From NCBI GenBank assembly GCA_964408025.1, contig CAYOXX010000002.1, positions 6,105 through 70,104 on the forward strand: a stretch of 64,000 bases of DNA, written 5' to 3'. Shown here piece after piece: positions 1 through 64,000 of this stretch (position 1 is the first letter of the stretch; the number at the start of each line of letters is the position of its first letter). Position numbers and translations under genes: made by a program. This stretch comes from an uncultured Acidobacteriota bacterium. GTDB lineage: Bacteria > Acidobacteriota > DATKUA01. The notes below the pieces were generated by a model. It made no database searches. It saw only the letters and a program-made list of their open reading frames with translations, and was not told the origin of the DNA.

Positions 1-65
1 GTAATACTTTAGCTCCGAGATGATAGGCGAACGATTCCCAATTCTGTAACTACCGGAAAGCACCG

Positions 66-153
66 TGTAGCGTCGATCTCCGCCAAGGCGGACGGCGTAC
101 TAGTCGACTAGGCGGCCTCCGCCCGAGGCGGATAAATTCAGGCCGCCGCTACA
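66..153. repeat. Nested palindromic REP-like doublet (GTAG-capped) with internal TCCGCC-GGCGGA hairpins
   Basis: TGTAGCG (66-72) pairs with CGCTACA (147-153). Internal hairpins TCCGCCAAGGCGGA (79-92) and TCCGCCCGAGGCGGA (118-132), plus a GGCGGCCT/AGGCCGCC stem. Confidence 0.5.
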
Positions 154-193
154 ATAAGTCGTTTAGTTCATCCAAGATAAAAGACTGCCGTAT

Positions 194-1867
194 TTAATTC
201 GCCGCTATCTTTCCCGTGACGAACTTATCAACCTCGGCCGCGATCTTTTCAGCCTGAGCACGGAGCTTCCCGGCCTCTGCGCTGGAGTTCTTGACGAACT
301 CCTCGTCGTCGATACCCGGCAGGTTGATGAGGACGTTGTATGCGGCGCCGACGGCCGCTGTGAGTGCAGCCTGGGCGGCAACGCCGGCGTCGCTGACGCT
401 GTTGACGTTGCCGATCTCGGCGATGCGCCTGGCCAGCTCTAGGGCGGGTATGGTCTCGCGCAGGACCTCGAGCGGGACTGCTGCTGCGCCGATGCTGGCG
501 GCCTGAATAGCCTCTTCCCTTACCTGCTCCTGTTCGTCCGTCGTTTTCGGTAGCGACGAGGCGGCCAAAACGGCGTCGAACGCCTGACTGTCGCGATCTA
601 CTGCACGGACGAAGAAGTCCTTCAGCTTCTGCGCCCGCTCTGCGATGCCGACCACCTCCTCCCAGACCTCCTCGTAACCCTTCTTGCCGTGTGTCAGGTT
701 GGCGACCATCGAGGAGAGTGCGGCGCTGAGGGCACCGCAGAGGGCGGCCACGCTGCCGCCACCGGGAACTGCGGAATCGATCGACACCTCGTCGACGAAG
801 CCGGTGACCGGGCGGCTGACGAGCTCACCCGCCTTCTCGACGCGGTACTCGACGATCTTCTCCGCAGGATCGAAGGGAACTATGTCGCTTAGGCCGAGGC
901 TCATGACCGCGACGTCGATCAGGTCCCTCTCCGGCACGCCGGTGCTTTTGCCCTGCCTGGCCAGGTAGTAGCGGCCCGCCTCGAGCATAGCCGCCTTCGG
1001 GATCAGGCCAACGAGTTCGCTGCCGGTGACCCGCAAGCCCTTCTCGGCCGCCAGCTCGCGTACCGCGTCGAATACCAAGTGGGGTGGCGTGACCTTGTAG
1101 TTGGTGAAGTTGATCGAGATCTGTGCGCGGTTGTACTCGTCGATGTACCAGCCGATCGCCTTGCAGTTCTGGAACATGCCGGGCTGCCGCACCTTGTTGC
1201 CGCCCTCGTCGCGAACGATCTTGTTGTCCTCGCCGCGCTGCCAGCGGCCCTTCTCGCGGATGGTGAGCGCGATGTCGTTCACCAGCTTGCGGTCGCGCGT
1301 GTTGAGGTTGATGTTGTAGGCGATCAGGAACTCGCGGGCTCCGATCACCGTGGCGCCTGACTTGGCGTTGAACTCCGCCGGCCCAAAATCAGGCTTCCAC
1401 TTCGGATCCTTGAGCTTCTCGGGGAGCCCCTCGTACTCGCCCGCCCGGACGTCGGCGAGGTTGCGGCGCTCCGGAGTCGAGGCGGCGTACTCGTAGAGGT
1501 AGACCGGGATGCGCAGCTCCTCGCCTACCCGCTTGCCGAGGCGACGGGCGAACTCAGCGCAGTCGTCCATCGTTACGCCCGATACCGGCACGAAGGGGCA
1601 GACATCGGTGGCGCCCATGCGCGGGTGCTCGCCGCTGTGCCGGCTCATGTCTATCAGCTCGGAGGCTCTCTTGATGGCTCGGAAGGCGGCCTCGATCACC
1701 GCGTCGGGCGTGCCGACTAGCGTGACCACGGTGCGGTTGGTGTTGGCACCGGGATCGACGTCTAGCAACACCGCTCCTTCCGTGTCGCTAATTTCGCCGG
1801 TTATGCCGTCGATAACGCTCCTGTCGCGCCCCTCGCTGAAGTTGGGAACGCACTCGACTATCTTCAT
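194..1867 (-). CDS. ftcD: Bifunctional glutamate formimidoyltransferase / formiminotetrahydrofolate cyclodeaminase
   Basis: N-terminal KIVECVPNFSEGR, HPRMGATDVCPFVP, and cyclodeaminase motif PGGGSVAAL. Start placed at MKIVEC after GGAGGGG. Confidence 0.93.
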   Translation of the reverse strand: MKIVECVPNFSEGRDRSVIDGITGEISDTEGAVLLDVDPGANTNRTVVTLVGTPDAVIEAAFRAIKRASELIDMSRHSGEHPRMGATDVCPFVPVSGVTMDDCAEFARRLGKRVGEELRIPVYLYEYAASTPERRNLADVRAGEYEGLPEKLKDPKWKPDFGPAEFNAKSGATVIGAREFLIAYNINLNTRDRKLVNDIALTIREKGRWQRGEDNKIVRDEGGNKVRQPGMFQNCKAIGWYIDEYNRAQISINFTNYKVTPPHLVFDAVRELAAEKGLRVTGSELVGLIPKAAMLEAGRYYLARQGKSTGVPERDLIDVAVMSLGLSDIVPFDPAEKIVEYRVEKAGELVSRPVTGFVDEVSIDSAVPGGGSVAALCGALSAALSSMVANLTHGKKGYEEVWEEVVGIAERAQKLKDFFVRAVDRDSQAFDAVLAASSLPKTTDEQEQVREEAIQAASIGAAAVPLEVLRETIPALELARRIAEIGNVNSVSDAGVAAQAALTAAVGAAYNVLINLPGIDDEEFVKNSSAEAGKLRAQAEKIAAEVDKFVTGKIAAN

Positions 1868-2043
1868 GACCCCTCCACTATGTAGCCTCTTCTCGTTGCT
1901 CCAACTGCGAATGCGTATCATAGCGGTTCGAATTTAGCCAGTCCAGCAGTCGGCTTGATTTGCAATCGATTCATTGCATTCTCCGCGCTCTTGGCGGAGA
2001 ATCAAACCGTTCGCACATGAACTAATCCCCGGAGGAGAAGCCA

Positions 2044-3777
2044 ATGAAGGTTAAACGAATGCTCTTTATTATTATTCTTACCGTATCGCTCTCTTTGGTC
2101 GCCTCGTCCGCCCTGGCCCAAACCGACGACGAGGAGCTCGAGCCGGTGGCCGAAGAGTGGCGCGTCGGCTTCGAGAGCATCACCGCCGCCGACGCCGTGA
2201 ACTACGTATCCTTTCTCGCCAGCGACGAACTCGAGGGGCGCGACACCGCCAGCCACGGCCTGCGCATCGCCCGCAACTACGCGGCCAGCCTCTTCACACT
2301 CTGGGGAATCGCTCCCGCCGGCGACATCGTCGATGGAGAGAGAACCTTCGGCCAGACATTCCCGGTAGTGATCTCAGAGCCCGGTTCCCACAGCCAACTC
2401 GAAGTACGCAACGGCGCCACAACCTGGCGATTCCAGTACCCTATCGATATCTCCCTCGGTCGCGAGGCACTCATCGCCGGCACCATCGAAGCACCCATCA
2501 TCTTCGCCGGTTACGGCATATCGGCACCCGACTTGAACTACGACGACTTCGCCGGCATCGACGTGCGCGGAAAGATCGTCGTCGTCCTGGTCGGCCTTCC
2601 CGGCGGGGACCGCGAGGGCACTCCTTTCGTGCAGCCCGAAAACCGACATCGCTTCTCGCCTTGGCGCCGCTACAGGGAACTGGGGATGAAGCTTGCGGAG
2701 ATGGGCGCCGTCGCGCTGATAAGTATCAGCCCTTTCGGTGACGAATCCGAAAGCTCGCTCTTCCAGCCAAGTCTCACCGTGCGATACCGTCGCGACAGCG
2801 AGATCAGCGCACCCAGCCGCAGGGTGAGCGTCCCGGCCCTCTCGTCGATCTCCGCCTCCGTTCCCACTCTGCACGCTTCCCAGCGGGTCGCAGACGTTAT
2901 GCTCGCTGCGCAAGAGACGACGCTCGCTGAACTGAAGAACTCGATCGACGAGACGCTGCAACCGCGCTCGTTTGACCTCGACGGCAGCTCCGCGAGAATC
3001 CAAATCGACATCCGCCAGACCGGCGACGTCACCGGCAACGTACTGGGCATGATCGAAGGTTCCGATCCGGAGCTTCGGGATGAAGTGATCGTCGTCTGCG
3101 CACACCTTGACCACCTCGGCATTACCGATGAGGGCTACGTATTCAACGGCGCCGACGACAACGCCTCAGGCTCGGCGGGCGTCCTCGAGCTGGCACAGGC
3201 GTTCACCCTCAACCCGCTCAGGCCGAAGCGAACAATCCTCTTCGCACTCTGGACCGGCGAGGAAAAAGGGCTCTACGGCAGCCGCTACTTCGTGCAATAC
3301 CCCACCGTGCCGCTGGAAAACATCGTCGCCTGTCTGAATATGGACATGATCGCGCGGGATTGGTCGATCGAGGCTATCGAGCAGATGGCCCGGCGCTTCG
3401 GCGTGGCCACAGCCGGCACCGAGATTACGCCTGAGCTGGCATCCAGACTTATCTCAGTGCAGCTTTCAGCACAATCGCCGGAACTAAACCGGATAATCCT
3501 CGAGGAGAACAGGGAGCATATCGGCCTCTTCGTTCGCACACGCTCCGGCGACTCGCCGGGCGGCAGCGATCACGTGCCGTTCCACCGCAGCGACGTGCCA
3601 GCCGCCTTCTTCTTCTCCGCCATGCACGACGACTACCACATGCCGTCGGACACGGTCAACAGGATCAACGGCGAGAAGATGGAGCTGATCATCCGGTTGG
3701 TCTATCTGGTCGCCGGCGAGATCGCCCAGATGCCCGAGAGGCTACCCTGGGTGGAAAGCGAAGACGAGTCCGACTGA
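2044..3777 (+). CDS. Secreted M28 family metallopeptidase with PA domain
   Basis: Signal peptide; LASDELEGR; PA domain FAGYGI..DVRGKIV; Zn motifs AHLDH, GADDNASG, GEEKGL, NMDM, SDH, DYH. Confidence 0.9.
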   Translation: MKVKRMLFIIILTVSLSLVASSALAQTDDEELEPVAEEWRVGFESITAADAVNYVSFLASDELEGRDTASHGLRIARNYAASLFTLWGIAPAGDIVDGERTFGQTFPVVISEPGSHSQLEVRNGATTWRFQYPIDISLGREALIAGTIEAPIIFAGYGISAPDLNYDDFAGIDVRGKIVVVLVGLPGGDREGTPFVQPENRHRFSPWRRYRELGMKLAEMGAVALISISPFGDESESSLFQPSLTVRYRRDSEISAPSRRVSVPALSSISASVPTLHASQRVADVMLAAQETTLAELKNSIDETLQPRSFDLDGSSARIQIDIRQTGDVTGNVLGMIEGSDPELRDEVIVVCAHLDHLGITDEGYVFNGADDNASGSAGVLELAQAFTLNPLRPKRTILFALWTGEEKGLYGSRYFVQYPTVPLENIVACLNMDMIARDWSIEAIEQMARRFGVATAGTEITPELASRLISVQLSAQSPELNRIILEENREHIGLFVRTRSGDSPGGSDHVPFHRSDVPAAFFFSAMHDDYHMPSDTVNRINGEKMELIIRLVYLVAGEIAQMPERLPWVESEDESD

Positions 3778-3789
3778 ATCGGAGCGGAC

Positions 3790-5325
3790 TTATTCCAGTC
3801 CGCCCGTAGCTTCGGACACCTCGTGGAAGAAGCGCTCGGAGACAACGAGCGCTCGTAGCGCTTCCACCTCGGGAAACAGAAAGCGGTCACCATCCAGCGG
3901 AGGCGCCACCTCGCGGATCATCCGGTAGGCGGTGCGTACGCCCACGCCGGGCTTCCTGCCGCCTCTTTCGCCGGCAAATTCCAACGCCTGGGCGGCGACC
4001 ATCATCTCGATAGCCAGCACTGTCTCGACGTTGGTGACGATCGCCTCGGCCGTGCGCGCGGCTATCGTGCCCATGCTGTTGTGATCCTCCTGGTTCGCCG
4101 AGGTCGGAATCGAATCGACGCTGTTGGGATGAGCCAGGCCCTTGTTCTCCGAGACAAGCGAAGCGGAAACGTGGTGGGGAATCATCATGCCACTGTTCAG
4201 CCCCGCCGATTCGGTGACGAATATCGGCAGGTGCTCGTAGCTGCCGTCAACCAGGCGAAAAACGCGCCGCTCCGAAATGCTGCCCAGCTCCGCTACCGCT
4301 ATCCCCAGGACATCCGCCGCCACCGCCACGGGCTGACCGTGAAAGTTGCCTCCCGACAGCGCCTCGTCGCGATCCGGGAAGACCAGAGGATTATCGGTGA
4401 CGGCGTTTATCTCGACATCCAGAACGCCGCGGATGTAATCGACGGCCTCCCGCGAGGCGCCGTGCACCTGCGGCATGCAGCGTATGCTGTACGCGTCCTG
4501 CGTGCGCCCGCTGCCCGATGCGAGGATCTCGCTACCCTCAACCAGCTTGCGCAGATTCGCGGCGCAGGCGAGCTGTCCGCGGTAGGGGCGGAGCCGATGT
4601 ATGCGCTCGTCGAACGCGCCAAGGACCCCTCTGGACGCCTCGAGCGTCATCGCGCCCGCCACGTCCACCAGGCGCGTCAGGCGCTCGGCGCGAAGCGTCG
4701 CCAGCGTCAGGATGGCGCTCATCACCTGCGTGCCGTTGATCAGCGCCAGGCCTTCCTTGGCTTTGAGAACGACCGAATTGAGGCCGGCTCCCTCCAGCGC
4801 CCGTATTGCCGATACCGTCTCTCCGCCCACTCTGCACTCGCCGACGCCAATCATCGCCGAGGCAATGTGCGACAGCGGTGCCAGGTCGCCGCTCGAGCCG
4901 AGCGAGCCCTGCGAAGGGACGACGGGATGGATGCCACCGTTGAGCATGGCAAGCAGGAGTTCGAGCGTCTCCTCCCTGATGCCCGAGTAGCCGGCTGCCA
5001 GGCTCGCCGCGCGCAGCAGCATCGTTGCCCTGACTACGGGATCGGGCAGCAACGGGCCCGTGCCGGCTGCGTGACTGATGATTAGATTTTCCTGCAGGCG
5101 ATCGATTTCTTCGCGCGCGATGGCAACGTTGGCCAGGGCGCCGAAACCGGTGGTCACGCCGTAAACCAGCGAGCCAGATGCGACGATCCGTTCGACACTC
5201 TCCCTGGCCGACTTCACACTCGCGCGAGCGCCCGAGGATAACTCAACACTGCGGTTCTCGTTTGCGACATCGGCGACCTGTTCAAGAGTCAGCGGAGCTT
5301 CACCTAAGATCAGCGGCCCGCTCAC
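3790..5325 (-). CDS. hutH: Histidine ammonia-lyase
   Basis: VYGVTTGFG, MIO-forming GSSGDLAPL, KEGLALING, QDAYSIRC, GGNFHG, NQEDHNSMG. Confidence 0.92.
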   Translation of the reverse strand: MSGPLILGEAPLTLEQVADVANENRSVELSSGARASVKSARESVERIVASGSLVYGVTTGFGALANVAIAREEIDRLQENLIISHAAGTGPLLPDPVVRATMLLRAASLAAGYSGIREETLELLLAMLNGGIHPVVPSQGSLGSSGDLAPLSHIASAMIGVGECRVGGETVSAIRALEGAGLNSVVLKAKEGLALINGTQVMSAILTLATLRAERLTRLVDVAGAMTLEASRGVLGAFDERIHRLRPYRGQLACAANLRKLVEGSEILASGSGRTQDAYSIRCMPQVHGASREAVDYIRGVLDVEINAVTDNPLVFPDRDEALSGGNFHGQPVAVAADVLGIAVAELGSISERRVFRLVDGSYEHLPIFVTESAGLNSGMMIPHHVSASLVSENKGLAHPNSVDSIPTSANQEDHNSMGTIAARTAEAIVTNVETVLAIEMMVAAQALEFAGERGGRKPGVGVRTAYRMIREVAPPLDGDRFLFPEVEALRALVVSERFFHEVSEATGGLE

Positions 5326-6362
5326 GCCTTCACCTCCTGCGCATCTATCCTATGGGCGAACTCCTTCAGGTCGCCGCGCATCCCGATCGCTATGAGCGTA
5401 TCGCCCACCTCGATAACCGCGTCGCGGCCCGGGTTGAACTGCATCGCGCCGTCGGCCCTGCGGATGGCAATGACGATCAGGTTAAAGCTCTGCCTGAACT
5501 GAGCCTCAATCAGGCTGCGCCCGATGATCGAGCAGCGCTCGCCGATGGTGAACTCGTCCACCTCGATCTCCCCGTCCTCGTACGACTCCGCGAGCACCTC
5601 CATGAAGCTCATCAGGGCCGGCTTGAGCAGCGAGAGGGCGATCCTCATACCGCCTATGCGGTCCGGGTAGATCACCCTGTCGGCGCCGGCTCGAAAGAGG
5701 CGCTTCTCCGCGTCTTCCTCATAGGCCCTGCTTAGAATCTTCAACTTCGAATTCAACTCGCGCGCCGTGAGCGTAATGTATATGTTCTGGGCATCCGGAT
5801 GCGTACACGCAATCAAAGCCCTGGCACGCTCGATTCCGGCCTGCTTAAGAACGTCGTCCTTGGCGGCGTCGCCGATTACGTAGAGGAACTTGCGGCGCTC
5901 CAGAACCTCCTCCTGCTCAGGATCCTGCTCGACGACGATAAACGGCCTCCCGAACTTCCTGAGCTCGGCCGCGACGATCTCGCCCACGCGCCCGAAGCCG
6001 CAGAGGACGACGTGATCCTTGAGCGCCGCTATCCTCTTGTCCAATTTGCGCCTCCCGAAATAACTCATTATCTCGCCTTCAACCACCGTTTGCGAGATGG
6101 CGAAAAAGACATAGGAAACCAATCCTATACCGCAGATTATCAACGCGACGGTGAAGGCTCTACCGAGGAGCCCAAGACCGGGAATCTCGCCGAAGCCGAC
6201 CGTGGAGATGGTTATAACCGTCATGTAAAAAGCCTGAAACCAGTTAACTTGCGGCTCCAGCAGACGGTAACCGAGTGTCCCGACAGAGAGGATTAGTAAC
6301 AGAAACAGCAGGGCTCCGATCAGCTTGACCCTGCCCCGCCTTGGCACCCCAACAAACAACAC
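5322..6362 (-). CDS. Two-TM potassium channel with RCK (TrkA-N/TrkA-C) domains
   Basis: Pore motif TISTVGFGE between two TM helices; Rossmann motif CGFGRVG; C-terminal TrkA-C. The start codon is uncertain. Confidence 0.88.
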   Translation of the reverse strand: MLFVGVPRRGRVKLIGALLFLLLILSVGTLGYRLLEPQVNWFQAFYMTVITISTVGFGEIPGLGLLGRAFTVALIICGIGLVSYVFFAISQTVVEGEIMSYFGRRKLDKRIAALKDHVVLCGFGRVGEIVAAELRKFGRPFIVVEQDPEQEEVLERRKFLYVIGDAAKDDVLKQAGIERARALIACTHPDAQNIYITLTARELNSKLKILSRAYEEDAEKRLFRAGADRVIYPDRIGGMRIALSLLKPALMSFMEVLAESYEDGEIEVDEFTIGERCSIIGRSLIEAQFRQSFNLIVIAIRRADGAMQFNPGRDAVIEVGDTLIAIGMRGDLKEFAHRIDAQEVKA

Positions 6363-6446
6363 GCTCCCCCGGAATTAGCGAGCATGATAGAGCCAAGGAG
6401 TCAGACCCGCAAGCACCACGCTGCAGCAGGAGACCGAAAAAAGTCC

Positions 6447-6496
6447 TTGACGCGGGCGGAGCGTCGACTATATACTTGTAAGTAAGCGTTTACTTA
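6447..6496 (+). promoter_or_regulatory. Sigma70-like promoter with adjacent TetR operator palindrome
   Basis: TTGACG (6447-6452), 18-nt spacer, TATACT (6471-6476). Inverted repeat TAAGTAA-gcgt-TTACTTA (6479-6496) directly upstream of the tetR gene. Confidence 0.7.
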
Positions 6497-6511
6497 ATTG
6501 GAGGTTTAGAA

Positions 6512-7138
6512 ATGGCGCGCCAAAGGTTACCGGCAGAGCAACGAAGGGAGCAGATACTCGAGGCGGCGGTCAAGCTCTTCTCCCGCAACGGTTTCGACAG
6601 GACCACCATCCGCGAGATCGCACGCGCCGCCGGCATCAACGAGGCGACGATCTATAAGCACTTCGAGACGAAAGAAAAATTATATGATGCCATCATCGAA
6701 AGATTCATAGAATTCGGCTCGCAGCTCATCAAGCGGACCGACCTGGAGAAACACGAACAGCTACCGGAGCTGCTATCGTCTGTGGCTACAGAGTTATTAG
6801 GCCTGATGAACAAAGACACAACTTTACCGAGGTTATTGCTTTACAGCGCGCTGCAAAACCACCCTTTCTCCGAGAGGTTCTATCGGGAAATCTCCTCGGC
6901 GTTCCTCGGCATCCTGGAAGAAAGGTTGCGCCAAGGCCAACTGGAGCGTCGCTACCGCGCCTCCATCGACACAGCCGCCTCGGCCCGCTCGTTCCTCGGC
7001 ATGATGATCTTCTACGTCATCTCCCAGCACATCGTCGGCGCAAAGCGCTGGGAGCCGATCGACGCCGGCGAGTACGCTCGGCAGACGGTTGACATTTTCC
7101 TGCACGGAATCTGCACCGAACAGGAGGGAGGGAAGTGA
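6512..7138 (+). CDS. TetR/AcrR family transcriptional regulator
   Basis: HTH ILEAAVKLF..GFDRTTIREIARAAGINEATIYKHF; GGAGG RBS. Confidence 0.93.
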   Translation: MARQRLPAEQRREQILEAAVKLFSRNGFDRTTIREIARAAGINEATIYKHFETKEKLYDAIIERFIEFGSQLIKRTDLEKHEQLPELLSSVATELLGLMNKDTTLPRLLLYSALQNHPFSERFYREISSAFLGILEERLRQGQLERRYRASIDTAASARSFLGMMIFYVISQHIVGAKRWEPIDAGEYARQTVDIFLHGICTEQEGGK

Positions 7139-8142
7139 AGAAAGCCGCAATCATCAAGAGAATCGTTGTCCTGGCGTTCCTGGCGGCAGCTATAGCGACC
7201 TCCGTTTACGTCTACTACACCTATTTCGACATTCCCGAGGACCCGAACGTCATCCGGACCAGCGGCGTGATCGAGGCCGTCGAGGTGAGGGTGGGGACTA
7301 AGATCGGCGGCGTCATCTCCGAGCTGCTCGTCGAGGAGGGGGACGAAGTCGAGGCCGGCCAGGTGATCGCCCACATCGACACGGTCGACCTCAACCTGCA
7401 GCTCGAGGGGGCGCTGGCTGCGGCCGAGCAGGCCAGAGCCCTGCTCCAGGACGTGCGCCGCGGCCTTAGGCCGGAGGAGATCGAGCAGCTCGAGACGGTG
7501 GTCCGGCTCAAGGAGGCCAACCTCGAGCGGGCGCAGCTGGAGTACGATCGCCGCAACCGCCTGGCCGAGCAGCAGGCGATCTCCCAGCACGAAGCCGACA
7601 TCGCGCGCACTGTGATGGACGCGGCGCAGCGGGACCTCGAGACCTCCCAGGAACAGGTGCGCATCGCCCGCCTGGGCAGCCGCGAGGACCGGATTTCTGC
7701 GGCCGAGTGGACGCTGCGGACGGCCGAGGCGAACGCGGCCCGACTGCAGCAGCAGATAGTCGACGCAGAGATTACAGCCCCAATCTCCGGTCGAGTGAGC
7801 ATCAAGAACATGGAGCAAGGCGAGATCGCCCGCACGGGCGCCACCATCGTCACGCTCGTCGACCTGGACCGCCCCTGGGTGAGGGTCTTCGTGCCCGAGA
7901 ACAGATTAGGCAGGGTTCGGCTGGGCATGACGGCCGAAGTTTTCTCCGACTCCTTCCCCGACCGCACCTACAGCGGCGTCATACGGCACATCGCCACCGA
8001 GGCGGAGTTTACGCCGAAGAACGTCCAGACGCAGGAGGAGCGGATTAAGCTGGTCTACGCCGTCAAGGTCTACGTCGACAACCCGAACCAGGAACTCAAG
8101 CCGGGCCAGCCGGTGGACGCCGTCATCCGCCTCGATCAGTAG
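7135..8142 (+). CDS. HlyD-family periplasmic adaptor (YbhG-like)
   Basis: N-terminal TM, lipoyl half-motifs (VEEGDEV, ITAPISG), coiled coil, AEFTPKNVQT. Confidence 0.9.
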   Translation: MKKAAIIKRIVVLAFLAAAIATSVYVYYTYFDIPEDPNVIRTSGVIEAVEVRVGTKIGGVISELLVEEGDEVEAGQVIAHIDTVDLNLQLEGALAAAEQARALLQDVRRGLRPEEIEQLETVVRLKEANLERAQLEYDRRNRLAEQQAISQHEADIARTVMDAAQRDLETSQEQVRIARLGSREDRISAAEWTLRTAEANAARLQQQIVDAEITAPISGRVSIKNMEQGEIARTGATIVTLVDLDRPWVRVFVPENRLGRVRLGMTAEVFSDSFPDRTYSGVIRHIATEAEFTPKNVQTQEERIKLVYAVKVYVDNPNQELKPGQPVDAVIRLDQ

Positions 8143-8151
8143 GAGCCTGCC

Positions 8152-9075
8152 GTGCCGGCCATCGATATCAGCGGGCTTAAAAAGAGCTACCGCAACGTTG
8201 AGGCGCTGCGCGGCATCGACCTCGAGGTGCGGGAGGGCGAGATCTTCGGCCTCGTCGGCCCCGACGGCGCCGGCAAGACGACTCTCATCCGCCTGCTGTG
8301 CGGCATACTGACGCCGAGCGACGGTACCGCAACCATCCTCGGCTCCGACGTACGCGGAGACCCGGAAGGGGTGAAGCGCCACATAGGCTACATGAGCCAG
8401 CGCTTCAGCCTCTACCAGGACATGACCGTCGCCGAGAACATGCGCTTCTTCGAGGAGCTCTACAGTGTCCCCCCTCAGGAACGTACCGAACGCCGCCGTC
8501 GCTTGCTGGAGTTCAGCCGTCTCGGCCCCTTCAGCGGCCGCAGGGCCGGCAAGCTCAGCGGCGGCATGAAGCAGAAGCTGGGGCTGAGCTGCGCCCTGAT
8601 CCACACTCCCAAGGTTCTCTTCCTCGACGAGCCGACAACCGGCGTCGATCCGATCTCCCGCCGCGAACTGTGGGGCCTCCTGGGCGACCTCTGGCACGGG
8701 GGCATGACGATCTTCGTCTCGACTCCCTACATGGACGAAGCCGAGCGCTGCAACCGCCTGGCTTTCATACAGGAGGGGAGGCTGATCGCGGTCGGCACGC
8801 CCGACGAGATCAAGGCGGACTACCCGTACGAGATAGCCGAGGTGGTCACCGCCGGAGCGCGCGAGCTGGCCGCTTCCCTGCGCGACAGCGAGGCGATCTC
8901 CGCGCTCCACCTTTACGGCGACAGGCTCCACATCTCCCTCGGCGACTACGACTCCGGCACCGCCGAGCTGGCGCCGCTCCTCGAGGCCCACGGCATCAGC
9001 CTCTCCGACATTCGCCGCATCGAGCCGACGCTGGAGAGTGTCTTCCTACAGCGCGTCGAGGAGTCGCGCCGATGA
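8152..9075 (+). CDS. ABC transporter ATP-binding protein (like YbhF first NBD)
   Basis: Walker A GPDGAGKT, LSGGMKQKL, FLDEPTTGVD. Confidence 0.92.
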   Translation: MPAIDISGLKKSYRNVEALRGIDLEVREGEIFGLVGPDGAGKTTLIRLLCGILTPSDGTATILGSDVRGDPEGVKRHIGYMSQRFSLYQDMTVAENMRFFEELYSVPPQERTERRRRLLEFSRLGPFSGRRAGKLSGGMKQKLGLSCALIHTPKVLFLDEPTTGVDPISRRELWGLLGDLWHGGMTIFVSTPYMDEAERCNRLAFIQEGRLIAVGTPDEIKADYPYEIAEVVTAGARELAASLRDSEAISALHLYGDRLHISLGDYDSGTAELAPLLEAHGISLSDIRRIEPTLESVFLQRVEESRR

Positions 9076-10001
9076 ACCACGCGGTCGTAAGCGACAAGCT
9101 CACTAAACGATTCGGCGACTTCACCGCCGTCGACAACGTCTCGTTCGAGGTTCCGGTAGGCGAGATCTTCGGCTTCCTGGGCTCAAACGGCGCCGGCAAG
9201 ACGACCACGATACGGATGCTCTGCGGCATCATCGCTCCCAGCGAAGGGAGCGGCACCGTCCTGGGGATGGACATCGTCCGGCAGCGCCACCAGATCAAGG
9301 AGAATATCGGCTACATGAGCCAGAAGTTCTCCCTCTACAACGACCTCACGGTGCGTGAGAACCTGGAATTCTTCGCCGGCATGTACTCGTTCGCGGGCAG
9401 CCGTGCCGCCAGGATCGATGAGGCTCTCGAGACGACGGGCTTGCGCGACCGCGCCGGCCTGGTCACCGCCTACCTGCCGTTCGGGACCAAGCAGCGCCTC
9501 GCCTTCGCCTCGGCGATGCTGCACCGCCCGCGCATCGTCTTCCTCGACGAGCCTACAGCCGGAGTCGACCCGCGCGGCCGGCGGAAATTCTGGGAGCTGA
9601 TTCACCGGATCGCCTCCGAGGGTATCACCGTCTTCGTCACCACCCACTACATGGACGAGGCCGAGTACTGCCACAGGATAACGCTGATGGACGAAGGCAG
9701 GCTGCGCGCCGTCGGCACCCCGGCGCAGATGAAGCGGGACGTCATGAAGGGCACGATGCTGGAGATCTCCTGCGACGACCCGGCAGCCGCCCTGGGCGCC
9801 GTTAAGGAGGCAGGTCTGGGCGAGACGGCGCTCTTCGCCAACAAGATCCACCTCAACGTCACCGACGAGGCCTCGGGCAGGAAAGCGGTCGCCGGAGTCC
9901 TGGTAGCGGCCGGCATCGGCCTCGAGAAGGTCGAGACCGTCGCCCCGTCGCTGGAGGACGTCTTCATCAGCGTCCTCAGCGCGGAGGGAGGCGCGCCATG
10001 A
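9072..10001 (+). CDS. ABC transporter ATP-binding protein (like YbhF second NBD)
   Basis: Start MNHAVV with ATGA overlap; GSNGAGKT, degenerate signature LPFGTKQRL, FLDEPTAGVD. Confidence 0.92.
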   Translation: MNHAVVSDKLTKRFGDFTAVDNVSFEVPVGEIFGFLGSNGAGKTTTIRMLCGIIAPSEGSGTVLGMDIVRQRHQIKENIGYMSQKFSLYNDLTVRENLEFFAGMYSFAGSRAARIDEALETTGLRDRAGLVTAYLPFGTKQRLAFASAMLHRPRIVFLDEPTAGVDPRGRRKFWELIHRIASEGITVFVTTHYMDEAEYCHRITLMDEGRLRAVGTPAQMKRDVMKGTMLEISCDDPAAALGAVKEAGLGETALFANKIHLNVTDEASGRKAVAGVLVAAGIGLEKVETVAPSLEDVFISVLSAEGGAP

Positions 10002-11131
10002 GGCTGATCTGGACGCTCGCCATGAAGGAGTTCATCCACATCAGGCGCGACCCGCGGACGATGGCCTTCATCATCTTCCTGCCGATCATGATGCTGATCA
10101 TCTTGGGCTACGGCGTCAACTTCGACCTCAAGGACATCAGCCTCGCCGTCGTCGACTACGACCGCACTCCGGCCAGCCGCGAGTTCCTCGAGGAGATGAC
10201 CGCCAGCGGCTATTTCTATATCGATGCCTACTACGACTCGATTCGCGAGCTGGATCGCCTGCTCGATCTTCGCGCAGCGCGCGCCGGCGTGGTGATCCCG
10301 CGAGGCTTTCAGCGCGATCTCGAGCGGGGCGAAACGGCGAGCGTACAGTTCCTGCTCGACGGCAGCGACGGCAACACTGCCGCCATCGCCTACGGCTACA
10401 TCGCGGCTGTCTCAAACGGTTACACGTTGGATAAATTGCGCGAGCGTATGGTGGCGGCCGGCCTGGAGCCTCCGCGCGTGATGCCGACGGTCCAGGTTAA
10501 AAACCGCTACTGGTATAACCCGGAGCTCAAGAGCGCTAACTTCATCGTCTCGGGCAGCATCGCCATAATCATGATGATGATCGGCGCGGTGGTCACCGCC
10601 CTCACACTCGTGCAGGAGAAGGAGAGCGGCACCATCGAGCAGCTTATCGTCTCTCCCGTCAGGCCTTTTCAGGTGATCCTGGGCAAGGTTCTCCCCTACC
10701 TTTTTCTCTGCCTCATCGCCCTGCTGCTGGTCCTGGTGGCCGCCTACTGGGTCTTCGGCCTCGAGCTCAAGGGCGACTTGATGCAACTCCTACTGATGGC
10801 TCTCGTCTACGTATTCGGCGTCCTCGGTATCGGTATCTTCGTCTCATCCATCGTCGACGACATGGCCTCGGCGATGCTGTTGGCCGTCCTGCTCTCTATC
10901 CTGCCTTCGGTCTTCTTCTCCGGATTCGTCTTCCCGATACGCAACATGCCGCTGCTGCTGCAGCTGATCACTTACCTGGTGCCGGCCCGCTATTTCCTCA
11001 GTATCATCAGGGGGATATACCTCAAGGGAATCGGCATCGAGATCCTCTGGGGCGAGGTGCTGTTCCTGGTCGCCTTCGCCGTTGTGGTGTTCGGCTTCGC
11101 CTCAACTCGCTTCAAAAAGAGGCTGGATTAG
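9998..11131 (+). CDS. ABC-2 type permease (YbhS-like)
   Basis: KEFIHIRRD, DGSDGN, YNPEL, EKESGTIEQL, multiple TM helices. Confidence 0.9.
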   Translation: MRLIWTLAMKEFIHIRRDPRTMAFIIFLPIMMLIILGYGVNFDLKDISLAVVDYDRTPASREFLEEMTASGYFYIDAYYDSIRELDRLLDLRAARAGVVIPRGFQRDLERGETASVQFLLDGSDGNTAAIAYGYIAAVSNGYTLDKLRERMVAAGLEPPRVMPTVQVKNRYWYNPELKSANFIVSGSIAIIMMMIGAVVTALTLVQEKESGTIEQLIVSPVRPFQVILGKVLPYLFLCLIALLLVLVAAYWVFGLELKGDLMQLLLMALVYVFGVLGIGIFVSSIVDDMASAMLLAVLLSILPSVFFSGFVFPIRNMPLLLQLITYLVPARYFLSIIRGIYLKGIGIEILWGEVLFLVAFAVVVFGFASTRFKKRLD

Positions 11132-11133
11132 CG

Positions 11134-12261
11134 ATGCTAAGACGACTGTACTCGATGATGCACAAGGAGCTTAGGCAGGTCTTCCGCAACAAGCTCACAC
11201 TGAGGATGGTAATCTTCATGCCTATCATTCAGCTCATACTGTTTGGTTACGTCGCCATACTCGATGTCGACAACATCCCGACAGCGGTTATCGACTACAG
11301 TAAGAGTCCCCAGAGCCGCCGCCTGCTGGGCGACTTCGAGAACAGCGGTTACTTCAGGCTAACTCACTACATAGACAGCAAACGGGAGATCGACGGACTC
11401 CTCGACTGCGGAGAAGTCGACCTGGCGATCGTGATACCCGAAGACTTCGCGGTCCGCGTCGCCAACGGCGAGCCGACCGAGGTATTGGGAGTCATCGACG
11501 GCTCCGACTCGAACACCGCCATCACCGTCGGCAACTACTTCGTCGGAATCGCCACACGCTTCGCCATTAACGTCGCCGCGCGCGCCGTCGCCGACAGTAT
11601 TGAAGGTATAACCGTCCCACTGGAAGAACGTACCAGAGTTTTCTTCAATCCCACGATGGAGAGCATCTACTACCTGGTGCCGGGCATCATCGCCGTCCTG
11701 TTGATCATGCTGCTCATCCTGCTCTCGGCGATCAGCATCGTGCGCGAGCGCGAACAGGGGACGCTCGAGCAGCTGATGGTGACGCCGATCCGGATCACCG
11801 AGATGGTGATGGGCAAGACCATCCCCTTCATGCTCATCGGCTACGTGATCGTATGCCTGATCACCGTCGTCGGCACCCTCTGGTTCGGCGTGCCGATCCG
11901 AGGCAACCTCGGCGTCCTGATGGCCCTCAGCGGCCTCTACATGCTCTCGGCGCTCGGCCTCGGGATGCTGGTCAGCTCGCTGGCCCACACGCAGCAGCAG
12001 GCGATGATGCTCGCCATGTTCTTCATCATCCCGCAGATCCTGCTCTCCGGCTTTATCTTCCCGATAGAGAGCATGCCGGAAGTGTTGCAGTGGTTGACGC
12101 TCGTCATCCCGGCGCGCTACTTCCTGATAATTATCCGCGGCGTATTCCTAAAGGGGGTGGGATTCGCCGAGCTGATACCGGAAACGCTGGGGCTGGCCGT
12201 CCTGGCGGCCGCGATCTTCGGCCTCGCGATCTTCAGGTTCAGCCGCAGGCTGGAGCTCTGA
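11134..12261 (+). CDS. ABC-2 type permease (YbhR-like)
   Basis: KELRQVFR, DGSDSN, FNPTM, EREQGTLEQL, LSGFIFPIESMP. Confidence 0.9.
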   Translation: MLRRLYSMMHKELRQVFRNKLTLRMVIFMPIIQLILFGYVAILDVDNIPTAVIDYSKSPQSRRLLGDFENSGYFRLTHYIDSKREIDGLLDCGEVDLAIVIPEDFAVRVANGEPTEVLGVIDGSDSNTAITVGNYFVGIATRFAINVAARAVADSIEGITVPLEERTRVFFNPTMESIYYLVPGIIAVLLIMLLILLSAISIVREREQGTLEQLMVTPIRITEMVMGKTIPFMLIGYVIVCLITVVGTLWFGVPIRGNLGVLMALSGLYMLSALGLGMLVSSLAHTQQQAMMLAMFFIIPQILLSGFIFPIESMPEVLQWLTLVIPARYFLIIIRGVFLKGVGFAELIPETLGLAVLAAAIFGLAIFRFSRRLEL

Positions 12262-12312
12262 TCCCGGTAGAGACGACTACCTGGCCGCCGTGCCGTTTCT
12301 CCTCGCTAATTC

Positions 12313-14745
<2,433 letters not shown>

Positions 14746-14845
14746 TGAATCCTCCGGATATCGGGCGAGCGCCTTCTGCTCGGCGCCTGTACTACAGCCC
14801 ACGGCCTGCTACTTCGGTAAGCCGGCCAACATGTATAGGTTAGGT

Positions 14846-15115
14846 TTACTTTCGCAGTTTTAACCGCTTCAGGATTTCGCGGTAGCGATTCACATCATTC
14901 GCCTTCATGTAGTCGAGCATACGGCGGCGCTGCCCGACCATCTTTAGCAGCCCGCGGCGGGAATGGTGATCCTTCTTGTGGGCCTTGAAGTGCCCCGATA
15001 GCTGATTGATACGCTCGCTCAGGAGCGCTATCTGCACTTCCGGGGAGCCGGTATCCATACCGTGAAGGCGAAACTTCTCTATTACCTCCGCCTTGTCTTC
15101 TTTGCTCAGTGGCAC
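14846..15115 (-). CDS. rpsO: 30S ribosomal protein S15
   Basis: [24 protein letters not shown]; canonical rpsO-pnp order. Confidence 0.98.
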
Positions 15116-15233
15116 GTCGCTTCCTCTTCAGTATCGTCTCGTTTCCTGCCGCCTACCGGCGTCTTCCCTCGCTAATACTAGCACAACGCCCGCGGCCAGA
15201 GCAAGCTTAGCCGCGGCGACGATTCGGCCCCCC

Positions 15234-16211
15234 TCAGGAGCGCGAGTCGCGGATGAGCCTCGCCACCTCCGGCACGACCTGGAAGAGATCGCCTACGATG
15301 CCGAAGTCGCAGTGCTGGAACAGCGGCGCGTCTGCATCCTTGTTGACCGCCACGATCGTCTTCGACGAGCTCATGCCGGCCAGATGCTGGATGGCGCCGC
15401 TGATGCCAATGGCTATGTAGAGGTCGGGCGACACGGTCTTGCCGGTCTGTCCCACCTGGTGCTTGTGGTCGATCCAGCCGGCGTCTACTGTGGCCCTCGA
15501 GGCGCCAACCGCCGCGCCCAGCGCGTCGGCCAGCTCGCGAATGAGTGCGTAATTTTCGGGGCCCTTGATGCCGCGGCCGCCGGAGACAACTATAGTGGCT
15601 TCTGCCACGTCGAGTTCGCCTTCCTCTGCGGCCACCAGCTGCACGCTCCCCGGATCGGCCCCGCTCATTTCGACCGCCAGCTCAACCAGCTCGGGATCGC
15701 CGGGCTCGTCCACCGGGGTTGCTGCGAAGACGTTGGGCCGCAGGCTCAGCATCAGCGGGTACGATCTCGAGCGGTAGTCGGCGAAGCACTTGCCGGCGTA
15801 GATCGGCTTGCGCACCCGCAGGGCGCTGCCGTCGGCCGCGATCGCCGTGACGTCGCTGCAGAGCCCGCAGTGCGCCAGGGCGGCGCACAGCGGCGCCAGG
15901 TCCTTGCCCATGGCGGTCGCCGAGAAGAGGACCAGCCTGGCGTCAAGCTCGGCCATCGCCTTGACGACGGCCTGCGCGTACGACCGGTTCCTGTAGTCCG
16001 CCAGATCCGGGCTGTCGGCGAGATAGATCTTCGCCGGCCCGTAGGCCTTCAGCTCTTCCGCCGGCGCTCCCAGACCGCTACCAACGGCCAAGGCGGCCAG
16101 TTGACCGCCGAGTTCCGCGGCCAGGGCACGGCCTTGGGTGAGGGCCTGCAGCGACTGCGGCTTTATCTGCCCGCCGCGCTGCTCTATGAATACTAGGATT
16201 CCATCCGGCAT
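15234..16211 (-). CDS. etfA: Electron transfer flavoprotein alpha subunit
   Basis: [33 protein letters not shown]. Confidence 0.95.
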
Positions 16212-16223
16212 CTCTCGAACCCC

Positions 16224-17018
16224 TCAGATCACTTTCGCTTCGTTTCTCATCCAGTCGACCAGCTTTGCCGCAGCGCCGGCGGGATCGTCTCCCGCCTCGA
16301 TTAAAATCCCCTCGCCGCGGGGTGGCGGCATCTCTATGCCCGTCAGCTCCATCGCCGCACCCTCCTCTGCGAGTATGCCGTGGTTGACGTCCAGGTCGGC
16401 GGGCGAGATCTCCTCGATCTGCGCCCGCTTGGCGGCCATGATCCCCTTCAGCGACGGGTAGCGTGGCTCGTTGAGACCCTTCTCGGCGCTTACGACGGCC
16501 GGCAGGGCCGCCTCTACCACTTCGGTCATCCCCTCGATCTGGCGGTGGGCGGTAAAACCGCCCCCGGCGATCTCCAGCTTGCTGACGGTCGTCACGACGG
16601 GCAGGCCGAGCAGGACTGCCAGCATCTGGGGCACCTGGCCGTTGTCGGTGCCGATCGCCTGCTTGCCGCAGATGATCAGCTCGTAGGGCCGGTCCTTGAT
16701 CGCCGCCGCCAAGAGCGAGGCCAGCGCGAAGCTGTCGCAGCCGGCCGCCTCCTCGAGCTTGATCCTCACCGCCGCGTCAGCGCCCATCGCCAGGCCGGTT
16801 CGCAGCGCCTGAGTCGAGCCGGCATCGCCTACCGTGATCACGGTGACGCTGCCCTCCCCGGCCTTCTCCTTGAGCTGGAGCGCCTCTTCGATGGCGATCT
16901 CGTCGAACGGGTTGACCTCCATCTTTACGCCGGTCAGGTCGAGAGAGCGGCCGTCGGCGGCGATCTTCACCCGGATTTCCGTCTCGGGAACCTGCTTTAT
17001 AGGCACGATTACATTCAT
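16224..17018 (-). CDS. etfB: Electron transfer flavoprotein beta subunit
   Basis: IKQVPET, NPFDEIAIEEAL, LAMGAD, GKQAI, NEPRYPSL. Start MNVIVP after GGAGG. Confidence 0.95.
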   Translation of the reverse strand: MNVIVPIKQVPETEIRVKIAADGRSLDLTGVKMEVNPFDEIAIEEALQLKEKAGEGSVTVITVGDAGSTQALRTGLAMGADAAVRIKLEEAAGCDSFALASLLAAAIKDRPYELIICGKQAIGTDNGQVPQMLAVLLGLPVVTTVSKLEIAGGGFTAHRQIEGMTEVVEAALPAVVSAEKGLNEPRYPSLKGIMAAKRAQIEEISPADLDVNHGILAEEGAAMELTGIEMPPPRGEGILIEAGDDPAGAAAKLVDWMRNEAKVI

Positions 17019-17106
17019 CCGGTATTCCTCCCTTAGGCTCTTGTTGGGATATCGCTGCGTCCGGGCTGCTCCGGCCCCGCCGCTCCCCATCCCCGCGAGC
17101 TTCCAA

Positions 17107-18363
17107 TTAGCCCGTGAAGCGCTTGAACAGGATCGCGGCGTTCGTCCCCCCGAAGCCGAAGGAGTTTGTCAGGGCGTAGTCGATCTTCATCTCCCGAACC
17201 CCCTCGGTGACGAAATCGAGGTCGCACTCCGGGTCGGGAACCTCGATGTTGATCGTCGGGTGAACCTTCTGCTCGCGGATGCTCAGCACGGTAACCGCGG
17301 TCTCGACGCCGCCCGCGGCCCCGAGCAGGTGGTCGATCTCCGATTTCGTGGAGCTGATCGCCAGCTTGTAGGCGTGCGCGCCGAAGGTCGCCTTGAGCGA
17401 GATCACCTCCGCGCGGTCCCCCGAGGGCGTGGCGGTGCCGTGAGCGTTTATGTAGTCGACTTCCTGCGGCCGGATGCCGGCGTCGTTGATGGCGTTGAGC
17501 ATTACGCGCCGCGCCCCGTCGCCGTCCTCGCACGGCGCCGTCATGTGGAAGGCGTCGGAGCTCATGCCGTAGCCGACAACCTCAGCGTAGATGTCTGCTC
17601 CCCGCCCGAGCGCGAACTCCAGATCTTCGAGCAGAACCAGGCCGGCGCCCTCGCCGATGACGAAGCCGTCCCGCTCGAGGTCGAACGGCCTGCTCGCCTT
17701 CTGCGGCTCGTCGTTGCGGGTAGAGAGCGCCCGCGCCGCGGCGAAGCCGCCGATTGCCAGCGGCGTTATGACGCTTTCCGATCCCCCGGCGATCATGGCC
17801 ACCGCATCGCCGCGCTGGATGATCTTGAAGCTGTCTCCGATGGCGTGGCAGCCGGTGGAGCAGGCGGTGCTGGTTGCGGAGTTGGGGCCGCGCATGTTGT
17901 ACTTGATCGACACCTGACCGGAGGCCATGTTGACAATCAGCGAGGGGATGAAGAAGGGCGAGAACTTCTTCCACGACTTGCCGTTCTGGCTGGCGTACAT
18001 CGCCTGATGCTGGCGCTCGATCACCGGCAGCCCGCCGATTCCGGAGCCGATGTAGACGCCGATGCGATCCCGGTTGTGCGGTGTAACCTGGAGCTTCGAG
18101 TCGTCCATAACCTGCGCCGCGGCAGCCATCGCGAACTGGATGAAGCGGCCCATCCTGCGCACCTCTTTGAAGTTCATGTAGAGCTTTGGATCGAAGTCCT
18201 TCACTTCGGCCGCGATGCGCACGGGCCAGCCTTCGGTGTCGAAGGTGGTTATCTCGCCGACACCGCTGCGCCCTTCCAGCAGGGCTTCCCAAGTCTCCCC
18301 GGTGGTGTTGCCGACTGGGGTGACCACGCCGAGTCCGGTTACGACAACTCTTCTGGCTTCCAC
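17107..18363 (-). CDS. fabF: 3-oxoacyl-ACP synthase II
   Basis: RRVVVTGLG, TACSTG, NAHGT, HLLGAAG, NSFGFGG; GTG start. Confidence 0.95.
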   Translation of the reverse strand: MEARRVVVTGLGVVTPVGNTTGETWEALLEGRSGVGEITTFDTEGWPVRIAAEVKDFDPKLYMNFKEVRRMGRFIQFAMAAAAQVMDDSKLQVTPHNRDRIGVYIGSGIGGLPVIERQHQAMYASQNGKSWKKFSPFFIPSLIVNMASGQVSIKYNMRGPNSATSTACSTGCHAIGDSFKIIQRGDAVAMIAGGSESVITPLAIGGFAAARALSTRNDEPQKASRPFDLERDGFVIGEGAGLVLLEDLEFALGRGADIYAEVVGYGMSSDAFHMTAPCEDGDGARRVMLNAINDAGIRPQEVDYINAHGTATPSGDRAEVISLKATFGAHAYKLAISSTKSEIDHLLGAAGGVETAVTVLSIREQKVHPTINIEVPDPECDLDFVTEGVREMKIDYALTNSFGFGGTNAAILFKRFTG

Positions 18364-18427
18364 TTCTGCTTTCCTCACGACGCGAGCCGCGAACAACCGA
18401 GTGCCCCGAGGGCCCGGCGGCTCGGCG

Positions 18428-18664
18428 TCAGTCCGCGTGCTGTTTGAGGTAATCGATGGCGTCCTGCACCTTGCCGATTTTCTCGGCGTCCTCGTCGGGA
18501 ATTTCCATGTTGAACTCCTCCTCGAACGCCATCACCAGCTCGACCGTGTCGAGCGAGTCCGCGCCCAGATCGTCGACGAAGTGAGCCTCCGGTGTTACTT
18601 CCTCGTCATCCACTCCCAGCTGCTCGACGATGATCTTTTTTACTCTTTCCTCGATAGTGGCCAT
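18428..18664 (-). CDS. acpP: Acyl carrier protein
   Basis: [14 protein letters not shown] phosphopantetheine site. Confidence 0.97.
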
Positions 18665-18739
18665 TTAGCAAACCTCCTCTGCTGTCTCGATTGCCTCGGA
18701 TGCCATTGCTTAGATTAAAAAACGCGACGGCCGCGGCCG

Positions 18740-19483
18740 TCACATGTACATCCCTCCGTTCACGTTCAGGACGGCGCCGGTGACGTACGCGGCGCCGTCC
18801 GAGACCAGGAAGAGAACCGCCCTGGCGATGTCCTCCGGCCGCCCCAGCCTCCCCAGCGGCACGTTGGCCATCAGGCGCTGGCGGATCTCGTCGGACAGCG
18901 ATTCGGTCATGGCGGTCTCGATGAAGCCGGGAGCGACGGCGTTGACGGTTATACCGCGCGACCCGAGCTCCCGCGCCGCGCTCTTGGTGAAGCCGATGAG
19001 GCCGGCCTTCGCCGCGCCGTAATTGGTCTGGCCCGGATTACCCATCTGGCCGATAACGCTGGCTATGTTTACTATGCGCCCGTAGCGGCGCTTCATCATA
19101 AAGCGCGAAGCGGCCTGGGTGCAATTGAAAACGCCGGTAAGGTTCACCGCCATCACGTCGTCCCACTGTTCCCGCTTCATCCGTACCAGAAGGTTGTCGC
19201 GCGCGATGCCCGCGTTGTTGACTAGGTGATCGAGGCGACCGAATTCCTCGACCACGGCCTCCACCGACCGGCGCGTGCTCTCGGCATCGGCGACATCGAG
19301 TGCGAGGGGCAGGGCCTGGCGGCCGAGCGAGCGCACCTCGCCGGCGACGCGCTCGACCCCGTCTTGCTGTACGTCGCCCAGCGCGACGTCGGCGCCGGCT
19401 GCCGCCAGCTCCAGGGCAATGGCGCGCCCGATCCCTTGCGCCGCCCCGGTGACAATCGAAACACGACCTTCAAGCTCTCCCAT
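18740..19483 (-). CDS. fabG: 3-oxoacyl-ACP reductase
   Basis: TGAAQGIG, NNAGIARD, NYGAAKAG, APGFIET. Confidence 0.95.
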   Translation of the reverse strand: MGELEGRVSIVTGAAQGIGRAIALELAAAGADVALGDVQQDGVERVAGEVRSLGRQALPLALDVADAESTRRSVEAVVEEFGRLDHLVNNAGIARDNLLVRMKREQWDDVMAVNLTGVFNCTQAASRFMMKRRYGRIVNIASVIGQMGNPGQTNYGAAKAGLIGFTKSAARELGSRGITVNAVAPGFIETAMTESLSDEIRQRLMANVPLGRLGRPEDIARAVLFLVSDGAAYVTGAVLNVNGGMYM

Positions 19484-19488
19484 CGCCG

Positions 19489-20430
19489 CTACTCCTCCAT
19501 CCGCAGTGCAGACAGCGTTGCCCCGAGCGACTCGACATCCTCGACGTTGAGGCAGGCTACCGACCGGTCTATCCGTTTAATGAGCCCGCAGAGAACCCTG
19601 CCCGGCCCGAATTCGACCACCGTATCGATTCCCATCTCCACGACGCGGCGTACCGTCTCCTCCCAGCGCACCGGCGACACGACCTGCTTAACCAGCCCCC
19701 GCCTGGCGGCCTCGCCGTCGCGCAGCAGCTCGACGTCGGCGTTGTTGACCAGCGGCACCGCCAGCGGCCCGAAAGGTATCGCGGCCAGGACGCCGCGCAT
19801 GCCGTCCTGGGCCGGCCTCATCAGGCTGCTGTGGAACGGCGCGCTCACCTGCAGCCGCAGGGCCCGCTTGGCCCCGCGCTTCCTGGCGATCTCAACCGCC
19901 CTGCCGACGGCGCCAACCTGCCCGGCGATCACTATCTGGCCGGGGCAATTGACGTTGGCCAGCTCGAGTACCTCGCCCTCGGCCGCCGCGCAGCAGATCG
20001 AGGCCACCTCCTCGGTACCCATACCGATGATCGCGGCCATCGCGCCCTGGCCGACCGGCACCGCCTCCTGCATCAGCTCACCGCGGCGCCGCACTGCGTA
20101 GGCAGCGTCCCCGAGGCCGAGGCAGCCGGCGGCCACCAGCGCAGAGTACTCGCCGAGGCTGTGGCCGGCGACCACGTCGGGCTTAATCCCCTCCGAGTCC
20201 ACGATCCGCCAGGCCGCGAGGCTGACGGTGAGTATCGCCGGCTGCGTGTTGGCAGTCAGGGAAAGCTCGCTCTCCGGCCCCTTGAAGCAGAGCCGGGCGA
20301 TCGGCAGGCCTAATCGCTTCTCCGCCTGCTCGAACGTCTCCCGCGCCTGGTGGTGGGCTCGGTAGAGCTCACTACCCATGCCGACGTACTGCGAACCCTG
20401 ACCCGGGAAGACGAATGCGAGTTTGCCCAT
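19489..20430 (-). CDS. fabD: Malonyl-CoA:ACP transacylase
   Basis: FPGQGSQ, GHSLGEY, VSAPFHS. Confidence 0.96.
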   Translation of the reverse strand: MGKLAFVFPGQGSQYVGMGSELYRAHHQARETFEQAEKRLGLPIARLCFKGPESELSLTANTQPAILTVSLAAWRIVDSEGIKPDVVAGHSLGEYSALVAAGCLGLGDAAYAVRRRGELMQEAVPVGQGAMAAIIGMGTEEVASICCAAAEGEVLELANVNCPGQIVIAGQVGAVGRAVEIARKRGAKRALRLQVSAPFHSSLMRPAQDGMRGVLAAIPFGPLAVPLVNNADVELLRDGEAARRGLVKQVVSPVRWEETVRRVVEMGIDTVVEFGPGRVLCGLIKRIDRSVACLNVEDVESLGATLSALRMEE

Positions 20431-20433
20431 CTG

Positions 20434-21594
20434 CTATCCTTCGTGCCTGGCTGCCTCCTTGATCAACGCCAGCGCGATCGTGTTGCGCTGAATCTCGTTG
20501 GTCCCCTCGTAGATCTGCAGGATCTTGGCGTCGCGCATCAGCTTCTCCACCGGGTACTCGCGCATGAATCCGTAGCCCCCGAACACCTGCACCGCGTTGA
20601 TGGCCGCCCGCATTGCCACGTCGGAGGCGAAGCACTTGCTCATCGCCGCCTCCTTGGCGAACGAGCGCACGCCGCGGTCGATGTTGAGGCAGGTGATGTA
20701 GACCAGCGCCCGTGCCGCTTCGGTCTCGATTGCCATATCGGCCAGCATGTGCTGGACTGCCTGGAAGGCGGCTATCGGCTGGCCGAACTGGCGGCGTGTG
20801 CGGGCGTAGCCGACGGCGTGGTCCAGGGCCCCCTGCGCGAGACCAACCGCCTGGGCGCCGACGCCCACGCGCGCCCTGTCAAGCGTGCGGACGGTGGTCA
20901 GCAGCCCCGTTCCGGGGCGGCCGAGTATGTTCTCTGCCGGGATGCGGCAGTCTTCGAAGATCACCTCGCGCGTGGAGGAGCAGCGGATACCGAGCTTCTT
21001 TTCTTTGGCGCCGAAGCTCAGCCCCGGACTCTCGGCCTCGACTAGGAGAGCGCTGATGCCGCGGGCACCCCTAGTCTTGTCGGTCACGGCGATCACCGTG
21101 TAGAGGTCGGCCTCGCCGCTGTTTGTGATCCACTGCTTGCAGCCGTTGAGCACCCATTCGTCGCCGTCACGCGCGGCGGTGGTTCTGATGGCCATGGCGT
21201 CGCTGCCGGCCTCCGCTTCCGTCAGGCAGAAGGCGGTCAGGTGCTCACCGGCGGCTATTGGCGGCAGGTATCGCTTCTTTTGCTCTTCGGTGCCGCTGAA
21301 CAGTAGCGGGAAGGCCCCCAGGGCGTTCGCCGCGTAGCTTGTGCTGACACCGAGGCAGGCCTTGCTCAGCTCCTCGGTGACGATGGAGAGTTCGGTCATG
21401 CCACCGCCGAAGCCGCCATACTCCTCCGCCAAGTAGACGCCGAGCAGCCCGGACTTGGCCAGGTGCTCGAGAATCCGCCGCGGGAACTCCTCCTCCTCGT
21501 CCAGGGCGGCGGCGACGGGACGGACCTCGCTCTCCGCTATCCTGCGCGCCAGATTCTGGATCTCCTGCTGCTCTTCCGTAAAGAAGTATTCCAT
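20434..21594 (-). CDS. Acyl-CoA dehydrogenase family flavoprotein (short-chain/butyryl-CoA type)
   Basis: FCLTEAEAGSD, KQWITN, EKKLGIR, RRQFGQPI, QVFGGYG, catalytic QIYEGTNEIQR. Confidence 0.93.
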   Translation of the reverse strand: MEYFFTEEQQEIQNLARRIAESEVRPVAAALDEEEEFPRRILEHLAKSGLLGVYLAEEYGGFGGGMTELSIVTEELSKACLGVSTSYAANALGAFPLLFSGTEEQKKRYLPPIAAGEHLTAFCLTEAEAGSDAMAIRTTAARDGDEWVLNGCKQWITNSGEADLYTVIAVTDKTRGARGISALLVEAESPGLSFGAKEKKLGIRCSSTREVIFEDCRIPAENILGRPGTGLLTTVRTLDRARVGVGAQAVGLAQGALDHAVGYARTRRQFGQPIAAFQAVQHMLADMAIETEAARALVYITCLNIDRGVRSFAKEAAMSKCFASDVAMRAAINAVQVFGGYGFMREYPVEKLMRDAKILQIYEGTNEIQRNTIALALIKEAARHEG

Positions 21595-21614
21595 TACCTC
21601 TCCCCGCTCTTTTC

Positions 21615-22598
21615 CTAAAGGCGCAGCAGCATTGCGCCCCAGGTGACGCCGCCCCCGAAGGCGGTCAGCAGCACGAGGCTGCCCTCACCGATGCGCCCGG
21701 AGAGCAGGTTCTCGTGCAGCCCAATAGGAATGGTCGCCGAGGAGCTGTTGCCGATGCGGTCGATGTTGGAGTAGACAACATCCGGGCCCAAGCCTAGCCG
21801 CTGGGCGACGCCGTCGGTGATCCGCTGGTTCGCCTGGTGCGGAATTACCAGGTCGAGGTCCTCGGGGCCGTAGCCGGCCTCCTTGAGGACCTGCTTGCTG
21901 GAGTCGGCCATCGCCCTCACGGCAACCTTGAACAGCTCGTTGCCGCGCATCTTTATGTAGTGTCGGCCGCTGGCCAGTACCGCCTCGCTGAATGGCTCAC
22001 GCGTACCGCCGGCCGGCACGTTGAGCACGTCCGCGAAGTTGCCGTCGCTGCCGATCGTGGAGGCCAGGAAACCGCGGCCCTCGGGCACGCGGCCGACCAC
22101 GGCGGCGCCGGCGCCGTCGGCGAAGAGGACGCATGTGGCGCGGTCGGTCCAGTCGGTCCACTTGCTGAGTAGCTCGCTGCCGATCACCAGGATCTTCTCT
22201 GAGGATCCGTCCCTGACGAACTTTTCAGCGACCGAGAGGCCGTAGATGAAGCCGCTGCAGGCGGCCGAGATGTCGAAGGCGGCGGCGTTGGAGGCGCCCA
22301 GTTCGGCCTGGATCAGGCAGGCTGTAGCGGGCAACGGCATGTCGGGCGTCACCGTGGCGCAGATCAGCATATCGAGCTCGTCGGCGCCTACGCCGGACCG
22401 CTCGAGAGCCTCGCAGCCGGCCCTGATGGCGAAGGTCGAGTTGCACTCGTCGGGGCGGGCTATCGTCCGCTGGCGGATGCCGGTTCGCGAGCGGATCCAC
22501 TCGTCGCTGGTATCGACTATCTTCTCAAGATCGAAATTGGTCACTATGTTGTCGGGCAGCGCCGCGCCGGTCCCGATGATCCCCGCGTTGAAGGCCAA
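21615..22598 (-). CDS. fabH: 3-oxoacyl-ACP synthase III
   Basis: TSDEWIRSRTGI, AACSGF, PHQAN, GNSS, AFGGG. Confidence 0.95.
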   Translation of the reverse strand: MAFNAGIIGTGAALPDNIVTNFDLEKIVDTSDEWIRSRTGIRQRTIARPDECNSTFAIRAGCEALERSGVGADELDMLICATVTPDMPLPATACLIQAELGASNAAAFDISAACSGFIYGLSVAEKFVRDGSSEKILVIGSELLSKWTDWTDRATCVLFADGAGAAVVGRVPEGRGFLASTIGSDGNFADVLNVPAGGTREPFSEAVLASGRHYIKMRGNELFKVAVRAMADSSKQVLKEAGYGPEDLDLVIPHQANQRITDGVAQRLGLGPDVVYSNIDRIGNSSSATIPIGLHENLLSGRIGEGSLVLLTAFGGGVTWGAMLLRL

Positions 22599-22616
22599 TC
22601 TGCTTCTCCTGATTGT

Positions 22617-23627
22617 TCAGAGGATGTGCTGTGCATACAGTTCGGAAATGCGATCGCTGATGCGTTCGCTGGCCCTGTGGTCGTAGAAGTCGGCAGCGAC
22701 TAGGATGGCGTTCTTGATCGCCTGGGGGTTGGAGCGGCCGTGGCAGATGATGCTCACTCCCTTGACGCCGAGCAGCAGCGCGCCGCCGTACTCCGTGTAG
22801 TCGAACTTCTGCTTCAGGCGCTTGAAAGACCTCCTCATCATCAGCGCGGCGACCTTGGTCACCCAGGTGCTCAGCAGCTCCTTCCTGAGCACAAAAAAGG
22901 CCAGCTCGGCGATGCTTTCGGCGGCCTTGAGGACGGCGTTGCCGGTGAAGCCGTCGGTGACGATGACGTCGCACTGGCCGTTGAAGAGGTCGCGGCCCTC
23001 GACCGGGCCGATGAAGTTGAGGCTGGTCCGCTCGAGCAGCGCCACCGTTTTTCGCACCAGCTCGTTGCCCTTGGTGGCCTCCTCGCCGTTGCTGAGCACC
23101 CCGACCCTGGGCCGCTTGATCTGCAGGATGTCCTCGGCGAAAATGTTGCCCATGATCGCGAACTGCACGAGGTTGCTGCTGCGGCAGGTAACGTTGGCGC
23201 CGACGTCGAGGAAGACGGCCGGCTTGCCGTGCGGCGTCGGCACGGTCAGGGCCAGCGCCGGGCGCTTGACCCCCGGCAGGCTGCCGACGACGATCTTGGT
23301 GATCGCCATCGCCGCGCCGGTGTGGCCGGCGGTGACGATGCCGTGCGCCTTGCCCTCGCGCACGAGCCGCGTGCAGACGCGAATCGAGGAGTCCCGTTTC
23401 GACCGCAGGGCGGTCAGAGTCGGCTCGTCCATGCGAATAACTTCGGAGGCGTGCACCACTTCGATCGGCAGGCCGTCGGCGTCGTGCTTCCCGAGCTCTT
23501 GGCGAACCGCATCCTCGTCGCCCACCAGGATGGTGTGAACTCCGGCATCGCGAGCCGCGGCTATCGAGCCCAGGACCGGATTAGCGGGAGCGTAGTCGCC
23601 CCCCATCGCGTCAACGGCTATGATCAT
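22617..23627 (-). CDS. plsX: Phosphate acyltransferase
   Basis: IAVDAMGGDYAP, DVGAN, DGFTGNAVLK, ICHGRS. Confidence 0.96.
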   Translation of the reverse strand: MIIAVDAMGGDYAPANPVLGSIAAARDAGVHTILVGDEDAVRQELGKHDADGLPIEVVHASEVIRMDEPTLTALRSKRDSSIRVCTRLVREGKAHGIVTAGHTGAAMAITKIVVGSLPGVKRPALALTVPTPHGKPAVFLDVGANVTCRSSNLVQFAIMGNIFAEDILQIKRPRVGVLSNGEEATKGNELVRKTVALLERTSLNFIGPVEGRDLFNGQCDVIVTDGFTGNAVLKAAESIAELAFFVLRKELLSTWVTKVAALMMRRSFKRLKQKFDYTEYGGALLLGVKGVSIICHGRSNPQAIKNAILVAADFYDHRASERISDRISELYAQHIL

Positions 23628-23676
23628 CTATTTTTACCTCCCCCGGATTATCTGCAGCCCCCCGCGGACCAGCGTA

Positions 23677-23859
23677 TCATTCTTCTTCCGTCTCCACCAC
23701 GACACGGCCCTTGTAGTAGCCGCAGCTCGGGCAGGCATGATGCGGGAGTTTCAACTCGTAGCAGTTGGGGCATAAGGAAAGGCCGGGCGCCTGCAGCCGG
23801 TCGTGGCTGCGCCGGCGGTCGCGGCGGCCCGTCGCGTTACGACGTCTGGGGTTTGGCAT
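23677..23859 (-). CDS. rpmF: 50S ribosomal protein L32 (zinc-ribbon type)
   Basis: Basic N-terminus, CPNC..PHHACPSCGYYKG; position before plsX. Confidence 0.95.
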   Translation of the reverse strand: MPNPRRRNATGRRDRRRSHDRLQAPGLSLCPNCYELKLPHHACPSCGYYKGRVVVETEEE

Positions 23860-23907
23860 TGCCCTTCTCTCTGCGCTCGGGCTGTCGCGGAATCGGCCTG
23901 TACCGCG

Positions 23908-24438
23908 TCACGCTCCGAACAGCTTTTTCTTGATCTCCTTGAGAACCAGCAGCCGATCGTCGACCCTACCGTCCGGGCAGTCGCAGGGCCCCTCGTTAAG
24001 ATCCCTGCCGCAGACCTGGCAGAGGCCTTTGCAGTCGTCGGAGCAGAGTATCTTCATCGGCAGCGCGAGCACCACCTGCTCGTCGATCACCTGGCGCAGG
24101 TCCAGCGTGTCCAGGTAGGAGGCCACGTTCATGTCCTTGTCGGCGAGTTCTACATCAACCTCACCGGCCGGCATCCGATCCCGGGGGATGAATACCAGGT
24201 CGATCTTCCGTTCCAGCGTGTGTTCGAAGGAGCGCAGGCAGCGATGGCAGGTGAGCGTCAGGCTCGCCCTAAAGGAGCCTTCGAGCTTGAAATCCCTATC
24301 CTTGCCGGTCAGAACCAGATCGATAGCAACCGGTTCGCGATAGCCGACACCATCCATCGGATGGCGCTCGCCGCCCATGGCGACGGCCTGCTCGAGCCGG
24401 ACGGTCTGGTTCAGTAACTTGTTGAGTTCAATAACCAT
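23908..24438 (-). CDS. yceD: DUF177/YceD family protein
   Basis: CHRCL and LCSDDCKGLCQVCG motifs; upstream of rpmF. Start MVIELN. Confidence 0.9.
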   Translation of the reverse strand: MVIELNKLLNQTVRLEQAVAMGGERHPMDGVGYREPVAIDLVLTGKDRDFKLEGSFRASLTLTCHRCLRSFEHTLERKIDLVFIPRDRMPAGEVDVELADKDMNVASYLDTLDLRQVIDEQVVLALPMKILCSDDCKGLCQVCGRDLNEGPCDCPDGRVDDRLLVLKEIKKKLFGA

Positions 24439-24464
24439 TTCAACCCGGCCCCAAAATGCGCGAC

Positions 24465-24494
24465 ACGGTAGCACGCGGGTTTTTTCATTGTCAA
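24465..24494 (-). promoter_or_regulatory. Sigma70-like promoter of the yceD-rpmF-fab-etf operon
   Basis: On the minus strand: TTGACA, 18-nt spacer ending TGC, TACCGT. Confidence 0.5.
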
Positions 24495-24713
24495 GAGTTG
24501 GCACTTTCGAGCGCCCTGCAACAACCGCACACAATAAAGCGGCCCTTCCTGGTATCGCCGGATCGCACCGAGTAAACCCGCTCGCTCTGGCCGTGAGCGT
24601 GTTCACCTGGAACGCCCTTGAATCGAATATCATTGGACTTCCGCCTGCGGCGTGGTCGCATCGCCGCCCCTCGCCCCTTTGCCACCCTTTTCACTTAATA
24701 GACAATTCGATAA

Positions 24714-26768
<2,055 letters not shown>

Positions 26769-26775
26769 TACCGCT

Positions 26776-27672
26776 TCAGGCGATCCGGTCCGCTTTCTTG
26801 GTCAGGGTAACCTCGTTGCCGGCGTCGTTATACCTCATCTCGTCGACGAAGAACAAGGAGAGGACGATGCCGCGCCCCGATTCGCTCAGCAGGTCGCCGG
26901 CGTCCGCCGAGGCCAGCACTCCGCGCCAGTCGAAGCCCTTGCCCTCGTCCGCAACTCTGAACTCCACGCCTTCGGGACTCAGTTCGTATGCGATCCTCAC
27001 CCTGCGTTCGGCAAACCTGGGATCGCTCCGCCTCCTGGCAATCAGACTTTCGAGGCGACCCAGTTCGCGCGCCCTCATTTTCTCATCGTAGCTGATCTCG
27101 AGGTTGCCGTGCTCGATCGCGTTCCCGATCATCTCCGCCAGAGCGGTCTCGATCCGCTCGACGGAGGTGAAGTCGAACAGCAGCGACAGCGAGCGCCCCA
27201 GATCGCGGACAACGGCCGGGATGAGCGACGGGTCGCTGGGGATCTCCAGCGTGCGCGACTCCTCGCGCAGAATCCCCTCGGTCACCAGATCGAGCTCCCG
27301 CGCCGCGGAGACGGCAACCAAGCCGATGAGAATGCGCTCCAGCTCGCCCAGGTCGATCGGCTTCTTGAGGTAGTTACTGGCGCCGGCTCGCAGGGCCTCG
27401 ACGGCCAGCGATTCGCTGCCGTGGCCGGTTACGATGACGACGCTGGTCTCTCCGCTGATCTTCTTGATCCGGCGCAGCAGCTCGAGGCCGTTCATCTCGG
27501 GCATGCGCACGTCGGTGACCACGATCTTGTAGCGCCGGCGCTCGAACTCGCGCAGTGCCTCTGCGCCGTTCCCCGCCGGTGTGACCTCGTATCCCTCCTC
27601 CGCCAGGAACTCGCAGAGCTCGGTCAGGGTTGCCGGCTCGTCGTCGACGACAAGGATGGACGTAGCGCTCAT
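26776..27672 (-). CDS. Response regulator with C-terminal RsbW/SpoIIAB-like HATPase domain
   Basis: REC (ILVVDDE, TDVRMP, YLKKP); EMIGNAIEHGN, DEGKGF, GRGI. Start MSATSI overlaps the upstream stop. Confidence 0.85.
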   Translation of the reverse strand: MSATSILVVDDEPATLTELCEFLAEEGYEVTPAGNGAEALREFERRRYKIVVTDVRMPEMNGLELLRRIKKISGETSVVIVTGHGSESLAVEALRAGASNYLKKPIDLGELERILIGLVAVSAARELDLVTEGILREESRTLEIPSDPSLIPAVVRDLGRSLSLLFDFTSVERIETALAEMIGNAIEHGNLEISYDEKMRARELGRLESLIARRRSDPRFAERRVRIAYELSPEGVEFRVADEGKGFDWRGVLASADAGDLLSESGRGIVLSLFFVDEMRYNDAGNEVTLTKKADRIA

Positions 27673-29243
27673 CTCGAGGCTCTTTCGTCCTGCGACGGCG
27701 TCTCGTCGGCTACCGGCAGCTTGATGCGGAAAATAGTGCCTTCCATCTCCGCGCTGGAGCACTCGATGCCGCCGCCCATGTCGCGCAGGATGCTGTAACT
27801 TATCGAGAGCCCCAGCCCGGTTCCCGAGCCCACCTCCTTGGTGGTGAAGAACGGCTCGAAGATCCTCTCCAGAACCTCCGGGGGCATGCCGCAGCCGTTG
27901 TCGCTGAACTCCACGACCACAAAGTCGCCCTCCGGATGGCGGGCGCGAATCTCGAGACGCTTACGATACGAGACGTCGGTTTCGCCCAGCCTCTCCTCCT
28001 TGAAATCGAGGGCGTCTCGAGCATTGGCCATGAGGTTGATGAAGACCTGCTCGAGCCGCGTCAGCTCCGTCCGCACTGGCGGCAGGTCGGGGGGGAAGTC
28101 GGCTACCAGCTCGATACCTTGCAGGCGGACCTGCTCGCCCAGCAGTGTCAGAACACCGTCCAGGGCCTCTTTAAGCTGGACGGCGCTGGTCCTGACGCCG
28201 TTCTTGCGCCCGAAGCCGCGCAGGTGGTCGATAATCAGCGTCGCCCGATTGAGCTGGTCCCTGATCAGAAACAGCTTGTCGCGAAAGAACTTCTTGTCCA
28301 GCTTGCGAGTGAACAACCGCTTGTTCAGCCGTTGGGTCACGATCTTGATAGTGTTGAGCGGCTGGCTTAGTTCGTGGGCGATCCCGGTGGCCATTTCGCC
28401 AAGCGTGGCGAGCTTGCCCGCCTGGATCAGCTCCATCTGCTTCTGCTCCAACTCGCTCTCCATCCGCTTGCGCTCGCTGATGTCGCGCATGACGACCACG
28501 TACTGGAAGCCGGAAGCCTCCTCAGCCGATGAGAAACTGATTTCCAGAGGGACACGCCTTCCGTCGGCCGCGACCACCTCAAAATTTATTGTGCGGCCAA
28601 CCAGCAGATCAAGTTCCGGCCCGCTGCCCAGGGCCTCGTTAAGCTCGCCCTTGCGCGCCAACACAGCCGCCATGTCCAGCCCGATCGCATCTTGCCGGGG
28701 GATGCCTAATATCCTTTCGATGGCGGAGTTGGCGAAGGTAATCTTCCCGGTCGAGTCAAGCCCGATGATCGCCTCGAAGGTGCTCTCCGTCAGCACGCGG
28801 TAGCGCTTCTCCGAAAGCTCCAGTTGATGCTGCAGCTCTTCCCGCTCATCCCGGCTGCGCTTCTGGGCTACGGCGTTGCGGATGGCGTTGGCCAGCCGTG
28901 CGATGTGGGCCGAGCTGATGTCCTTGACGAAGTAATCCACAACGCCTATACGGAAAGCCTCAGCGGCCACCTCCTCACTCCCCCAGCCGGTCATGAAGAT
29001 CACCGGGACGCGCCAGCCGGCTTCCTTGATCCGCTTCAGCAGCCTTAATCCGTCCAGGCCGGCGGAGAGCTCATAGTCGGCCAGGACGAGGTCGATTCCG
29101 CCCTCGCCTAGGATGCGTAGGCAGTCGTCTGCACGGGCAACCCACTGGATGGAAATCGAGCTGTCCTCCCGCCGAAGCTGGCGGGAGACGACGTCGAAAT
29201 CGAACTCCGAGTCGTCCACCATCAGCACGTGAATTTCGGACAT
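27669..29243 (-). CDS. Hybrid sensor histidine kinase (REC-PAS-HisKA-HATPase)
   Basis: N-terminal REC, PAS (FANSA..RDISERK), AHELSQPL, NARDA, DNGCG, FFTTK, GTGLGL. Confidence 0.92.
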   Translation of the reverse strand: MSEIHVLMVDDSEFDFDVVSRQLRREDSSISIQWVARADDCLRILGEGGIDLVLADYELSAGLDGLRLLKRIKEAGWRVPVIFMTGWGSEEVAAEAFRIGVVDYFVKDISSAHIARLANAIRNAVAQKRSRDEREELQHQLELSEKRYRVLTESTFEAIIGLDSTGKITFANSAIERILGIPRQDAIGLDMAAVLARKGELNEALGSGPELDLLVGRTINFEVVAADGRRVPLEISFSSAEEASGFQYVVVMRDISERKRMESELEQKQMELIQAGKLATLGEMATGIAHELSQPLNTIKIVTQRLNKRLFTRKLDKKFFRDKLFLIRDQLNRATLIIDHLRGFGRKNGVRTSAVQLKEALDGVLTLLGEQVRLQGIELVADFPPDLPPVRTELTRLEQVFINLMANARDALDFKEERLGETDVSYRKRLEIRARHPEGDFVVVEFSDNGCGMPPEVLERIFEPFFTTKEVGSGTGLGLSISYSILRDMGGGIECSSAEMEGTIFRIKLPVADETPSQDERASR

Positions 29244-29408
29244 CCCCCTGCGACCGAAACGACATTAATAAACGAATTTTACCACTTGCGCGTTTCTTGC
29301 TCAACGTTGGACCCACCACCGCTTCGCGCTCAAACTGCCGGATTTATCTAAACCGCAGCCACAACAGATCACAGATCAATATTCCAACGATCATACGCCC
29401 TTAAATTG

Positions 29409-29437
29409 TTGACACAAAAAAGACCGGGTGCTATAAG
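29409..29437 (+). promoter_or_regulatory. Sigma70-like promoter of metG
   Basis: TTGACA, 17-nt spacer with extended TG, TATAAG. Confidence 0.6.
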
Positions 29438-29473
29438 CGAAGCCGTTCCTGGGAAGGGCGAGCGAGCACACCG

Positions 29474-31009
29474 ATGACCAAGCGATTCTACATCACAACT
29501 GCAATCGATTTCGTCAACGCAACCCCACACATAGGCCACGCCTACGAGAAGATCTGTGCCGACGTCATCGCCCGGGCGATGCGTCTGCGCGACTACAGCG
29601 TGATCTTCCAGATGGGCACCGACGAGCACAGCACAAACGTGGCCCGCAAAGCGGCCGAAGCGGGGATTGAACCGCTGGCCTTCTGCGACGAGATGGTCGA
29701 GAAATTCCTCGCCGTGTGGGAAAAGCTGAACCTCAGCTACGACGTCTTCATCCGCACCACCAGCGAGCGACACTCCAACACGGTTCGCGACCTGCTGCGG
29801 CGCGTCCACGAGAACGGCGACATCTACCAGGGCAAGTACAAGGGGTACTACTGCCAAAGCTGCGAGCGCTTCTACCAGGAGAAAGACCTTGTCGGCAAAG
29901 CCGACGGCTTCTATTGCCGGGTTCACGAAATCGAGTGCGAGTGGCTGGAGGAGGACAACTATTTCTTCCGCCTCAGCCGCTACCGGGATGCGCTTCTGGC
30001 GCACATCGAGGCGAACCCCAGCTTCATCCTGCCCGACAATCGCCGAAACGAGATAGTCAACGTCCTGAAGGAAGGGCTGGAGGACGTCTCGATCTCCCGC
30101 TCCGGGATCACCTGGGGCGTGCGCCTGCCCTGGGACGAGGAGGCCGTCACCTACGTCTGGTTCGACGCCCTGATCAACTACGTCTCCGCCATCGGCTACA
30201 GCGACGACCGGACGACCTACAACCACTTCTGGCCGGCGCAGCTGCAGGTCATCGGCAAGGACATCTCCCGCTTCCACTGCATCTACTGGCCGGCGATGCT
30301 GATGAGCGCCGGCCTTCCCCTGCCCGAGTCGATCTTCGCCCACGGCTTCGTCACCTACGGCGGCCAGAAGCTGAGCAAGACCTCGGGCCACGTAGTCGAG
30401 CCGCTCGAGATAGTCGACCGCTTCGGGGCCGACGCGCTCCGCTACTTTTTGGTGCGCGACGTGCCCTGGGGCAGGGACGGCGACTTCACCTACGAGCGTT
30501 TCGTCGAGCGCTACAACGCCGACCTGGCCAACAACCTCGGCAACCTGGTCAGCCGCAGCCTGACGATGATCCTCAAGTACGCCGGCGGCGTCATCAAGCT
30601 GCCCGAACACCCGGCCGGCGACCGGAACAACGTCTTCGACGTAGGGCTCCTGGAGCGCTACCTCGAGAGCTTCGAGGCCTGGCGTCTGCACGACATGGCC
30701 GCGACCACAATCGAGATGGTAGACGGCGTCAACCTCTACATCGACCGCGTCAAGCCCTGGGTCCTGGCCAAGAACGCCGAGGCGGCGACGCGCCTGCAGG
30801 TGGTGCTCTACAACCTGGCCGAGGCGCTGCGCTGGATCGCGGTCTGCGCCTTCCCGTTCATCCCCGAAGGAGCCGCCAAGATCTGGAAGCAGCTTAACCT
30901 TCCGGGAAAGGTCGCCGACGCCCGCTTCCGCGACCTGCGCTGGGGCGGCTTCCCGTGCGGAGTGGCCGTTGGCGAGACGAGGCCGATCTTCCCCCGCATC
31001 GAAAAATAA
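29474..31009 (+). CDS. metG: Methionyl-tRNA synthetase (short form, no C-terminal tRNA-binding domain)
   Basis: FYITTAI, HIGH, GTDEH, YVWFDAL, FHCIYWPA, KLSKT (KMSKS variant). Confidence 0.96.
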   Translation: MTKRFYITTAIDFVNATPHIGHAYEKICADVIARAMRLRDYSVIFQMGTDEHSTNVARKAAEAGIEPLAFCDEMVEKFLAVWEKLNLSYDVFIRTTSERHSNTVRDLLRRVHENGDIYQGKYKGYYCQSCERFYQEKDLVGKADGFYCRVHEIECEWLEEDNYFFRLSRYRDALLAHIEANPSFILPDNRRNEIVNVLKEGLEDVSISRSGITWGVRLPWDEEAVTYVWFDALINYVSAIGYSDDRTTYNHFWPAQLQVIGKDISRFHCIYWPAMLMSAGLPLPESIFAHGFVTYGGQKLSKTSGHVVEPLEIVDRFGADALRYFLVRDVPWGRDGDFTYERFVERYNADLANNLGNLVSRSLTMILKYAGGVIKLPEHPAGDRNNVFDVGLLERYLESFEAWRLHDMAATTIEMVDGVNLYIDRVKPWVLAKNAEAATRLQVVLYNLAEALRWIAVCAFPFIPEGAAKIWKQLNLPGKVADARFRDLRWGGFPCGVAVGETRPIFPRIEK

Positions 31010-31143
31010 TTGGGACAGACAACCGTCTTGGAATAATACATCTTACTCATAATATTGCACTTACGAATTAGCGGGTGGCTGTCCCTGTTTTCTGCGCTTG
31101 TCGTTCGCTCCGGCCACCGCTACAATCGCAACCGAGGTATCAA

Positions 31144-31806
31144 ATGAAAAAGGTCACGATAGAACGCCGCATCCTAAACGAGAACGACCTGCTCGCCGCG
31201 CAGCTGCGCAGCCGCTTCGCCGCCGCGGGAGTCCTCTGCCTCAACCTTGTAAGCTCACCCGGCAGCGGCAAGACGTCGCTGCTGGAGCGGACCCTCGAGC
31301 GGATAGCCGACAAGTTGCCGCTGGGCGTCATCGAGGGCGACGTGCAGACCGACAACGACGCCCGCCGCCTGGCGCGCTTCGACGTCCCGATCCACCAGAT
31401 CCAGACCGGCGGCGCCTGCCACCTCGATGCCCGCATGATCAACCGCGCCCTGGAGCAGCGCTTCGACCTGAGCGACCTCAAGCTGCTGTTCATAGAGAAC
31501 GTCGGCAACCTGGTCTGCCCCTCAAGTTACGACTTGGGTGAGGATATGAAGGTGGTGCTGGTCTCAACCACCGAAGGGGACGACAAGCCGCAGAAGTACC
31601 CCGCCATGTTCGCCCGCTCCGGCGCCATGATAATCAACAAGATCGACCTGCTGCCACACGTTGACTTCGACATCGACACCGCGATCGCCCACGCCAGGGT
31701 GCTGAGCCCGGATATCCGGGCCTTCCGGCTCTCCTGTAAGACAAGCGAGGGTCTGGATGCCTGGTGCGATTGGCTGCTCGAGGCGGCCCGCGGCAAAAGT
31801 GCCTGA
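31144..31806 (+). CDS. hypB: Hydrogenase nickel incorporation GTPase
   Basis: SSPGSGKT, TGGACHLDA, ENVGNLVCP, NKIDL. Start MKKVTI. Confidence 0.95.
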   Translation: MKKVTIERRILNENDLLAAQLRSRFAAAGVLCLNLVSSPGSGKTSLLERTLERIADKLPLGVIEGDVQTDNDARRLARFDVPIHQIQTGGACHLDARMINRALEQRFDLSDLKLLFIENVGNLVCPSSYDLGEDMKVVLVSTTEGDDKPQKYPAMFARSGAMIINKIDLLPHVDFDIDTAIAHARVLSPDIRAFRLSCKTSEGLDAWCDWLLEAARGKSA

Positions 31807-34090
31807 GGCGCGCCTGATCCGGGTCCGCGGCATCGTCCAGGGTGTCGGCTTCCGACCATTCATCTACCGACTGGCCGGCGATTGTCGCATTGCCGGGAGG
31901 GTTCTGAACACCTCCTCCGGAGTGACTATCGAGGCAGAGGGCAAGCACGCAGATCTGGATCGCTTCCAGCGGGCCATCGCATCGGACTACCCTCCCCTGG
32001 CGGTGATCACCGAGATCACGGTAGAGCCTGCGCAGGCAAACCGCTTCGACAGCTTCCGGATCGAGCCCAGCGATACCGACGAGTCGGTCGACACGCTCAT
32101 CAGTCCCGATATCGCCGTCTGCGGCGACTGCCTGCGCGAGATGTTCGATCCCGCCGACCGCCGCCACCGCTACCCCTTTATCAATTGCACCAACTGCGGC
32201 CCCCGCTACACCATCATCTCCGGGCTGCCCTACGACCGCCCGTCTACCACAATGGCCCCGTTCGAGATGTGTACGGATTGCCAACGCGAGTACGACGACC
32301 CGACCGACCGCCGTTTCCACGCCCAGCCGAACGCCTGCCCCGTCTGCGGCCCGGTGCTCGAGCTGACGGACCGCGACGGCTCGCCGCTAGAGGGCGACCC
32401 GCTCGAGGGCGCCATCGAGGCCCTGCGCCGCGGCCTCATCGTCGCCGTCAAGGGCCTCGGCGGCTTCCACCTCGCCTGCTACGCCGCAGACGACGCGGCC
32501 GTCCGCCGGCTGCGCGACCGCAAGGGGCGCGTGGGAAAACCGTTCGCCGTGATGGCTTTCGACCTGGAGCGTGCCGAGACCTTCGCAACAGTCGGAGGGG
32601 AAGACGCCGCGCTGCTGTCCTCGCCACGCCGCCCGATTGTCCTGCTGCCGAAGCTTCCCGGCTCTCCGATCTCCGAGGCGGTGGCACCGGGCGTCAACAC
32701 CTTCGGCGTCATGCTCCCCTACACGCCGCTGCACTACCTGCTGCTCGAGCCGTTCGCGCACGCGCTGGTGATGACCTCGGGTAACGTTGCCGAGGAGCCG
32801 ATCGCCATCGGCAACGACGAGGCCCTCGAAAGGCTCGCGAGCCTGGCCGACATCTTCCTGCTGAACAACCGCGACATACTGCTGCGCGGCGACGACTCGG
32901 TTATGCGGCGCATGGACGGCGCCCCGCGCCACCTGCGTCGCTCACGGGGGTTCGCGCCGCAGCCGGTCTTCCTGCCCGCGCCCGTGCGCCAAGTGCTGGC
33001 CGTCGGCCCCGAGCTGAAGAACACCATCTGCTACACGCGCGGCGACCGAGCATTCGTCAGCCAGCACATCGGCGACATGGAGAACCTCGAGGCCTTCGGC
33101 TTCTTCGAGGAGGTAATCGAGCACCTGCGGAAGATCTTCAACCTGGAGCCGGAGCTGGTAGCCCACGACCTGCACCCCGACTACCTCTCCACGCGCTGGG
33201 CGCAAGCGCAGAGCGAGCTGCCAACCGTCGCCGTCCAGCACCACCGTGCTCACGTGGCTGCTTGCTTGGCCGACGCGGGCTCGCTTGAGCCGTGCATCGG
33301 CATCGCCCTGGACGGCACCGGATACGGCGACGACGGCGCCATCTGGGGCGGCGAGGTGTTCGTCGGCCGCCACGACGACCTGCGCCGAGCCGCCCATATC
33401 GCCTACGCGCCGCTGCCAGGCGGCGACGCGGCGACCAAGGAGCCGTGGCGCTGCGCCGTGGCCCACCTCAGTCTGGCCTTCGACGAGCTGCCCGACCTGC
33501 CGTTCCTTGATGCGGTCGACCGCAACTCGCTGGAAACAGTGTTGCGGATGATCGAGGGCGAAGTGAACACATTTCCGACTTCGAGCACCGGACGGCTGTT
33601 CGACGCCGTGGCGGCGATAGCCGGTGTGCGCAACAGGATCAGCTACGAAGCCCAGGCCGCCATCGAGCTCGAGGCCGCTGCCGATCCCGACTGCGCAGAC
33701 AGCTACCCGTTCGCCATCGACCGCTCCTCGGAGCCCTGGCTGCTGCGCACCGAGCCCACGATCCGTGCCGCCGCCGAGGACGCACTGCGGGCCACGTCGG
33801 CGGCGACGATCAGCGCGCGCTTCCACAACGCCCTCGTCGAGCTCTTCGCGCAGGTATGCCACGGCCTGAGGACTGACACCGGGATCGACAGTGTCGCGCT
33901 GAGCGGAGGCGTGTTCCAGAACAAACTACTATTCGAGCGCCTCGCTTCGAGGCTCCGCGACGAAGACTTCGCCGTATTGACTCACCAACAGGTGCCGACC
34001 AACGACGGCGGCGTCAGCCTTGGCCAAGCCCTCATCGCCGCCAGCCGTCTCGAAGAGTCGGCGGGCGATAACGCCCGCCCCGCGACATGA
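31799..34090 (+). CDS. hypF: Carbamoyltransferase HypF
   Basis: GIVQGVGFRP, zinc fingers CTNCGPR and CPVCGP, KGLGGFH, HDLHPDY, QHH, NDGG. Confidence 0.96.
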   Translation: MPEARLIRVRGIVQGVGFRPFIYRLAGDCRIAGRVLNTSSGVTIEAEGKHADLDRFQRAIASDYPPLAVITEITVEPAQANRFDSFRIEPSDTDESVDTLISPDIAVCGDCLREMFDPADRRHRYPFINCTNCGPRYTIISGLPYDRPSTTMAPFEMCTDCQREYDDPTDRRFHAQPNACPVCGPVLELTDRDGSPLEGDPLEGAIEALRRGLIVAVKGLGGFHLACYAADDAAVRRLRDRKGRVGKPFAVMAFDLERAETFATVGGEDAALLSSPRRPIVLLPKLPGSPISEAVAPGVNTFGVMLPYTPLHYLLLEPFAHALVMTSGNVAEEPIAIGNDEALERLASLADIFLLNNRDILLRGDDSVMRRMDGAPRHLRRSRGFAPQPVFLPAPVRQVLAVGPELKNTICYTRGDRAFVSQHIGDMENLEAFGFFEEVIEHLRKIFNLEPELVAHDLHPDYLSTRWAQAQSELPTVAVQHHRAHVAACLADAGSLEPCIGIALDGTGYGDDGAIWGGEVFVGRHDDLRRAAHIAYAPLPGGDAATKEPWRCAVAHLSLAFDELPDLPFLDAVDRNSLETVLRMIEGEVNTFPTSSTGRLFDAVAAIAGVRNRISYEAQAAIELEAAADPDCADSYPFAIDRSSEPWLLRTEPTIRAAAEDALRATSAATISARFHNALVELFAQVCHGLRTDTGIDSVALSGGVFQNKLLFERLASRLRDEDFAVLTHQQVPTNDGGVSLGQALIAASRLEESAGDNARPAT

Positions 34091-34172
34091 TCCTATCTCG
34101 GTCGGATATCCTTGGAACTCTTGCGCCGATGCCCTAAACTAGCGAACCGTCGATAACGAAAGGTATCGAGTC

Positions 34173-34418
34173 ATGTGCGTTGCCGTGCCGATGAAGCTTA
34201 CCAGCCTGGACGGCCACAACGGCGTCGCAGAGACGGGCGGCGTCAAGTTGTCAATAAACACCATGCTGCTGCCCGACGCCAAGCCTGGTGATTACGTAAT
34301 CGTACACGCCGGCTTCGCCATCCAGCACCTGGACGTCGAGGAGGCGGAGCGGACGCTGGAGCTGATCCGCGAGCTGGCCGAACATGAAGGAGACAAAGAG
34401 GACACGGAGAGCGGATGA
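34173..34418 (+). CDS. hypC: Hydrogenase assembly chaperone
   Basis: MCVAVP, GDYVIVHAGFAI. Confidence 0.96.
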   Translation: MCVAVPMKLTSLDGHNGVAETGGVKLSINTMLLPDAKPGDYVIVHAGFAIQHLDVEEAERTLELIRELAEHEGDKEDTESG

Positions 34419-35512
34419 AGTACATGCGCGAGTTCCGCGAGGCCGGAGCCACTAAAGCCCTGGCCAAGAGCCTGGCAGGCGCCGCCGAAAGATTAGAAGT
34501 CGTGCGGTTGATGGAGGTCTGCGGGACGCACACGATGAGCATCGCCCGCTTCGGCCTGCGCTCGTTCTTCCCGGAAAACGTCATGCTGACCAGCGGGCCC
34601 GGCTGCCCCGTCTGCGTCTCTCCCCACGCTTACATCGACACCGCCGTTGCATACTGCCGCCGTCCGGACACGATCGTCACCACCTTCGGCGACATGGTGC
34701 GCGTCCCCGGCTCGAGCTCGAGCCTCGAGAGCGAGCAGGCCGCCGGCGCCGACGTCCGGGTCGTCCTCTCGACTATCGACGCGCTTCGCATAGCCGAGGA
34801 GAATCCGGAAAAAGAGGTTGTCTTCCTGGCCATCGGCTTCGAGACCACGGCACCCACTATCGCCGCCGCCGTCTTGGAAGCCCGCGACAGCGGATTGCCC
34901 AACTTCGCCGCCCTCTGTGGCCATAAGGTGATGCCGCCGGCGATGGCGGCACTTGCCTCCGATCCGGAGATTCGCATCGACGGCTACATCTGCCCGCCGC
35001 ACGTTAGCGCCATCATCGGCGGCGACGCCTACCGCTTTCTCGCCGATGAGTACGGCACGCCGTGCGTCATCGCCGGTTTCGAGCCGTTCGACGTGCTCCA
35101 GGGTGTGCTCTGGCTGCTGGAGATGATCGCCGATAGCAAGCCGGAGGTGCGCATTCAGTACAGCAGAGTCGTCTCACGAGAGGGCAACCAGGCCGCCCTG
35201 GCGATCCTCTACGAGGTGTTCGAAGCGAAGGACGACGAGTGGCGCGGCATCGGCCCTATCCCCGGCTCCGGGTTGTCCTTCCGTAAGGAGTTCTTTGACT
35301 TCGACGCAGAGCGCCGCTGGCCGGTCGAGGTAGAGCCGACGTGCGTCCCCGAGGGCTGCATCTGCGGCGAGGTGCTCAAGGGAATCGCCTCGCCGCGCGA
35401 CTGCGCGCTCTTCGGAACCGCCTGCACGCCCGAGAGCCCGGTCGGTGCCTGCATGGTCTCCTCCGAGGGCGCCTGCGCCGCCGCCTTCAAGTACGAAGGA
35501 GCGAACCGGTGA
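34415..35512 (+). CDS. hypD: Hydrogenase maturation protein HypD
   Basis: MEVCGTH, GPGCPVC, GFETTAP, CMVSSEGAC. Confidence 0.96.
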   Translation: MKYMREFREAGATKALAKSLAGAAERLEVVRLMEVCGTHTMSIARFGLRSFFPENVMLTSGPGCPVCVSPHAYIDTAVAYCRRPDTIVTTFGDMVRVPGSSSSLESEQAAGADVRVVLSTIDALRIAEENPEKEVVFLAIGFETTAPTIAAAVLEARDSGLPNFAALCGHKVMPPAMAALASDPEIRIDGYICPPHVSAIIGGDAYRFLADEYGTPCVIAGFEPFDVLQGVLWLLEMIADSKPEVRIQYSRVVSREGNQAALAILYEVFEAKDDEWRGIGPIPGSGLSFRKEFFDFDAERRWPVEVEPTCVPEGCICGEVLKGIASPRDCALFGTACTPESPVGACMVSSEGACAAAFKYEGANR

Positions 35513-36528
35513 TCGGCTCTGGAGGCGAAAAGATCCTGCTGGCGCACGGCTCGGGAGGCAAGGCGATGCACGAGCTGATCGAGTCGCTGCTCCTGCCCGC
35601 CTTCCGCAACCCGAAGCTGGAGCCGCTGGGCGACAGCGCCCGCCTCGAGCTGGGCGGCCGCGAGCTGGCCTTCACAACCGACAGCTACGTCGTCGATCCG
35701 CTCTTCTTCCCCGGCGGCGACATCGGCCGCCTGGCAGTCTGCGGCACGATAAACGACCTGGCTGTCTGCGGCGCCCGCCCGCTGGCGCTGAGCTGCGCCC
35801 TGATCCTGGAAGAGGGCTTGCCGATGGCGGACCTGGAGAAGGTTGTCGAGTCGATGCGCTCAGCCGCAGACGAGGCCGGCGTCGAGATCGTTACCGGCGA
35901 CACCAAGGTACTGCCCCACGGCAAGGGCGACCGGCTCTTCGTCAACACCGCCGGCGTGGGGCTGCTGCCCGAGGGCCGCCGCTGGCTTCCCGGAACGGCG
36001 GAACCGGGCGACGTGGTGCTGATCAACGGCCACGTGGCCGACCACGGCGCCGCGGTTATGGCCGAGCGCGAGCGCTTCGCCCTGCGCGCCGAGATACGCT
36101 CCGACGTGGCACCGCTCAACCACCTGATCGAGGCGCTCCTGGAGGCCGTACCAGACGTCCGCTGCCTCAAGGACCCGACGCGCGGCGGCCTCGCCAGCGC
36201 CCTGAACGAGATCGCCGCGGCCTCCGCGGTCAGCATTGTGCTCGACGAAGAGGCGATACCGGTGCGCGGGCCGGTGGCCGCCCTGTGCGAGCTGCTCGGA
36301 CTCGACCCGCTATACTTCGCCAACGAGGGGAAAGTATTGGCTGCCGTCCCGCCCCGGCGCGCCGACGAAGCGCTGGCCGCGCTCCGCTCCCACCCGCTAG
36401 GCAGGTACGCCGCGGCCATCGGCGAGGCGAAACCGTTCGACCGCGTGCCGCTGTCGGCGCGCACGCTGCTGGGAAGCCACCGCGTGGTCGGCATGCTCAC
36501 CGGCGACCAGCTCCCGCGCATCTGCTGA
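35509..36528 (+). CDS. hypE: Carbamoyl dehydratase HypE
   Basis: AHGSGG, FTTDSYVV, GDTKV, DPTRGG, C-terminal PRIC; GTGA overlap with hypD. Confidence 0.96.
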   Translation: MIGSGGEKILLAHGSGGKAMHELIESLLLPAFRNPKLEPLGDSARLELGGRELAFTTDSYVVDPLFFPGGDIGRLAVCGTINDLAVCGARPLALSCALILEEGLPMADLEKVVESMRSAADEAGVEIVTGDTKVLPHGKGDRLFVNTAGVGLLPEGRRWLPGTAEPGDVVLINGHVADHGAAVMAERERFALRAEIRSDVAPLNHLIEALLEAVPDVRCLKDPTRGGLASALNEIAAASAVSIVLDEEAIPVRGPVAALCELLGLDPLYFANEGKVLAAVPPRRADEALAALRSHPLGRYAAAIGEAKPFDRVPLSARTLLGSHRVVGMLTGDQLPRIC

Positions 36529-36638
36529 TTGACACGCGCCGCAGCGTGCGTATCATGTGCCCTCCGGCCCGCAGGCGGACTCCAGGCCGACGGGAAAGCG
36601 TGGCTTCCCACCGATCAAATTGCTCAGAAGAAACGAAG

Positions 36639-37352
36639 ATGCCGAGGTCAGTAATAATCTCAATCGCCTCGCTAGCGTTCCTGGTGGCTGGAGCGCCGGC
36701 GCAGGAATGCGACTTCCCGATCACCGACGACGACACGCTCGCCGCCGCCGCGCGGCAGTTTCACGGCGTCATGGGTCCTCTCTGGCACGGTCCGCTGAAA
36801 GAGGGCGACTACGATCAGCTTGCTGAAAGGATCGGCGAGCTGGTAGCGGGACGCGACGCCGTCATGAACGCCAGCCTGCCGCCGCGGCACCTGCACAACT
36901 GCGCCCGGTTCTCCGCCAACGCCGCCCTCTTCTCGCAGGCCATCGACAACTTGGCCGAGCTGGTCGGGGCGGGAGCGGGGAATCCCGAGCTCCACGCGGC
37001 GTTCTCCGACATGCACGACCGCTACAGGGAGATGATGCTCGTCCTCAGAGCCCCGGATGATCCCGTCGAGGCGATTCACGACGTCATCCGCTTCCTGTGG
37101 CACGAGGCATACCCGGCGCGCGACGTCGAGGCCATAGGAGAGCTACTTCCCGAGCTGAAAGCGCGGGCCGAGCGGCTGCTTATATCAACGCCTCCCGAGG
37201 GCGCTGACGCTGAGGAATTCGCACGATTGGCCTGCGAATTGGTGGCCTCGGTCGTCAGGCTGCAGCTGGCCCTGGACGGAGACGACGCGGACCCCGTCCT
37301 CGAGGCTCTCTCTGCCGTGCACGACGCCTTCCACGCAATCAGCGGCGAGTAA
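36639..37352 (+). CDS. Secreted helical protein with two His-bearing repeats
   Basis: Signal peptide MPRSVIIS..AGAPA; repeated H-x7-WH..HD pattern; GC-rich third codon positions. Confidence 0.75.
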   Translation: MPRSVIISIASLAFLVAGAPAQECDFPITDDDTLAAAARQFHGVMGPLWHGPLKEGDYDQLAERIGELVAGRDAVMNASLPPRHLHNCARFSANAALFSQAIDNLAELVGAGAGNPELHAAFSDMHDRYREMMLVLRAPDDPVEAIHDVIRFLWHEAYPARDVEAIGELLPELKARAERLLISTPPEGADAEEFARLACELVASVVRLQLALDGDDADPVLEALSAVHDAFHAISGE

Positions 37353-37655
37353 TCCGCATTCGAACGGAAGTTCCAGGTGGATTTCAGGCTCGCGAGTGCG
37401 AGCTAGCCGTAAATCGCTCGTTGACACCCGTGCCGTAACTTTGCTATTTTTTCAGAATCCTAAATAATCCACCCGCTTATACGAGTGCGCATTTCCTTTG
37501 GAGCGGGGGGCGCGGGGAAAAGGTCAAGGTTCGGCAAGGGTTAGTCAAGATCATCGCCACCAGATCAGGCACTACGATCCTCGCGGACCGCGGCGGCGGT
37601 GGTAGGAGTAAGCAAGGTCCGGCGGCGGCGCCGGTAAACCTACGGGGTAAGAACA

Positions 37656-38672
37656 ATGAGCACTGATACGCACGAGAAGGAAGAGGGCAAGATCCGGCTT
37701 GTGGGCCTCTCCGGGGGCTACAAGGGGAACGAGTATTTCCTGGACAAGGATGTCTACATCATCGGTCGCGCCGGAGACTGCGATCTCGCTCTGAACGAGA
37801 GCACCATCTCAGCCCAGCACGCCAAGATCGAGCGCGTCGGCGACCACTATGAGATCACCGACATGGGCTCGACCAACGGCACCTTCGTCAACGGCGTCAA
37901 GGTCGACAGAAAGGCCCTGCGTAACGACGACAAGATCCGGCTTGACGTATTCGAATTCCAGTACATCAACCCGGCCGAGGTGGCGCGCACGGTTGTGGCG
38001 GAAGCGCCAGAGTTCGCGCCGCCGGCCGAGACTGTGGTGCGGCAACAGCCGCTGGCGCAGGCCGCAGCACCGCCGGCACAGGCCGCCGCGCCTCCGCCAC
38101 CGCGGCCTTCGAGCATGGTGGAAAGAGACTACCCGCAGCCCAGGGCCAGGCCCGCGGTCTACGAAAGGAAGGGGAGTATGTTAGGAGGACTGATTCTCGG
38201 CCTGATCATCGCCTTCATCTTCGGCTACGGCGGGCCGTTCATGGGCGCCTGGGCGGCCGTGAACTTCGCGACCGTAAACCTGGTGGACGGATTTCTTAAT
38301 GTCATTGCCTTATTCCCGACGTTGCACCTGCACACGGCCTGGATGAACGTGCAGTGGGGAGTCGCCAACATAGTGGCCATCGTCTGCCTGCCGCTGGCGC
38401 TCCTGCTGGGCGGCCTCATCACCCAGAGCATCGGCCGCAGAAACCGCTTCGGCACCGCCATCCTCTTCAGCATCTTCTACGTCCTGATCGCCGCCGGCGC
38501 CCAGATCGCCGCGCTGAGATTCGACATCGAGATCTGGAAGTTAATAGCGGGCGCCCCGGCAGCTAACTTCGGCATCTACGATCCCTGGCTAGGCCTCGCG
38601 GTCACCTTCGGATACTTCTTCGGCGTCACATTCGTGCTCAGCTTCATAGGAGCACTGCTGGGAAGAAAATAG
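37656..38672 (+). CDS. FHA-domain membrane protein
   Basis: FHA motifs IGR, ISAQHA, GSTNGTFVNG; Pro/Ala linker; several C-terminal TM helices. Confidence 0.88.
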   Translation: MSTDTHEKEEGKIRLVGLSGGYKGNEYFLDKDVYIIGRAGDCDLALNESTISAQHAKIERVGDHYEITDMGSTNGTFVNGVKVDRKALRNDDKIRLDVFEFQYINPAEVARTVVAEAPEFAPPAETVVRQQPLAQAAAPPAQAAAPPPPRPSSMVERDYPQPRARPAVYERKGSMLGGLILGLIIAFIFGYGGPFMGAWAAVNFATVNLVDGFLNVIALFPTLHLHTAWMNVQWGVANIVAIVCLPLALLLGGLITQSIGRRNRFGTAILFSIFYVLIAAGAQIAALRFDIEIWKLIAGAPAANFGIYDPWLGLAVTFGYFFGVTFVLSFIGALLGRK

Positions 38673-38690
38673 AATCGAATTCATTGTCCG

Positions 38691-38721
38691 ACGGGCCGCC
38701 CGCGGGCGGCCCGTTTTGTTT
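38691..38721 (+). terminator. Intrinsic terminator after the FHA gene
   Basis: ACGGGCCGCCC-gc-GGGCGGCCCGT followed by TTTGTTT. Confidence 0.8.
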
Positions 38722-38834
38722 ACCCGCAGAGTAAGAATCGGATCGAATCGCGACGCCGTTGCGCCCAATTTCTGCTTGAGTTATACATGGTTCCGTCTTG
38801 ACTTGTTAATCGGACCACAGCGAGGTCTGGAAGG

Positions 38835-40844
38835 ATGAAAAGAACCATCGGAATAGCCGCTTTGCTTCTCGGTGTTCTGCTACTGCCCCCGCCTTCTGTC
38901 GCCCAGGAGAGTCCTCGGCCGATGACGGTGGACGACATCTTCACCTTCTACCGTGTCGGGTCGCCGCGCCTGTCTCCCGACGGGCGCTTCGTCCTCTACA
39001 CCGCCTCGAGGGCCGACCTCGAGCTCAACCGCAGCGTCACACACATCTGGCGTGCCGCCACCGGCGGCAGCGATCAGCGCCAGCTCACACGCGGCGACGA
39101 ATCCTGTATCCGCCCACGCTGGAGCCCCGACGGCGAGCTGATCGCCTTCCTGACCGAGCGTTCGGGGGACGACCAGATCTGGCTGATGCACGCCAACGGC
39201 GGCGAAGCCTGGCAACTGAGCGAACACGATCCGGGCGTGACCGCCTTCGAGTGGGCCCCGTCCGGCACCGGAATCCTATTCCTCGCCCCGGACCCCGAGA
39301 CGGAGGCCGAGGAGGCGAGGGAGGAGGCCGAAAACGAGGTCATTATCGTCGACCGGGAGCTGAAGAACGTGCACTTGTGGTCCCTCGATATCGAAATCGG
39401 CGAGGAGACTCGCCTCACAGAAGGCGACTTTTCGATCCGCGAGTTCGTCCTTTCCCCCGACGCCTCGCGGATCGCCTTCGCCGCCGCGCCGACGCCCAAG
39501 GTCGACGACAACCTCCAGATCGAGGTCTACCTTCTGCCCCTCGCGGACGGCTCGATACGCTGCCTCACCGACAACGCCATCCAAGAGGGGAACCTCAGAT
39601 GGCACCCGGACGGCGAGACCCTGACCTTCGTCTCCGACTCCAGCGAGAACCTCGAGACTTACTACCAGCGCTCGATCTTCCTGCTGCGGCTCGACGGCTC
39701 TGGGCCGGAGGACCTCCTGCCCGGTTTCGAGGAGGAAGTCTATGCGCACGAGTGGCTGGAAACCGGGGACGGCGGGAATCTAATCGGCTTCTCGGCCAAC
39801 ACCGGTGTCAACGTACACTTCTTCACCTACGACTTCGACGAGAGAAGAATCCTTTCCCGGAATACATCTGCCGACGGCGTACGCGACTCCTTCCACGTTG
39901 TCGGGAACAGGATCGCCTTCACCTTCACCGACACGACCTCCCCGAGCGACATATGGTTCCACGAAGGGTTCGAGGGCGAGCCGTCAAGGATCACCGACAT
40001 GAATCCCCAGGTCGCCGATTTTGCACTGGCGCAGTACCGAACCATCCATTGGACCGCGCCGGACGGCCGCCTGGTCGAGGGACTGCTGATACTGCCGCCG
40101 GACTACCTCGAGGGGCAAAGCTACCCGATGATCACCCAGCTCCACGGCGGCCCCGAGAGCTCCTACAAGAATTCCTTCTCCACCAGCTGGTCCACCTATC
40201 CGCACGTCCTGGCCGGCCGCGGATACGTTCTCTTCCAACCCAACTACCGAGGCTCTACCGGTTACGGCGACGATGTTATGCGGGCCATCATCGGGCGCTA
40301 CTTCGAGGACGACATCGACGATATCCTCAGCGGCATCGACTACCTGGTCGAAGCCGGCATCGCCGACCCCGAGCGCCTGGGCGTCATGGGCTGGAGCGCC
40401 GGCGGGCACCTGACCAACTGGCTCGTGACCCACTCCAACCGCTTCGCCGCCGCCGCCTCCGGAGCCGGCATGAGCAATTGGTACAGCTTCTACGCCCAGA
40501 CCGATATGCACTACATCCGTGAGATCTGGCACACCGGGACGCCCTACGAGCGCGCAGAGCTCTTCCGCGCCAAGTCGCCGATCAACTACGTCCGCGACGC
40601 CTCCACGCCGACCATAATCTTCTGCGGCGCAAACGACCGTCGCGTTCCGGCGCCCCAGAGCTGGGAGATGTACATCGGCCTGCGCCGCTGCGGCGTCACA
40701 ACCGAGTTCCGCCTCTACCCCGGCGAGCCCCACGGCCTTCGCCGCATCGCCCACCAACGGGACAAGATGGAGGCCGAGCTGGCCTGGTTCGACCGCTATA
40801 TTCTCGGGATCGAGGAGGCTGCAACCGAACAAGAGGTTCAATAG
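38835..40844 (+). CDS. Secreted S9 family peptidase (acylaminoacyl/dipeptidyl peptidase-like)
   Basis: Signal peptide, SPDG propeller repeats, HGGP, NYRGSTGYG, nucleophile GWSAGG, DRRVP, EPHG. Confidence 0.92.
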   Translation: MKRTIGIAALLLGVLLLPPPSVAQESPRPMTVDDIFTFYRVGSPRLSPDGRFVLYTASRADLELNRSVTHIWRAATGGSDQRQLTRGDESCIRPRWSPDGELIAFLTERSGDDQIWLMHANGGEAWQLSEHDPGVTAFEWAPSGTGILFLAPDPETEAEEAREEAENEVIIVDRELKNVHLWSLDIEIGEETRLTEGDFSIREFVLSPDASRIAFAAAPTPKVDDNLQIEVYLLPLADGSIRCLTDNAIQEGNLRWHPDGETLTFVSDSSENLETYYQRSIFLLRLDGSGPEDLLPGFEEEVYAHEWLETGDGGNLIGFSANTGVNVHFFTYDFDERRILSRNTSADGVRDSFHVVGNRIAFTFTDTTSPSDIWFHEGFEGEPSRITDMNPQVADFALAQYRTIHWTAPDGRLVEGLLILPPDYLEGQSYPMITQLHGGPESSYKNSFSTSWSTYPHVLAGRGYVLFQPNYRGSTGYGDDVMRAIIGRYFEDDIDDILSGIDYLVEAGIADPERLGVMGWSAGGHLTNWLVTHSNRFAAAASGAGMSNWYSFYAQTDMHYIREIWHTGTPYERAELFRAKSPINYVRDASTPTIIFCGANDRRVPAPQSWEMYIGLRRCGVTTEFRLYPGEPHGLRRIAHQRDKMEAELAWFDRYILGIEEAATEQEVQ

Positions 40845-40870
40845 CAAACGGCAAGCGAAGGTAAAAAGTC

Positions 40871-40899
40871 AGCCCGGAGCGTGATCGCCGCTCCAGGCT
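40871..40899. terminator. Hairpin between convergent genes, possible terminator
   Basis: AGCCCGGAGCG..CGCTCCAGGCT imperfect stem preceded by an A-run. Confidence 0.45.
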
Positions 40900-40947
40900 A
40901 ATCTATTCCCACCTGATCTACACGTACTACAAGCAGAAAGAAACGGG

Positions 40948-42561
40948 TTATTGCAGTGTTATCGTGTCCGATTTCACCTTCGAGACGTTCCCTGAAGCGT
41001 CTCTGAACCAGACGTAGACTCTCTTGACACCGCTGCCGGAACTTAAAGTGAACTGGACATTCCTCTTGAACTTCTTGGCAGTGGCAACCGCAATCCAGCC
41101 GGCCTGCCAGGCGGCGGGCGTCGCGGAGGACTCGGAGGCGTAATAGCCCACAACTCCCCTCTTATCCTTTCCGAACAGCGCCAAGGTGACCGTACTGCTG
41201 GACGTCGAGGCAGAGCCGGTGTTGATGAAGTTGGCCTTCGTCTTGTTCTTGGGGGCTTTATTGTCCTGCGAGACCACTGTCGGACGCCAACCGGCAACGG
41301 TTTGCCTGACGGTGTTTGTCGATCTGGCAGAATTACATTTCTTGGAGCCGGTCTTGAAACCGGAGTACCTGACCCTCGGGTTGGAATAGTGGCTAACCGT
41401 CTGCTCGCTCCCGCCTTGAGACCGGTAGGACATCACGGTCATGTACTGGCCGTTGCCGAAGCGAAAACCGACTGAGTAACTGAAGATCGCCTGGTCACCC
41501 AGGTTGTGGTTTAAGCCCCAGTTATGCCCCATCTCGTGTGCCAACGTCTGGTCACTGCAGTAAGAATAACCCCCACCCCCGGTATCGTACCTGCCGACCT
41601 GAACTACTGAGTAAGCCCACCCCGCAAAATTCGAATTATAGGTCAACCAGGTCCAAGCAAGACCACAATAATTGTTGCTGCTGTCAAATACCCTTAACAG
41701 GGAAACCTGATCCGCACCCAATTGGTTGCGAAGGTTGTTGACCCCTGCAAACGCGGCATTATCCTGGGCGCTCCCTTGACCAATCAGCGCGTTTAAAGGG
41801 TCATTCAAACTGCCGGTGTCTCTGAACTGCACCTGGCTTATCCCTACCAGCCTAACCTGCATGTTTACCTTGCTGTTCCAGAGGCTCTCGCTCATCACCG
41901 CCACCAGAAAGTTGATCTGGGCGCCCAACAGGTTGCCCGGATACTTGGCGGCAAATCCGTTTGTGTAGAGGATAAGCAGGTCAACTGTCGTGATTGCGGC
42001 GCCGGGGCCGGGCATGGGGCTTCCCTTGGCAGGCGGAAGGCTCTCCGGTACCATCTCGCCACCGCAGATAGGAGCGGCGAATTCGGGATTGGGCTCAAAT
42101 ACCAGGTGATCCGGTGTCGCCGGATCCGGTTCTATCTTGAAGGTCCGCCCGTTGACTTCAATCTGTCCGAAAGCGACATCCTCGTTGAAAGCGATGATGA
42201 CCGAGCCACCGACCTCAACAGCCCTCCCGTGCCAAGTCAGAGTTCCCTGGGGGCCAACCGTCAACCTCGTGCAGCGGGCCAGAAAGCTGATGCCGTTCCT
42301 CTCCAGGCTGACCCTCACAAGTTTGGCTTTTTCTGGAGAGTCGAGTGCAAGTGACGCGAAATTGATCGCAACCCTCTCTACAGTTCCGGGGTAAGCGATT
42401 CTGACCGCGTCGTCCGTCGCCGGCACGGTGCCGAATGTCGATGGCCTGAAGATATCCGCAACATCGTCGTCGGCCGCCAGGGAGGTCTGGGGGAAGGCTG
42501 CCAACAAGATTATAAATAAAGGAACAATGGCTACGAATGTTAGATTCTTCTTATAGAGCAT
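40948..42561 (-). CDS. Secreted reprolysin-like (M12B-type) zinc metalloprotease
   Basis: Signal peptide, prodomain, VDLLILYT, ADQVSLL, CGLA, HEMGHNWGLNH, Met-turn TVMSY, C-terminal beta domain. Confidence 0.88.
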   Translation of the reverse strand: MLYKKNLTFVAIVPLFIILLAAFPQTSLAADDDVADIFRPSTFGTVPATDDAVRIAYPGTVERVAINFASLALDSPEKAKLVRVSLERNGISFLARCTRLTVGPQGTLTWHGRAVEVGGSVIIAFNEDVAFGQIEVNGRTFKIEPDPATPDHLVFEPNPEFAAPICGGEMVPESLPPAKGSPMPGPGAAITTVDLLILYTNGFAAKYPGNLLGAQINFLVAVMSESLWNSKVNMQVRLVGISQVQFRDTGSLNDPLNALIGQGSAQDNAAFAGVNNLRNQLGADQVSLLRVFDSSNNYCGLAWTWLTYNSNFAGWAYSVVQVGRYDTGGGGYSYCSDQTLAHEMGHNWGLNHNLGDQAIFSYSVGFRFGNGQYMTVMSYRSQGGSEQTVSHYSNPRVRYSGFKTGSKKCNSARSTNTVRQTVAGWRPTVVSQDNKAPKNKTKANFINTGSASTSSSTVTLALFGKDKRGVVGYYASESSATPAAWQAGWIAVATAKKFKRNVQFTLSSGSGVKRVYVWFRDASGNVSKVKSDTITLQ

Positions 42562-42686
42562 CGTGGCGCCTCCGTTTCCAGAAAGGATAGATCATAAATA
42601 TCATAAAAGACGTAAAGATCCAAGCGACAGCCAAGCTGCCCCTCGATTAGAGCAGGCGCGGCGAATCAGTCCTCTTGCTTTTCAAC

Positions 42687-44396
42687 TCACCTCAGCTCGA
42701 TCTCGCGCTCGATGCGGCCCCCTTTCTGGGAATCGTAGACGATGACGGCGTCGCCCCCGCCGCGCACGATCCACTGCAGGCGCACCTCCGACATCCCGCC
42801 CAGCGCCGGCACGCGCAGCCGCGCGGGGTCGAGCTCCTGGGCGTCGTCGACGCCGCGGTAGCGGTCGGTCACCGTGCCGGCGCTGACTATCTCGACGTCG
42901 TCGCCGACGATCATCGCCATGTCGGGCCGCCCCAGCCGGTTCTGCACCGCCTGTGCCGAGCGTGTCGGGATCGCCTGCTCGTTGGCCACAGCGGCCTCGA
43001 CGCGGAAGAGGCCGCTGTCGAGCCGCTCTACCTCGACGTCGCGGAAGCGCAGCAGCGGCAGGCTCTCGGCGTGGAAGATGGTGAAGGCCGCGTTGCGGTG
43101 GCAGAGCTCCTCGAGCAACCAGGGGGGCGGCACACGCTGAGTCATCTTGGTCCAGCCGCCGATCTCGATCGCGCCGTAGGTCGGGTGGTCATACGGCTCC
43201 CATTCCTTGTAGCCGGCGCCAAATCGCAGGTAGTCGTCAAACCGCAGCCGCTCGTGCTCGTCGACGCCCTCCTCGCCGTCGACGTCCTCCTGCTCGTCGC
43301 GGTAGAGCTCGTTGGTGAAGGCGAAGGCGCCCAGCGAGCGGTAGCACCAGTCCAGGAAGCCGCCGTAGACGGTGTATAGGTCCTTGTAGGAGATCAGATA
43401 ATCGTAGCCGGTTAACATCCGCTCGCCGCGCTCGCCCAGGTAGTCGTAGACCCGCACGTCGGCAAACGGATATTCGCCCAGATTCTTGGCTCCGGGGCCG
43501 CGCAGGATCATACCGCCTGAGTTGTGGAACGACTGCACAGCAAGGATGTTCGGGTGCGCGAGCAGGAACTCGTTGATCGCCCTGGTCTCCGGATTGCTGT
43601 GGGGGTACTCCCCCGCCCCGGTCTGGATGTAATTCGGCATCCAGTTGAAGCCCCAGTTGCGGTTCATGTCATAGTAGCCGGTCGGGTCCTCGTTGACGAC
43701 GCCGTCGCCGTCGTTATCGATCCCCTCGTTGCCGAGCAGCTCCCAGCCGCCCTCCTCGCCGGGCTCGGCCATCACCATCAGGCGCGGGTCGCGGGGATCG
43801 AGCTTGAAGCGGCCGGCGGGGTCGCGCCGGCGCATCATCGTGATGCTGCCGTCGCCATCGAGGTCATCGGGACCGTCCTCGTCGAAGAGGCCGTCGCGGT
43901 CGTCGTCGACCGGCCGCTGGCCGGAGCGCGATGTGTTGGGTGTGTTCGGCTCGTGCAGCCAGAAATCCCGGCCGTCTGGGTTGACCGAGGGCAGCACGTA
44001 GAAGACCGCGCGGTCGACCAGCGCGGCGACGCGCTCGTTATCGCCGTAGTTCTCGAGCAGGTACCAGAGAGCGTAGAGGCAGACCTCGGAGGCCTGCACC
44101 TCGTTGCCGTGCACGTTGCCGTCGATGTAGATCGCCGGCTTGCGCAGCTCCGGGCCGGTGGCCGGGTTGCTGATCGTCATCAGCCACAGCTCGCGCCCCT
44201 GGTAGCTGAATCCCACCGACTCCAGCCTCGTCAGCTCCGGGAAGGCCTCGTGCAGCCGCCGGAGCGCGTCGCCGAGCTCGGCGTGGTCGTAGTAGCGGTT
44301 GAACGCCAGGTTCACCATTGTTTCGTCGGCCTGGGCGCCGGCGGCCAGCGAGACGAGAACGAGCAGTGCCGCGCCAGCGATAGCTGTCTTTTTCAT
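42687..44396 (-). CDS. Secreted M14 family zinc carboxypeptidase (intact active site)
   Basis: HGNE, NPDG, DMNRN, SFHN, NEL; DxDxDG loops. Start MKKTAI. Confidence 0.9.
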   Translation of the reverse strand: MKKTAIAGAALLVLVSLAAGAQADETMVNLAFNRYYDHAELGDALRRLHEAFPELTRLESVGFSYQGRELWLMTISNPATGPELRKPAIYIDGNVHGNEVQASEVCLYALWYLLENYGDNERVAALVDRAVFYVLPSVNPDGRDFWLHEPNTPNTSRSGQRPVDDDRDGLFDEDGPDDLDGDGSITMMRRRDPAGRFKLDPRDPRLMVMAEPGEEGGWELLGNEGIDNDGDGVVNEDPTGYYDMNRNWGFNWMPNYIQTGAGEYPHSNPETRAINEFLLAHPNILAVQSFHNSGGMILRGPGAKNLGEYPFADVRVYDYLGERGERMLTGYDYLISYKDLYTVYGGFLDWCYRSLGAFAFTNELYRDEQEDVDGEEGVDEHERLRFDDYLRFGAGYKEWEPYDHPTYGAIEIGGWTKMTQRVPPPWLLEELCHRNAAFTIFHAESLPLLRFRDVEVERLDSGLFRVEAAVANEQAIPTRSAQAVQNRLGRPDMAMIVGDDVEIVSAGTVTDRYRGVDDAQELDPARLRVPALGGMSEVRLQWIVRGGGDAVIVYDSQKGGRIEREIELR

Positions 44397-44407
44397 CTCT
44401 ACCCCCT

Positions 44408-46438
44408 TCAGTCCAGTACGATTTCCGCGGAATCGGATCCGCTCTTGACGCTGGTGGCCGTCAGCTCGAAGCGTGTGCCGCGCTCGCCACGGACAACCCA
44501 ACGGAACTTATCGCTGACGCCGTGCCCCGCCACGGCCGGAATCCTGTGAATTCTCCGGCCCCCGAGCAGCACCGAGTCGTCGACCTCGAGGCGCAGCAGA
44601 ATCGGGCTTACCGCGCGCGAGGTGACGCCCTGCCGCAACGCCGTCGGGAAAAATCCGCTGTTGCGGACGAATGCGCTGACCTCGTAGATGCCTTCGGAGA
44701 GCTCGCGCGTCTCGATGCCGGTGATCTCGATCTCCGGCAGGTCTGCCGCCAACTTCACGGCGAACTCTGCGCAAGGTCCGACGATCCCGGGCACCAGCTC
44801 GTAGGGAGGGTTCAGCGTGACGTACGGCTTCATGCCTCCGATCTCCACCTCGCCCAGCGTCGGGTGCTCGAACGGCGCCCACTCGATAAACCCCCCGCCT
44901 TCGACGTTCTCGGCCGCCCATTCAAGGATGTAACTCTGCTCGGCGTCGCCCGGGGGCTGGGCACCGCCGCGCTGCTCGATCATCTCGGCCATCCGCTCCG
45001 GAGTCAGCATCCCGCCCCGGATGGCGTTGATTACCATCTCCGGAGTGATGTTGGCGGGAGCCTCCTGCTCCTGGAGGAAGAGCGCGATGCGCTCCTCGTC
45101 GATCTCCAGAAACTCTTCGGCCGTCATCTCTTTGAGGGCATCGACGGTGATGCCGCTGCCGGCCTCCTCTTCTTCTTCCTCCTCCTCAGGCACAGCCCAG
45201 AGGTCAACCGTGAAGGCCGGCACGCCGTACTGGAAATAGGCGTAGGTTATGAAGCTGCCGTCGCCGGTGGCCGGGGCGGCCGAGCGAGAGGAGTCGAGTT
45301 CCTCGACGCCGTCGAGTTTCTCCTTGTAGCGGTCCGATATCGCCTCGAAGTAGGGATAGTCGTCGTCGGGGATGCTCATCACCGGCCCCAGGCCGAGGAA
45401 GGCAGCGACCATCTCCTCGGTGATGTCCATGCCGCGGGCGAAGGGGAGCGTGCGCACGATCTCCACGATCTCCCGGACGGTGTACTCGCGCTCGGGGTCC
45501 ATGCCGACGAAGCGCGCCATACGCTCCGGGATCTTCACCCGCTCGGCGCCCAGGCTGGCCGGCCCCTTACCGCGCTGCAGGTTGAGAAGGTTGTTCCGGC
45601 CGGAGAAGGTGAAGACGGCCGCGATGTTGCGATGGTTGATGAAGAACTCGACCAGGGCTATCGATTCCGGCTCGCAGACGGTCCAGAGGCCGGAGCCGTC
45701 GGCGAAGTGGTGGTAGTCATGGGGAAAATTGGTGTTGAGCAGGACACCGCCGACCGGGTCCTCGTTGTAGCGGCCGTCGCCGTCGTTGTCGATCCCCTCC
45801 GTCATCAGCTCGTAGATCCCGACTTCGCCCTCCATCCGGTCGGCCTCGCGCATCAGGCGCGGATCGTCCGGATCGGGGATCTGCTCGCCGTCGGGCCGGC
45901 GGACGCGCATCATCGTTATGAAGCCGTCGCCGTTGATGTCCTCCGGGCCGTCCTCGTCTACCTCGAGATCGAGGTCGTCGTTGACCGGCGCCGCAGTCTT
46001 CGCACGCTCCCACAGTGGGTTCGCGAATGCGTAGGCGGCGACGTCGGGATTCAGCAGCGGCGCCACGTAGAAGGTCCTCGTCGACAGCAGCCGCGCGATC
46101 TCCTCGTCGTCCGCGCTCCCGAGCAGGTACTCCACGGCCGCCAGGGCCGCCTCGGTGCCCAGCAGGCGGGTTCCCTCGAGGTTGGCGCCGATGAAGAGGG
46201 CCGGGCGCCGTCCGGGCTCGACCGGTCCCGAGCCGGCCACCGTGGCGAGCCAGATGTCCCGTCCCCCGCGGCTCTCGCCGATGGAGGTCAGTGTCAAGAG
46301 CTCGGGGTGGGCATCTCGCCAGGCCTGCAGCTGCGCCGTCAGGGCCTCGAAGTCCCTGTAACCGTCCGCCACCGCGGCGCACGGAACCGCCAGGGCTACC
46401 GCAACCGCCAGGCAAATCAGACTCAGAAATGTCTTCAT
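44408..46438 (-). CDS. Secreted M14-fold protein with degenerate zinc site (probable pseudo-peptidase)
   Basis: Paralogous to the adjacent gene (SIGES..GRDIW, LNPD, HPTLGEVEIGG) but the HxxE, NRN, His and Glu positions are replaced. Start MKTFLS. Confidence 0.82.
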   Translation of the reverse strand: MKTFLSLICLAVAVALAVPCAAVADGYRDFEALTAQLQAWRDAHPELLTLTSIGESRGGRDIWLATVAGSGPVEPGRRPALFIGANLEGTRLLGTEAALAAVEYLLGSADDEEIARLLSTRTFYVAPLLNPDVAAYAFANPLWERAKTAAPVNDDLDLEVDEDGPEDINGDGFITMMRVRRPDGEQIPDPDDPRLMREADRMEGEVGIYELMTEGIDNDGDGRYNEDPVGGVLLNTNFPHDYHHFADGSGLWTVCEPESIALVEFFINHRNIAAVFTFSGRNNLLNLQRGKGPASLGAERVKIPERMARFVGMDPEREYTVREIVEIVRTLPFARGMDITEEMVAAFLGLGPVMSIPDDDYPYFEAISDRYKEKLDGVEELDSSRSAAPATGDGSFITYAYFQYGVPAFTVDLWAVPEEEEEEEEAGSGITVDALKEMTAEEFLEIDEERIALFLQEQEAPANITPEMVINAIRGGMLTPERMAEMIEQRGGAQPPGDAEQSYILEWAAENVEGGGFIEWAPFEHPTLGEVEIGGMKPYVTLNPPYELVPGIVGPCAEFAVKLAADLPEIEITGIETRELSEGIYEVSAFVRNSGFFPTALRQGVTSRAVSPILLRLEVDDSVLLGGRRIHRIPAVAGHGVSDKFRWVVRGERGTRFELTATSVKSGSDSAEIVLD

Positions 46439-46553
46439 GGAATCTCCCCCCGTAGGATCTGCAAACCTATATAACGATTCATCATATAGAGTATCGTTTA
46501 CAGCGCGCAAGAAATGATTTGGCGGGAGCGGTGGTGGTGCGTAATCCGCAGCG

Positions 46554-47807
46554 CTATCCCAAACGTACGCCGCAGCGCTCCAGCTCCCGCCAGTATCCCG
46601 GAAAGCTCTTCGAAACGCAGTCGGGATCGTCGACGACGACCTCGGGCCAGCCGAGCGCAAGCAAAAGCGAGCCGGCCATCGCGCGCCGGTGGTCGCCCTC
46701 GGTCTCGATGGCAATGCGGCCTCCGCGTTCCTCCGCCGGGCGGACGATAAGACGATCCCCCGAGAGCACCGCTTCGCCCCCGGCCGCCGAGGCCAGATCG
46801 ATCAGGAAATCGAGGCGGTCGCTCTCCTTGTCGCGCAACACCCCCACTCTCTCGAAGCGCGACTCGCCCGGTGCGACTAGTGCCAGGGCTCCCAGCGTCG
46901 GGATCAGGTCGGGACAGTCGCGGCCGCTCGCCCTTAGGCTGCGTTCAAGGACACCGCCTACACTAAGCAACGACCCTGAGCAGATCTCGACCTGCAGGCC
47001 TGCCGCGGAGAGGATGTCGAGCACGATGCCGTCGGGGTGCCCGGCCGGGTCGCCGACCTCGACGGAGCCGCCGCAGCGCCAGGCCCAGACGGCCAGGTAT
47101 GCTGCCGCCGACCAGTCGGGCGGAATCTCGGGCCTCCAGTGCCGGCCTCTGAAGCCGCTCAGGCGCCAGCGCTCCTTCGATACCTCCAGCGCAAATCCAG
47201 CTTCCCGTATTAAGCCGGCAGTCAGCTCCGCGTACGCCGGGCTGGCCGGCTCGCCGAGCAGCTCGATATCGGCGACCCGGCACCGCCCAGCGCCTACTGC
47301 GGAGGCGGAGGCGAGCACCAGGGCGCTGAGGAACTGGCTGCTCGTCGGCTCCAGGGCAAAGCGAAGTTGTCGGGGTAAAACGAGGCGCGTCGAGTCGACC
47401 ACCAGCGGCCAGCGCTCGGCCGATATTACCAGGCCGTGGCCGCCGAGACCTTCCCTCAGCGCCGCCAGCAACGGCTCGTGCGGGCGCCGGCGCAGCGGCT
47501 CGGTGGCATCGACTGTGCAGCGCAGCCCCGGAGTGAGCGCCGCCAGGGCCAGCATGAAGCGCAGTGGCACGCCTCCCAAGCCCGCGTCGAGAGCGATATC
47601 CGGCTCGCCGGAATCGATAGCTTCAATCGCACGCTCCAGCGCGACCACATCATCCGCCACGTCACCAGCGAGTCGTTCCGCTCCCGCCTCCTCGCCGCGG
47701 GCAAAACGCAACATCAGGATGCGCAGGGCGTGCGACTTCGAGGGCGGCGGCCGCAGGCGGCACGCAAGCGGCCATCCGGACCACCTGAGACGCAATGCGC
47801 CGGCCAC
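46554..47807 (-). CDS. aroA: EPSP synthase (AroA)-like enolpyruvyl transferase, divergent
   Basis: PSKSHALR, SSQFLSAL, PDWSAAAY, CPDL, LRDKESDRL, DHRRAM, VSKSFPGYW. Confidence 0.78.
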   Translation of the reverse strand: MAGALRLRWSGWPLACRLRPPPSKSHALRILMLRFARGEEAGAERLAGDVADDVVALERAIEAIDSGEPDIALDAGLGGVPLRFMLALAALTPGLRCTVDATEPLRRRPHEPLLAALREGLGGHGLVISAERWPLVVDSTRLVLPRQLRFALEPTSSQFLSALVLASASAVGAGRCRVADIELLGEPASPAYAELTAGLIREAGFALEVSKERWRLSGFRGRHWRPEIPPDWSAAAYLAVWAWRCGGSVEVGDPAGHPDGIVLDILSAAGLQVEICSGSLLSVGGVLERSLRASGRDCPDLIPTLGALALVAPGESRFERVGVLRDKESDRLDFLIDLASAAGGEAVLSGDRLIVRPAEERGGRIAIETEGDHRRAMAGSLLLALGWPEVVVDDPDCVSKSFPGYWRELERCGVRLG

Positions 47808-47810
47808 AGC

Positions 47811-48983
47811 TTATTCCATTCCGACCAGCAGCTCCGCGTTGTCGACCCACATGGCGAAGATCGGATTTCCGGCACCGCGCAGCTTCACGAAGACCAGGAA
47901 CGGACCATCGAATATGAACTCGCGCTCGCCAAGCGGCATGGCCGTCACGCCGTAGATCTCGGCCGCGGACCGCAGAACGACGCCCTCGCGGTCGAGCCTG
48001 AACTCGATCATCTGCTTAGCGACAACGATGAGCGCACCGAGGAACCCCTCGTTCAGGATCGGCTTGAACTTCAGCTCCTCGAACTCGTGCACTACCTTCC
48101 ACGACATCAACGGCACCATGAGCTCCTCATTGGCGTGGAAGCCGCGGTTCTCAATGTCCGTGGGAAACTCCGCCTCTCTAGCCTCTACGTGGTCGCAGGC
48201 ATCCGCGAGCGTGGCGCGTGGAGCGATGCGCGCCAGCACGATCTGATACGGCGAGGAATCGCTGCTGATGTCGACGGCAAACTCGATGTCTCCCGCCTCG
48301 TCGTCGCCGTAGAACAGCACCTCGATCTGCCCTCGAACCTCGCGCGCATTGCGATCGTCCGGGTTGACGCCGAAAGCCTCTACGGTCGTCCGGTTACCGG
48401 CCGAATCGGTGAAGCCGAGCCCTCTCTCCAGCTCGAAGTATGGGTGGGCGAATCTCATCACCACCGAGAGGTAGGCATAGGCAAGGAAATTCGCATCGTT
48501 CACCGGGAAGTCGGGGAGCTCGACGTCGGGAAACCTCTCAGCCATCTCGCTGCCGATGCGCCCGATCAGCTCCGCGCTGGCCCAGCCGGAAGCGGCGTAG
48601 TATGACTCGGGATCGAGGTCTTCTTCCCCGGCTCGCGAGCTATTGAGCAGCCCCACCGCCTCCTCGGCTCCCTCAATCAGAATAGGTGCGCCAAAGGGAT
48701 CGTCGCACAGTCGGTTCCAGGCCACCTGGAATGTGGAACACCAAACAGCGTTCCTCCCCGCCGCGATCGGCGATTCGAAGGCCGCGACAATCTCGGTTCG
48801 CGCCAGCTCGCTCGACGGCCCGTCGAAAGCCAGGGCCCGCTCCTCGTCATCGCCAGGGCAAGAACCGATGACGAAGGCCGCTGCCGCCACGACCAGGACT
48901 ACGGGAAGACACCAACCCGCAGGCGAGTGCTTCCAGACTGCCGGTATAGCTTCCCCATCACCACGACTCTCTCTTTTGAGCAT
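47811..48983 (-). CDS. Membrane-anchored serpin-like protein
   Basis: N-terminal hydrophobic segment; C-terminus FRLDREG..EFIFDGPFLVFVK..PIFAMWV resembles the serpin signature. Start MLKRES after GGAGG. Confidence 0.55.
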   Translation of the reverse strand: MLKRESRGDGEAIPAVWKHSPAGWCLPVVLVVAAAAFVIGSCPGDDEERALAFDGPSSELARTEIVAAFESPIAAGRNAVWCSTFQVAWNRLCDDPFGAPILIEGAEEAVGLLNSSRAGEEDLDPESYYAASGWASAELIGRIGSEMAERFPDVELPDFPVNDANFLAYAYLSVVMRFAHPYFELERGLGFTDSAGNRTTVEAFGVNPDDRNAREVRGQIEVLFYGDDEAGDIEFAVDISSDSSPYQIVLARIAPRATLADACDHVEAREAEFPTDIENRGFHANEELMVPLMSWKVVHEFEELKFKPILNEGFLGALIVVAKQMIEFRLDREGVVLRSAAEIYGVTAMPLGEREFIFDGPFLVFVKLRGAGNPIFAMWVDNAELLVGME

Positions 48984-49290
48984 TGCAGCCTCCTGGATGA
49001 GGTACGTGTAGATCCAAATAATACACTTGTAAATCCCGCAGGTCCAACGCCGGCGGCCAGCGAGACCGCCCGCCATTCTGCGGCGCGTCTCTACTTGGAC
49101 AGCTCGATGCGGCCACGGGTTTCGCCGCCGTCGCCCGCAGTTGACACTGCACTTTAAAACGTGCATGATCACGGACAATAGTTCCCAATATCTCAGCGCG
49201 ATTACAAGCCCTCTTGAGCATCACGCGGGGACCGAATTTGTAACAATTTGCAAAACGTCAACAAAAAACACCCTATCGAAAGGGCAAACC

Positions 49291-51483
49291 ATGACACCTC
49301 TAAAAAAAGCATTCCTGGCATGCGCTGCCACCTGCTCGGCGGTTTTACTCCTCGGCTTGTCGGCGGGCCAGGAGACGCTGCAAGTTAGTCATTCGCGAAC
49401 CTACTCACCCGGCGATGTCATCGATGTCTCCGGCACCCTGAATCTCGCCCAGTATCCGGGACGGACGCTCCAAAACGTCACCATTGTTTACACCTCGCGG
49501 CTGCGTGGGAGGAGTCTGAGGTGGGTGGTGAACGGCCAAACCGCGAGTACCTCAACGTTACTCTGGGGAAGAGATCAAGAGGTTTCTCTAGAGCTCAACA
49601 TAGAAATAACCACCGGCCTCTCGATAACCGCAGCGCTCATTTCCGACAGGGGCGGCATCCGCGTCACGGAGGTCAAGGCCGAATTAGCTCCAGCTATAAG
49701 GCAGCGAGCTCAGATCGCGAGAGTTCAACCTCGCTTAGCCAGGCGGACAGAGGTGCAAATCCAGCGTCGAGAAGAAACAGAAAGTGAACAAGCTGAAGAA
49801 GAGGAGACAGAAGAGGAGGCGCAGCAGACGCGGGTGCAGCTCGCACGTTTCCGCGAGCTGCGGGCTCACGTACTGCCGGACGAGCATAGATTGGTGCGTG
49901 CAACGCTCCCGGATCTGACGTTTCTGCATGCTTACATACCAGTCGCGGGCTTCGCGAGGATCGGCCAGGGCGCTGGAGTGGCGATGACGAATCTCGATGA
50001 AAACCCTCGGCCTGAAATGGTCCTGATGTCGTTCGAAACGCAACCTGGCACCCACATATTCTCATACAAAATTGGGTGGAACCTGGATGCCGGAGGAATC
50101 GCCACCGGCTGGAGCACTTCTATCTACCCCAGGCGCATCAGCTATTCCGCCCAGGGTGCGGGCGTGGCGATGGCCAATATCGACCTCAACGCCAGACCGG
50201 AAATGATTCTGCTGACCTATCTGGATGAATCTCATGCCAACAGATTCGCCTACATTATCGGTTGGAACATCAGCGACAGCGGATCCGCCGAGAGCTGGAG
50301 CGAACCTCACTACATCGACGGAGTCGGCTGGGAAGGCCAAGGGGCCGACCTGGTCCTCACCAACCTGGACGGTAACTCCGGCTTGGACATGATCGTCATG
50401 GCCTACGACAACCCCGAGGAGTCGAACAATTTCCGCTATAAGATCGGTTGGAACCTCGACTCAAACGGCGACGCCGCAAGCTGGAGCAGTCTCATCTCCG
50501 TGCCGGGAGTCGGCTGGGAGGGCCAGGGAGCCGGAATAGCGATTACTAACCTCGACGGCAACGATCTGCCGGAATTGATTCTGATGGCCTACGATAATCC
50601 TGCGGGTTACAACAGCTTCCGTTACAAGGTCGGCAATAACCTGAACTCTAGCGGAGTCGCGGCTAGTTGGACCGAATTCGTTTCTCTCGTAGGCGTCGGC
50701 AATGACGGCCAGGGAGCAGGTATCGCCGTCACCAACCTGGATGCGGACTCCGATCCCGATCTGATCCTCATGGCTTACGACAGGTCGAACGATGGTGAAA
50801 ACGAATTCCGCTACCGAATCGTGTCCAATTTCACTCCCGGACCGCGAATCCACCTGGAGATGGACAAACTCGACAGCGTCAGTTGGCCAATCCTCGACAT
50901 CTACCGCGGCGGTCAGCATTACACACTATCAAGCATCTACTCAGCCGTCGGATTTGAAGTTACGCCAGTCCACCACCAAGGTAACATCAGCGATCCTCGC
51001 ACCGGCAGCCGCCATGGCCAGCCTTTTACTACGGCGGAAATGCATAGCTTCCTCACCGCAAACATGAACAATCCACCCTCCGATTCCGGCACATGGCACA
51101 TGTATATGGCACTCCTGCCAAGAATGGTCGGCGGGTACCTGGGAGTGATGTTCGACACCGGCCAAAGAAGAGGATTTGCCGTCCTCGTCGACGAATTCTC
51201 CGGCTATCCCAATAGACAACATTTTCTATTGAGGACAACAGCGCATGAATTAGGCCATGCTCTTAACCTGCTGCACCGCGACGGCGACTCATGTACGCAG
51301 CAACTTACCGGCGGAGGTTACGCACCCGCCTCGGGAACAGGCCGTACGATCATGAACCAAACCTGGTCACTGGCTCCAGACTGGGGCTTCGCGTGGTCGG
51401 CCCCCACATTCTTCCATCTGTTCAACCGTACTCTCAAATATATTCGCCCCGAAAGCGGCGAAGGATTCGGCAGCGGCCGTTAA
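49291..51483 (+). CDS. Secreted protein with five 62-aa propeller-like repeats and a C-terminal zincin domain
   Basis: Signal peptide MTPLKK; QGA..NLD..L repeats; HELGHALNLLH and TIMN Met-turn. Confidence 0.8.
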   Translation: MTPLKKAFLACAATCSAVLLLGLSAGQETLQVSHSRTYSPGDVIDVSGTLNLAQYPGRTLQNVTIVYTSRLRGRSLRWVVNGQTASTSTLLWGRDQEVSLELNIEITTGLSITAALISDRGGIRVTEVKAELAPAIRQRAQIARVQPRLARRTEVQIQRREETESEQAEEEETEEEAQQTRVQLARFRELRAHVLPDEHRLVRATLPDLTFLHAYIPVAGFARIGQGAGVAMTNLDENPRPEMVLMSFETQPGTHIFSYKIGWNLDAGGIATGWSTSIYPRRISYSAQGAGVAMANIDLNARPEMILLTYLDESHANRFAYIIGWNISDSGSAESWSEPHYIDGVGWEGQGADLVLTNLDGNSGLDMIVMAYDNPEESNNFRYKIGWNLDSNGDAASWSSLISVPGVGWEGQGAGIAITNLDGNDLPELILMAYDNPAGYNSFRYKVGNNLNSSGVAASWTEFVSLVGVGNDGQGAGIAVTNLDADSDPDLILMAYDRSNDGENEFRYRIVSNFTPGPRIHLEMDKLDSVSWPILDIYRGGQHYTLSSIYSAVGFEVTPVHHQGNISDPRTGSRHGQPFTTAEMHSFLTANMNNPPSDSGTWHMYMALLPRMVGGYLGVMFDTGQRRGFAVLVDEFSGYPNRQHFLLRTTAHELGHALNLLHRDGDSCTQQLTGGGYAPASGTGRTIMNQTWSLAPDWGFAWSAPTFFHLFNRTLKYIRPESGEGFGSGR
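49951..50840 (+). repeat. Intragenic tandem repeat, 186-nt period, about 5 units
   Basis: The GQGA/AQGA codons recur at about 49963, 50149, 50335, 50521 and 50707. Confidence 0.85.
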
Positions 51484-51497
51484 AGGAGGAGAATCAG

Positions 51498-52415
51498 ATG
51501 AGAAACACGTTTGCTATTTACGTTGCGGCCTTGATGGCCTGCTTCGCTCTCCCCGCACCCCTGACAGCTCAGGAAGTTCTGACTCTGCAGATCCAAGTCG
51601 ATAAAGAACAATTCGACTTAGGCGAACCCGTAGTTCTGTACGTAACGCTGAGGAATGCCGGATCGCAGGCGGTCGAGGTTTTGCACTTTCTCGAACCCGA
51701 ATTCGGTTACGCCGAATACCTGATCACCGGACCGGACGGAGAGGAATTAAAATTTCGCCCCTCTGCTCTCGTGGATCATCCAGAACCATATCAGCTCCTG
51801 GCCCCCGGAGAGGAAATACAGGGAGAGGCCAAAATCTTCTTCGGCGGCGCAGGCTGGACGTTTGCCAACCCCGGCACCTACAATGTCAGGGCCGCGTACC
51901 TGGGGACCGGAGGTGTTGTTTCCAACACAATTACGATCAGTGTGCTCCAGCCTACCAGCGCCGCGGCAAGAGCCGCAGCTCAGCAGTTCATCAACAGCGA
52001 AGAAGTCGGATACTTCCTGCTCTTCGAAGGCGGAGACCACCTTACCGAGGGTATGCAGCGTCTGGAACTGGTTGCCCAAAACTATTCCCAGACTCCACAC
52101 GCCGCCTATGCCAATTACGCCCTCGGCAACAACCTACTTCAGGACTTCGCTAACTTCCGGACCAACAGCATGCGTGCCGCCGACCCGCAGCGGGCAATCG
52201 CTTACCTCGAGCGGGCACAGCTGAGCACCGTCAGCCTTTACCAAACCATGCACACGCACCTGTCTCTCGCCCGAGGATATACGCTGATCGGCAACTCCGA
52301 ACGGGCCACAGCCGTCCGCGGGCAACTGAACAACCTGATTTCGGTTCGATACCCCGCATTCCGCCGGCTAGCCGATGAAATAATCCAGCGGAGAGGGATA
52401 ATCATAAATAACTAA
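51498..52415 (+). CDS. Secreted protein with Ig-like N-terminal domain and helical TPR-like C-terminus
   Basis: AAGGAGG RBS, signal peptide MRNTFAIY..LTA, GEPVVLYVTLRN, PGTYNV, A/Y/L-rich helices. Confidence 0.8.
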   Translation: MRNTFAIYVAALMACFALPAPLTAQEVLTLQIQVDKEQFDLGEPVVLYVTLRNAGSQAVEVLHFLEPEFGYAEYLITGPDGEELKFRPSALVDHPEPYQLLAPGEEIQGEAKIFFGGAGWTFANPGTYNVRAAYLGTGGVVSNTITISVLQPTSAAARAAAQQFINSEEVGYFLLFEGGDHLTEGMQRLELVAQNYSQTPHAAYANYALGNNLLQDFANFRTNSMRAADPQRAIAYLERAQLSTVSLYQTMHTHLSLARGYTLIGNSERATAVRGQLNNLISVRYPAFRRLADEIIQRRGIIINN

Positions 52416-52820
52416 TCCAAGAGCGCATCCGGCAACAATAGCAAACCTCTCACGCTCGGGAACGATCTCGCCAGGCAGCGGAGACGTGCGACGTGACGCC
52501 GACTACTCCCATATTACCCGTCTGCAACTTGAGCCACCACGATTGAGTTGCAGCTAGTACAGGTACTTGAATACCATAACTAAATTTTGGATAACGTACA
52601 AAATATCGATCCGTGAATGAGCGTTCGGCAACCGAAACCTCAGCGCGCCAGCACCACTGCAAGCCCATTGATGCCGTCTACGCGCAGTAATTCGCACCTT
52701 ATCATTCTGGCGGATCGAGGTACAGCGGTAGACTACGCGGGGGACCAAAATATTCGATCCCGATACAAATTCTTGAATAAAATCCAAATATTTGAACCGC
52801 CGGCCGCGGGTCATCAGCAG

Positions 52821-52886
52821 TAAATCACTGAAAATAAAGAATTTGCAAATCGAGCGAAAGCAAAATTCCGCGGCATAATATTTGCA
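52821..52886 (+). promoter_or_regulatory. IHF-like site plus sigma54 (-24/-12) promoter, copy 1
   Basis: CGGCATAATATTTGCA (GG-N10-GC, 52871-52886); TAAATCACTGAAAATAAAGAATTTG at 52821. Same spacing as copy 2. Confidence 0.6.
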
Positions 52887-53073
52887 TATATCGAAGTGGG
52901 TTGTTTACTGATCGTGAAAAAACACATGGTTATAAATTGATCTTCCTTAACGCAGCAAATATTATTCCCGAATATCCAGCTTCTGGGGGATTCACGGCTC
53001 CTTGACTTGGGGCCAGTTTATTTTTAGACAAGGGGGTTACGGAAGGGGAGATTGACTAGCAGCATCTTGCCCC

Positions 53074-53170
53074 ATTTGTGACCTCCCCAACCAAGCCGAT
53101 GTGGCGGCTGCGCACGCGCGCGACTCCACCGGCCCGCAGAAAGGGGGTGATCGACGGCACAGACAGACAT
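53074..53170 (+). ncRNA. Putative structured 5' leader RNA, copy 1
   Basis: Conserved with 56802-56900 while the flanks diverge; nested pairing segments. Confidence 0.55.
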
Positions 53171-53255
53171 TAATAGTGCAAATTGATTTAAGGCATTTTT
53201 ACTCTGATCGTCCGGCATTTCCAAACCGGACATCGAACAACAGGAGGAAACATTA

Positions 53256-56200
53256 ATGAAAGCAAAAGTGCTGGCGCTGGTGAGCGCTCTACTACTCATC
53301 AGCACAGGAGCAATCGCACAGGAGCTGACCGGCGCGGTTCTCGGCATCGTCACCAACGTTGACGGCGCGGTGATCACCGGCGTCTCGGTGACGGCTTCGT
53401 CACCTTCCCTGATCAGGGACATGGTATCGACCACCAATGACAGGGGCGTCTATATCTTCCACGCATTGCCGCCCGGCACCTACACGCTCACCTTCGCGGC
53501 CGATCAGTATAGGACCACCGCGGTGGAAGATATCTCGATCGTCGTCGGTATCCAACTGCGCGTCAACGCCACCCTGGAGACCGGCGAAGTTGGCGAGGCG
53601 ATAATCGTCCTCACCGGCGAGGCCCCCATGATCGACGTCAGGAGCACAGACACCGGCATGACAATCACCCGGGAGATGTTCGAGCACATTCCCAGGGGGC
53701 GCAACTTCGAATCGGTTGTCGTGCTCGCTCCGGGCGCCAACGCTGAGAACGACCTCGGCGCCGGCATCATGATCGACGGCGCCAGCTCGGCCGAGAACAT
53801 CTGGGTAATCGACGGCGTCGATGTCTCCGACCTCTACACCGGCCAGGCCGACCAGACCGCCGTATTCGAGTTCGTTGAGGAGGTCCAGGTCCGCAGCGGC
53901 GGCTACGAGGCCGAGTTCGGCGGCTCGATGGGCGGCGTGGTCAACGTCATCACCCGCTCGGGCGGCAACGAGTTCCACGGCGAAGGTACTTTCTACTACA
54001 CAGCCGACTGGCTCAATGCCGGCGAGCGCCGCACACTGCGGCTCAACCCACTGGATGCCAGCCAGGCTGAGTACATCACCTACGACCAGGATGCCTTCAC
54101 CCGCTACGAGCTCGGCGGCGGCATCGGCGGTTACGTCATGAGGGACCGCATCTGGTTCTTCGGCAGCTACCTGCCGGTGTTCCACGACATCACGCGCACC
54201 ATAGGCTGGCGCGATACCAACAACGTCGTCACCAGCACCGAGGACTTTACGCGTGAGATAAGGCGCCACCAGTTCTCCGGCAAGGTCACCGCGCAGTTGA
54301 CCAGCAGGCTGCGCGCCACCGGCAGCTACACCAACGACTGGTACCGCCAATTGGGAGGCATGCCGGACCGCAACGGCTTCGGCAATCCGGATTTCACCTG
54401 GGATGAGCAGGGCAACACCTACCCCGGCTGGAACATGGCCGCCAGCGCTGACTACCTGTTCAGCGACAACCTCTACGCCAACTTCAGGGGCGGCTACCAC
54501 CAAAGCAACAATATGCAGGTCGGCGGTCCCAACAGCGTTTATTGGCGCCACTACGGCGACGGCATGCTCGTCTTCGACGTCTCGTCCGTGCCCGCGCAGT
54601 ACCAGGTGCCCTACGGCTGGAACTCCTACGGCTACTATGACCAATTCATCACCAAAAAGGACCTGCACGAGAAACAGAACTGGAGCGGCGACCTGACCCT
54701 CTTCACGGAGATGGGCGGCAGCCACATGTTCAAGGGCGGCGCGCAGTACTACCGCATCTCCCAGGACGTCGACAACACCGCCAAGTACGACTACATCCTC
54801 TTCCGGTGGAACCAGGACTGCGCCTATCATCGCTTCACACCCGGTATCACGAGGGGCACGTACGGCTACTACGAGGCTCGCTGCGCTCACCCCGGCGGCT
54901 ACGGCACCGTGGCCAACATCTCCAGCGCCCGCTGGGCCCTCTTCTTCCAGGACAGTTGGAGCATCACGCCGCGCCTGACGATCAACGCCGGCGTGCGCGC
55001 CGAGAAGGAGGACATCCCCTCGTTCAGCGACATACCCGAGTACATGTACCCGCCGGTCCAGTTCGGCTTCGCCGACAAGGTCTCACCACGTATCGGCTTC
55101 GCCTACGACTTCTTCGGCGACGGCCGCCTCAAGCTCTACGGCAGCTACGGCGTCTACTACGACGTCATGAAGCTGGAGATGGCCGAGGGCTCCTATGGTG
55201 GCTTCAAGTGGCAGACGCGCTACTTCACGCTCGACACACTCGAGTGGTGGACGATCGGCGGCGACCAGACCACCGGACCCTTCCCTCGCGGCCCCCAGTA
55301 TCGCGGTACCGCGATGGACCACCGCGACTGGCGCATACCCTCGTTTGACTCCACCGACGAGAACCTGATGCCGACCGCCTCGCGCGAGTTCATCATCGGC
55401 GCCGACTACCAGCTCTCCGACAACATGGCCGTCAACGTCCGCTTCGTTCACAATCGCCTGATGCGCACCATCGAGGACGTCGGCGTGATGACCGCCGAAG
55501 GCGAGTTGTACTACACCACCAACCCCGGCTTCGGCTGGTCGATCTCCAGGCTCTCGCCCACCGCGGCGCCGTGCCCGCCCGCCATCCGCCACTACTGGGC
55601 CGTCGAGATGCGCCTCATGAGGCGCTTCGCCGACAACTGGCAGGCCGGCGGCAACCTGACCATCAGCCGCCTGACCGGCAACTACGCCGGCCTGGCGAGC
55701 ACCGACGAGCAGGGCCGCCTGAGCCCCAACGTCGAGCGCTACTTCGACTGGTGGATGCTCAGCTACGACGCCAACTGGAACATCATCAACGGGCCCATGC
55801 CGACCGACCGCCGCTACGTGCTGAAGCTGTACGGCTCCTACTCGTTCGACTGGGGCCTGACGGTCGGCCTCTACCAGACCGTCATGGACGGCACGCCGCA
55901 ACAGACCGACTTCACCATCATGTCGATGGACGGCTGGTACCCGAATAACCGCAACGACCTGGGCCGCTCGCCCAACTTGTGGCAGACCGACCTCTACGTC
56001 GAGTACAACTTCCACCTCGGCGACTACCGCGCGCAGCTCAACGTCAACGTCATCAACCTCCTCGACCAGAAGACCTCTTTGCGGCAGTTCCACTGGTACA
56101 ACCGGAACAACCCCAGCTTCGGCGAAGCCGCCCTAGAAGCGCTCTACAACTCCGGCACGCCGTTCAACTGGCAGGCGCTCGCCGGTCCGGGCGACATCGA

Positions 56201-56273
56201 CGCGCGCTTCGGCATGGATTATCGCTTCATGGGTCCGCGCACGATCCGCATCGGGCTCAAGTTCTTCTTCTAA
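53256..56273 (+). CDS. TonB-dependent receptor, Oar-like, with N-terminal carboxypeptidase-regulatory-like domain
   Basis: Signal peptide, LPPGTYTL, plug motif EEVQV..GGYEAEFG..GGVVNVITRSG, FFQDSWSITPRLTINAGVR, C-terminal F. Confidence 0.92.
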   Translation: MKAKVLALVSALLLISTGAIAQELTGAVLGIVTNVDGAVITGVSVTASSPSLIRDMVSTTNDRGVYIFHALPPGTYTLTFAADQYRTTAVEDISIVVGIQLRVNATLETGEVGEAIIVLTGEAPMIDVRSTDTGMTITREMFEHIPRGRNFESVVVLAPGANAENDLGAGIMIDGASSAENIWVIDGVDVSDLYTGQADQTAVFEFVEEVQVRSGGYEAEFGGSMGGVVNVITRSGGNEFHGEGTFYYTADWLNAGERRTLRLNPLDASQAEYITYDQDAFTRYELGGGIGGYVMRDRIWFFGSYLPVFHDITRTIGWRDTNNVVTSTEDFTREIRRHQFSGKVTAQLTSRLRATGSYTNDWYRQLGGMPDRNGFGNPDFTWDEQGNTYPGWNMAASADYLFSDNLYANFRGGYHQSNNMQVGGPNSVYWRHYGDGMLVFDVSSVPAQYQVPYGWNSYGYYDQFITKKDLHEKQNWSGDLTLFTEMGGSHMFKGGAQYYRISQDVDNTAKYDYILFRWNQDCAYHRFTPGITRGTYGYYEARCAHPGGYGTVANISSARWALFFQDSWSITPRLTINAGVRAEKEDIPSFSDIPEYMYPPVQFGFADKVSPRIGFAYDFFGDGRLKLYGSYGVYYDVMKLEMAEGSYGGFKWQTRYFTLDTLEWWTIGGDQTTGPFPRGPQYRGTAMDHRDWRIPSFDSTDENLMPTASREFIIGADYQLSDNMAVNVRFVHNRLMRTIEDVGVMTAEGELYYTTNPGFGWSISRLSPTAAPCPPAIRHYWAVEMRLMRRFADNWQAGGNLTISRLTGNYAGLASTDEQGRLSPNVERYFDWWMLSYDANWNIINGPMPTDRRYVLKLYGSYSFDWGLTVGLYQTVMDGTPQQTDFTIMSMDGWYPNNRNDLGRSPNLWQTDLYVEYNFHLGDYRAQLNVNVINLLDQKTSLRQFHWYNRNNPSFGEAALEALYNSGTPFNWQALAGPGDIDARFGMDYRFMGPRTIRIGLKFFF

Positions 56274-56291
56274 TCCGAAACCGCTCTCGAA

Positions 56292-56328
56292 AAGGGTGGG
56301 GTGCCACGGCACCCCACCCTTCTTCTTT
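56292..56328 (+). terminator. Intrinsic terminator after receptor 1
   Basis: AAGGGTGGGGTGCC-ac-GGCACCCCACCCTT then CTTCTTT. Confidence 0.85.
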
Positions 56329-56544
56329 CAGCCAAGGGTATGCCTCCACCGGCATCGCATCACGACACCCTGTTTCCACGCCCAAGACCGAAATAATCCC
56401 CTTCGTACTTCCGAAAACTCCAGGACATCATGCGTCCGCATATCCAGCCCCATTCATCTCCGCCGCAATGATAGACGGCCAGACCGTCAATTTTTTTGAA
56501 TGATATCCAATATTTAGAATCGACAAGTGTGAAAACCGCACCCG

Positions 56545-56610
56545 TAAGTGCCTGAATATAAAAGATGTTATAGATTCAGCTCGATCTTACAAATTGGCAC
56601 AGCACTTGCG
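56545..56610 (+). promoter_or_regulatory. IHF-like site plus sigma54 (-24/-12) promoter, copy 2
   Basis: TTGGCACAGCACTTGCG (56594-56610), near consensus; TAAGTGCCTGAATATAAAAGATGTTA at 56545. Confidence 0.7.
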
Positions 56611-56801
56611 CAGAATATTATCTGTCTATATTAGACGTGCCTAGATAATGCAAGGTAATAAGGTGATTTATATTATCCATATAACAGATATCTGCTTAGG
56701 ATGTTCAATATCTATGTGGTTATCGGCCCCTTGATCAGGGGCCTGTTTTATTTTAGGCAAGGGGTTGCATTAGGCAAAAGAAACAAAATTGTATCCCGCC
56801 T

Positions 56802-56900
56802 ATTTGTGACCTCCACAAAACAAAGCCGATTTAGAGGCTGCGCACGCGCGCAGCTCCATCGGCCCGCAGGAGGGAGGTGATAAACGGCAAAGATCGACAT
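56802..56900 (+). ncRNA. Putative structured 5' leader RNA, copy 2
   Basis: Nested stems ACCTCC/GGAGGT, GCCGAT/ATCGGC and GCTGCGC-acgc-GCGCAGC. Confidence 0.55.
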
Positions 56901-56979
56901 TGTAGTAGAAGGGAGTTTAAAGCGTTTTCTTTCCATTCGGTATCTTGAAACCAGACACCGAAAACATGGAGGAACCATA

Positions 56980-59900
56980 ATGAAAGCAAAAGTGCTAATG
57001 CTGGTGAGCGCACTACTGCTCATCGGCACGGTAGCAATCGCACAAGATCAGAACGGCTCGATTCTCGGCGTCGTCACCAACGTCGACGGCGCGGTGATCA
57101 CCGGCGCCACGGTGACGGCCTCGTCTCCCGCCCTGATCAGGGACATGGTGACGACCACCAACGAGCGGGGCGTCTACATCTTCCCCGCACTGCCGCCCGG
57201 CACCTACACGCTCACCTTCGAGGCTGACCAGTACAGGACTACCGAGTTGGCCGACATCACCGTGCTGGTCGGAATCCAACTTCGAGTTAACGCCACCATG
57301 GAAACCGGCGAACTCGGCGAGGCGGTAATCACCGTCACCGGCGAGACCCCCTTGATCGACGTCAGGAGTACGGACACCGGTATGAACATCAACCGCGATC
57401 TGTTCGTGCACCTGCCCAAGGGACGTAACTTCACCACCCTTCTAGCCATCGCTCCCGGCGCCAACAACGAGACAGACCTCGGCACCCCCGAGTACTCCGT
57501 AGCCAGTGAAGACCAAAACGAACTGGGCATCCAAGGAATCATGGTCGACGGCGCCAGCGCGTGTGAGAACGTCTGGATCATCGACGGCGTTGACGTTACC
57601 CAAATCAGTGATGGCTTCAATGACCAGAACGCCGTATTTGAGTTCGTCGAGGAAGTCCAGGTTCGCAGCGGCGGCTACGAGGCCGAGTTCGGCGGCTCGA
57701 TGGGAGGCGTTATCAACGTCATCACCCGCTCCGGCGGCAACGAGTTCCACGGTGAGGGAACATTCTACTACAACGCCGACTGGCTGGATGGACCGCGACG
57801 CCGCGATCTACGGCTCAATCCAATAGATCCTACCCAGGCGGAATATATCACCTACGATAAAGACTCCTACACCCGCTATGAGGTCGGCGGAGGCATCGGC
57901 GGCTACGTCATGAGGGACCGCATCTGGTTCTTCGCCAGTTACCTGCCTACGTTCCGCGATATTGATCGAACTATCGGCTGGCGCGATGCCAACAACGTCG
58001 TCACCAGCTCCGGGGATTTCACGCGTAGCCATAGAGAACATCAATTCTCCGGCAAGGTCACCGCCCAATTAACCAGCAGGTTGCGAGTCAGTAGCAGCTA
58101 CACCAACGACTGGTACCAGCGCACGGGCTCCTTGCCCCCGCGCAGCGGCGTCGGCAACCAAGATTTCACCTGGGCCGATCAAGGCCAAACATTCCCCGGC
58201 TGGAACGTGTCGGCAAATGTTGACTATTTTCTAAGCGACAGCCTCTTCGCCAACTTCAAGGGCGGCTACCACCGCAGCGACAATGTGCAGAGCGGCGGTC
58301 CCAGCACACCGCGCTGGCGCCACTACGGCGACGGCATGCTCGTCTTCGACGTCTCGTCCGTGCCCGCGCAGTACAGAGTGCCCTACGGCTGGAACGCCTA
58401 CGGCTACGAAGATGGCTTCCTCACCAAAAGTGACCTGCACGAGAAACAGAACTGGAGCGGCGACCTGACCTACTTCACGGAGATGGGCGGCAGCCACATG
58501 TTCAAGGGCGGCGTGCAGTACTACCGCATCGCCCAGAACATCGACCAGACTTACAAGTACGACTACATCTACTTCAATTGGAACCAGGACTGCCCCTATC
58601 ATAACTTCACACCCGATATAACCCGGGGCACGTACGGCTACTATCAATCACGTGCCGGTCACCCCGGCGGCTACGGCACGGTTGCCGACACCTCCAGCGC
58701 CCGCTGGGCCCTCTTCCTTCAGGACAGCTGGAGCATCACGCCGCGCCTGACGATCAACGTCGGCGTGCGCGCCGAGAAGGAGGACATCCCCTCCTACAGC
58801 GACCTGCCGGAATACCAGTACAATCCGGTTGAGTTCGGCTTCGCCGACAAGGTCGCACCGCGCATCGGCATCGCTTACGACTTCTTCGGCGACGGCCGCC
58901 TCAAGATCTACGGCAGCTACGGCATGTATTACGACGTTATGAAGCTGGAGATGGCCGTTGGCTCCTACGGCGGCTTCAAGTGGCAGACGCGCTACTTCAC
59001 GCTCGACACACTCGAGTGGTGGACGATCGGCAGCGACCAGACCACCGGCCCCTGGCCTCGCGGCCCCGAGTATCCCGGTACCGTGATGGACCACCGCGAC
59101 TGGCGCATACCCTCGTTCGACACCACCGACACAGAACTGATGCCGACCGCCTCGCGCGAGTTCATCCTCGGCGCCGACTACCAGCTCTCCGAGAACATGG
59201 CCGTCAACGTCCGCTTCGTCCACAAGCGCCTGATTCGGACGATCGAGGACGTCGGCGTGATGGAAGAGGGCGGTGAGAGCTACTACACCACCAATCCCGG
59301 CTTCGGCTGGTCGATCTCCAAGCTCTCGCCCACCGCGGCGCCGTGCCCGCCCGCCATCCGCCACTACTGGGCAGTCGAGATGCGCCTCACAAAGCGCTTC
59401 TCCAACAACTGGCAGGCCGGCGGCAACCTGACCCTCAGCCGCCTGACCGGCAACTACGCCGGCCTGGGGAGCACCGACGAGCAGGGCCGCATGAGCCCCA
59501 ACGTCGAGCGCTACTTCGACTGGTGGCTGCTCAGCTACGACGCCAACTGGAACATCATCAACGGACCACTGCCGACCGACCGCCGCTACGCGCTGAAGCT
59601 GTTCGGCTCCTACTCGTTCGACTGGGGCCTGACGGTCGGCCTCTACCAGACCGTCATGGACGGAACGCCGCACCAGACCGACTTCCAAATCATGTCGATG
59701 GACGGCTGGTACCCGAATAACCGCAACGACATGGGCCGCTCACCCACCTTGTGGCAGACCGACCTCTATGCTGAGTACAACTTCCGCCTGGGCGACTACC
59801 GCGCGCAGATAAACGTCAACGTCATCAACCTCCTCGACCAGAAGATCGCGTACCGCTTCTGGAACTTCTACAACCGTAACAACCCCAGCTCCACCGACGC

Positions 59901-60048
59901 CTACCTCGAAGGACTGTACAATTCCGGCACGCCGTTCGACTGGCAGTCGCTCGCCGCCGATGCGAACGACCTCGATGCACGCTACGGCCAAGATTACCAC
60001 TTCCAGGCTCCGCGCTCGATCCGCATCGGGCTCAAGTTCTTCTTCTAA
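56980..60048 (+). CDS. TonB-dependent receptor, Oar-like, tandem paralog
   Basis: Same motifs as 53256-56273 with long identical stretches; ends IRIGLKFFF. Confidence 0.92.
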   Translation: MKAKVLMLVSALLLIGTVAIAQDQNGSILGVVTNVDGAVITGATVTASSPALIRDMVTTTNERGVYIFPALPPGTYTLTFEADQYRTTELADITVLVGIQLRVNATMETGELGEAVITVTGETPLIDVRSTDTGMNINRDLFVHLPKGRNFTTLLAIAPGANNETDLGTPEYSVASEDQNELGIQGIMVDGASACENVWIIDGVDVTQISDGFNDQNAVFEFVEEVQVRSGGYEAEFGGSMGGVINVITRSGGNEFHGEGTFYYNADWLDGPRRRDLRLNPIDPTQAEYITYDKDSYTRYEVGGGIGGYVMRDRIWFFASYLPTFRDIDRTIGWRDANNVVTSSGDFTRSHREHQFSGKVTAQLTSRLRVSSSYTNDWYQRTGSLPPRSGVGNQDFTWADQGQTFPGWNVSANVDYFLSDSLFANFKGGYHRSDNVQSGGPSTPRWRHYGDGMLVFDVSSVPAQYRVPYGWNAYGYEDGFLTKSDLHEKQNWSGDLTYFTEMGGSHMFKGGVQYYRIAQNIDQTYKYDYIYFNWNQDCPYHNFTPDITRGTYGYYQSRAGHPGGYGTVADTSSARWALFLQDSWSITPRLTINVGVRAEKEDIPSYSDLPEYQYNPVEFGFADKVAPRIGIAYDFFGDGRLKIYGSYGMYYDVMKLEMAVGSYGGFKWQTRYFTLDTLEWWTIGSDQTTGPWPRGPEYPGTVMDHRDWRIPSFDTTDTELMPTASREFILGADYQLSENMAVNVRFVHKRLIRTIEDVGVMEEGGESYYTTNPGFGWSISKLSPTAAPCPPAIRHYWAVEMRLTKRFSNNWQAGGNLTLSRLTGNYAGLGSTDEQGRMSPNVERYFDWWLLSYDANWNIINGPLPTDRRYALKLFGSYSFDWGLTVGLYQTVMDGTPHQTDFQIMSMDGWYPNNRNDMGRSPTLWQTDLYAEYNFRLGDYRAQINVNVINLLDQKIAYRFWNFYNRNNPSSTDAYLEGLYNSGTPFDWQSLAADANDLDARYGQDYHFQAPRSIRIGLKFFF

Positions 60049-60066
60049 TTCGAAACCGTTCGCAAG

Positions 60067-60099
60067 AAGGGCGGGGTGCCACCGCACCCCGCCCTTTTT
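60067..60099 (+). terminator. Intrinsic terminator after receptor 2
   Basis: AAGGGCGGGGTGC-cacc-GCACCCCGCCCTTTTT; compensatory T-A to C-G change relative to the first terminator. Confidence 0.88.
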
Positions 60100-60223
60100 C
60101 TCGTCCCGGAATTGGCCGAAATACAACAACAATAGTAACGAAGAATACGGAAGGGCCGGCCGCGGGTGTGCTATACAAGCTTTTGAATGTTGTGGCCTTG
60201 TTGAATGGTCCAATCAATAACCG

Positions 60224-60247
60224 GTAGGACAGACATTCTTGTCTGTC
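60224..60247 (+). repeat. GTAG-capped perfect hairpin, REP-like
   Basis: GTAG-GACAGACA-ttct-TGTCTGTC. Confidence 0.5.
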
Positions 60248-60360
60248 GACGGAGCGAAGCCCCGATAATGACTTTCTACACAGTCGTCACAAACCTACGA
60301 TTCTGTCGAGAACCGTTATAGTAAGTTATGATGTCTTGGTCTGCCGAGTCGGAGGACGCC

Positions 60361-62535
60361 ATGAAAAAGCTAACACTAGCCATAACTCTCGGGGCCTTGC
60401 TGATCTGCCTCGCAGCCGCGCACGCCCAGGAAGAGCAGCGCGCCGAGCGGAGGATGCCGGAGTTCGAAAGGTTAGTACAGGTCAACCTGGTGCTGCTGGA
60501 CATCATCGTCACCGACGGCGACGGAAACTACGTTCCGGGGCTGACCACGGAGGACTTCGAGGTCTTCGAAAACGGCCGGCCTGTCACCGTCGCCGCCGTG
60601 GACGAGTACTTCCTGGCAGACGAAGAAGCCGAGGCGGTCGGCGGGCGCACGCTCTACGACTCCCCGCCCCGCAATGTCATCTTCATCCTCGACAAGTTCT
60701 TCTCCAGCTCCTACGCCATCGCCCGCGGCAAGGAGGCGATAATCGAGTTCATCCGCAACAACCTGCAGCCCGGCGACCGCGGGATGATCCTCACCTACGA
60801 GCGGAGGTTCAGGGTCGTCCAGGAGTTGACCACCGACCACCGCCTGCTGGAGATGGCGGTCTTGGGCCTGCAGACGATGAGCCTATCGGCCGACACCCCC
60901 GAGGTGCAGATGAGCGTCGGGTCCGACGCCGACGCCGAGTCGCTATCGGAGGGCACAGCGATCTCCAATGAAAATCCCTTTTCGAACCCGGTAGATCCAT
61001 TCAAGAACGTCTGGATGCAGCACCAGATCCGCATGTTCCTGGAGAAACTCCAGCTGCTGTCTAGATTTCTGAGAAGCATGCCGGGGCGCAAGACAGTAAT
61101 CCTGATGAGCGAAGGCTACGACGAGCGCTTCATCGTCGAAAACACGCTCTCCCGTTACCGCAACTACGACCTGCTGGCGACACTGGACGACGCACAGGCG
61201 GCGAGCGAAGCGATGATGAGCGACCCCTCGGGGCGCCAGCTCGACACGCCGCTGATCGCCATCTTCAACGACATGGTCCGTTCGATCAACGACGCCAGCA
61301 CATCCTTCTACGTCGTCGACCTCTCCAGCTTCGGCGGCGAGCGGGCGCGCGCCGACCAGTTCCACCAGCAGAGCTCGATGCAGCGGATCGACTACAACAC
61401 CCAGCGCCTCAACTCGCTGGCCTCGATTGCGGATAACTCCGGCGGCAGGCTCTACAGCGGCTCCGACCTGAGCGGCATCCTGGGCGAGATCAACAACGAC
61501 ATCAGCAACTACTACATAATCAGCTACTTCACCCCCGACGAAAGCACCGAAGGCCGCTTCCGCAGGGTCGAGGTGCGGCCCGCCAACAGCGCCTTCTCCG
61601 TCCGCACGCGGCGAGGCTACTTCGAGCCGCGGAGCTTCGAAAGGATGGACGGGCGGGATCGCCTCCTCCACCTCGTCGAGGGCATGTTCCGCGCGGCGCC
61701 GGCGAGCGACCTGACCGCAAGCTCCTCGATCTTCTTCCTGCCGCTGCAACCCAACACCGTCGTCGCCTCGCTGGCTATCGAGATACCTGCCGACCAGCTA
61801 AGCGGGGGGGGCGACCAGAGCATCGAGCTGATAGGAACAGCAGAGGACCAGTTCCAGCGACGCCTGGACGCCTTCCACAAGGTGATCGACTACGGGGACC
61901 AACTGGAGGAGATCCGGGCCGACGGCTGCTTCCGCCTCAAGGTACCGATGCTGCTGAGCGGCGGCTTCAACCGTGTGCGCGTCACCGTCCGCGACAACAG
62001 CACCGGCAGGAGGTACTACGTATTCGACGAGTACATCACCTGGGGCGCGCAGCCGGACTCGGTCTTCATCAGCTCCATCGCGCTCTTCGACGAGGACGAG
62101 CACCGCTCGAGCACCGAGAAGTACGACTTGCGGGTGAATGACCGCGGCGAGGAGACCGGCTTCTCCGGCCGCAACGTGCCCGACCCCCTGCGCATCACCG
62201 TCGGCAGGCCGATCTTCCCACTTCTCGATTTGACCTTCTCGCGCCAGGACCAGCCGGTTGTTTTCTTCAGCGCCGGCAACTTCTGGCTGGACGAGGAGAC
62301 CGGCGAGGTCGATTTCTTCATCGACTACAACGTAATCAACCCCGCGGGGGAGGAGATCATAGTCCCGGTCGACAGAGAGCAACTGTTCCCCATACCCGGA
62401 ACCAGCCGCATAAACGTCATCTCGCGGCTGGTGCTCAGCGACATGGAGCCCGGCGAATACAGGTTCCGCGTCCGCTTCCTCGACCGACGCACGCTTCAAG
62501 GTGTGCAGCGGGAGCTGCCGATCACCATCCGCTGA
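60361..62535 (+). CDS. Secreted VWFA-related acidobacterial domain protein
   Basis: Signal peptide; VNLVLLDIIVTD.DG..V.GLT.EDFEVFENG, PGRKTVILMSEG, LASIADNSGG, YYIISY, VRTRRGYF. Confidence 0.85.
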   Translation: MKKLTLAITLGALLICLAAAHAQEEQRAERRMPEFERLVQVNLVLLDIIVTDGDGNYVPGLTTEDFEVFENGRPVTVAAVDEYFLADEEAEAVGGRTLYDSPPRNVIFILDKFFSSSYAIARGKEAIIEFIRNNLQPGDRGMILTYERRFRVVQELTTDHRLLEMAVLGLQTMSLSADTPEVQMSVGSDADAESLSEGTAISNENPFSNPVDPFKNVWMQHQIRMFLEKLQLLSRFLRSMPGRKTVILMSEGYDERFIVENTLSRYRNYDLLATLDDAQAASEAMMSDPSGRQLDTPLIAIFNDMVRSINDASTSFYVVDLSSFGGERARADQFHQQSSMQRIDYNTQRLNSLASIADNSGGRLYSGSDLSGILGEINNDISNYYIISYFTPDESTEGRFRRVEVRPANSAFSVRTRRGYFEPRSFERMDGRDRLLHLVEGMFRAAPASDLTASSSIFFLPLQPNTVVASLAIEIPADQLSGGGDQSIELIGTAEDQFQRRLDAFHKVIDYGDQLEEIRADGCFRLKVPMLLSGGFNRVRVTVRDNSTGRRYYVFDEYITWGAQPDSVFISSIALFDEDEHRSSTEKYDLRVNDRGEETGFSGRNVPDPLRITVGRPIFPLLDLTFSRQDQPVVFFSAGNFWLDEETGEVDFFIDYNVINPAGEEIIVPVDREQLFPIPGTSRINVISRLVLSDMEPGEYRFRVRFLDRRTLQGVQRELPITIR

Positions 62536-62670
62536 CGCCGACCGTAACCGTAGGCGCGAAGCCGTTGACATCAGCTGCGCCGCAACGTCTCGATGTACGC
62601 GTAGGAAATCGCAAGCAATCCGCACGCGAAGCTGGCAGCTGAGCCCTTGTAATGATAGGATAGCGCCGCT

Positions 62671-64000
62671 ATGAACGCGATCAGGATTAACCTCGGCCTC
62701 GTCCTCGCGACGTTGCTAATCCTCGCGGCCGCCGCGCCGGCCGCCGCGGACGATGAACTCTCCGCCAGGCACAGGCGGTGGCTGCGCGAAGAGGTCATCT
62801 ACATCATCACCGCAGAAGAGCGCGAAGCGTTCGGCCAGCTCGACAGCAACGAGCTGCGCGACCGCTTCATCGAGACGTTCTGGGAGAGACGGGACCCGAC
62901 GCCGGGAACGTTCCGCAACGAGTTCCGCGAGGAGCACTCCCGCCGCATCGAGTACGCCAACATGCACTTCGGCCCGCGGAGTCGGAGCACCGGCTGGCGC
63001 ACCGAGCGCGGCCGCATCTACATCATGCTTGGCGAGCCGAAGGAGCGTCAGCAGTTCCCCAACAACGCCACCATCTATCCCTGCGAGCTCTGGTTTTACT
63101 CCGCCGACAGCCGCCTGCCCGGCATCTCGTTCTTCTACATCATCTTCTACAGGCGCGGCGGCGCCAGCGACTACGAGGTCTACCATCCCCAGATCGACGG
63201 TCCCGAGGCCCTCTCGGTGTACGGCAGCATTGGCCACAGCCGCGACCAGATACTCCAGGAATTGTCGATCATACATTTCGAGCTTGCCCAGGCCGCAGTC
63301 TCGCTTAATCCGATGGACCCGGCGGGCACGCTGGCCTCGGAGGTGCTGCTCGGGCACGTCGACAACTACCCGGAATACGCGGTCGACGGCAGCTGGGCCA
63401 CCACGTTCGTCGAAATGCGCGGGCAGGTCGACGTAACCTACACCTTCAGGCCGGTCGAGGTCAGAGCGCTGGCACATGTTTTCTCCCCGCCCGCGGGCGG
63501 CCAGCAACTGCACTTCGCCTTCATGCTGATGCCCGAGGACATCGATATCGGCCTCTACGAGGACGAGTATTTCGGCGCCTTCGAAATCATCCCGAGCCTG
63601 GACGACACTGCCGGAACAACCATCTTCCAGGACTCCATCAACGCCGAGATCGCCTGGAGCCGCGAAGAGTTCAGCGAGCACCGGAGCAGGCCGCTGATGT
63701 TCGCGGACATAGTCCCGATAATACCGGGCGACTACAATCTCACCGTGAGCGTGCGCAACAAGTTCTCGCGCACCTACTTCATCTTCACGCTCGCGGTCCA
63801 GGTTCCCGAGCCGGGCCCGGACACCTTCCAGCTCTCCGAACTGCTAATAAATAACGGCTACGAACGGGGGGAAAATGACTCGGCAACGGCCACTTTCGCT
63901 TCGCCGTTCCGCTTTTTCAACATCCAGTACTCGCCGAGCGCCACAAACGAGTTTGCCAGCAGCGACAACGTCCACGTCTTCTGCGAACTCTACTACCCAC
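62671..64000 (+). CDS. GWxTD-domain protein (partial, runs off the window; absent from the ORF track)
   Basis: Translated by hand: signal peptide MNAIRINLG..AAA, WLREEVIYIIT.EE, FWERRDPTPGT..NEFREEH..RIEYAN, GWRTERGRIYIMLGEP. No stop in the segments checked up to the window end. Confidence 0.88.
   Translation, partial: MNAIRINLGLVLATLLILAAAAPAAADDELSARHRRWLREEVIYIITAEEREAFGQLDSNELRDRFIETFWERRDPTPGTFRNEFREEHSRRIEYANMHFGPRSRSTGWRTERGRIYIMLGEPKERQQFPNNATIYPCELWFYSADSRLPGISFFYIIFYRRGGASDYEVYHPQIDGPEALSVYGSIGHSRDQILQELSIIHFELAQAAVSLNPMDPAGTLASEVLLGHVDNYPEYAVDGSWATTFVEMRGQVDVTYTFRPVEVRALAHVFSPPAGGQQLHFAFMLMPEDIDIGLYEDEYFGAFEIIPSLDDTAGTTIFQDSINAEIAWSREEFSEHRSRPLMFADIVPIIPGDYNLTVSVRNKFSRTYFIFTLAVQVPEPGPDTFQLSELLINNGYERGENDSATATFASPFRFFNIQYSPSATNEFASSDNVHVFCELYYP

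Follow-up and report, generated by a model that had tools for sequence, protein, structure and literature searches.

The acyl-CoA dehydrogenase (ACAD) encoded inside the fatty-acid synthesis operon of this sediment bacterium may be an Etf-fed enoyl-ACP reductase of the type II fatty-acid synthase. Judging from sequence, we are evenly balanced between accepting and doubting this reading. The ACAD and its Etf are the best candidate for a fifth kind of enoyl-ACP reductase because the four known kinds (FabI, FabK, FabL and FabV) are not seen in the genome, and if the reading is true they are that fifth kind. We found no published report of an Etf-fed ACAD-type enoyl-ACP reductase, and in a term search the 2022 review of enoyl-ACP reductases (PMC9260719) nowhere mentions acyl-CoA dehydrogenase, Etf or flavoprotein. 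The novelty lies in the Etf, a separate lineage without the b-FAD motif that is fixed behind fabF.

The window, the whole stretch of 64,000 nucleotides analysed here, comes from an assembly of 162 contigs that is 92.7% complete. ORFs named by Pfam and NCBIfam give the order yceD-rpmF-plsX-fabH-ACAD-fabD-fabG-acpP-fabF-etfB-etfA on the minus strand, which is the strand of every feature below. The original prediction described the cluster correctly: this order, the gaps of 20 nt between fabH and the ACAD and 3 nt between the ACAD and fabD, the lack of fabI, fabK, fabL and fabV, the catalytic YEG of the ACAD and an EtfB with NPFD but without DGDTAQVG are all there. The first gene is yceD (DUF177, 23908-24633; PF02620, 104.8 bits over residues 117-235); these coordinates are those of the longest ORF, and the uncertain start may be later (24494 in the original prediction). 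It is followed by rpmF for ribosomal protein L32 (23677-23859; TIGR01031, 75 bits), plsX for phosphate acyltransferase (22617-23627; TIGR00182, 364.9 bits against a cut-off of 243) and fabH for ketoacyl-ACP synthase III (21615-22598; NF006829, 414.7 bits, cut-off 249). The ACAD-family flavoenzyme, our candidate reductase, has 386 residues (20434-21594; PF02771, PF02770 and PF00441). Then come fabD for malonyl-CoA:ACP transacylase (19489-20430; TIGR00128, 337.3 bits, cut-off 261) and fabG for 3-oxoacyl-ACP reductase (18740-19483; TIGR01830, 336.6 bits, cut-off 298). A consensus scan alone marks a terminator- or attenuator-like hairpin with a T-run at the fabG stop, before acpP (18722-18745; a stem of 10 pairs, 6 of them G-C).

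The acyl carrier protein gene acpP (18428-18664; NF002149, 137 bits, cut-off 106) encodes a DSL motif that is invariant in alignment A2. The start of fabF for ketoacyl-ACP synthase II (17107-18396; TIGR03150, 611.2 bits, cut-off 494) is uncertain, as the family match begins only at residue 15. The 264-residue EtfB, of the fabF-linked lineage without the b-FAD motif, is encoded at 16224-17018 (PF01012); its gene starts with the ATG at 17018, 88 nt past the fabF stop, with a GGGAGG ribosome-binding site ahead, and a scan of the 88-nt gap found no terminator-like site. The last gene, etfA (15234-16211; PF01012 and PF00766), encodes 325 residues with no N-terminal ferredoxin domain. The downstream boundary is rpsO (14846-15115; PF00312), which lies outside the system and is followed by pnp (12313-14802; TIGR03591, 986.6 bits). 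Many peptidase and histidine-catabolism genes are also found in the window.

We suggest that the ACAD would run against the usual direction of its family, drawing electrons from the EtfAB encoded behind fabF to convert trans-2-enoyl-ACP into acyl-ACP. The ACP thioester substrate, the reductive direction and the Etf as electron donor are all things we infer. Bcd, CarC and acryloyl-CoA reductase run the ACAD reaction reductively on CoA esters, and FabK often occupies the operon slot adjoining fabD. Several observations count for this reading. The type II synthase is otherwise complete, with FabH, FabD, FabG, AcpP, FabF and FabZ; the last is the one FabA/FabZ-family gene of the genome and lies on the same contig, 5.6 kb upstream. 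Among named families and structures, those closest to the proteins of the window are reductive ACAD-Etf systems (NF042972 at 434 bits, 5OL2_C and 6FAH_C).

The genome search suggested with the original prediction gave the result it hoped for: profile searches of the genome, which is 92.7% complete, found none of the four known reductases. The top match of the FabI model is a generic SDR at 80 bits. The FabL model, whose cut-off is 328 bits, reaches 179, and fabG itself scores 157. PyrD is the sole match of the FabK model, at 21 bits, and the strongest NMO-family match, within a 505-aa ORF, reaches just 37.6 bits. The FabV model has zero matches in the host, and it recovered three FabVs above 520 bits in other genomes. 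The host does encode five proteins of the MDR family and eight more of the SDR family. Two of these MDRs resemble quinone oxidoreductases and could conceal an unrecognised reductase, and in an incomplete assembly of this many contigs a reductase gene could be unassembled.

The ACAD and the Etf might also have no functional link to fatty-acid synthesis, which we think rather unlikely. Without a link they would be catabolic proteins acting on acyl-CoAs from amino acids or fatty acids, their location in and behind the fab operon would be a relic of history, and enoyl-ACP would be reduced by an SDR or MDR enzyme that was not assembled or not recognised. Besides the gaps in the assembly and the two MDRs, the abundance of peptidase and histidine-catabolism genes fits this account, and a relative of the same family, G042, holds a FabL-type gene (312 bits, slightly below the cut-off of 328). 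The host has only one Etf pair, alongside three further ACADs in a hydratase, thiolase and mutase neighbourhood; this sole Etf must serve those enzymes too, so its position behind fabF does not by itself imply that it works in synthesis. However, the FabL-like gene is missing from the syntenic site in the host, where the contig is unbroken. The linkage of ACAD to fab genes arose in different slots, with two Etf lineages and in several phyla, the fab-linked ACADs are a clade of their own apart from the catabolic paralogues, and the module is found on two complete chromosomes that lack all four known families.

The tree places all hits of at least 56% identity in one clade (SH-aLRT 99; 90 rows including the ACAD of the window), and 58 of the 90 rows lie within fab operons of several phyla. 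The three other ACADs of the host fall outside it. Close relatives occupy varying slots within a fab operon at 49 of the 80 loci that hold them, and four further loci have the order ACAD-etfB-etfA-fabD. Conservation on this scale is more than chance. The synteny that the original prediction proposed to check reaches far beyond the host, and fabF-etfB-etfA recurs in 17 of the 39 own-phylum genomes besides it.

We surveyed two panels, one of 40 genomes of the same phylum, host included, and one of 40 genomes of other phyla. In 18 of the 40 own-phylum genomes the Etf lineage without the b-FAD motif immediately follows fabF, and the ACAD clade is restricted to these (10 of 18 against 0 of 22). The anti-correlation that the original prediction expected is only partial: no known reductase was seen in 7 of the 18 fabF-etfBA genomes against 1 of the 22 others, but 7 of the 10 ACAD carriers, G042 among them, also have a FabL or FabK-like gene, so the ACAD is not a simple replacement. 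Four own-phylum genomes (G047, G053, G055 and G072) have fabF-etfBA, no known reductase and no ACAD of the clade. Of the 40 genomes from other phyla, 14 gave no match to FabI, FabK, FabL or FabV at our thresholds; these include two complete chromosomes, G013 (L023) and G021 (L031), and G013 carries ACAD-etfBA inside its fab operon. In other phyla the ACAD clade pairs with a bifurcating-type, ferredoxin-fused Etf, and the partner EtfB has the b-FAD motif DGDTAQVGP in 47 of 48 cases.

The ACAD itself has the catalytic glutamate, in the motif IYEGTNEIQ, and among solved structures its closest relatives are 8i4p, 7w0j and 5ol2_C (Bcd of C. difficile). Its net charge is -9, no more basic than its paralogues, and we found no feature in it that marks ACP binding. 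These relatives are short-chain Bcd/SCAD enzymes and the gene directly follows fabH, so one could argue that ACAD and Etf make or trim acyl-CoA primers for FabH, working on enoyl-CoA or acyl-CoA that is short or branched, as in the reduction of a branched enoyl-CoA. We consider this quite improbable. Related operons place the ACAD after plsX with no adjoining fabH, or after fabF, and at no locus examined is a clade ACAD beside a thiolase, hydratase or hydroxyacyl-CoA dehydrogenase. Primer supply would also leave the missing reductase step unfilled.

The Etf is, by its sequence, not a plain canonical one. EtfB carries NPFDE, and GTDNGQVPQ stands at the site of the DGDTAQVGP of bifurcating EtfBs; by the published motif criterion (PMC9232219), it is outside the bifurcating kind. 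Among solved structures it is closer to 1EFP_B (157 bits) than to 5OL2_B (115 bits). The original prediction of a non-bifurcating EtfB stands by motif. EtfA, however, is nearest to bifurcating EtfAs (CarE 6FAH_A 252 bits, 5OL2_A 236, 1EFP_A 189), and a sister EtfB from an identical operon matches the two kinds about equally well, with CarD its best match (163 bits). An Etf without the b-FAD motif makes NADH/ferredoxin bifurcation unlikely in the host. We found no donor for a non-bifurcating Etf in the genome; electrons might come from the three catabolic ACADs that use the same sole Etf, or from an Etf reductase linked to NAD(P)H or quinol that escaped recognition. An oxidative role, in which the ACAD would turn mid-chain acyl-ACP into trans-2-enoyl-ACP for isomerisation to unsaturated fatty acids and pass electrons to Etf, can draw on the normal pairing of oxidative ACADs with such an Etf, the single FabA/FabZ-family gene and the precedent of FabX running the step backwards on acyl-ACP (PMC8626469), but it is very improbable. 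The search of the host genome found neither ETF-QO nor another route by which reduced Etf could discharge, and 13 of the 18 genomes with fabF-etfBA gave no ETF-QO match. In other phyla the ACAD clade has Etfs of the bifurcating, ferredoxin-fused type, a type that solved systems use reductively, and the missing reductase would stay unexplained.

Several known systems resemble the proposed Etf-fed enoyl-ACP reductase in part. FabI, FabL and FabV (SDR superfamily) and FabK (an NMO/TIM-barrel flavoprotein) catalyse the proposed reaction, but their folds are unrelated and they use NAD(P)H directly, whereas the ACAD fold uses FAD and a protein electron donor. MbtN (an acyl-ACP dehydrogenase) and RedW and PigA (prolyl-PCP dehydrogenases), so named by NCBIfam, have the ACAD fold and accept carrier-protein acyl groups, which shows that the fold is able to do so and speaks for our reading, but they are oxidative enzymes of secondary metabolism and match weakly (86 bits against a cut-off of 700, 278 against 650 and 243 against 500). 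FabX, the decanoyl-ACP dehydrogenase/isomerase of Helicobacter pylori, is a flavoenzyme of fatty-acid synthesis that works on the acyl-ACP/enoyl-ACP couple without being one of the four classical reductases (PMC8626469); unlike the ACAD it is of the NMO family with FMN and a [4Fe-4S] cluster, and it works oxidatively with oxygen as acceptor and no Etf.

The reductive ACAD-Etf systems are closer. AcrABC, the acryloyl-CoA reductase of Clostridium propionicum, gives the best NCBIfam name for the ACAD (AcrC, NF042972) and EtfA and the second for EtfB, but all three fall below the family cut-offs (AcrC 433.8 bits against 640, AcrA 261.5 against 600, AcrB 124.9 against 475, behind NF040731 at 159.5). 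AcrABC works reductively and, according to PMC9232219, does not bifurcate; the C. propionicum Etf is described as highly related to bifurcating ones, whereas the host EtfB is nearer that of Paracoccus and human. AcrABC also has another substrate and gene context. CarCDE, the caffeyl-CoA reductase-Etf of Acetobacterium woodii (6FAH), provides in CarE the best solved match of the host EtfA, and CarC scores 312.5 bits with the ACAD; however, CarE has an N-terminal ferredoxin domain and CarD the b-FAD motif, both lacking in the host, and its substrate is a phenylacryloyl-CoA. Bcd-EtfAB (C. difficile 5OL2; A. fermentans 4L1F/4KPU) has the same ACAD sub-type (5OL2_C 398.6 bits, 4L1F_A 367 bits), its 5OL2_A is close to the host EtfA, and it is a physiological Etf-fed enoyl-thioester reductase, like the role proposed here. 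It is electron-bifurcating, whereas the host EtfB has no DGDTAQVGP motif. The host Etf genes are split from the ACAD by fabD-fabG-acpP-fabF, in a fatty-acid synthesis locus that has neither crotonase nor hydroxybutyryl-CoA dehydrogenase nor thiolase close by, and we propose an ACP ester as substrate where that of Bcd is a CoA ester.

The fatty-acid synthesis operon of the window lies wholly on the minus strand and includes an acyl-CoA-dehydrogenase-family gene, which we call the ACAD. The genes run yceD (23908-24633), rpmF (23677-23859), plsX (22617-23627), fabH (21615-22598), the ACAD (20434-21594), fabD (19489-20430), fabG (18740-19483), acpP (18428-18664), fabF (17107-18396), etfB (16224-17018) and etfA (15234-16211), with rpsO and then pnp downstream of etfA. 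The co-oriented plsX, fabH, fabD, fabG, acpP and fabF each score above their curated NCBIfam cut-off. The gene order and spacing of the original prediction hold in full, including a gap of 20 nt between fabH and the ACAD and of 3 nt between the ACAD and fabD. The start of etfB is an ATG at 17018, preceded by GGGAGG and 88 nt past the fabF stop, and a search of the fabF-etfB gap for a terminator-like site saw none. The only strong hairpin of the operon, 10 pairs followed by a T-run at 18722-18745, sits right at the fabG stop before acpP, where it may set the acpP:fabG transcript ratio. A sequencing-run look-up gave short exact contigs (150-300 nt) on etfA, etfB, fabD, the ACAD, fabG and the plsX-fabH junction. 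These come from three runs labelled metatranscriptomic and flagged 'probably DNA', so they have no bearing on expression or co-transcription, and none of them bridges the fabF-etfB junction.

The rest of the window has a character of its own. A formiminotransferase-cyclodeaminase (194-1921, minus strand), an M28 peptidase (2044-3777) and an aromatic amino-acid/histidine ammonia-lyase (3790-5325, minus strand) stand at one end, and further peptidases (S9, M12B and two M14) occupy 38835-46714; together these histidine/formimino catabolism and peptidase genes point to a peptide-degrading lifestyle. Downstream of pnp and close to it, the opposite strand has an efflux-type operon (6512-12261) of co-directional genes for a TetR regulator, an HlyD-type fusion protein, an ABC ATPase and two ABC-2 permeases. 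A fusion of a receiver domain with an anti-sigma-type HATPase_c_2 kinase (26776-27762, minus strand) is overlapped by a receiver-PAS-histidine-kinase hybrid (27669-29243, minus strand), and hydrogenase maturation genes (hypB-like, hypF and hypD) lie at 31075-35512. At 53256-60048 two proteins, each some 1000 aa long, stand in tandem, and both combine a CarboxypepD_reg domain with an outer-membrane beta-barrel; the large ORFs adjoining the pair, 47811-51483 and 60328-63681, have no Pfam match. Outer-membrane proteins of this CarboxypepD_reg kind would agree with an acidobacterial origin.

We believe the best-supported reading of the operon is that the ACAD is an enoyl-ACP reductase fed by Etf, and we give this reading about an even chance of being right. 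We infer all three of its parts: the ACP substrate, the reductive direction and Etf as the donor.

In the ACAD itself all three ACAD-family Pfam domains are matched full-length (PF02771, PF02770 and PF00441 at 120.5, 94.4 and 165.8 bits), giving the usual N-terminal helical, middle beta and C-terminal helical domains. The catalytic YEG that had been read from the sequence is borne out, since IYEGTNEIQ aligns with the same motif in 8i4p, at the catalytic Glu position of MCAD, SCAD and Bcd. Across 51 fab-operon members Y362, E363 and G364 are invariant and mean column identity is 75%. Several residues set this clade apart from paralogues, namely G93, Q154, H282 and N371, as well as M344 and M352/353. 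In the 90-member fab-linked clade each is conserved to 90% or more, and sharing with 30 paralogues, which at the position of H282 carry Phe or Trp, does not exceed 25%. We know of no sequence rule that tells CoA from ACP substrates. ACAD-fold enzymes that accept carrier-protein thioesters do exist, judging by NCBIfam family names, and the window protein falls below the cut-off of all of them (MbtN, 86.2 bits vs 700; RedW, 278 vs 650; PigA, 242.8 vs 500). Global charge gives no basic shift as a sign of ACP docking, being -9 for the window protein with a clade mean of -3.4 and a paralogue average of -6.9. A complex prediction for the ACAD dimer with FAD and AcpP (alignments A1 and A2) scored 0.00 in two runs without controls, and we count it neither way.

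The original prediction called for a genome-wide search for FabI, FabK, FabL and FabV, and none of the four families was found in the window's own assembly (3.47 Mb, 162 contigs, 92.7% complete). The top match to the FabI model (NF005717) is a generic SDR at 80 bits. The FabL model (NF005975) reaches 179 bits vs a cut-off of 328, where FabG itself scores 157. The FabK model (TIGR03151) finds only PyrD at 21 bits, and the NMO family gives only 37.6 bits within a 505-aa ORF. The FabV model (NF010177) has no match in this assembly, and we know the model works because in relatives it picked up three FabVs scoring over 520 bits. A scan covering all nine PF13561 proteins placed neither FabI nor FabL among the top 25 names of any. 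The genome does encode five MDR-family proteins, two of them quinone-oxidoreductase-like, and one of the five or an SDR may be an unrecognised enoyl-ACP reductase. The single gene of the FabZ/FabA family lies 5.6 kb upstream of the operon on the same contig.

The rival that survives best is a purely catabolic ACAD-Etf pair whose position in the operon is accidental, and we think it unlikely. Besides four ACADs, the genome has a single etfBA pair, that behind fabF. The three ACADs outside the operon are beside enoyl-CoA hydratase, thiolase-like and methylmalonyl-CoA mutase genes, or stand by themselves on a short contig, and in a quick IQ-TREE tree of 121 ACADs they fall outside the fab-linked clade. 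That clade takes in all matches of at least 56% identity (SH-aLRT 99; 90 rows, including 58 from fab operons), and within it the window sequence groups with two same-family relatives (99). A search of 80 related loci with the genome's own thiolase and hydratase (tblastn) gave no match to butyrate-pathway genes near the ACAD, and Pfam scans of four Clostridia and Elusimicrobia loci for a butyrate-pathway context returned housekeeping neighbours.

Those 80 loci come from a scan with one genome per species and carry ACADs of 56-67% identity, mostly from Nitrospirota, Thermodesulfobacteriota and 'delta proteobacteria', Omnitrophota, Elusimicrobia and Clostridia MAGs. In 49 of them the ACAD is inside a fab operon, usually followed by etfB-etfA. 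The order is ACAD-etfB-etfA-fabD in four more, and at one locus a divergent fab cluster lies 3 kb off. The remaining 26 have other contexts, and the non-fab contexts are housekeeping ones: hpt-PTPS-pmbA in Thermodesulfovibrionales-like MAGs, and miaB/pgsA/recA or spoIIR in Clostridia. Within the fab operons the ACAD has no fixed slot and may follow fabH, plsX or fabF. A role of the ACAD-Etf pair in supplying primers for FabH seems to us improbable, more so than the catabolic reading. As a separate observation, four Thermodesulfovibrionales-like loci (L011:7001-11682, and also L040, L051 and L061) have the ACAD, etfB, a ferredoxin-fused etfA and fabD outside fab operons. In L011 and L051 this run is downstream of hpt-PTPS-pmbA, and in L011 panD (aspartate decarboxylase) comes next after it.

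Within the phylum we searched for the window EtfB in 40 relatives, one of which (G066) was left out of all counts, leaving 39 and the window genome. Only two of these share the window genome's family and one its class; the counts are patterns and not statistics because kin are not independent. An EtfB of at least 41% identity lies directly 3' of fabF in 17 of the 39 genomes, from 12 families. The window's full arrangement recurs in both genomes of its family and in that of its class; others read plsX-ACAD-fabG/fabD-...-fabF-etfBA, or have fabF-etfBA with no ACAD inside the operon. ACAD orthologues (59-82% identity, next best at most 53%) occur in 9 of the 39, every one a genome with fabF-etfBA. 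Counting the window genome, this makes 10 of 18 genomes with fabF-etfBA vs none of the 22 without it.

The original prediction expected this synteny to anti-correlate with known reductases, and it does so only in part. Among the 18 genomes with fabF-etfBA, seven from five families have none of the four families (the window genome, G041, G047, G053, G055, G071 and G072). The other 11 have FabI (1), FabK-like (7, one at only 225 bits) and/or FabL-type (5) genes. Among the 22 genomes without fabF-etfBA, FabI reaches at least 260 bits in 16, FabK-like genes reach at least 285 bits in 2, FabV is in 3, and one has only a FabI fragment. Against this, 7 of the 10 genomes with an ACAD orthologue also hold a FabL or FabK-like gene, which counts against simple replacement. 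Four reductase-less genomes have fabF-etfBA without a member of the ACAD clade, and G047 and G055 have one distant ACAD each. Oxidative desaturation in the manner of FabX (PMC8626469) is the least probable of the rivals we considered, slightly behind primer supply.

Some details of this panel deserve mention. 'FabI-like' matches of 131-158 bits might be dismissed as noise; we rejected this since they are FabL-type, and the reductase-less count went from 10 to 7 of 18. Two relatives have an adjacent FabL-type (363-364 bits) and FabK-like (328-343 bits) pair, separate from the ACAD-bearing fab operon (G059:C2:3162922-3164648 and G076:C7:188009-189756). A genome of the window's own family, G042, has a FabL-type gene (312 bits) on its contig C50 (locus L197). 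Its right-hand neighbours map to contig C37 of the window genome (G000:C37:18804-24611), which is unbroken there and has a 1302-aa ORF in the place of the FabL-type gene, with the conserved neighbours beside it. The FabL-type gene is therefore absent from the syntenic site, and such a gene could lie within the unassembled 7% of the genome.

Outside the phylum we applied the four reductase models to the 40 genomes of loci L011-L050, each with a member of the ACAD clade. No true FabI and no FabV was found in these 40. FabL is above cut-off in 2 and FabK-like genes reach at least 270 bits in 5. Weaker NMO or FabL-like matches (95-230 bits) occur in 19 more and in some of those seven, and 14 have no match at the thresholds used. 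Two reductase-less genomes are complete chromosomes, one with ACAD-etfBA within its fab operon (G013, locus L023) and the other at locus L031 (G021). Of all the evidence, this reductase-less set with its two chromosomes suffers least from assembly gaps.

The Etf partners differ between lineages. We judged bifurcation by the EtfB motif criterion in the Ldh-EtfAB paper (PMC9232219), according to which the DGDTAQVGP stretch for b-FAD recognition is conserved, and Etfs of the non-bifurcating kind lack it. At the 80 loci the ACAD-adjacent EtfBs have it exactly in 47 of 48, and all 6 of the EtfAs examined from ACAD-adjacent Etfs there carry an N-terminal ferredoxin domain. The window EtfB was said to have NPFD and to lack DGDTAQVG, and this proved correct; it has NPFDE, and GTDNGQVPQ, agreeing at 3 of 9 positions, replaces the motif. 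The b-FAD motif is missing from every fabF-linked EtfB of its lineage in the phylum, the pattern being like xGxDxxxVGx. A third set of EtfBs in this phylum, the canonical ones, shows a DDxGxxQTG-like motif, and its solved matches are all non-bifurcating structures. By similarity the window EtfB scores 157 bits vs Paracoccus 1EFP_B, 137 vs human EtfB and about 115 vs bifurcating EtfBs. The window EtfA is nearest to bifurcating EtfAs, at 252 bits vs CarE of A. woodii and 236 vs C. difficile 5OL2_A, with 189 vs 1EFP_A. The sister EtfB of G065, from an operon identical to the window's, is about equal for both kinds (163 bits vs CarD, 155 vs 1EFP). Since these similarities are mixed, we treat the window Etf as a separate lineage that fails the bifurcation motif test. 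An Atlas look-up of EtfB gave generic Etf clusters only.

As the lineage fails this test, bifurcation is an unlikely source of its electrons. One candidate donor would be a common Etf pool reduced by the three catabolic ACADs, and another an unrecognised NAD(P)H- or quinol-linked reductase. ETF:quinone oxidoreductase (PF05187) has no match in the incomplete assembly of the window genome; among the phylum's assemblies, also incomplete, it has no match in 13 of the 18 with fabF-etfBA vs at least 65 bits in 15 of the 22 others.

We propose, tentatively and with somewhat less than even confidence, a fifth class of enoyl-ACP reductase with a mechanism of its own, in which Etf feeds a flavoenzyme of the ACAD fold and the Etf is exchanged between phyla. 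In most anaerobic phyla the enzyme would be driven by a bifurcating ferredoxin-fused Etf, saving energy in lipid synthesis. In the window's phylum a distinct Etf lineage, the one fixed behind fabF and without the b-FAD motif, would substitute for it, and a single cellular Etf pool could channel electrons from catabolic ACADs or another donor directly into fatty-acid synthesis.

Enoyl-ACP reduction sets the pace of fatty-acid synthesis in bacteria and is much studied as a drug target. To our knowledge the enoyl-ACP reductases described are only of the SDR type (FabI, FabL and FabV) and the FabK type. We found no description of an ACAD- or Etf-dependent enoyl-ACP reductase or acyl-ACP dehydrogenase in the full-text literature, subscription journals and supplements being outside its scope. 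A 2022 review of bacterial enoyl reductases (PMC9260719), by a term search, does not contain the words acyl-CoA dehydrogenase, Etf, electron transfer or flavoprotein. If the ACAD is indeed such a reductase, it would account for lipid synthesis in many anaerobes with no recognisable reductase (14 of 40 and 7 of 18 genomes here). It would link flavin-based electron transfer, and ferredoxin reduction as well in other lineages, to the making of lipids, and it would be insensitive to inhibitors directed at FabI or FabK. What the window adds is that the partner Etf would be exchangeable for a lineage of non-bifurcating type fixed behind fabF, which raises the question of the electron source. Bcd, CarC and acryloyl-CoA reductase are ACAD-Etf systems that work reductively on enoyl-thioesters. 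In the window etfBA is 3.3 kb from the ACAD, with fabD-fabG-acpP-fabF between them, and not adjacent to it as in the bifurcating complexes of the Bcd/Car type.
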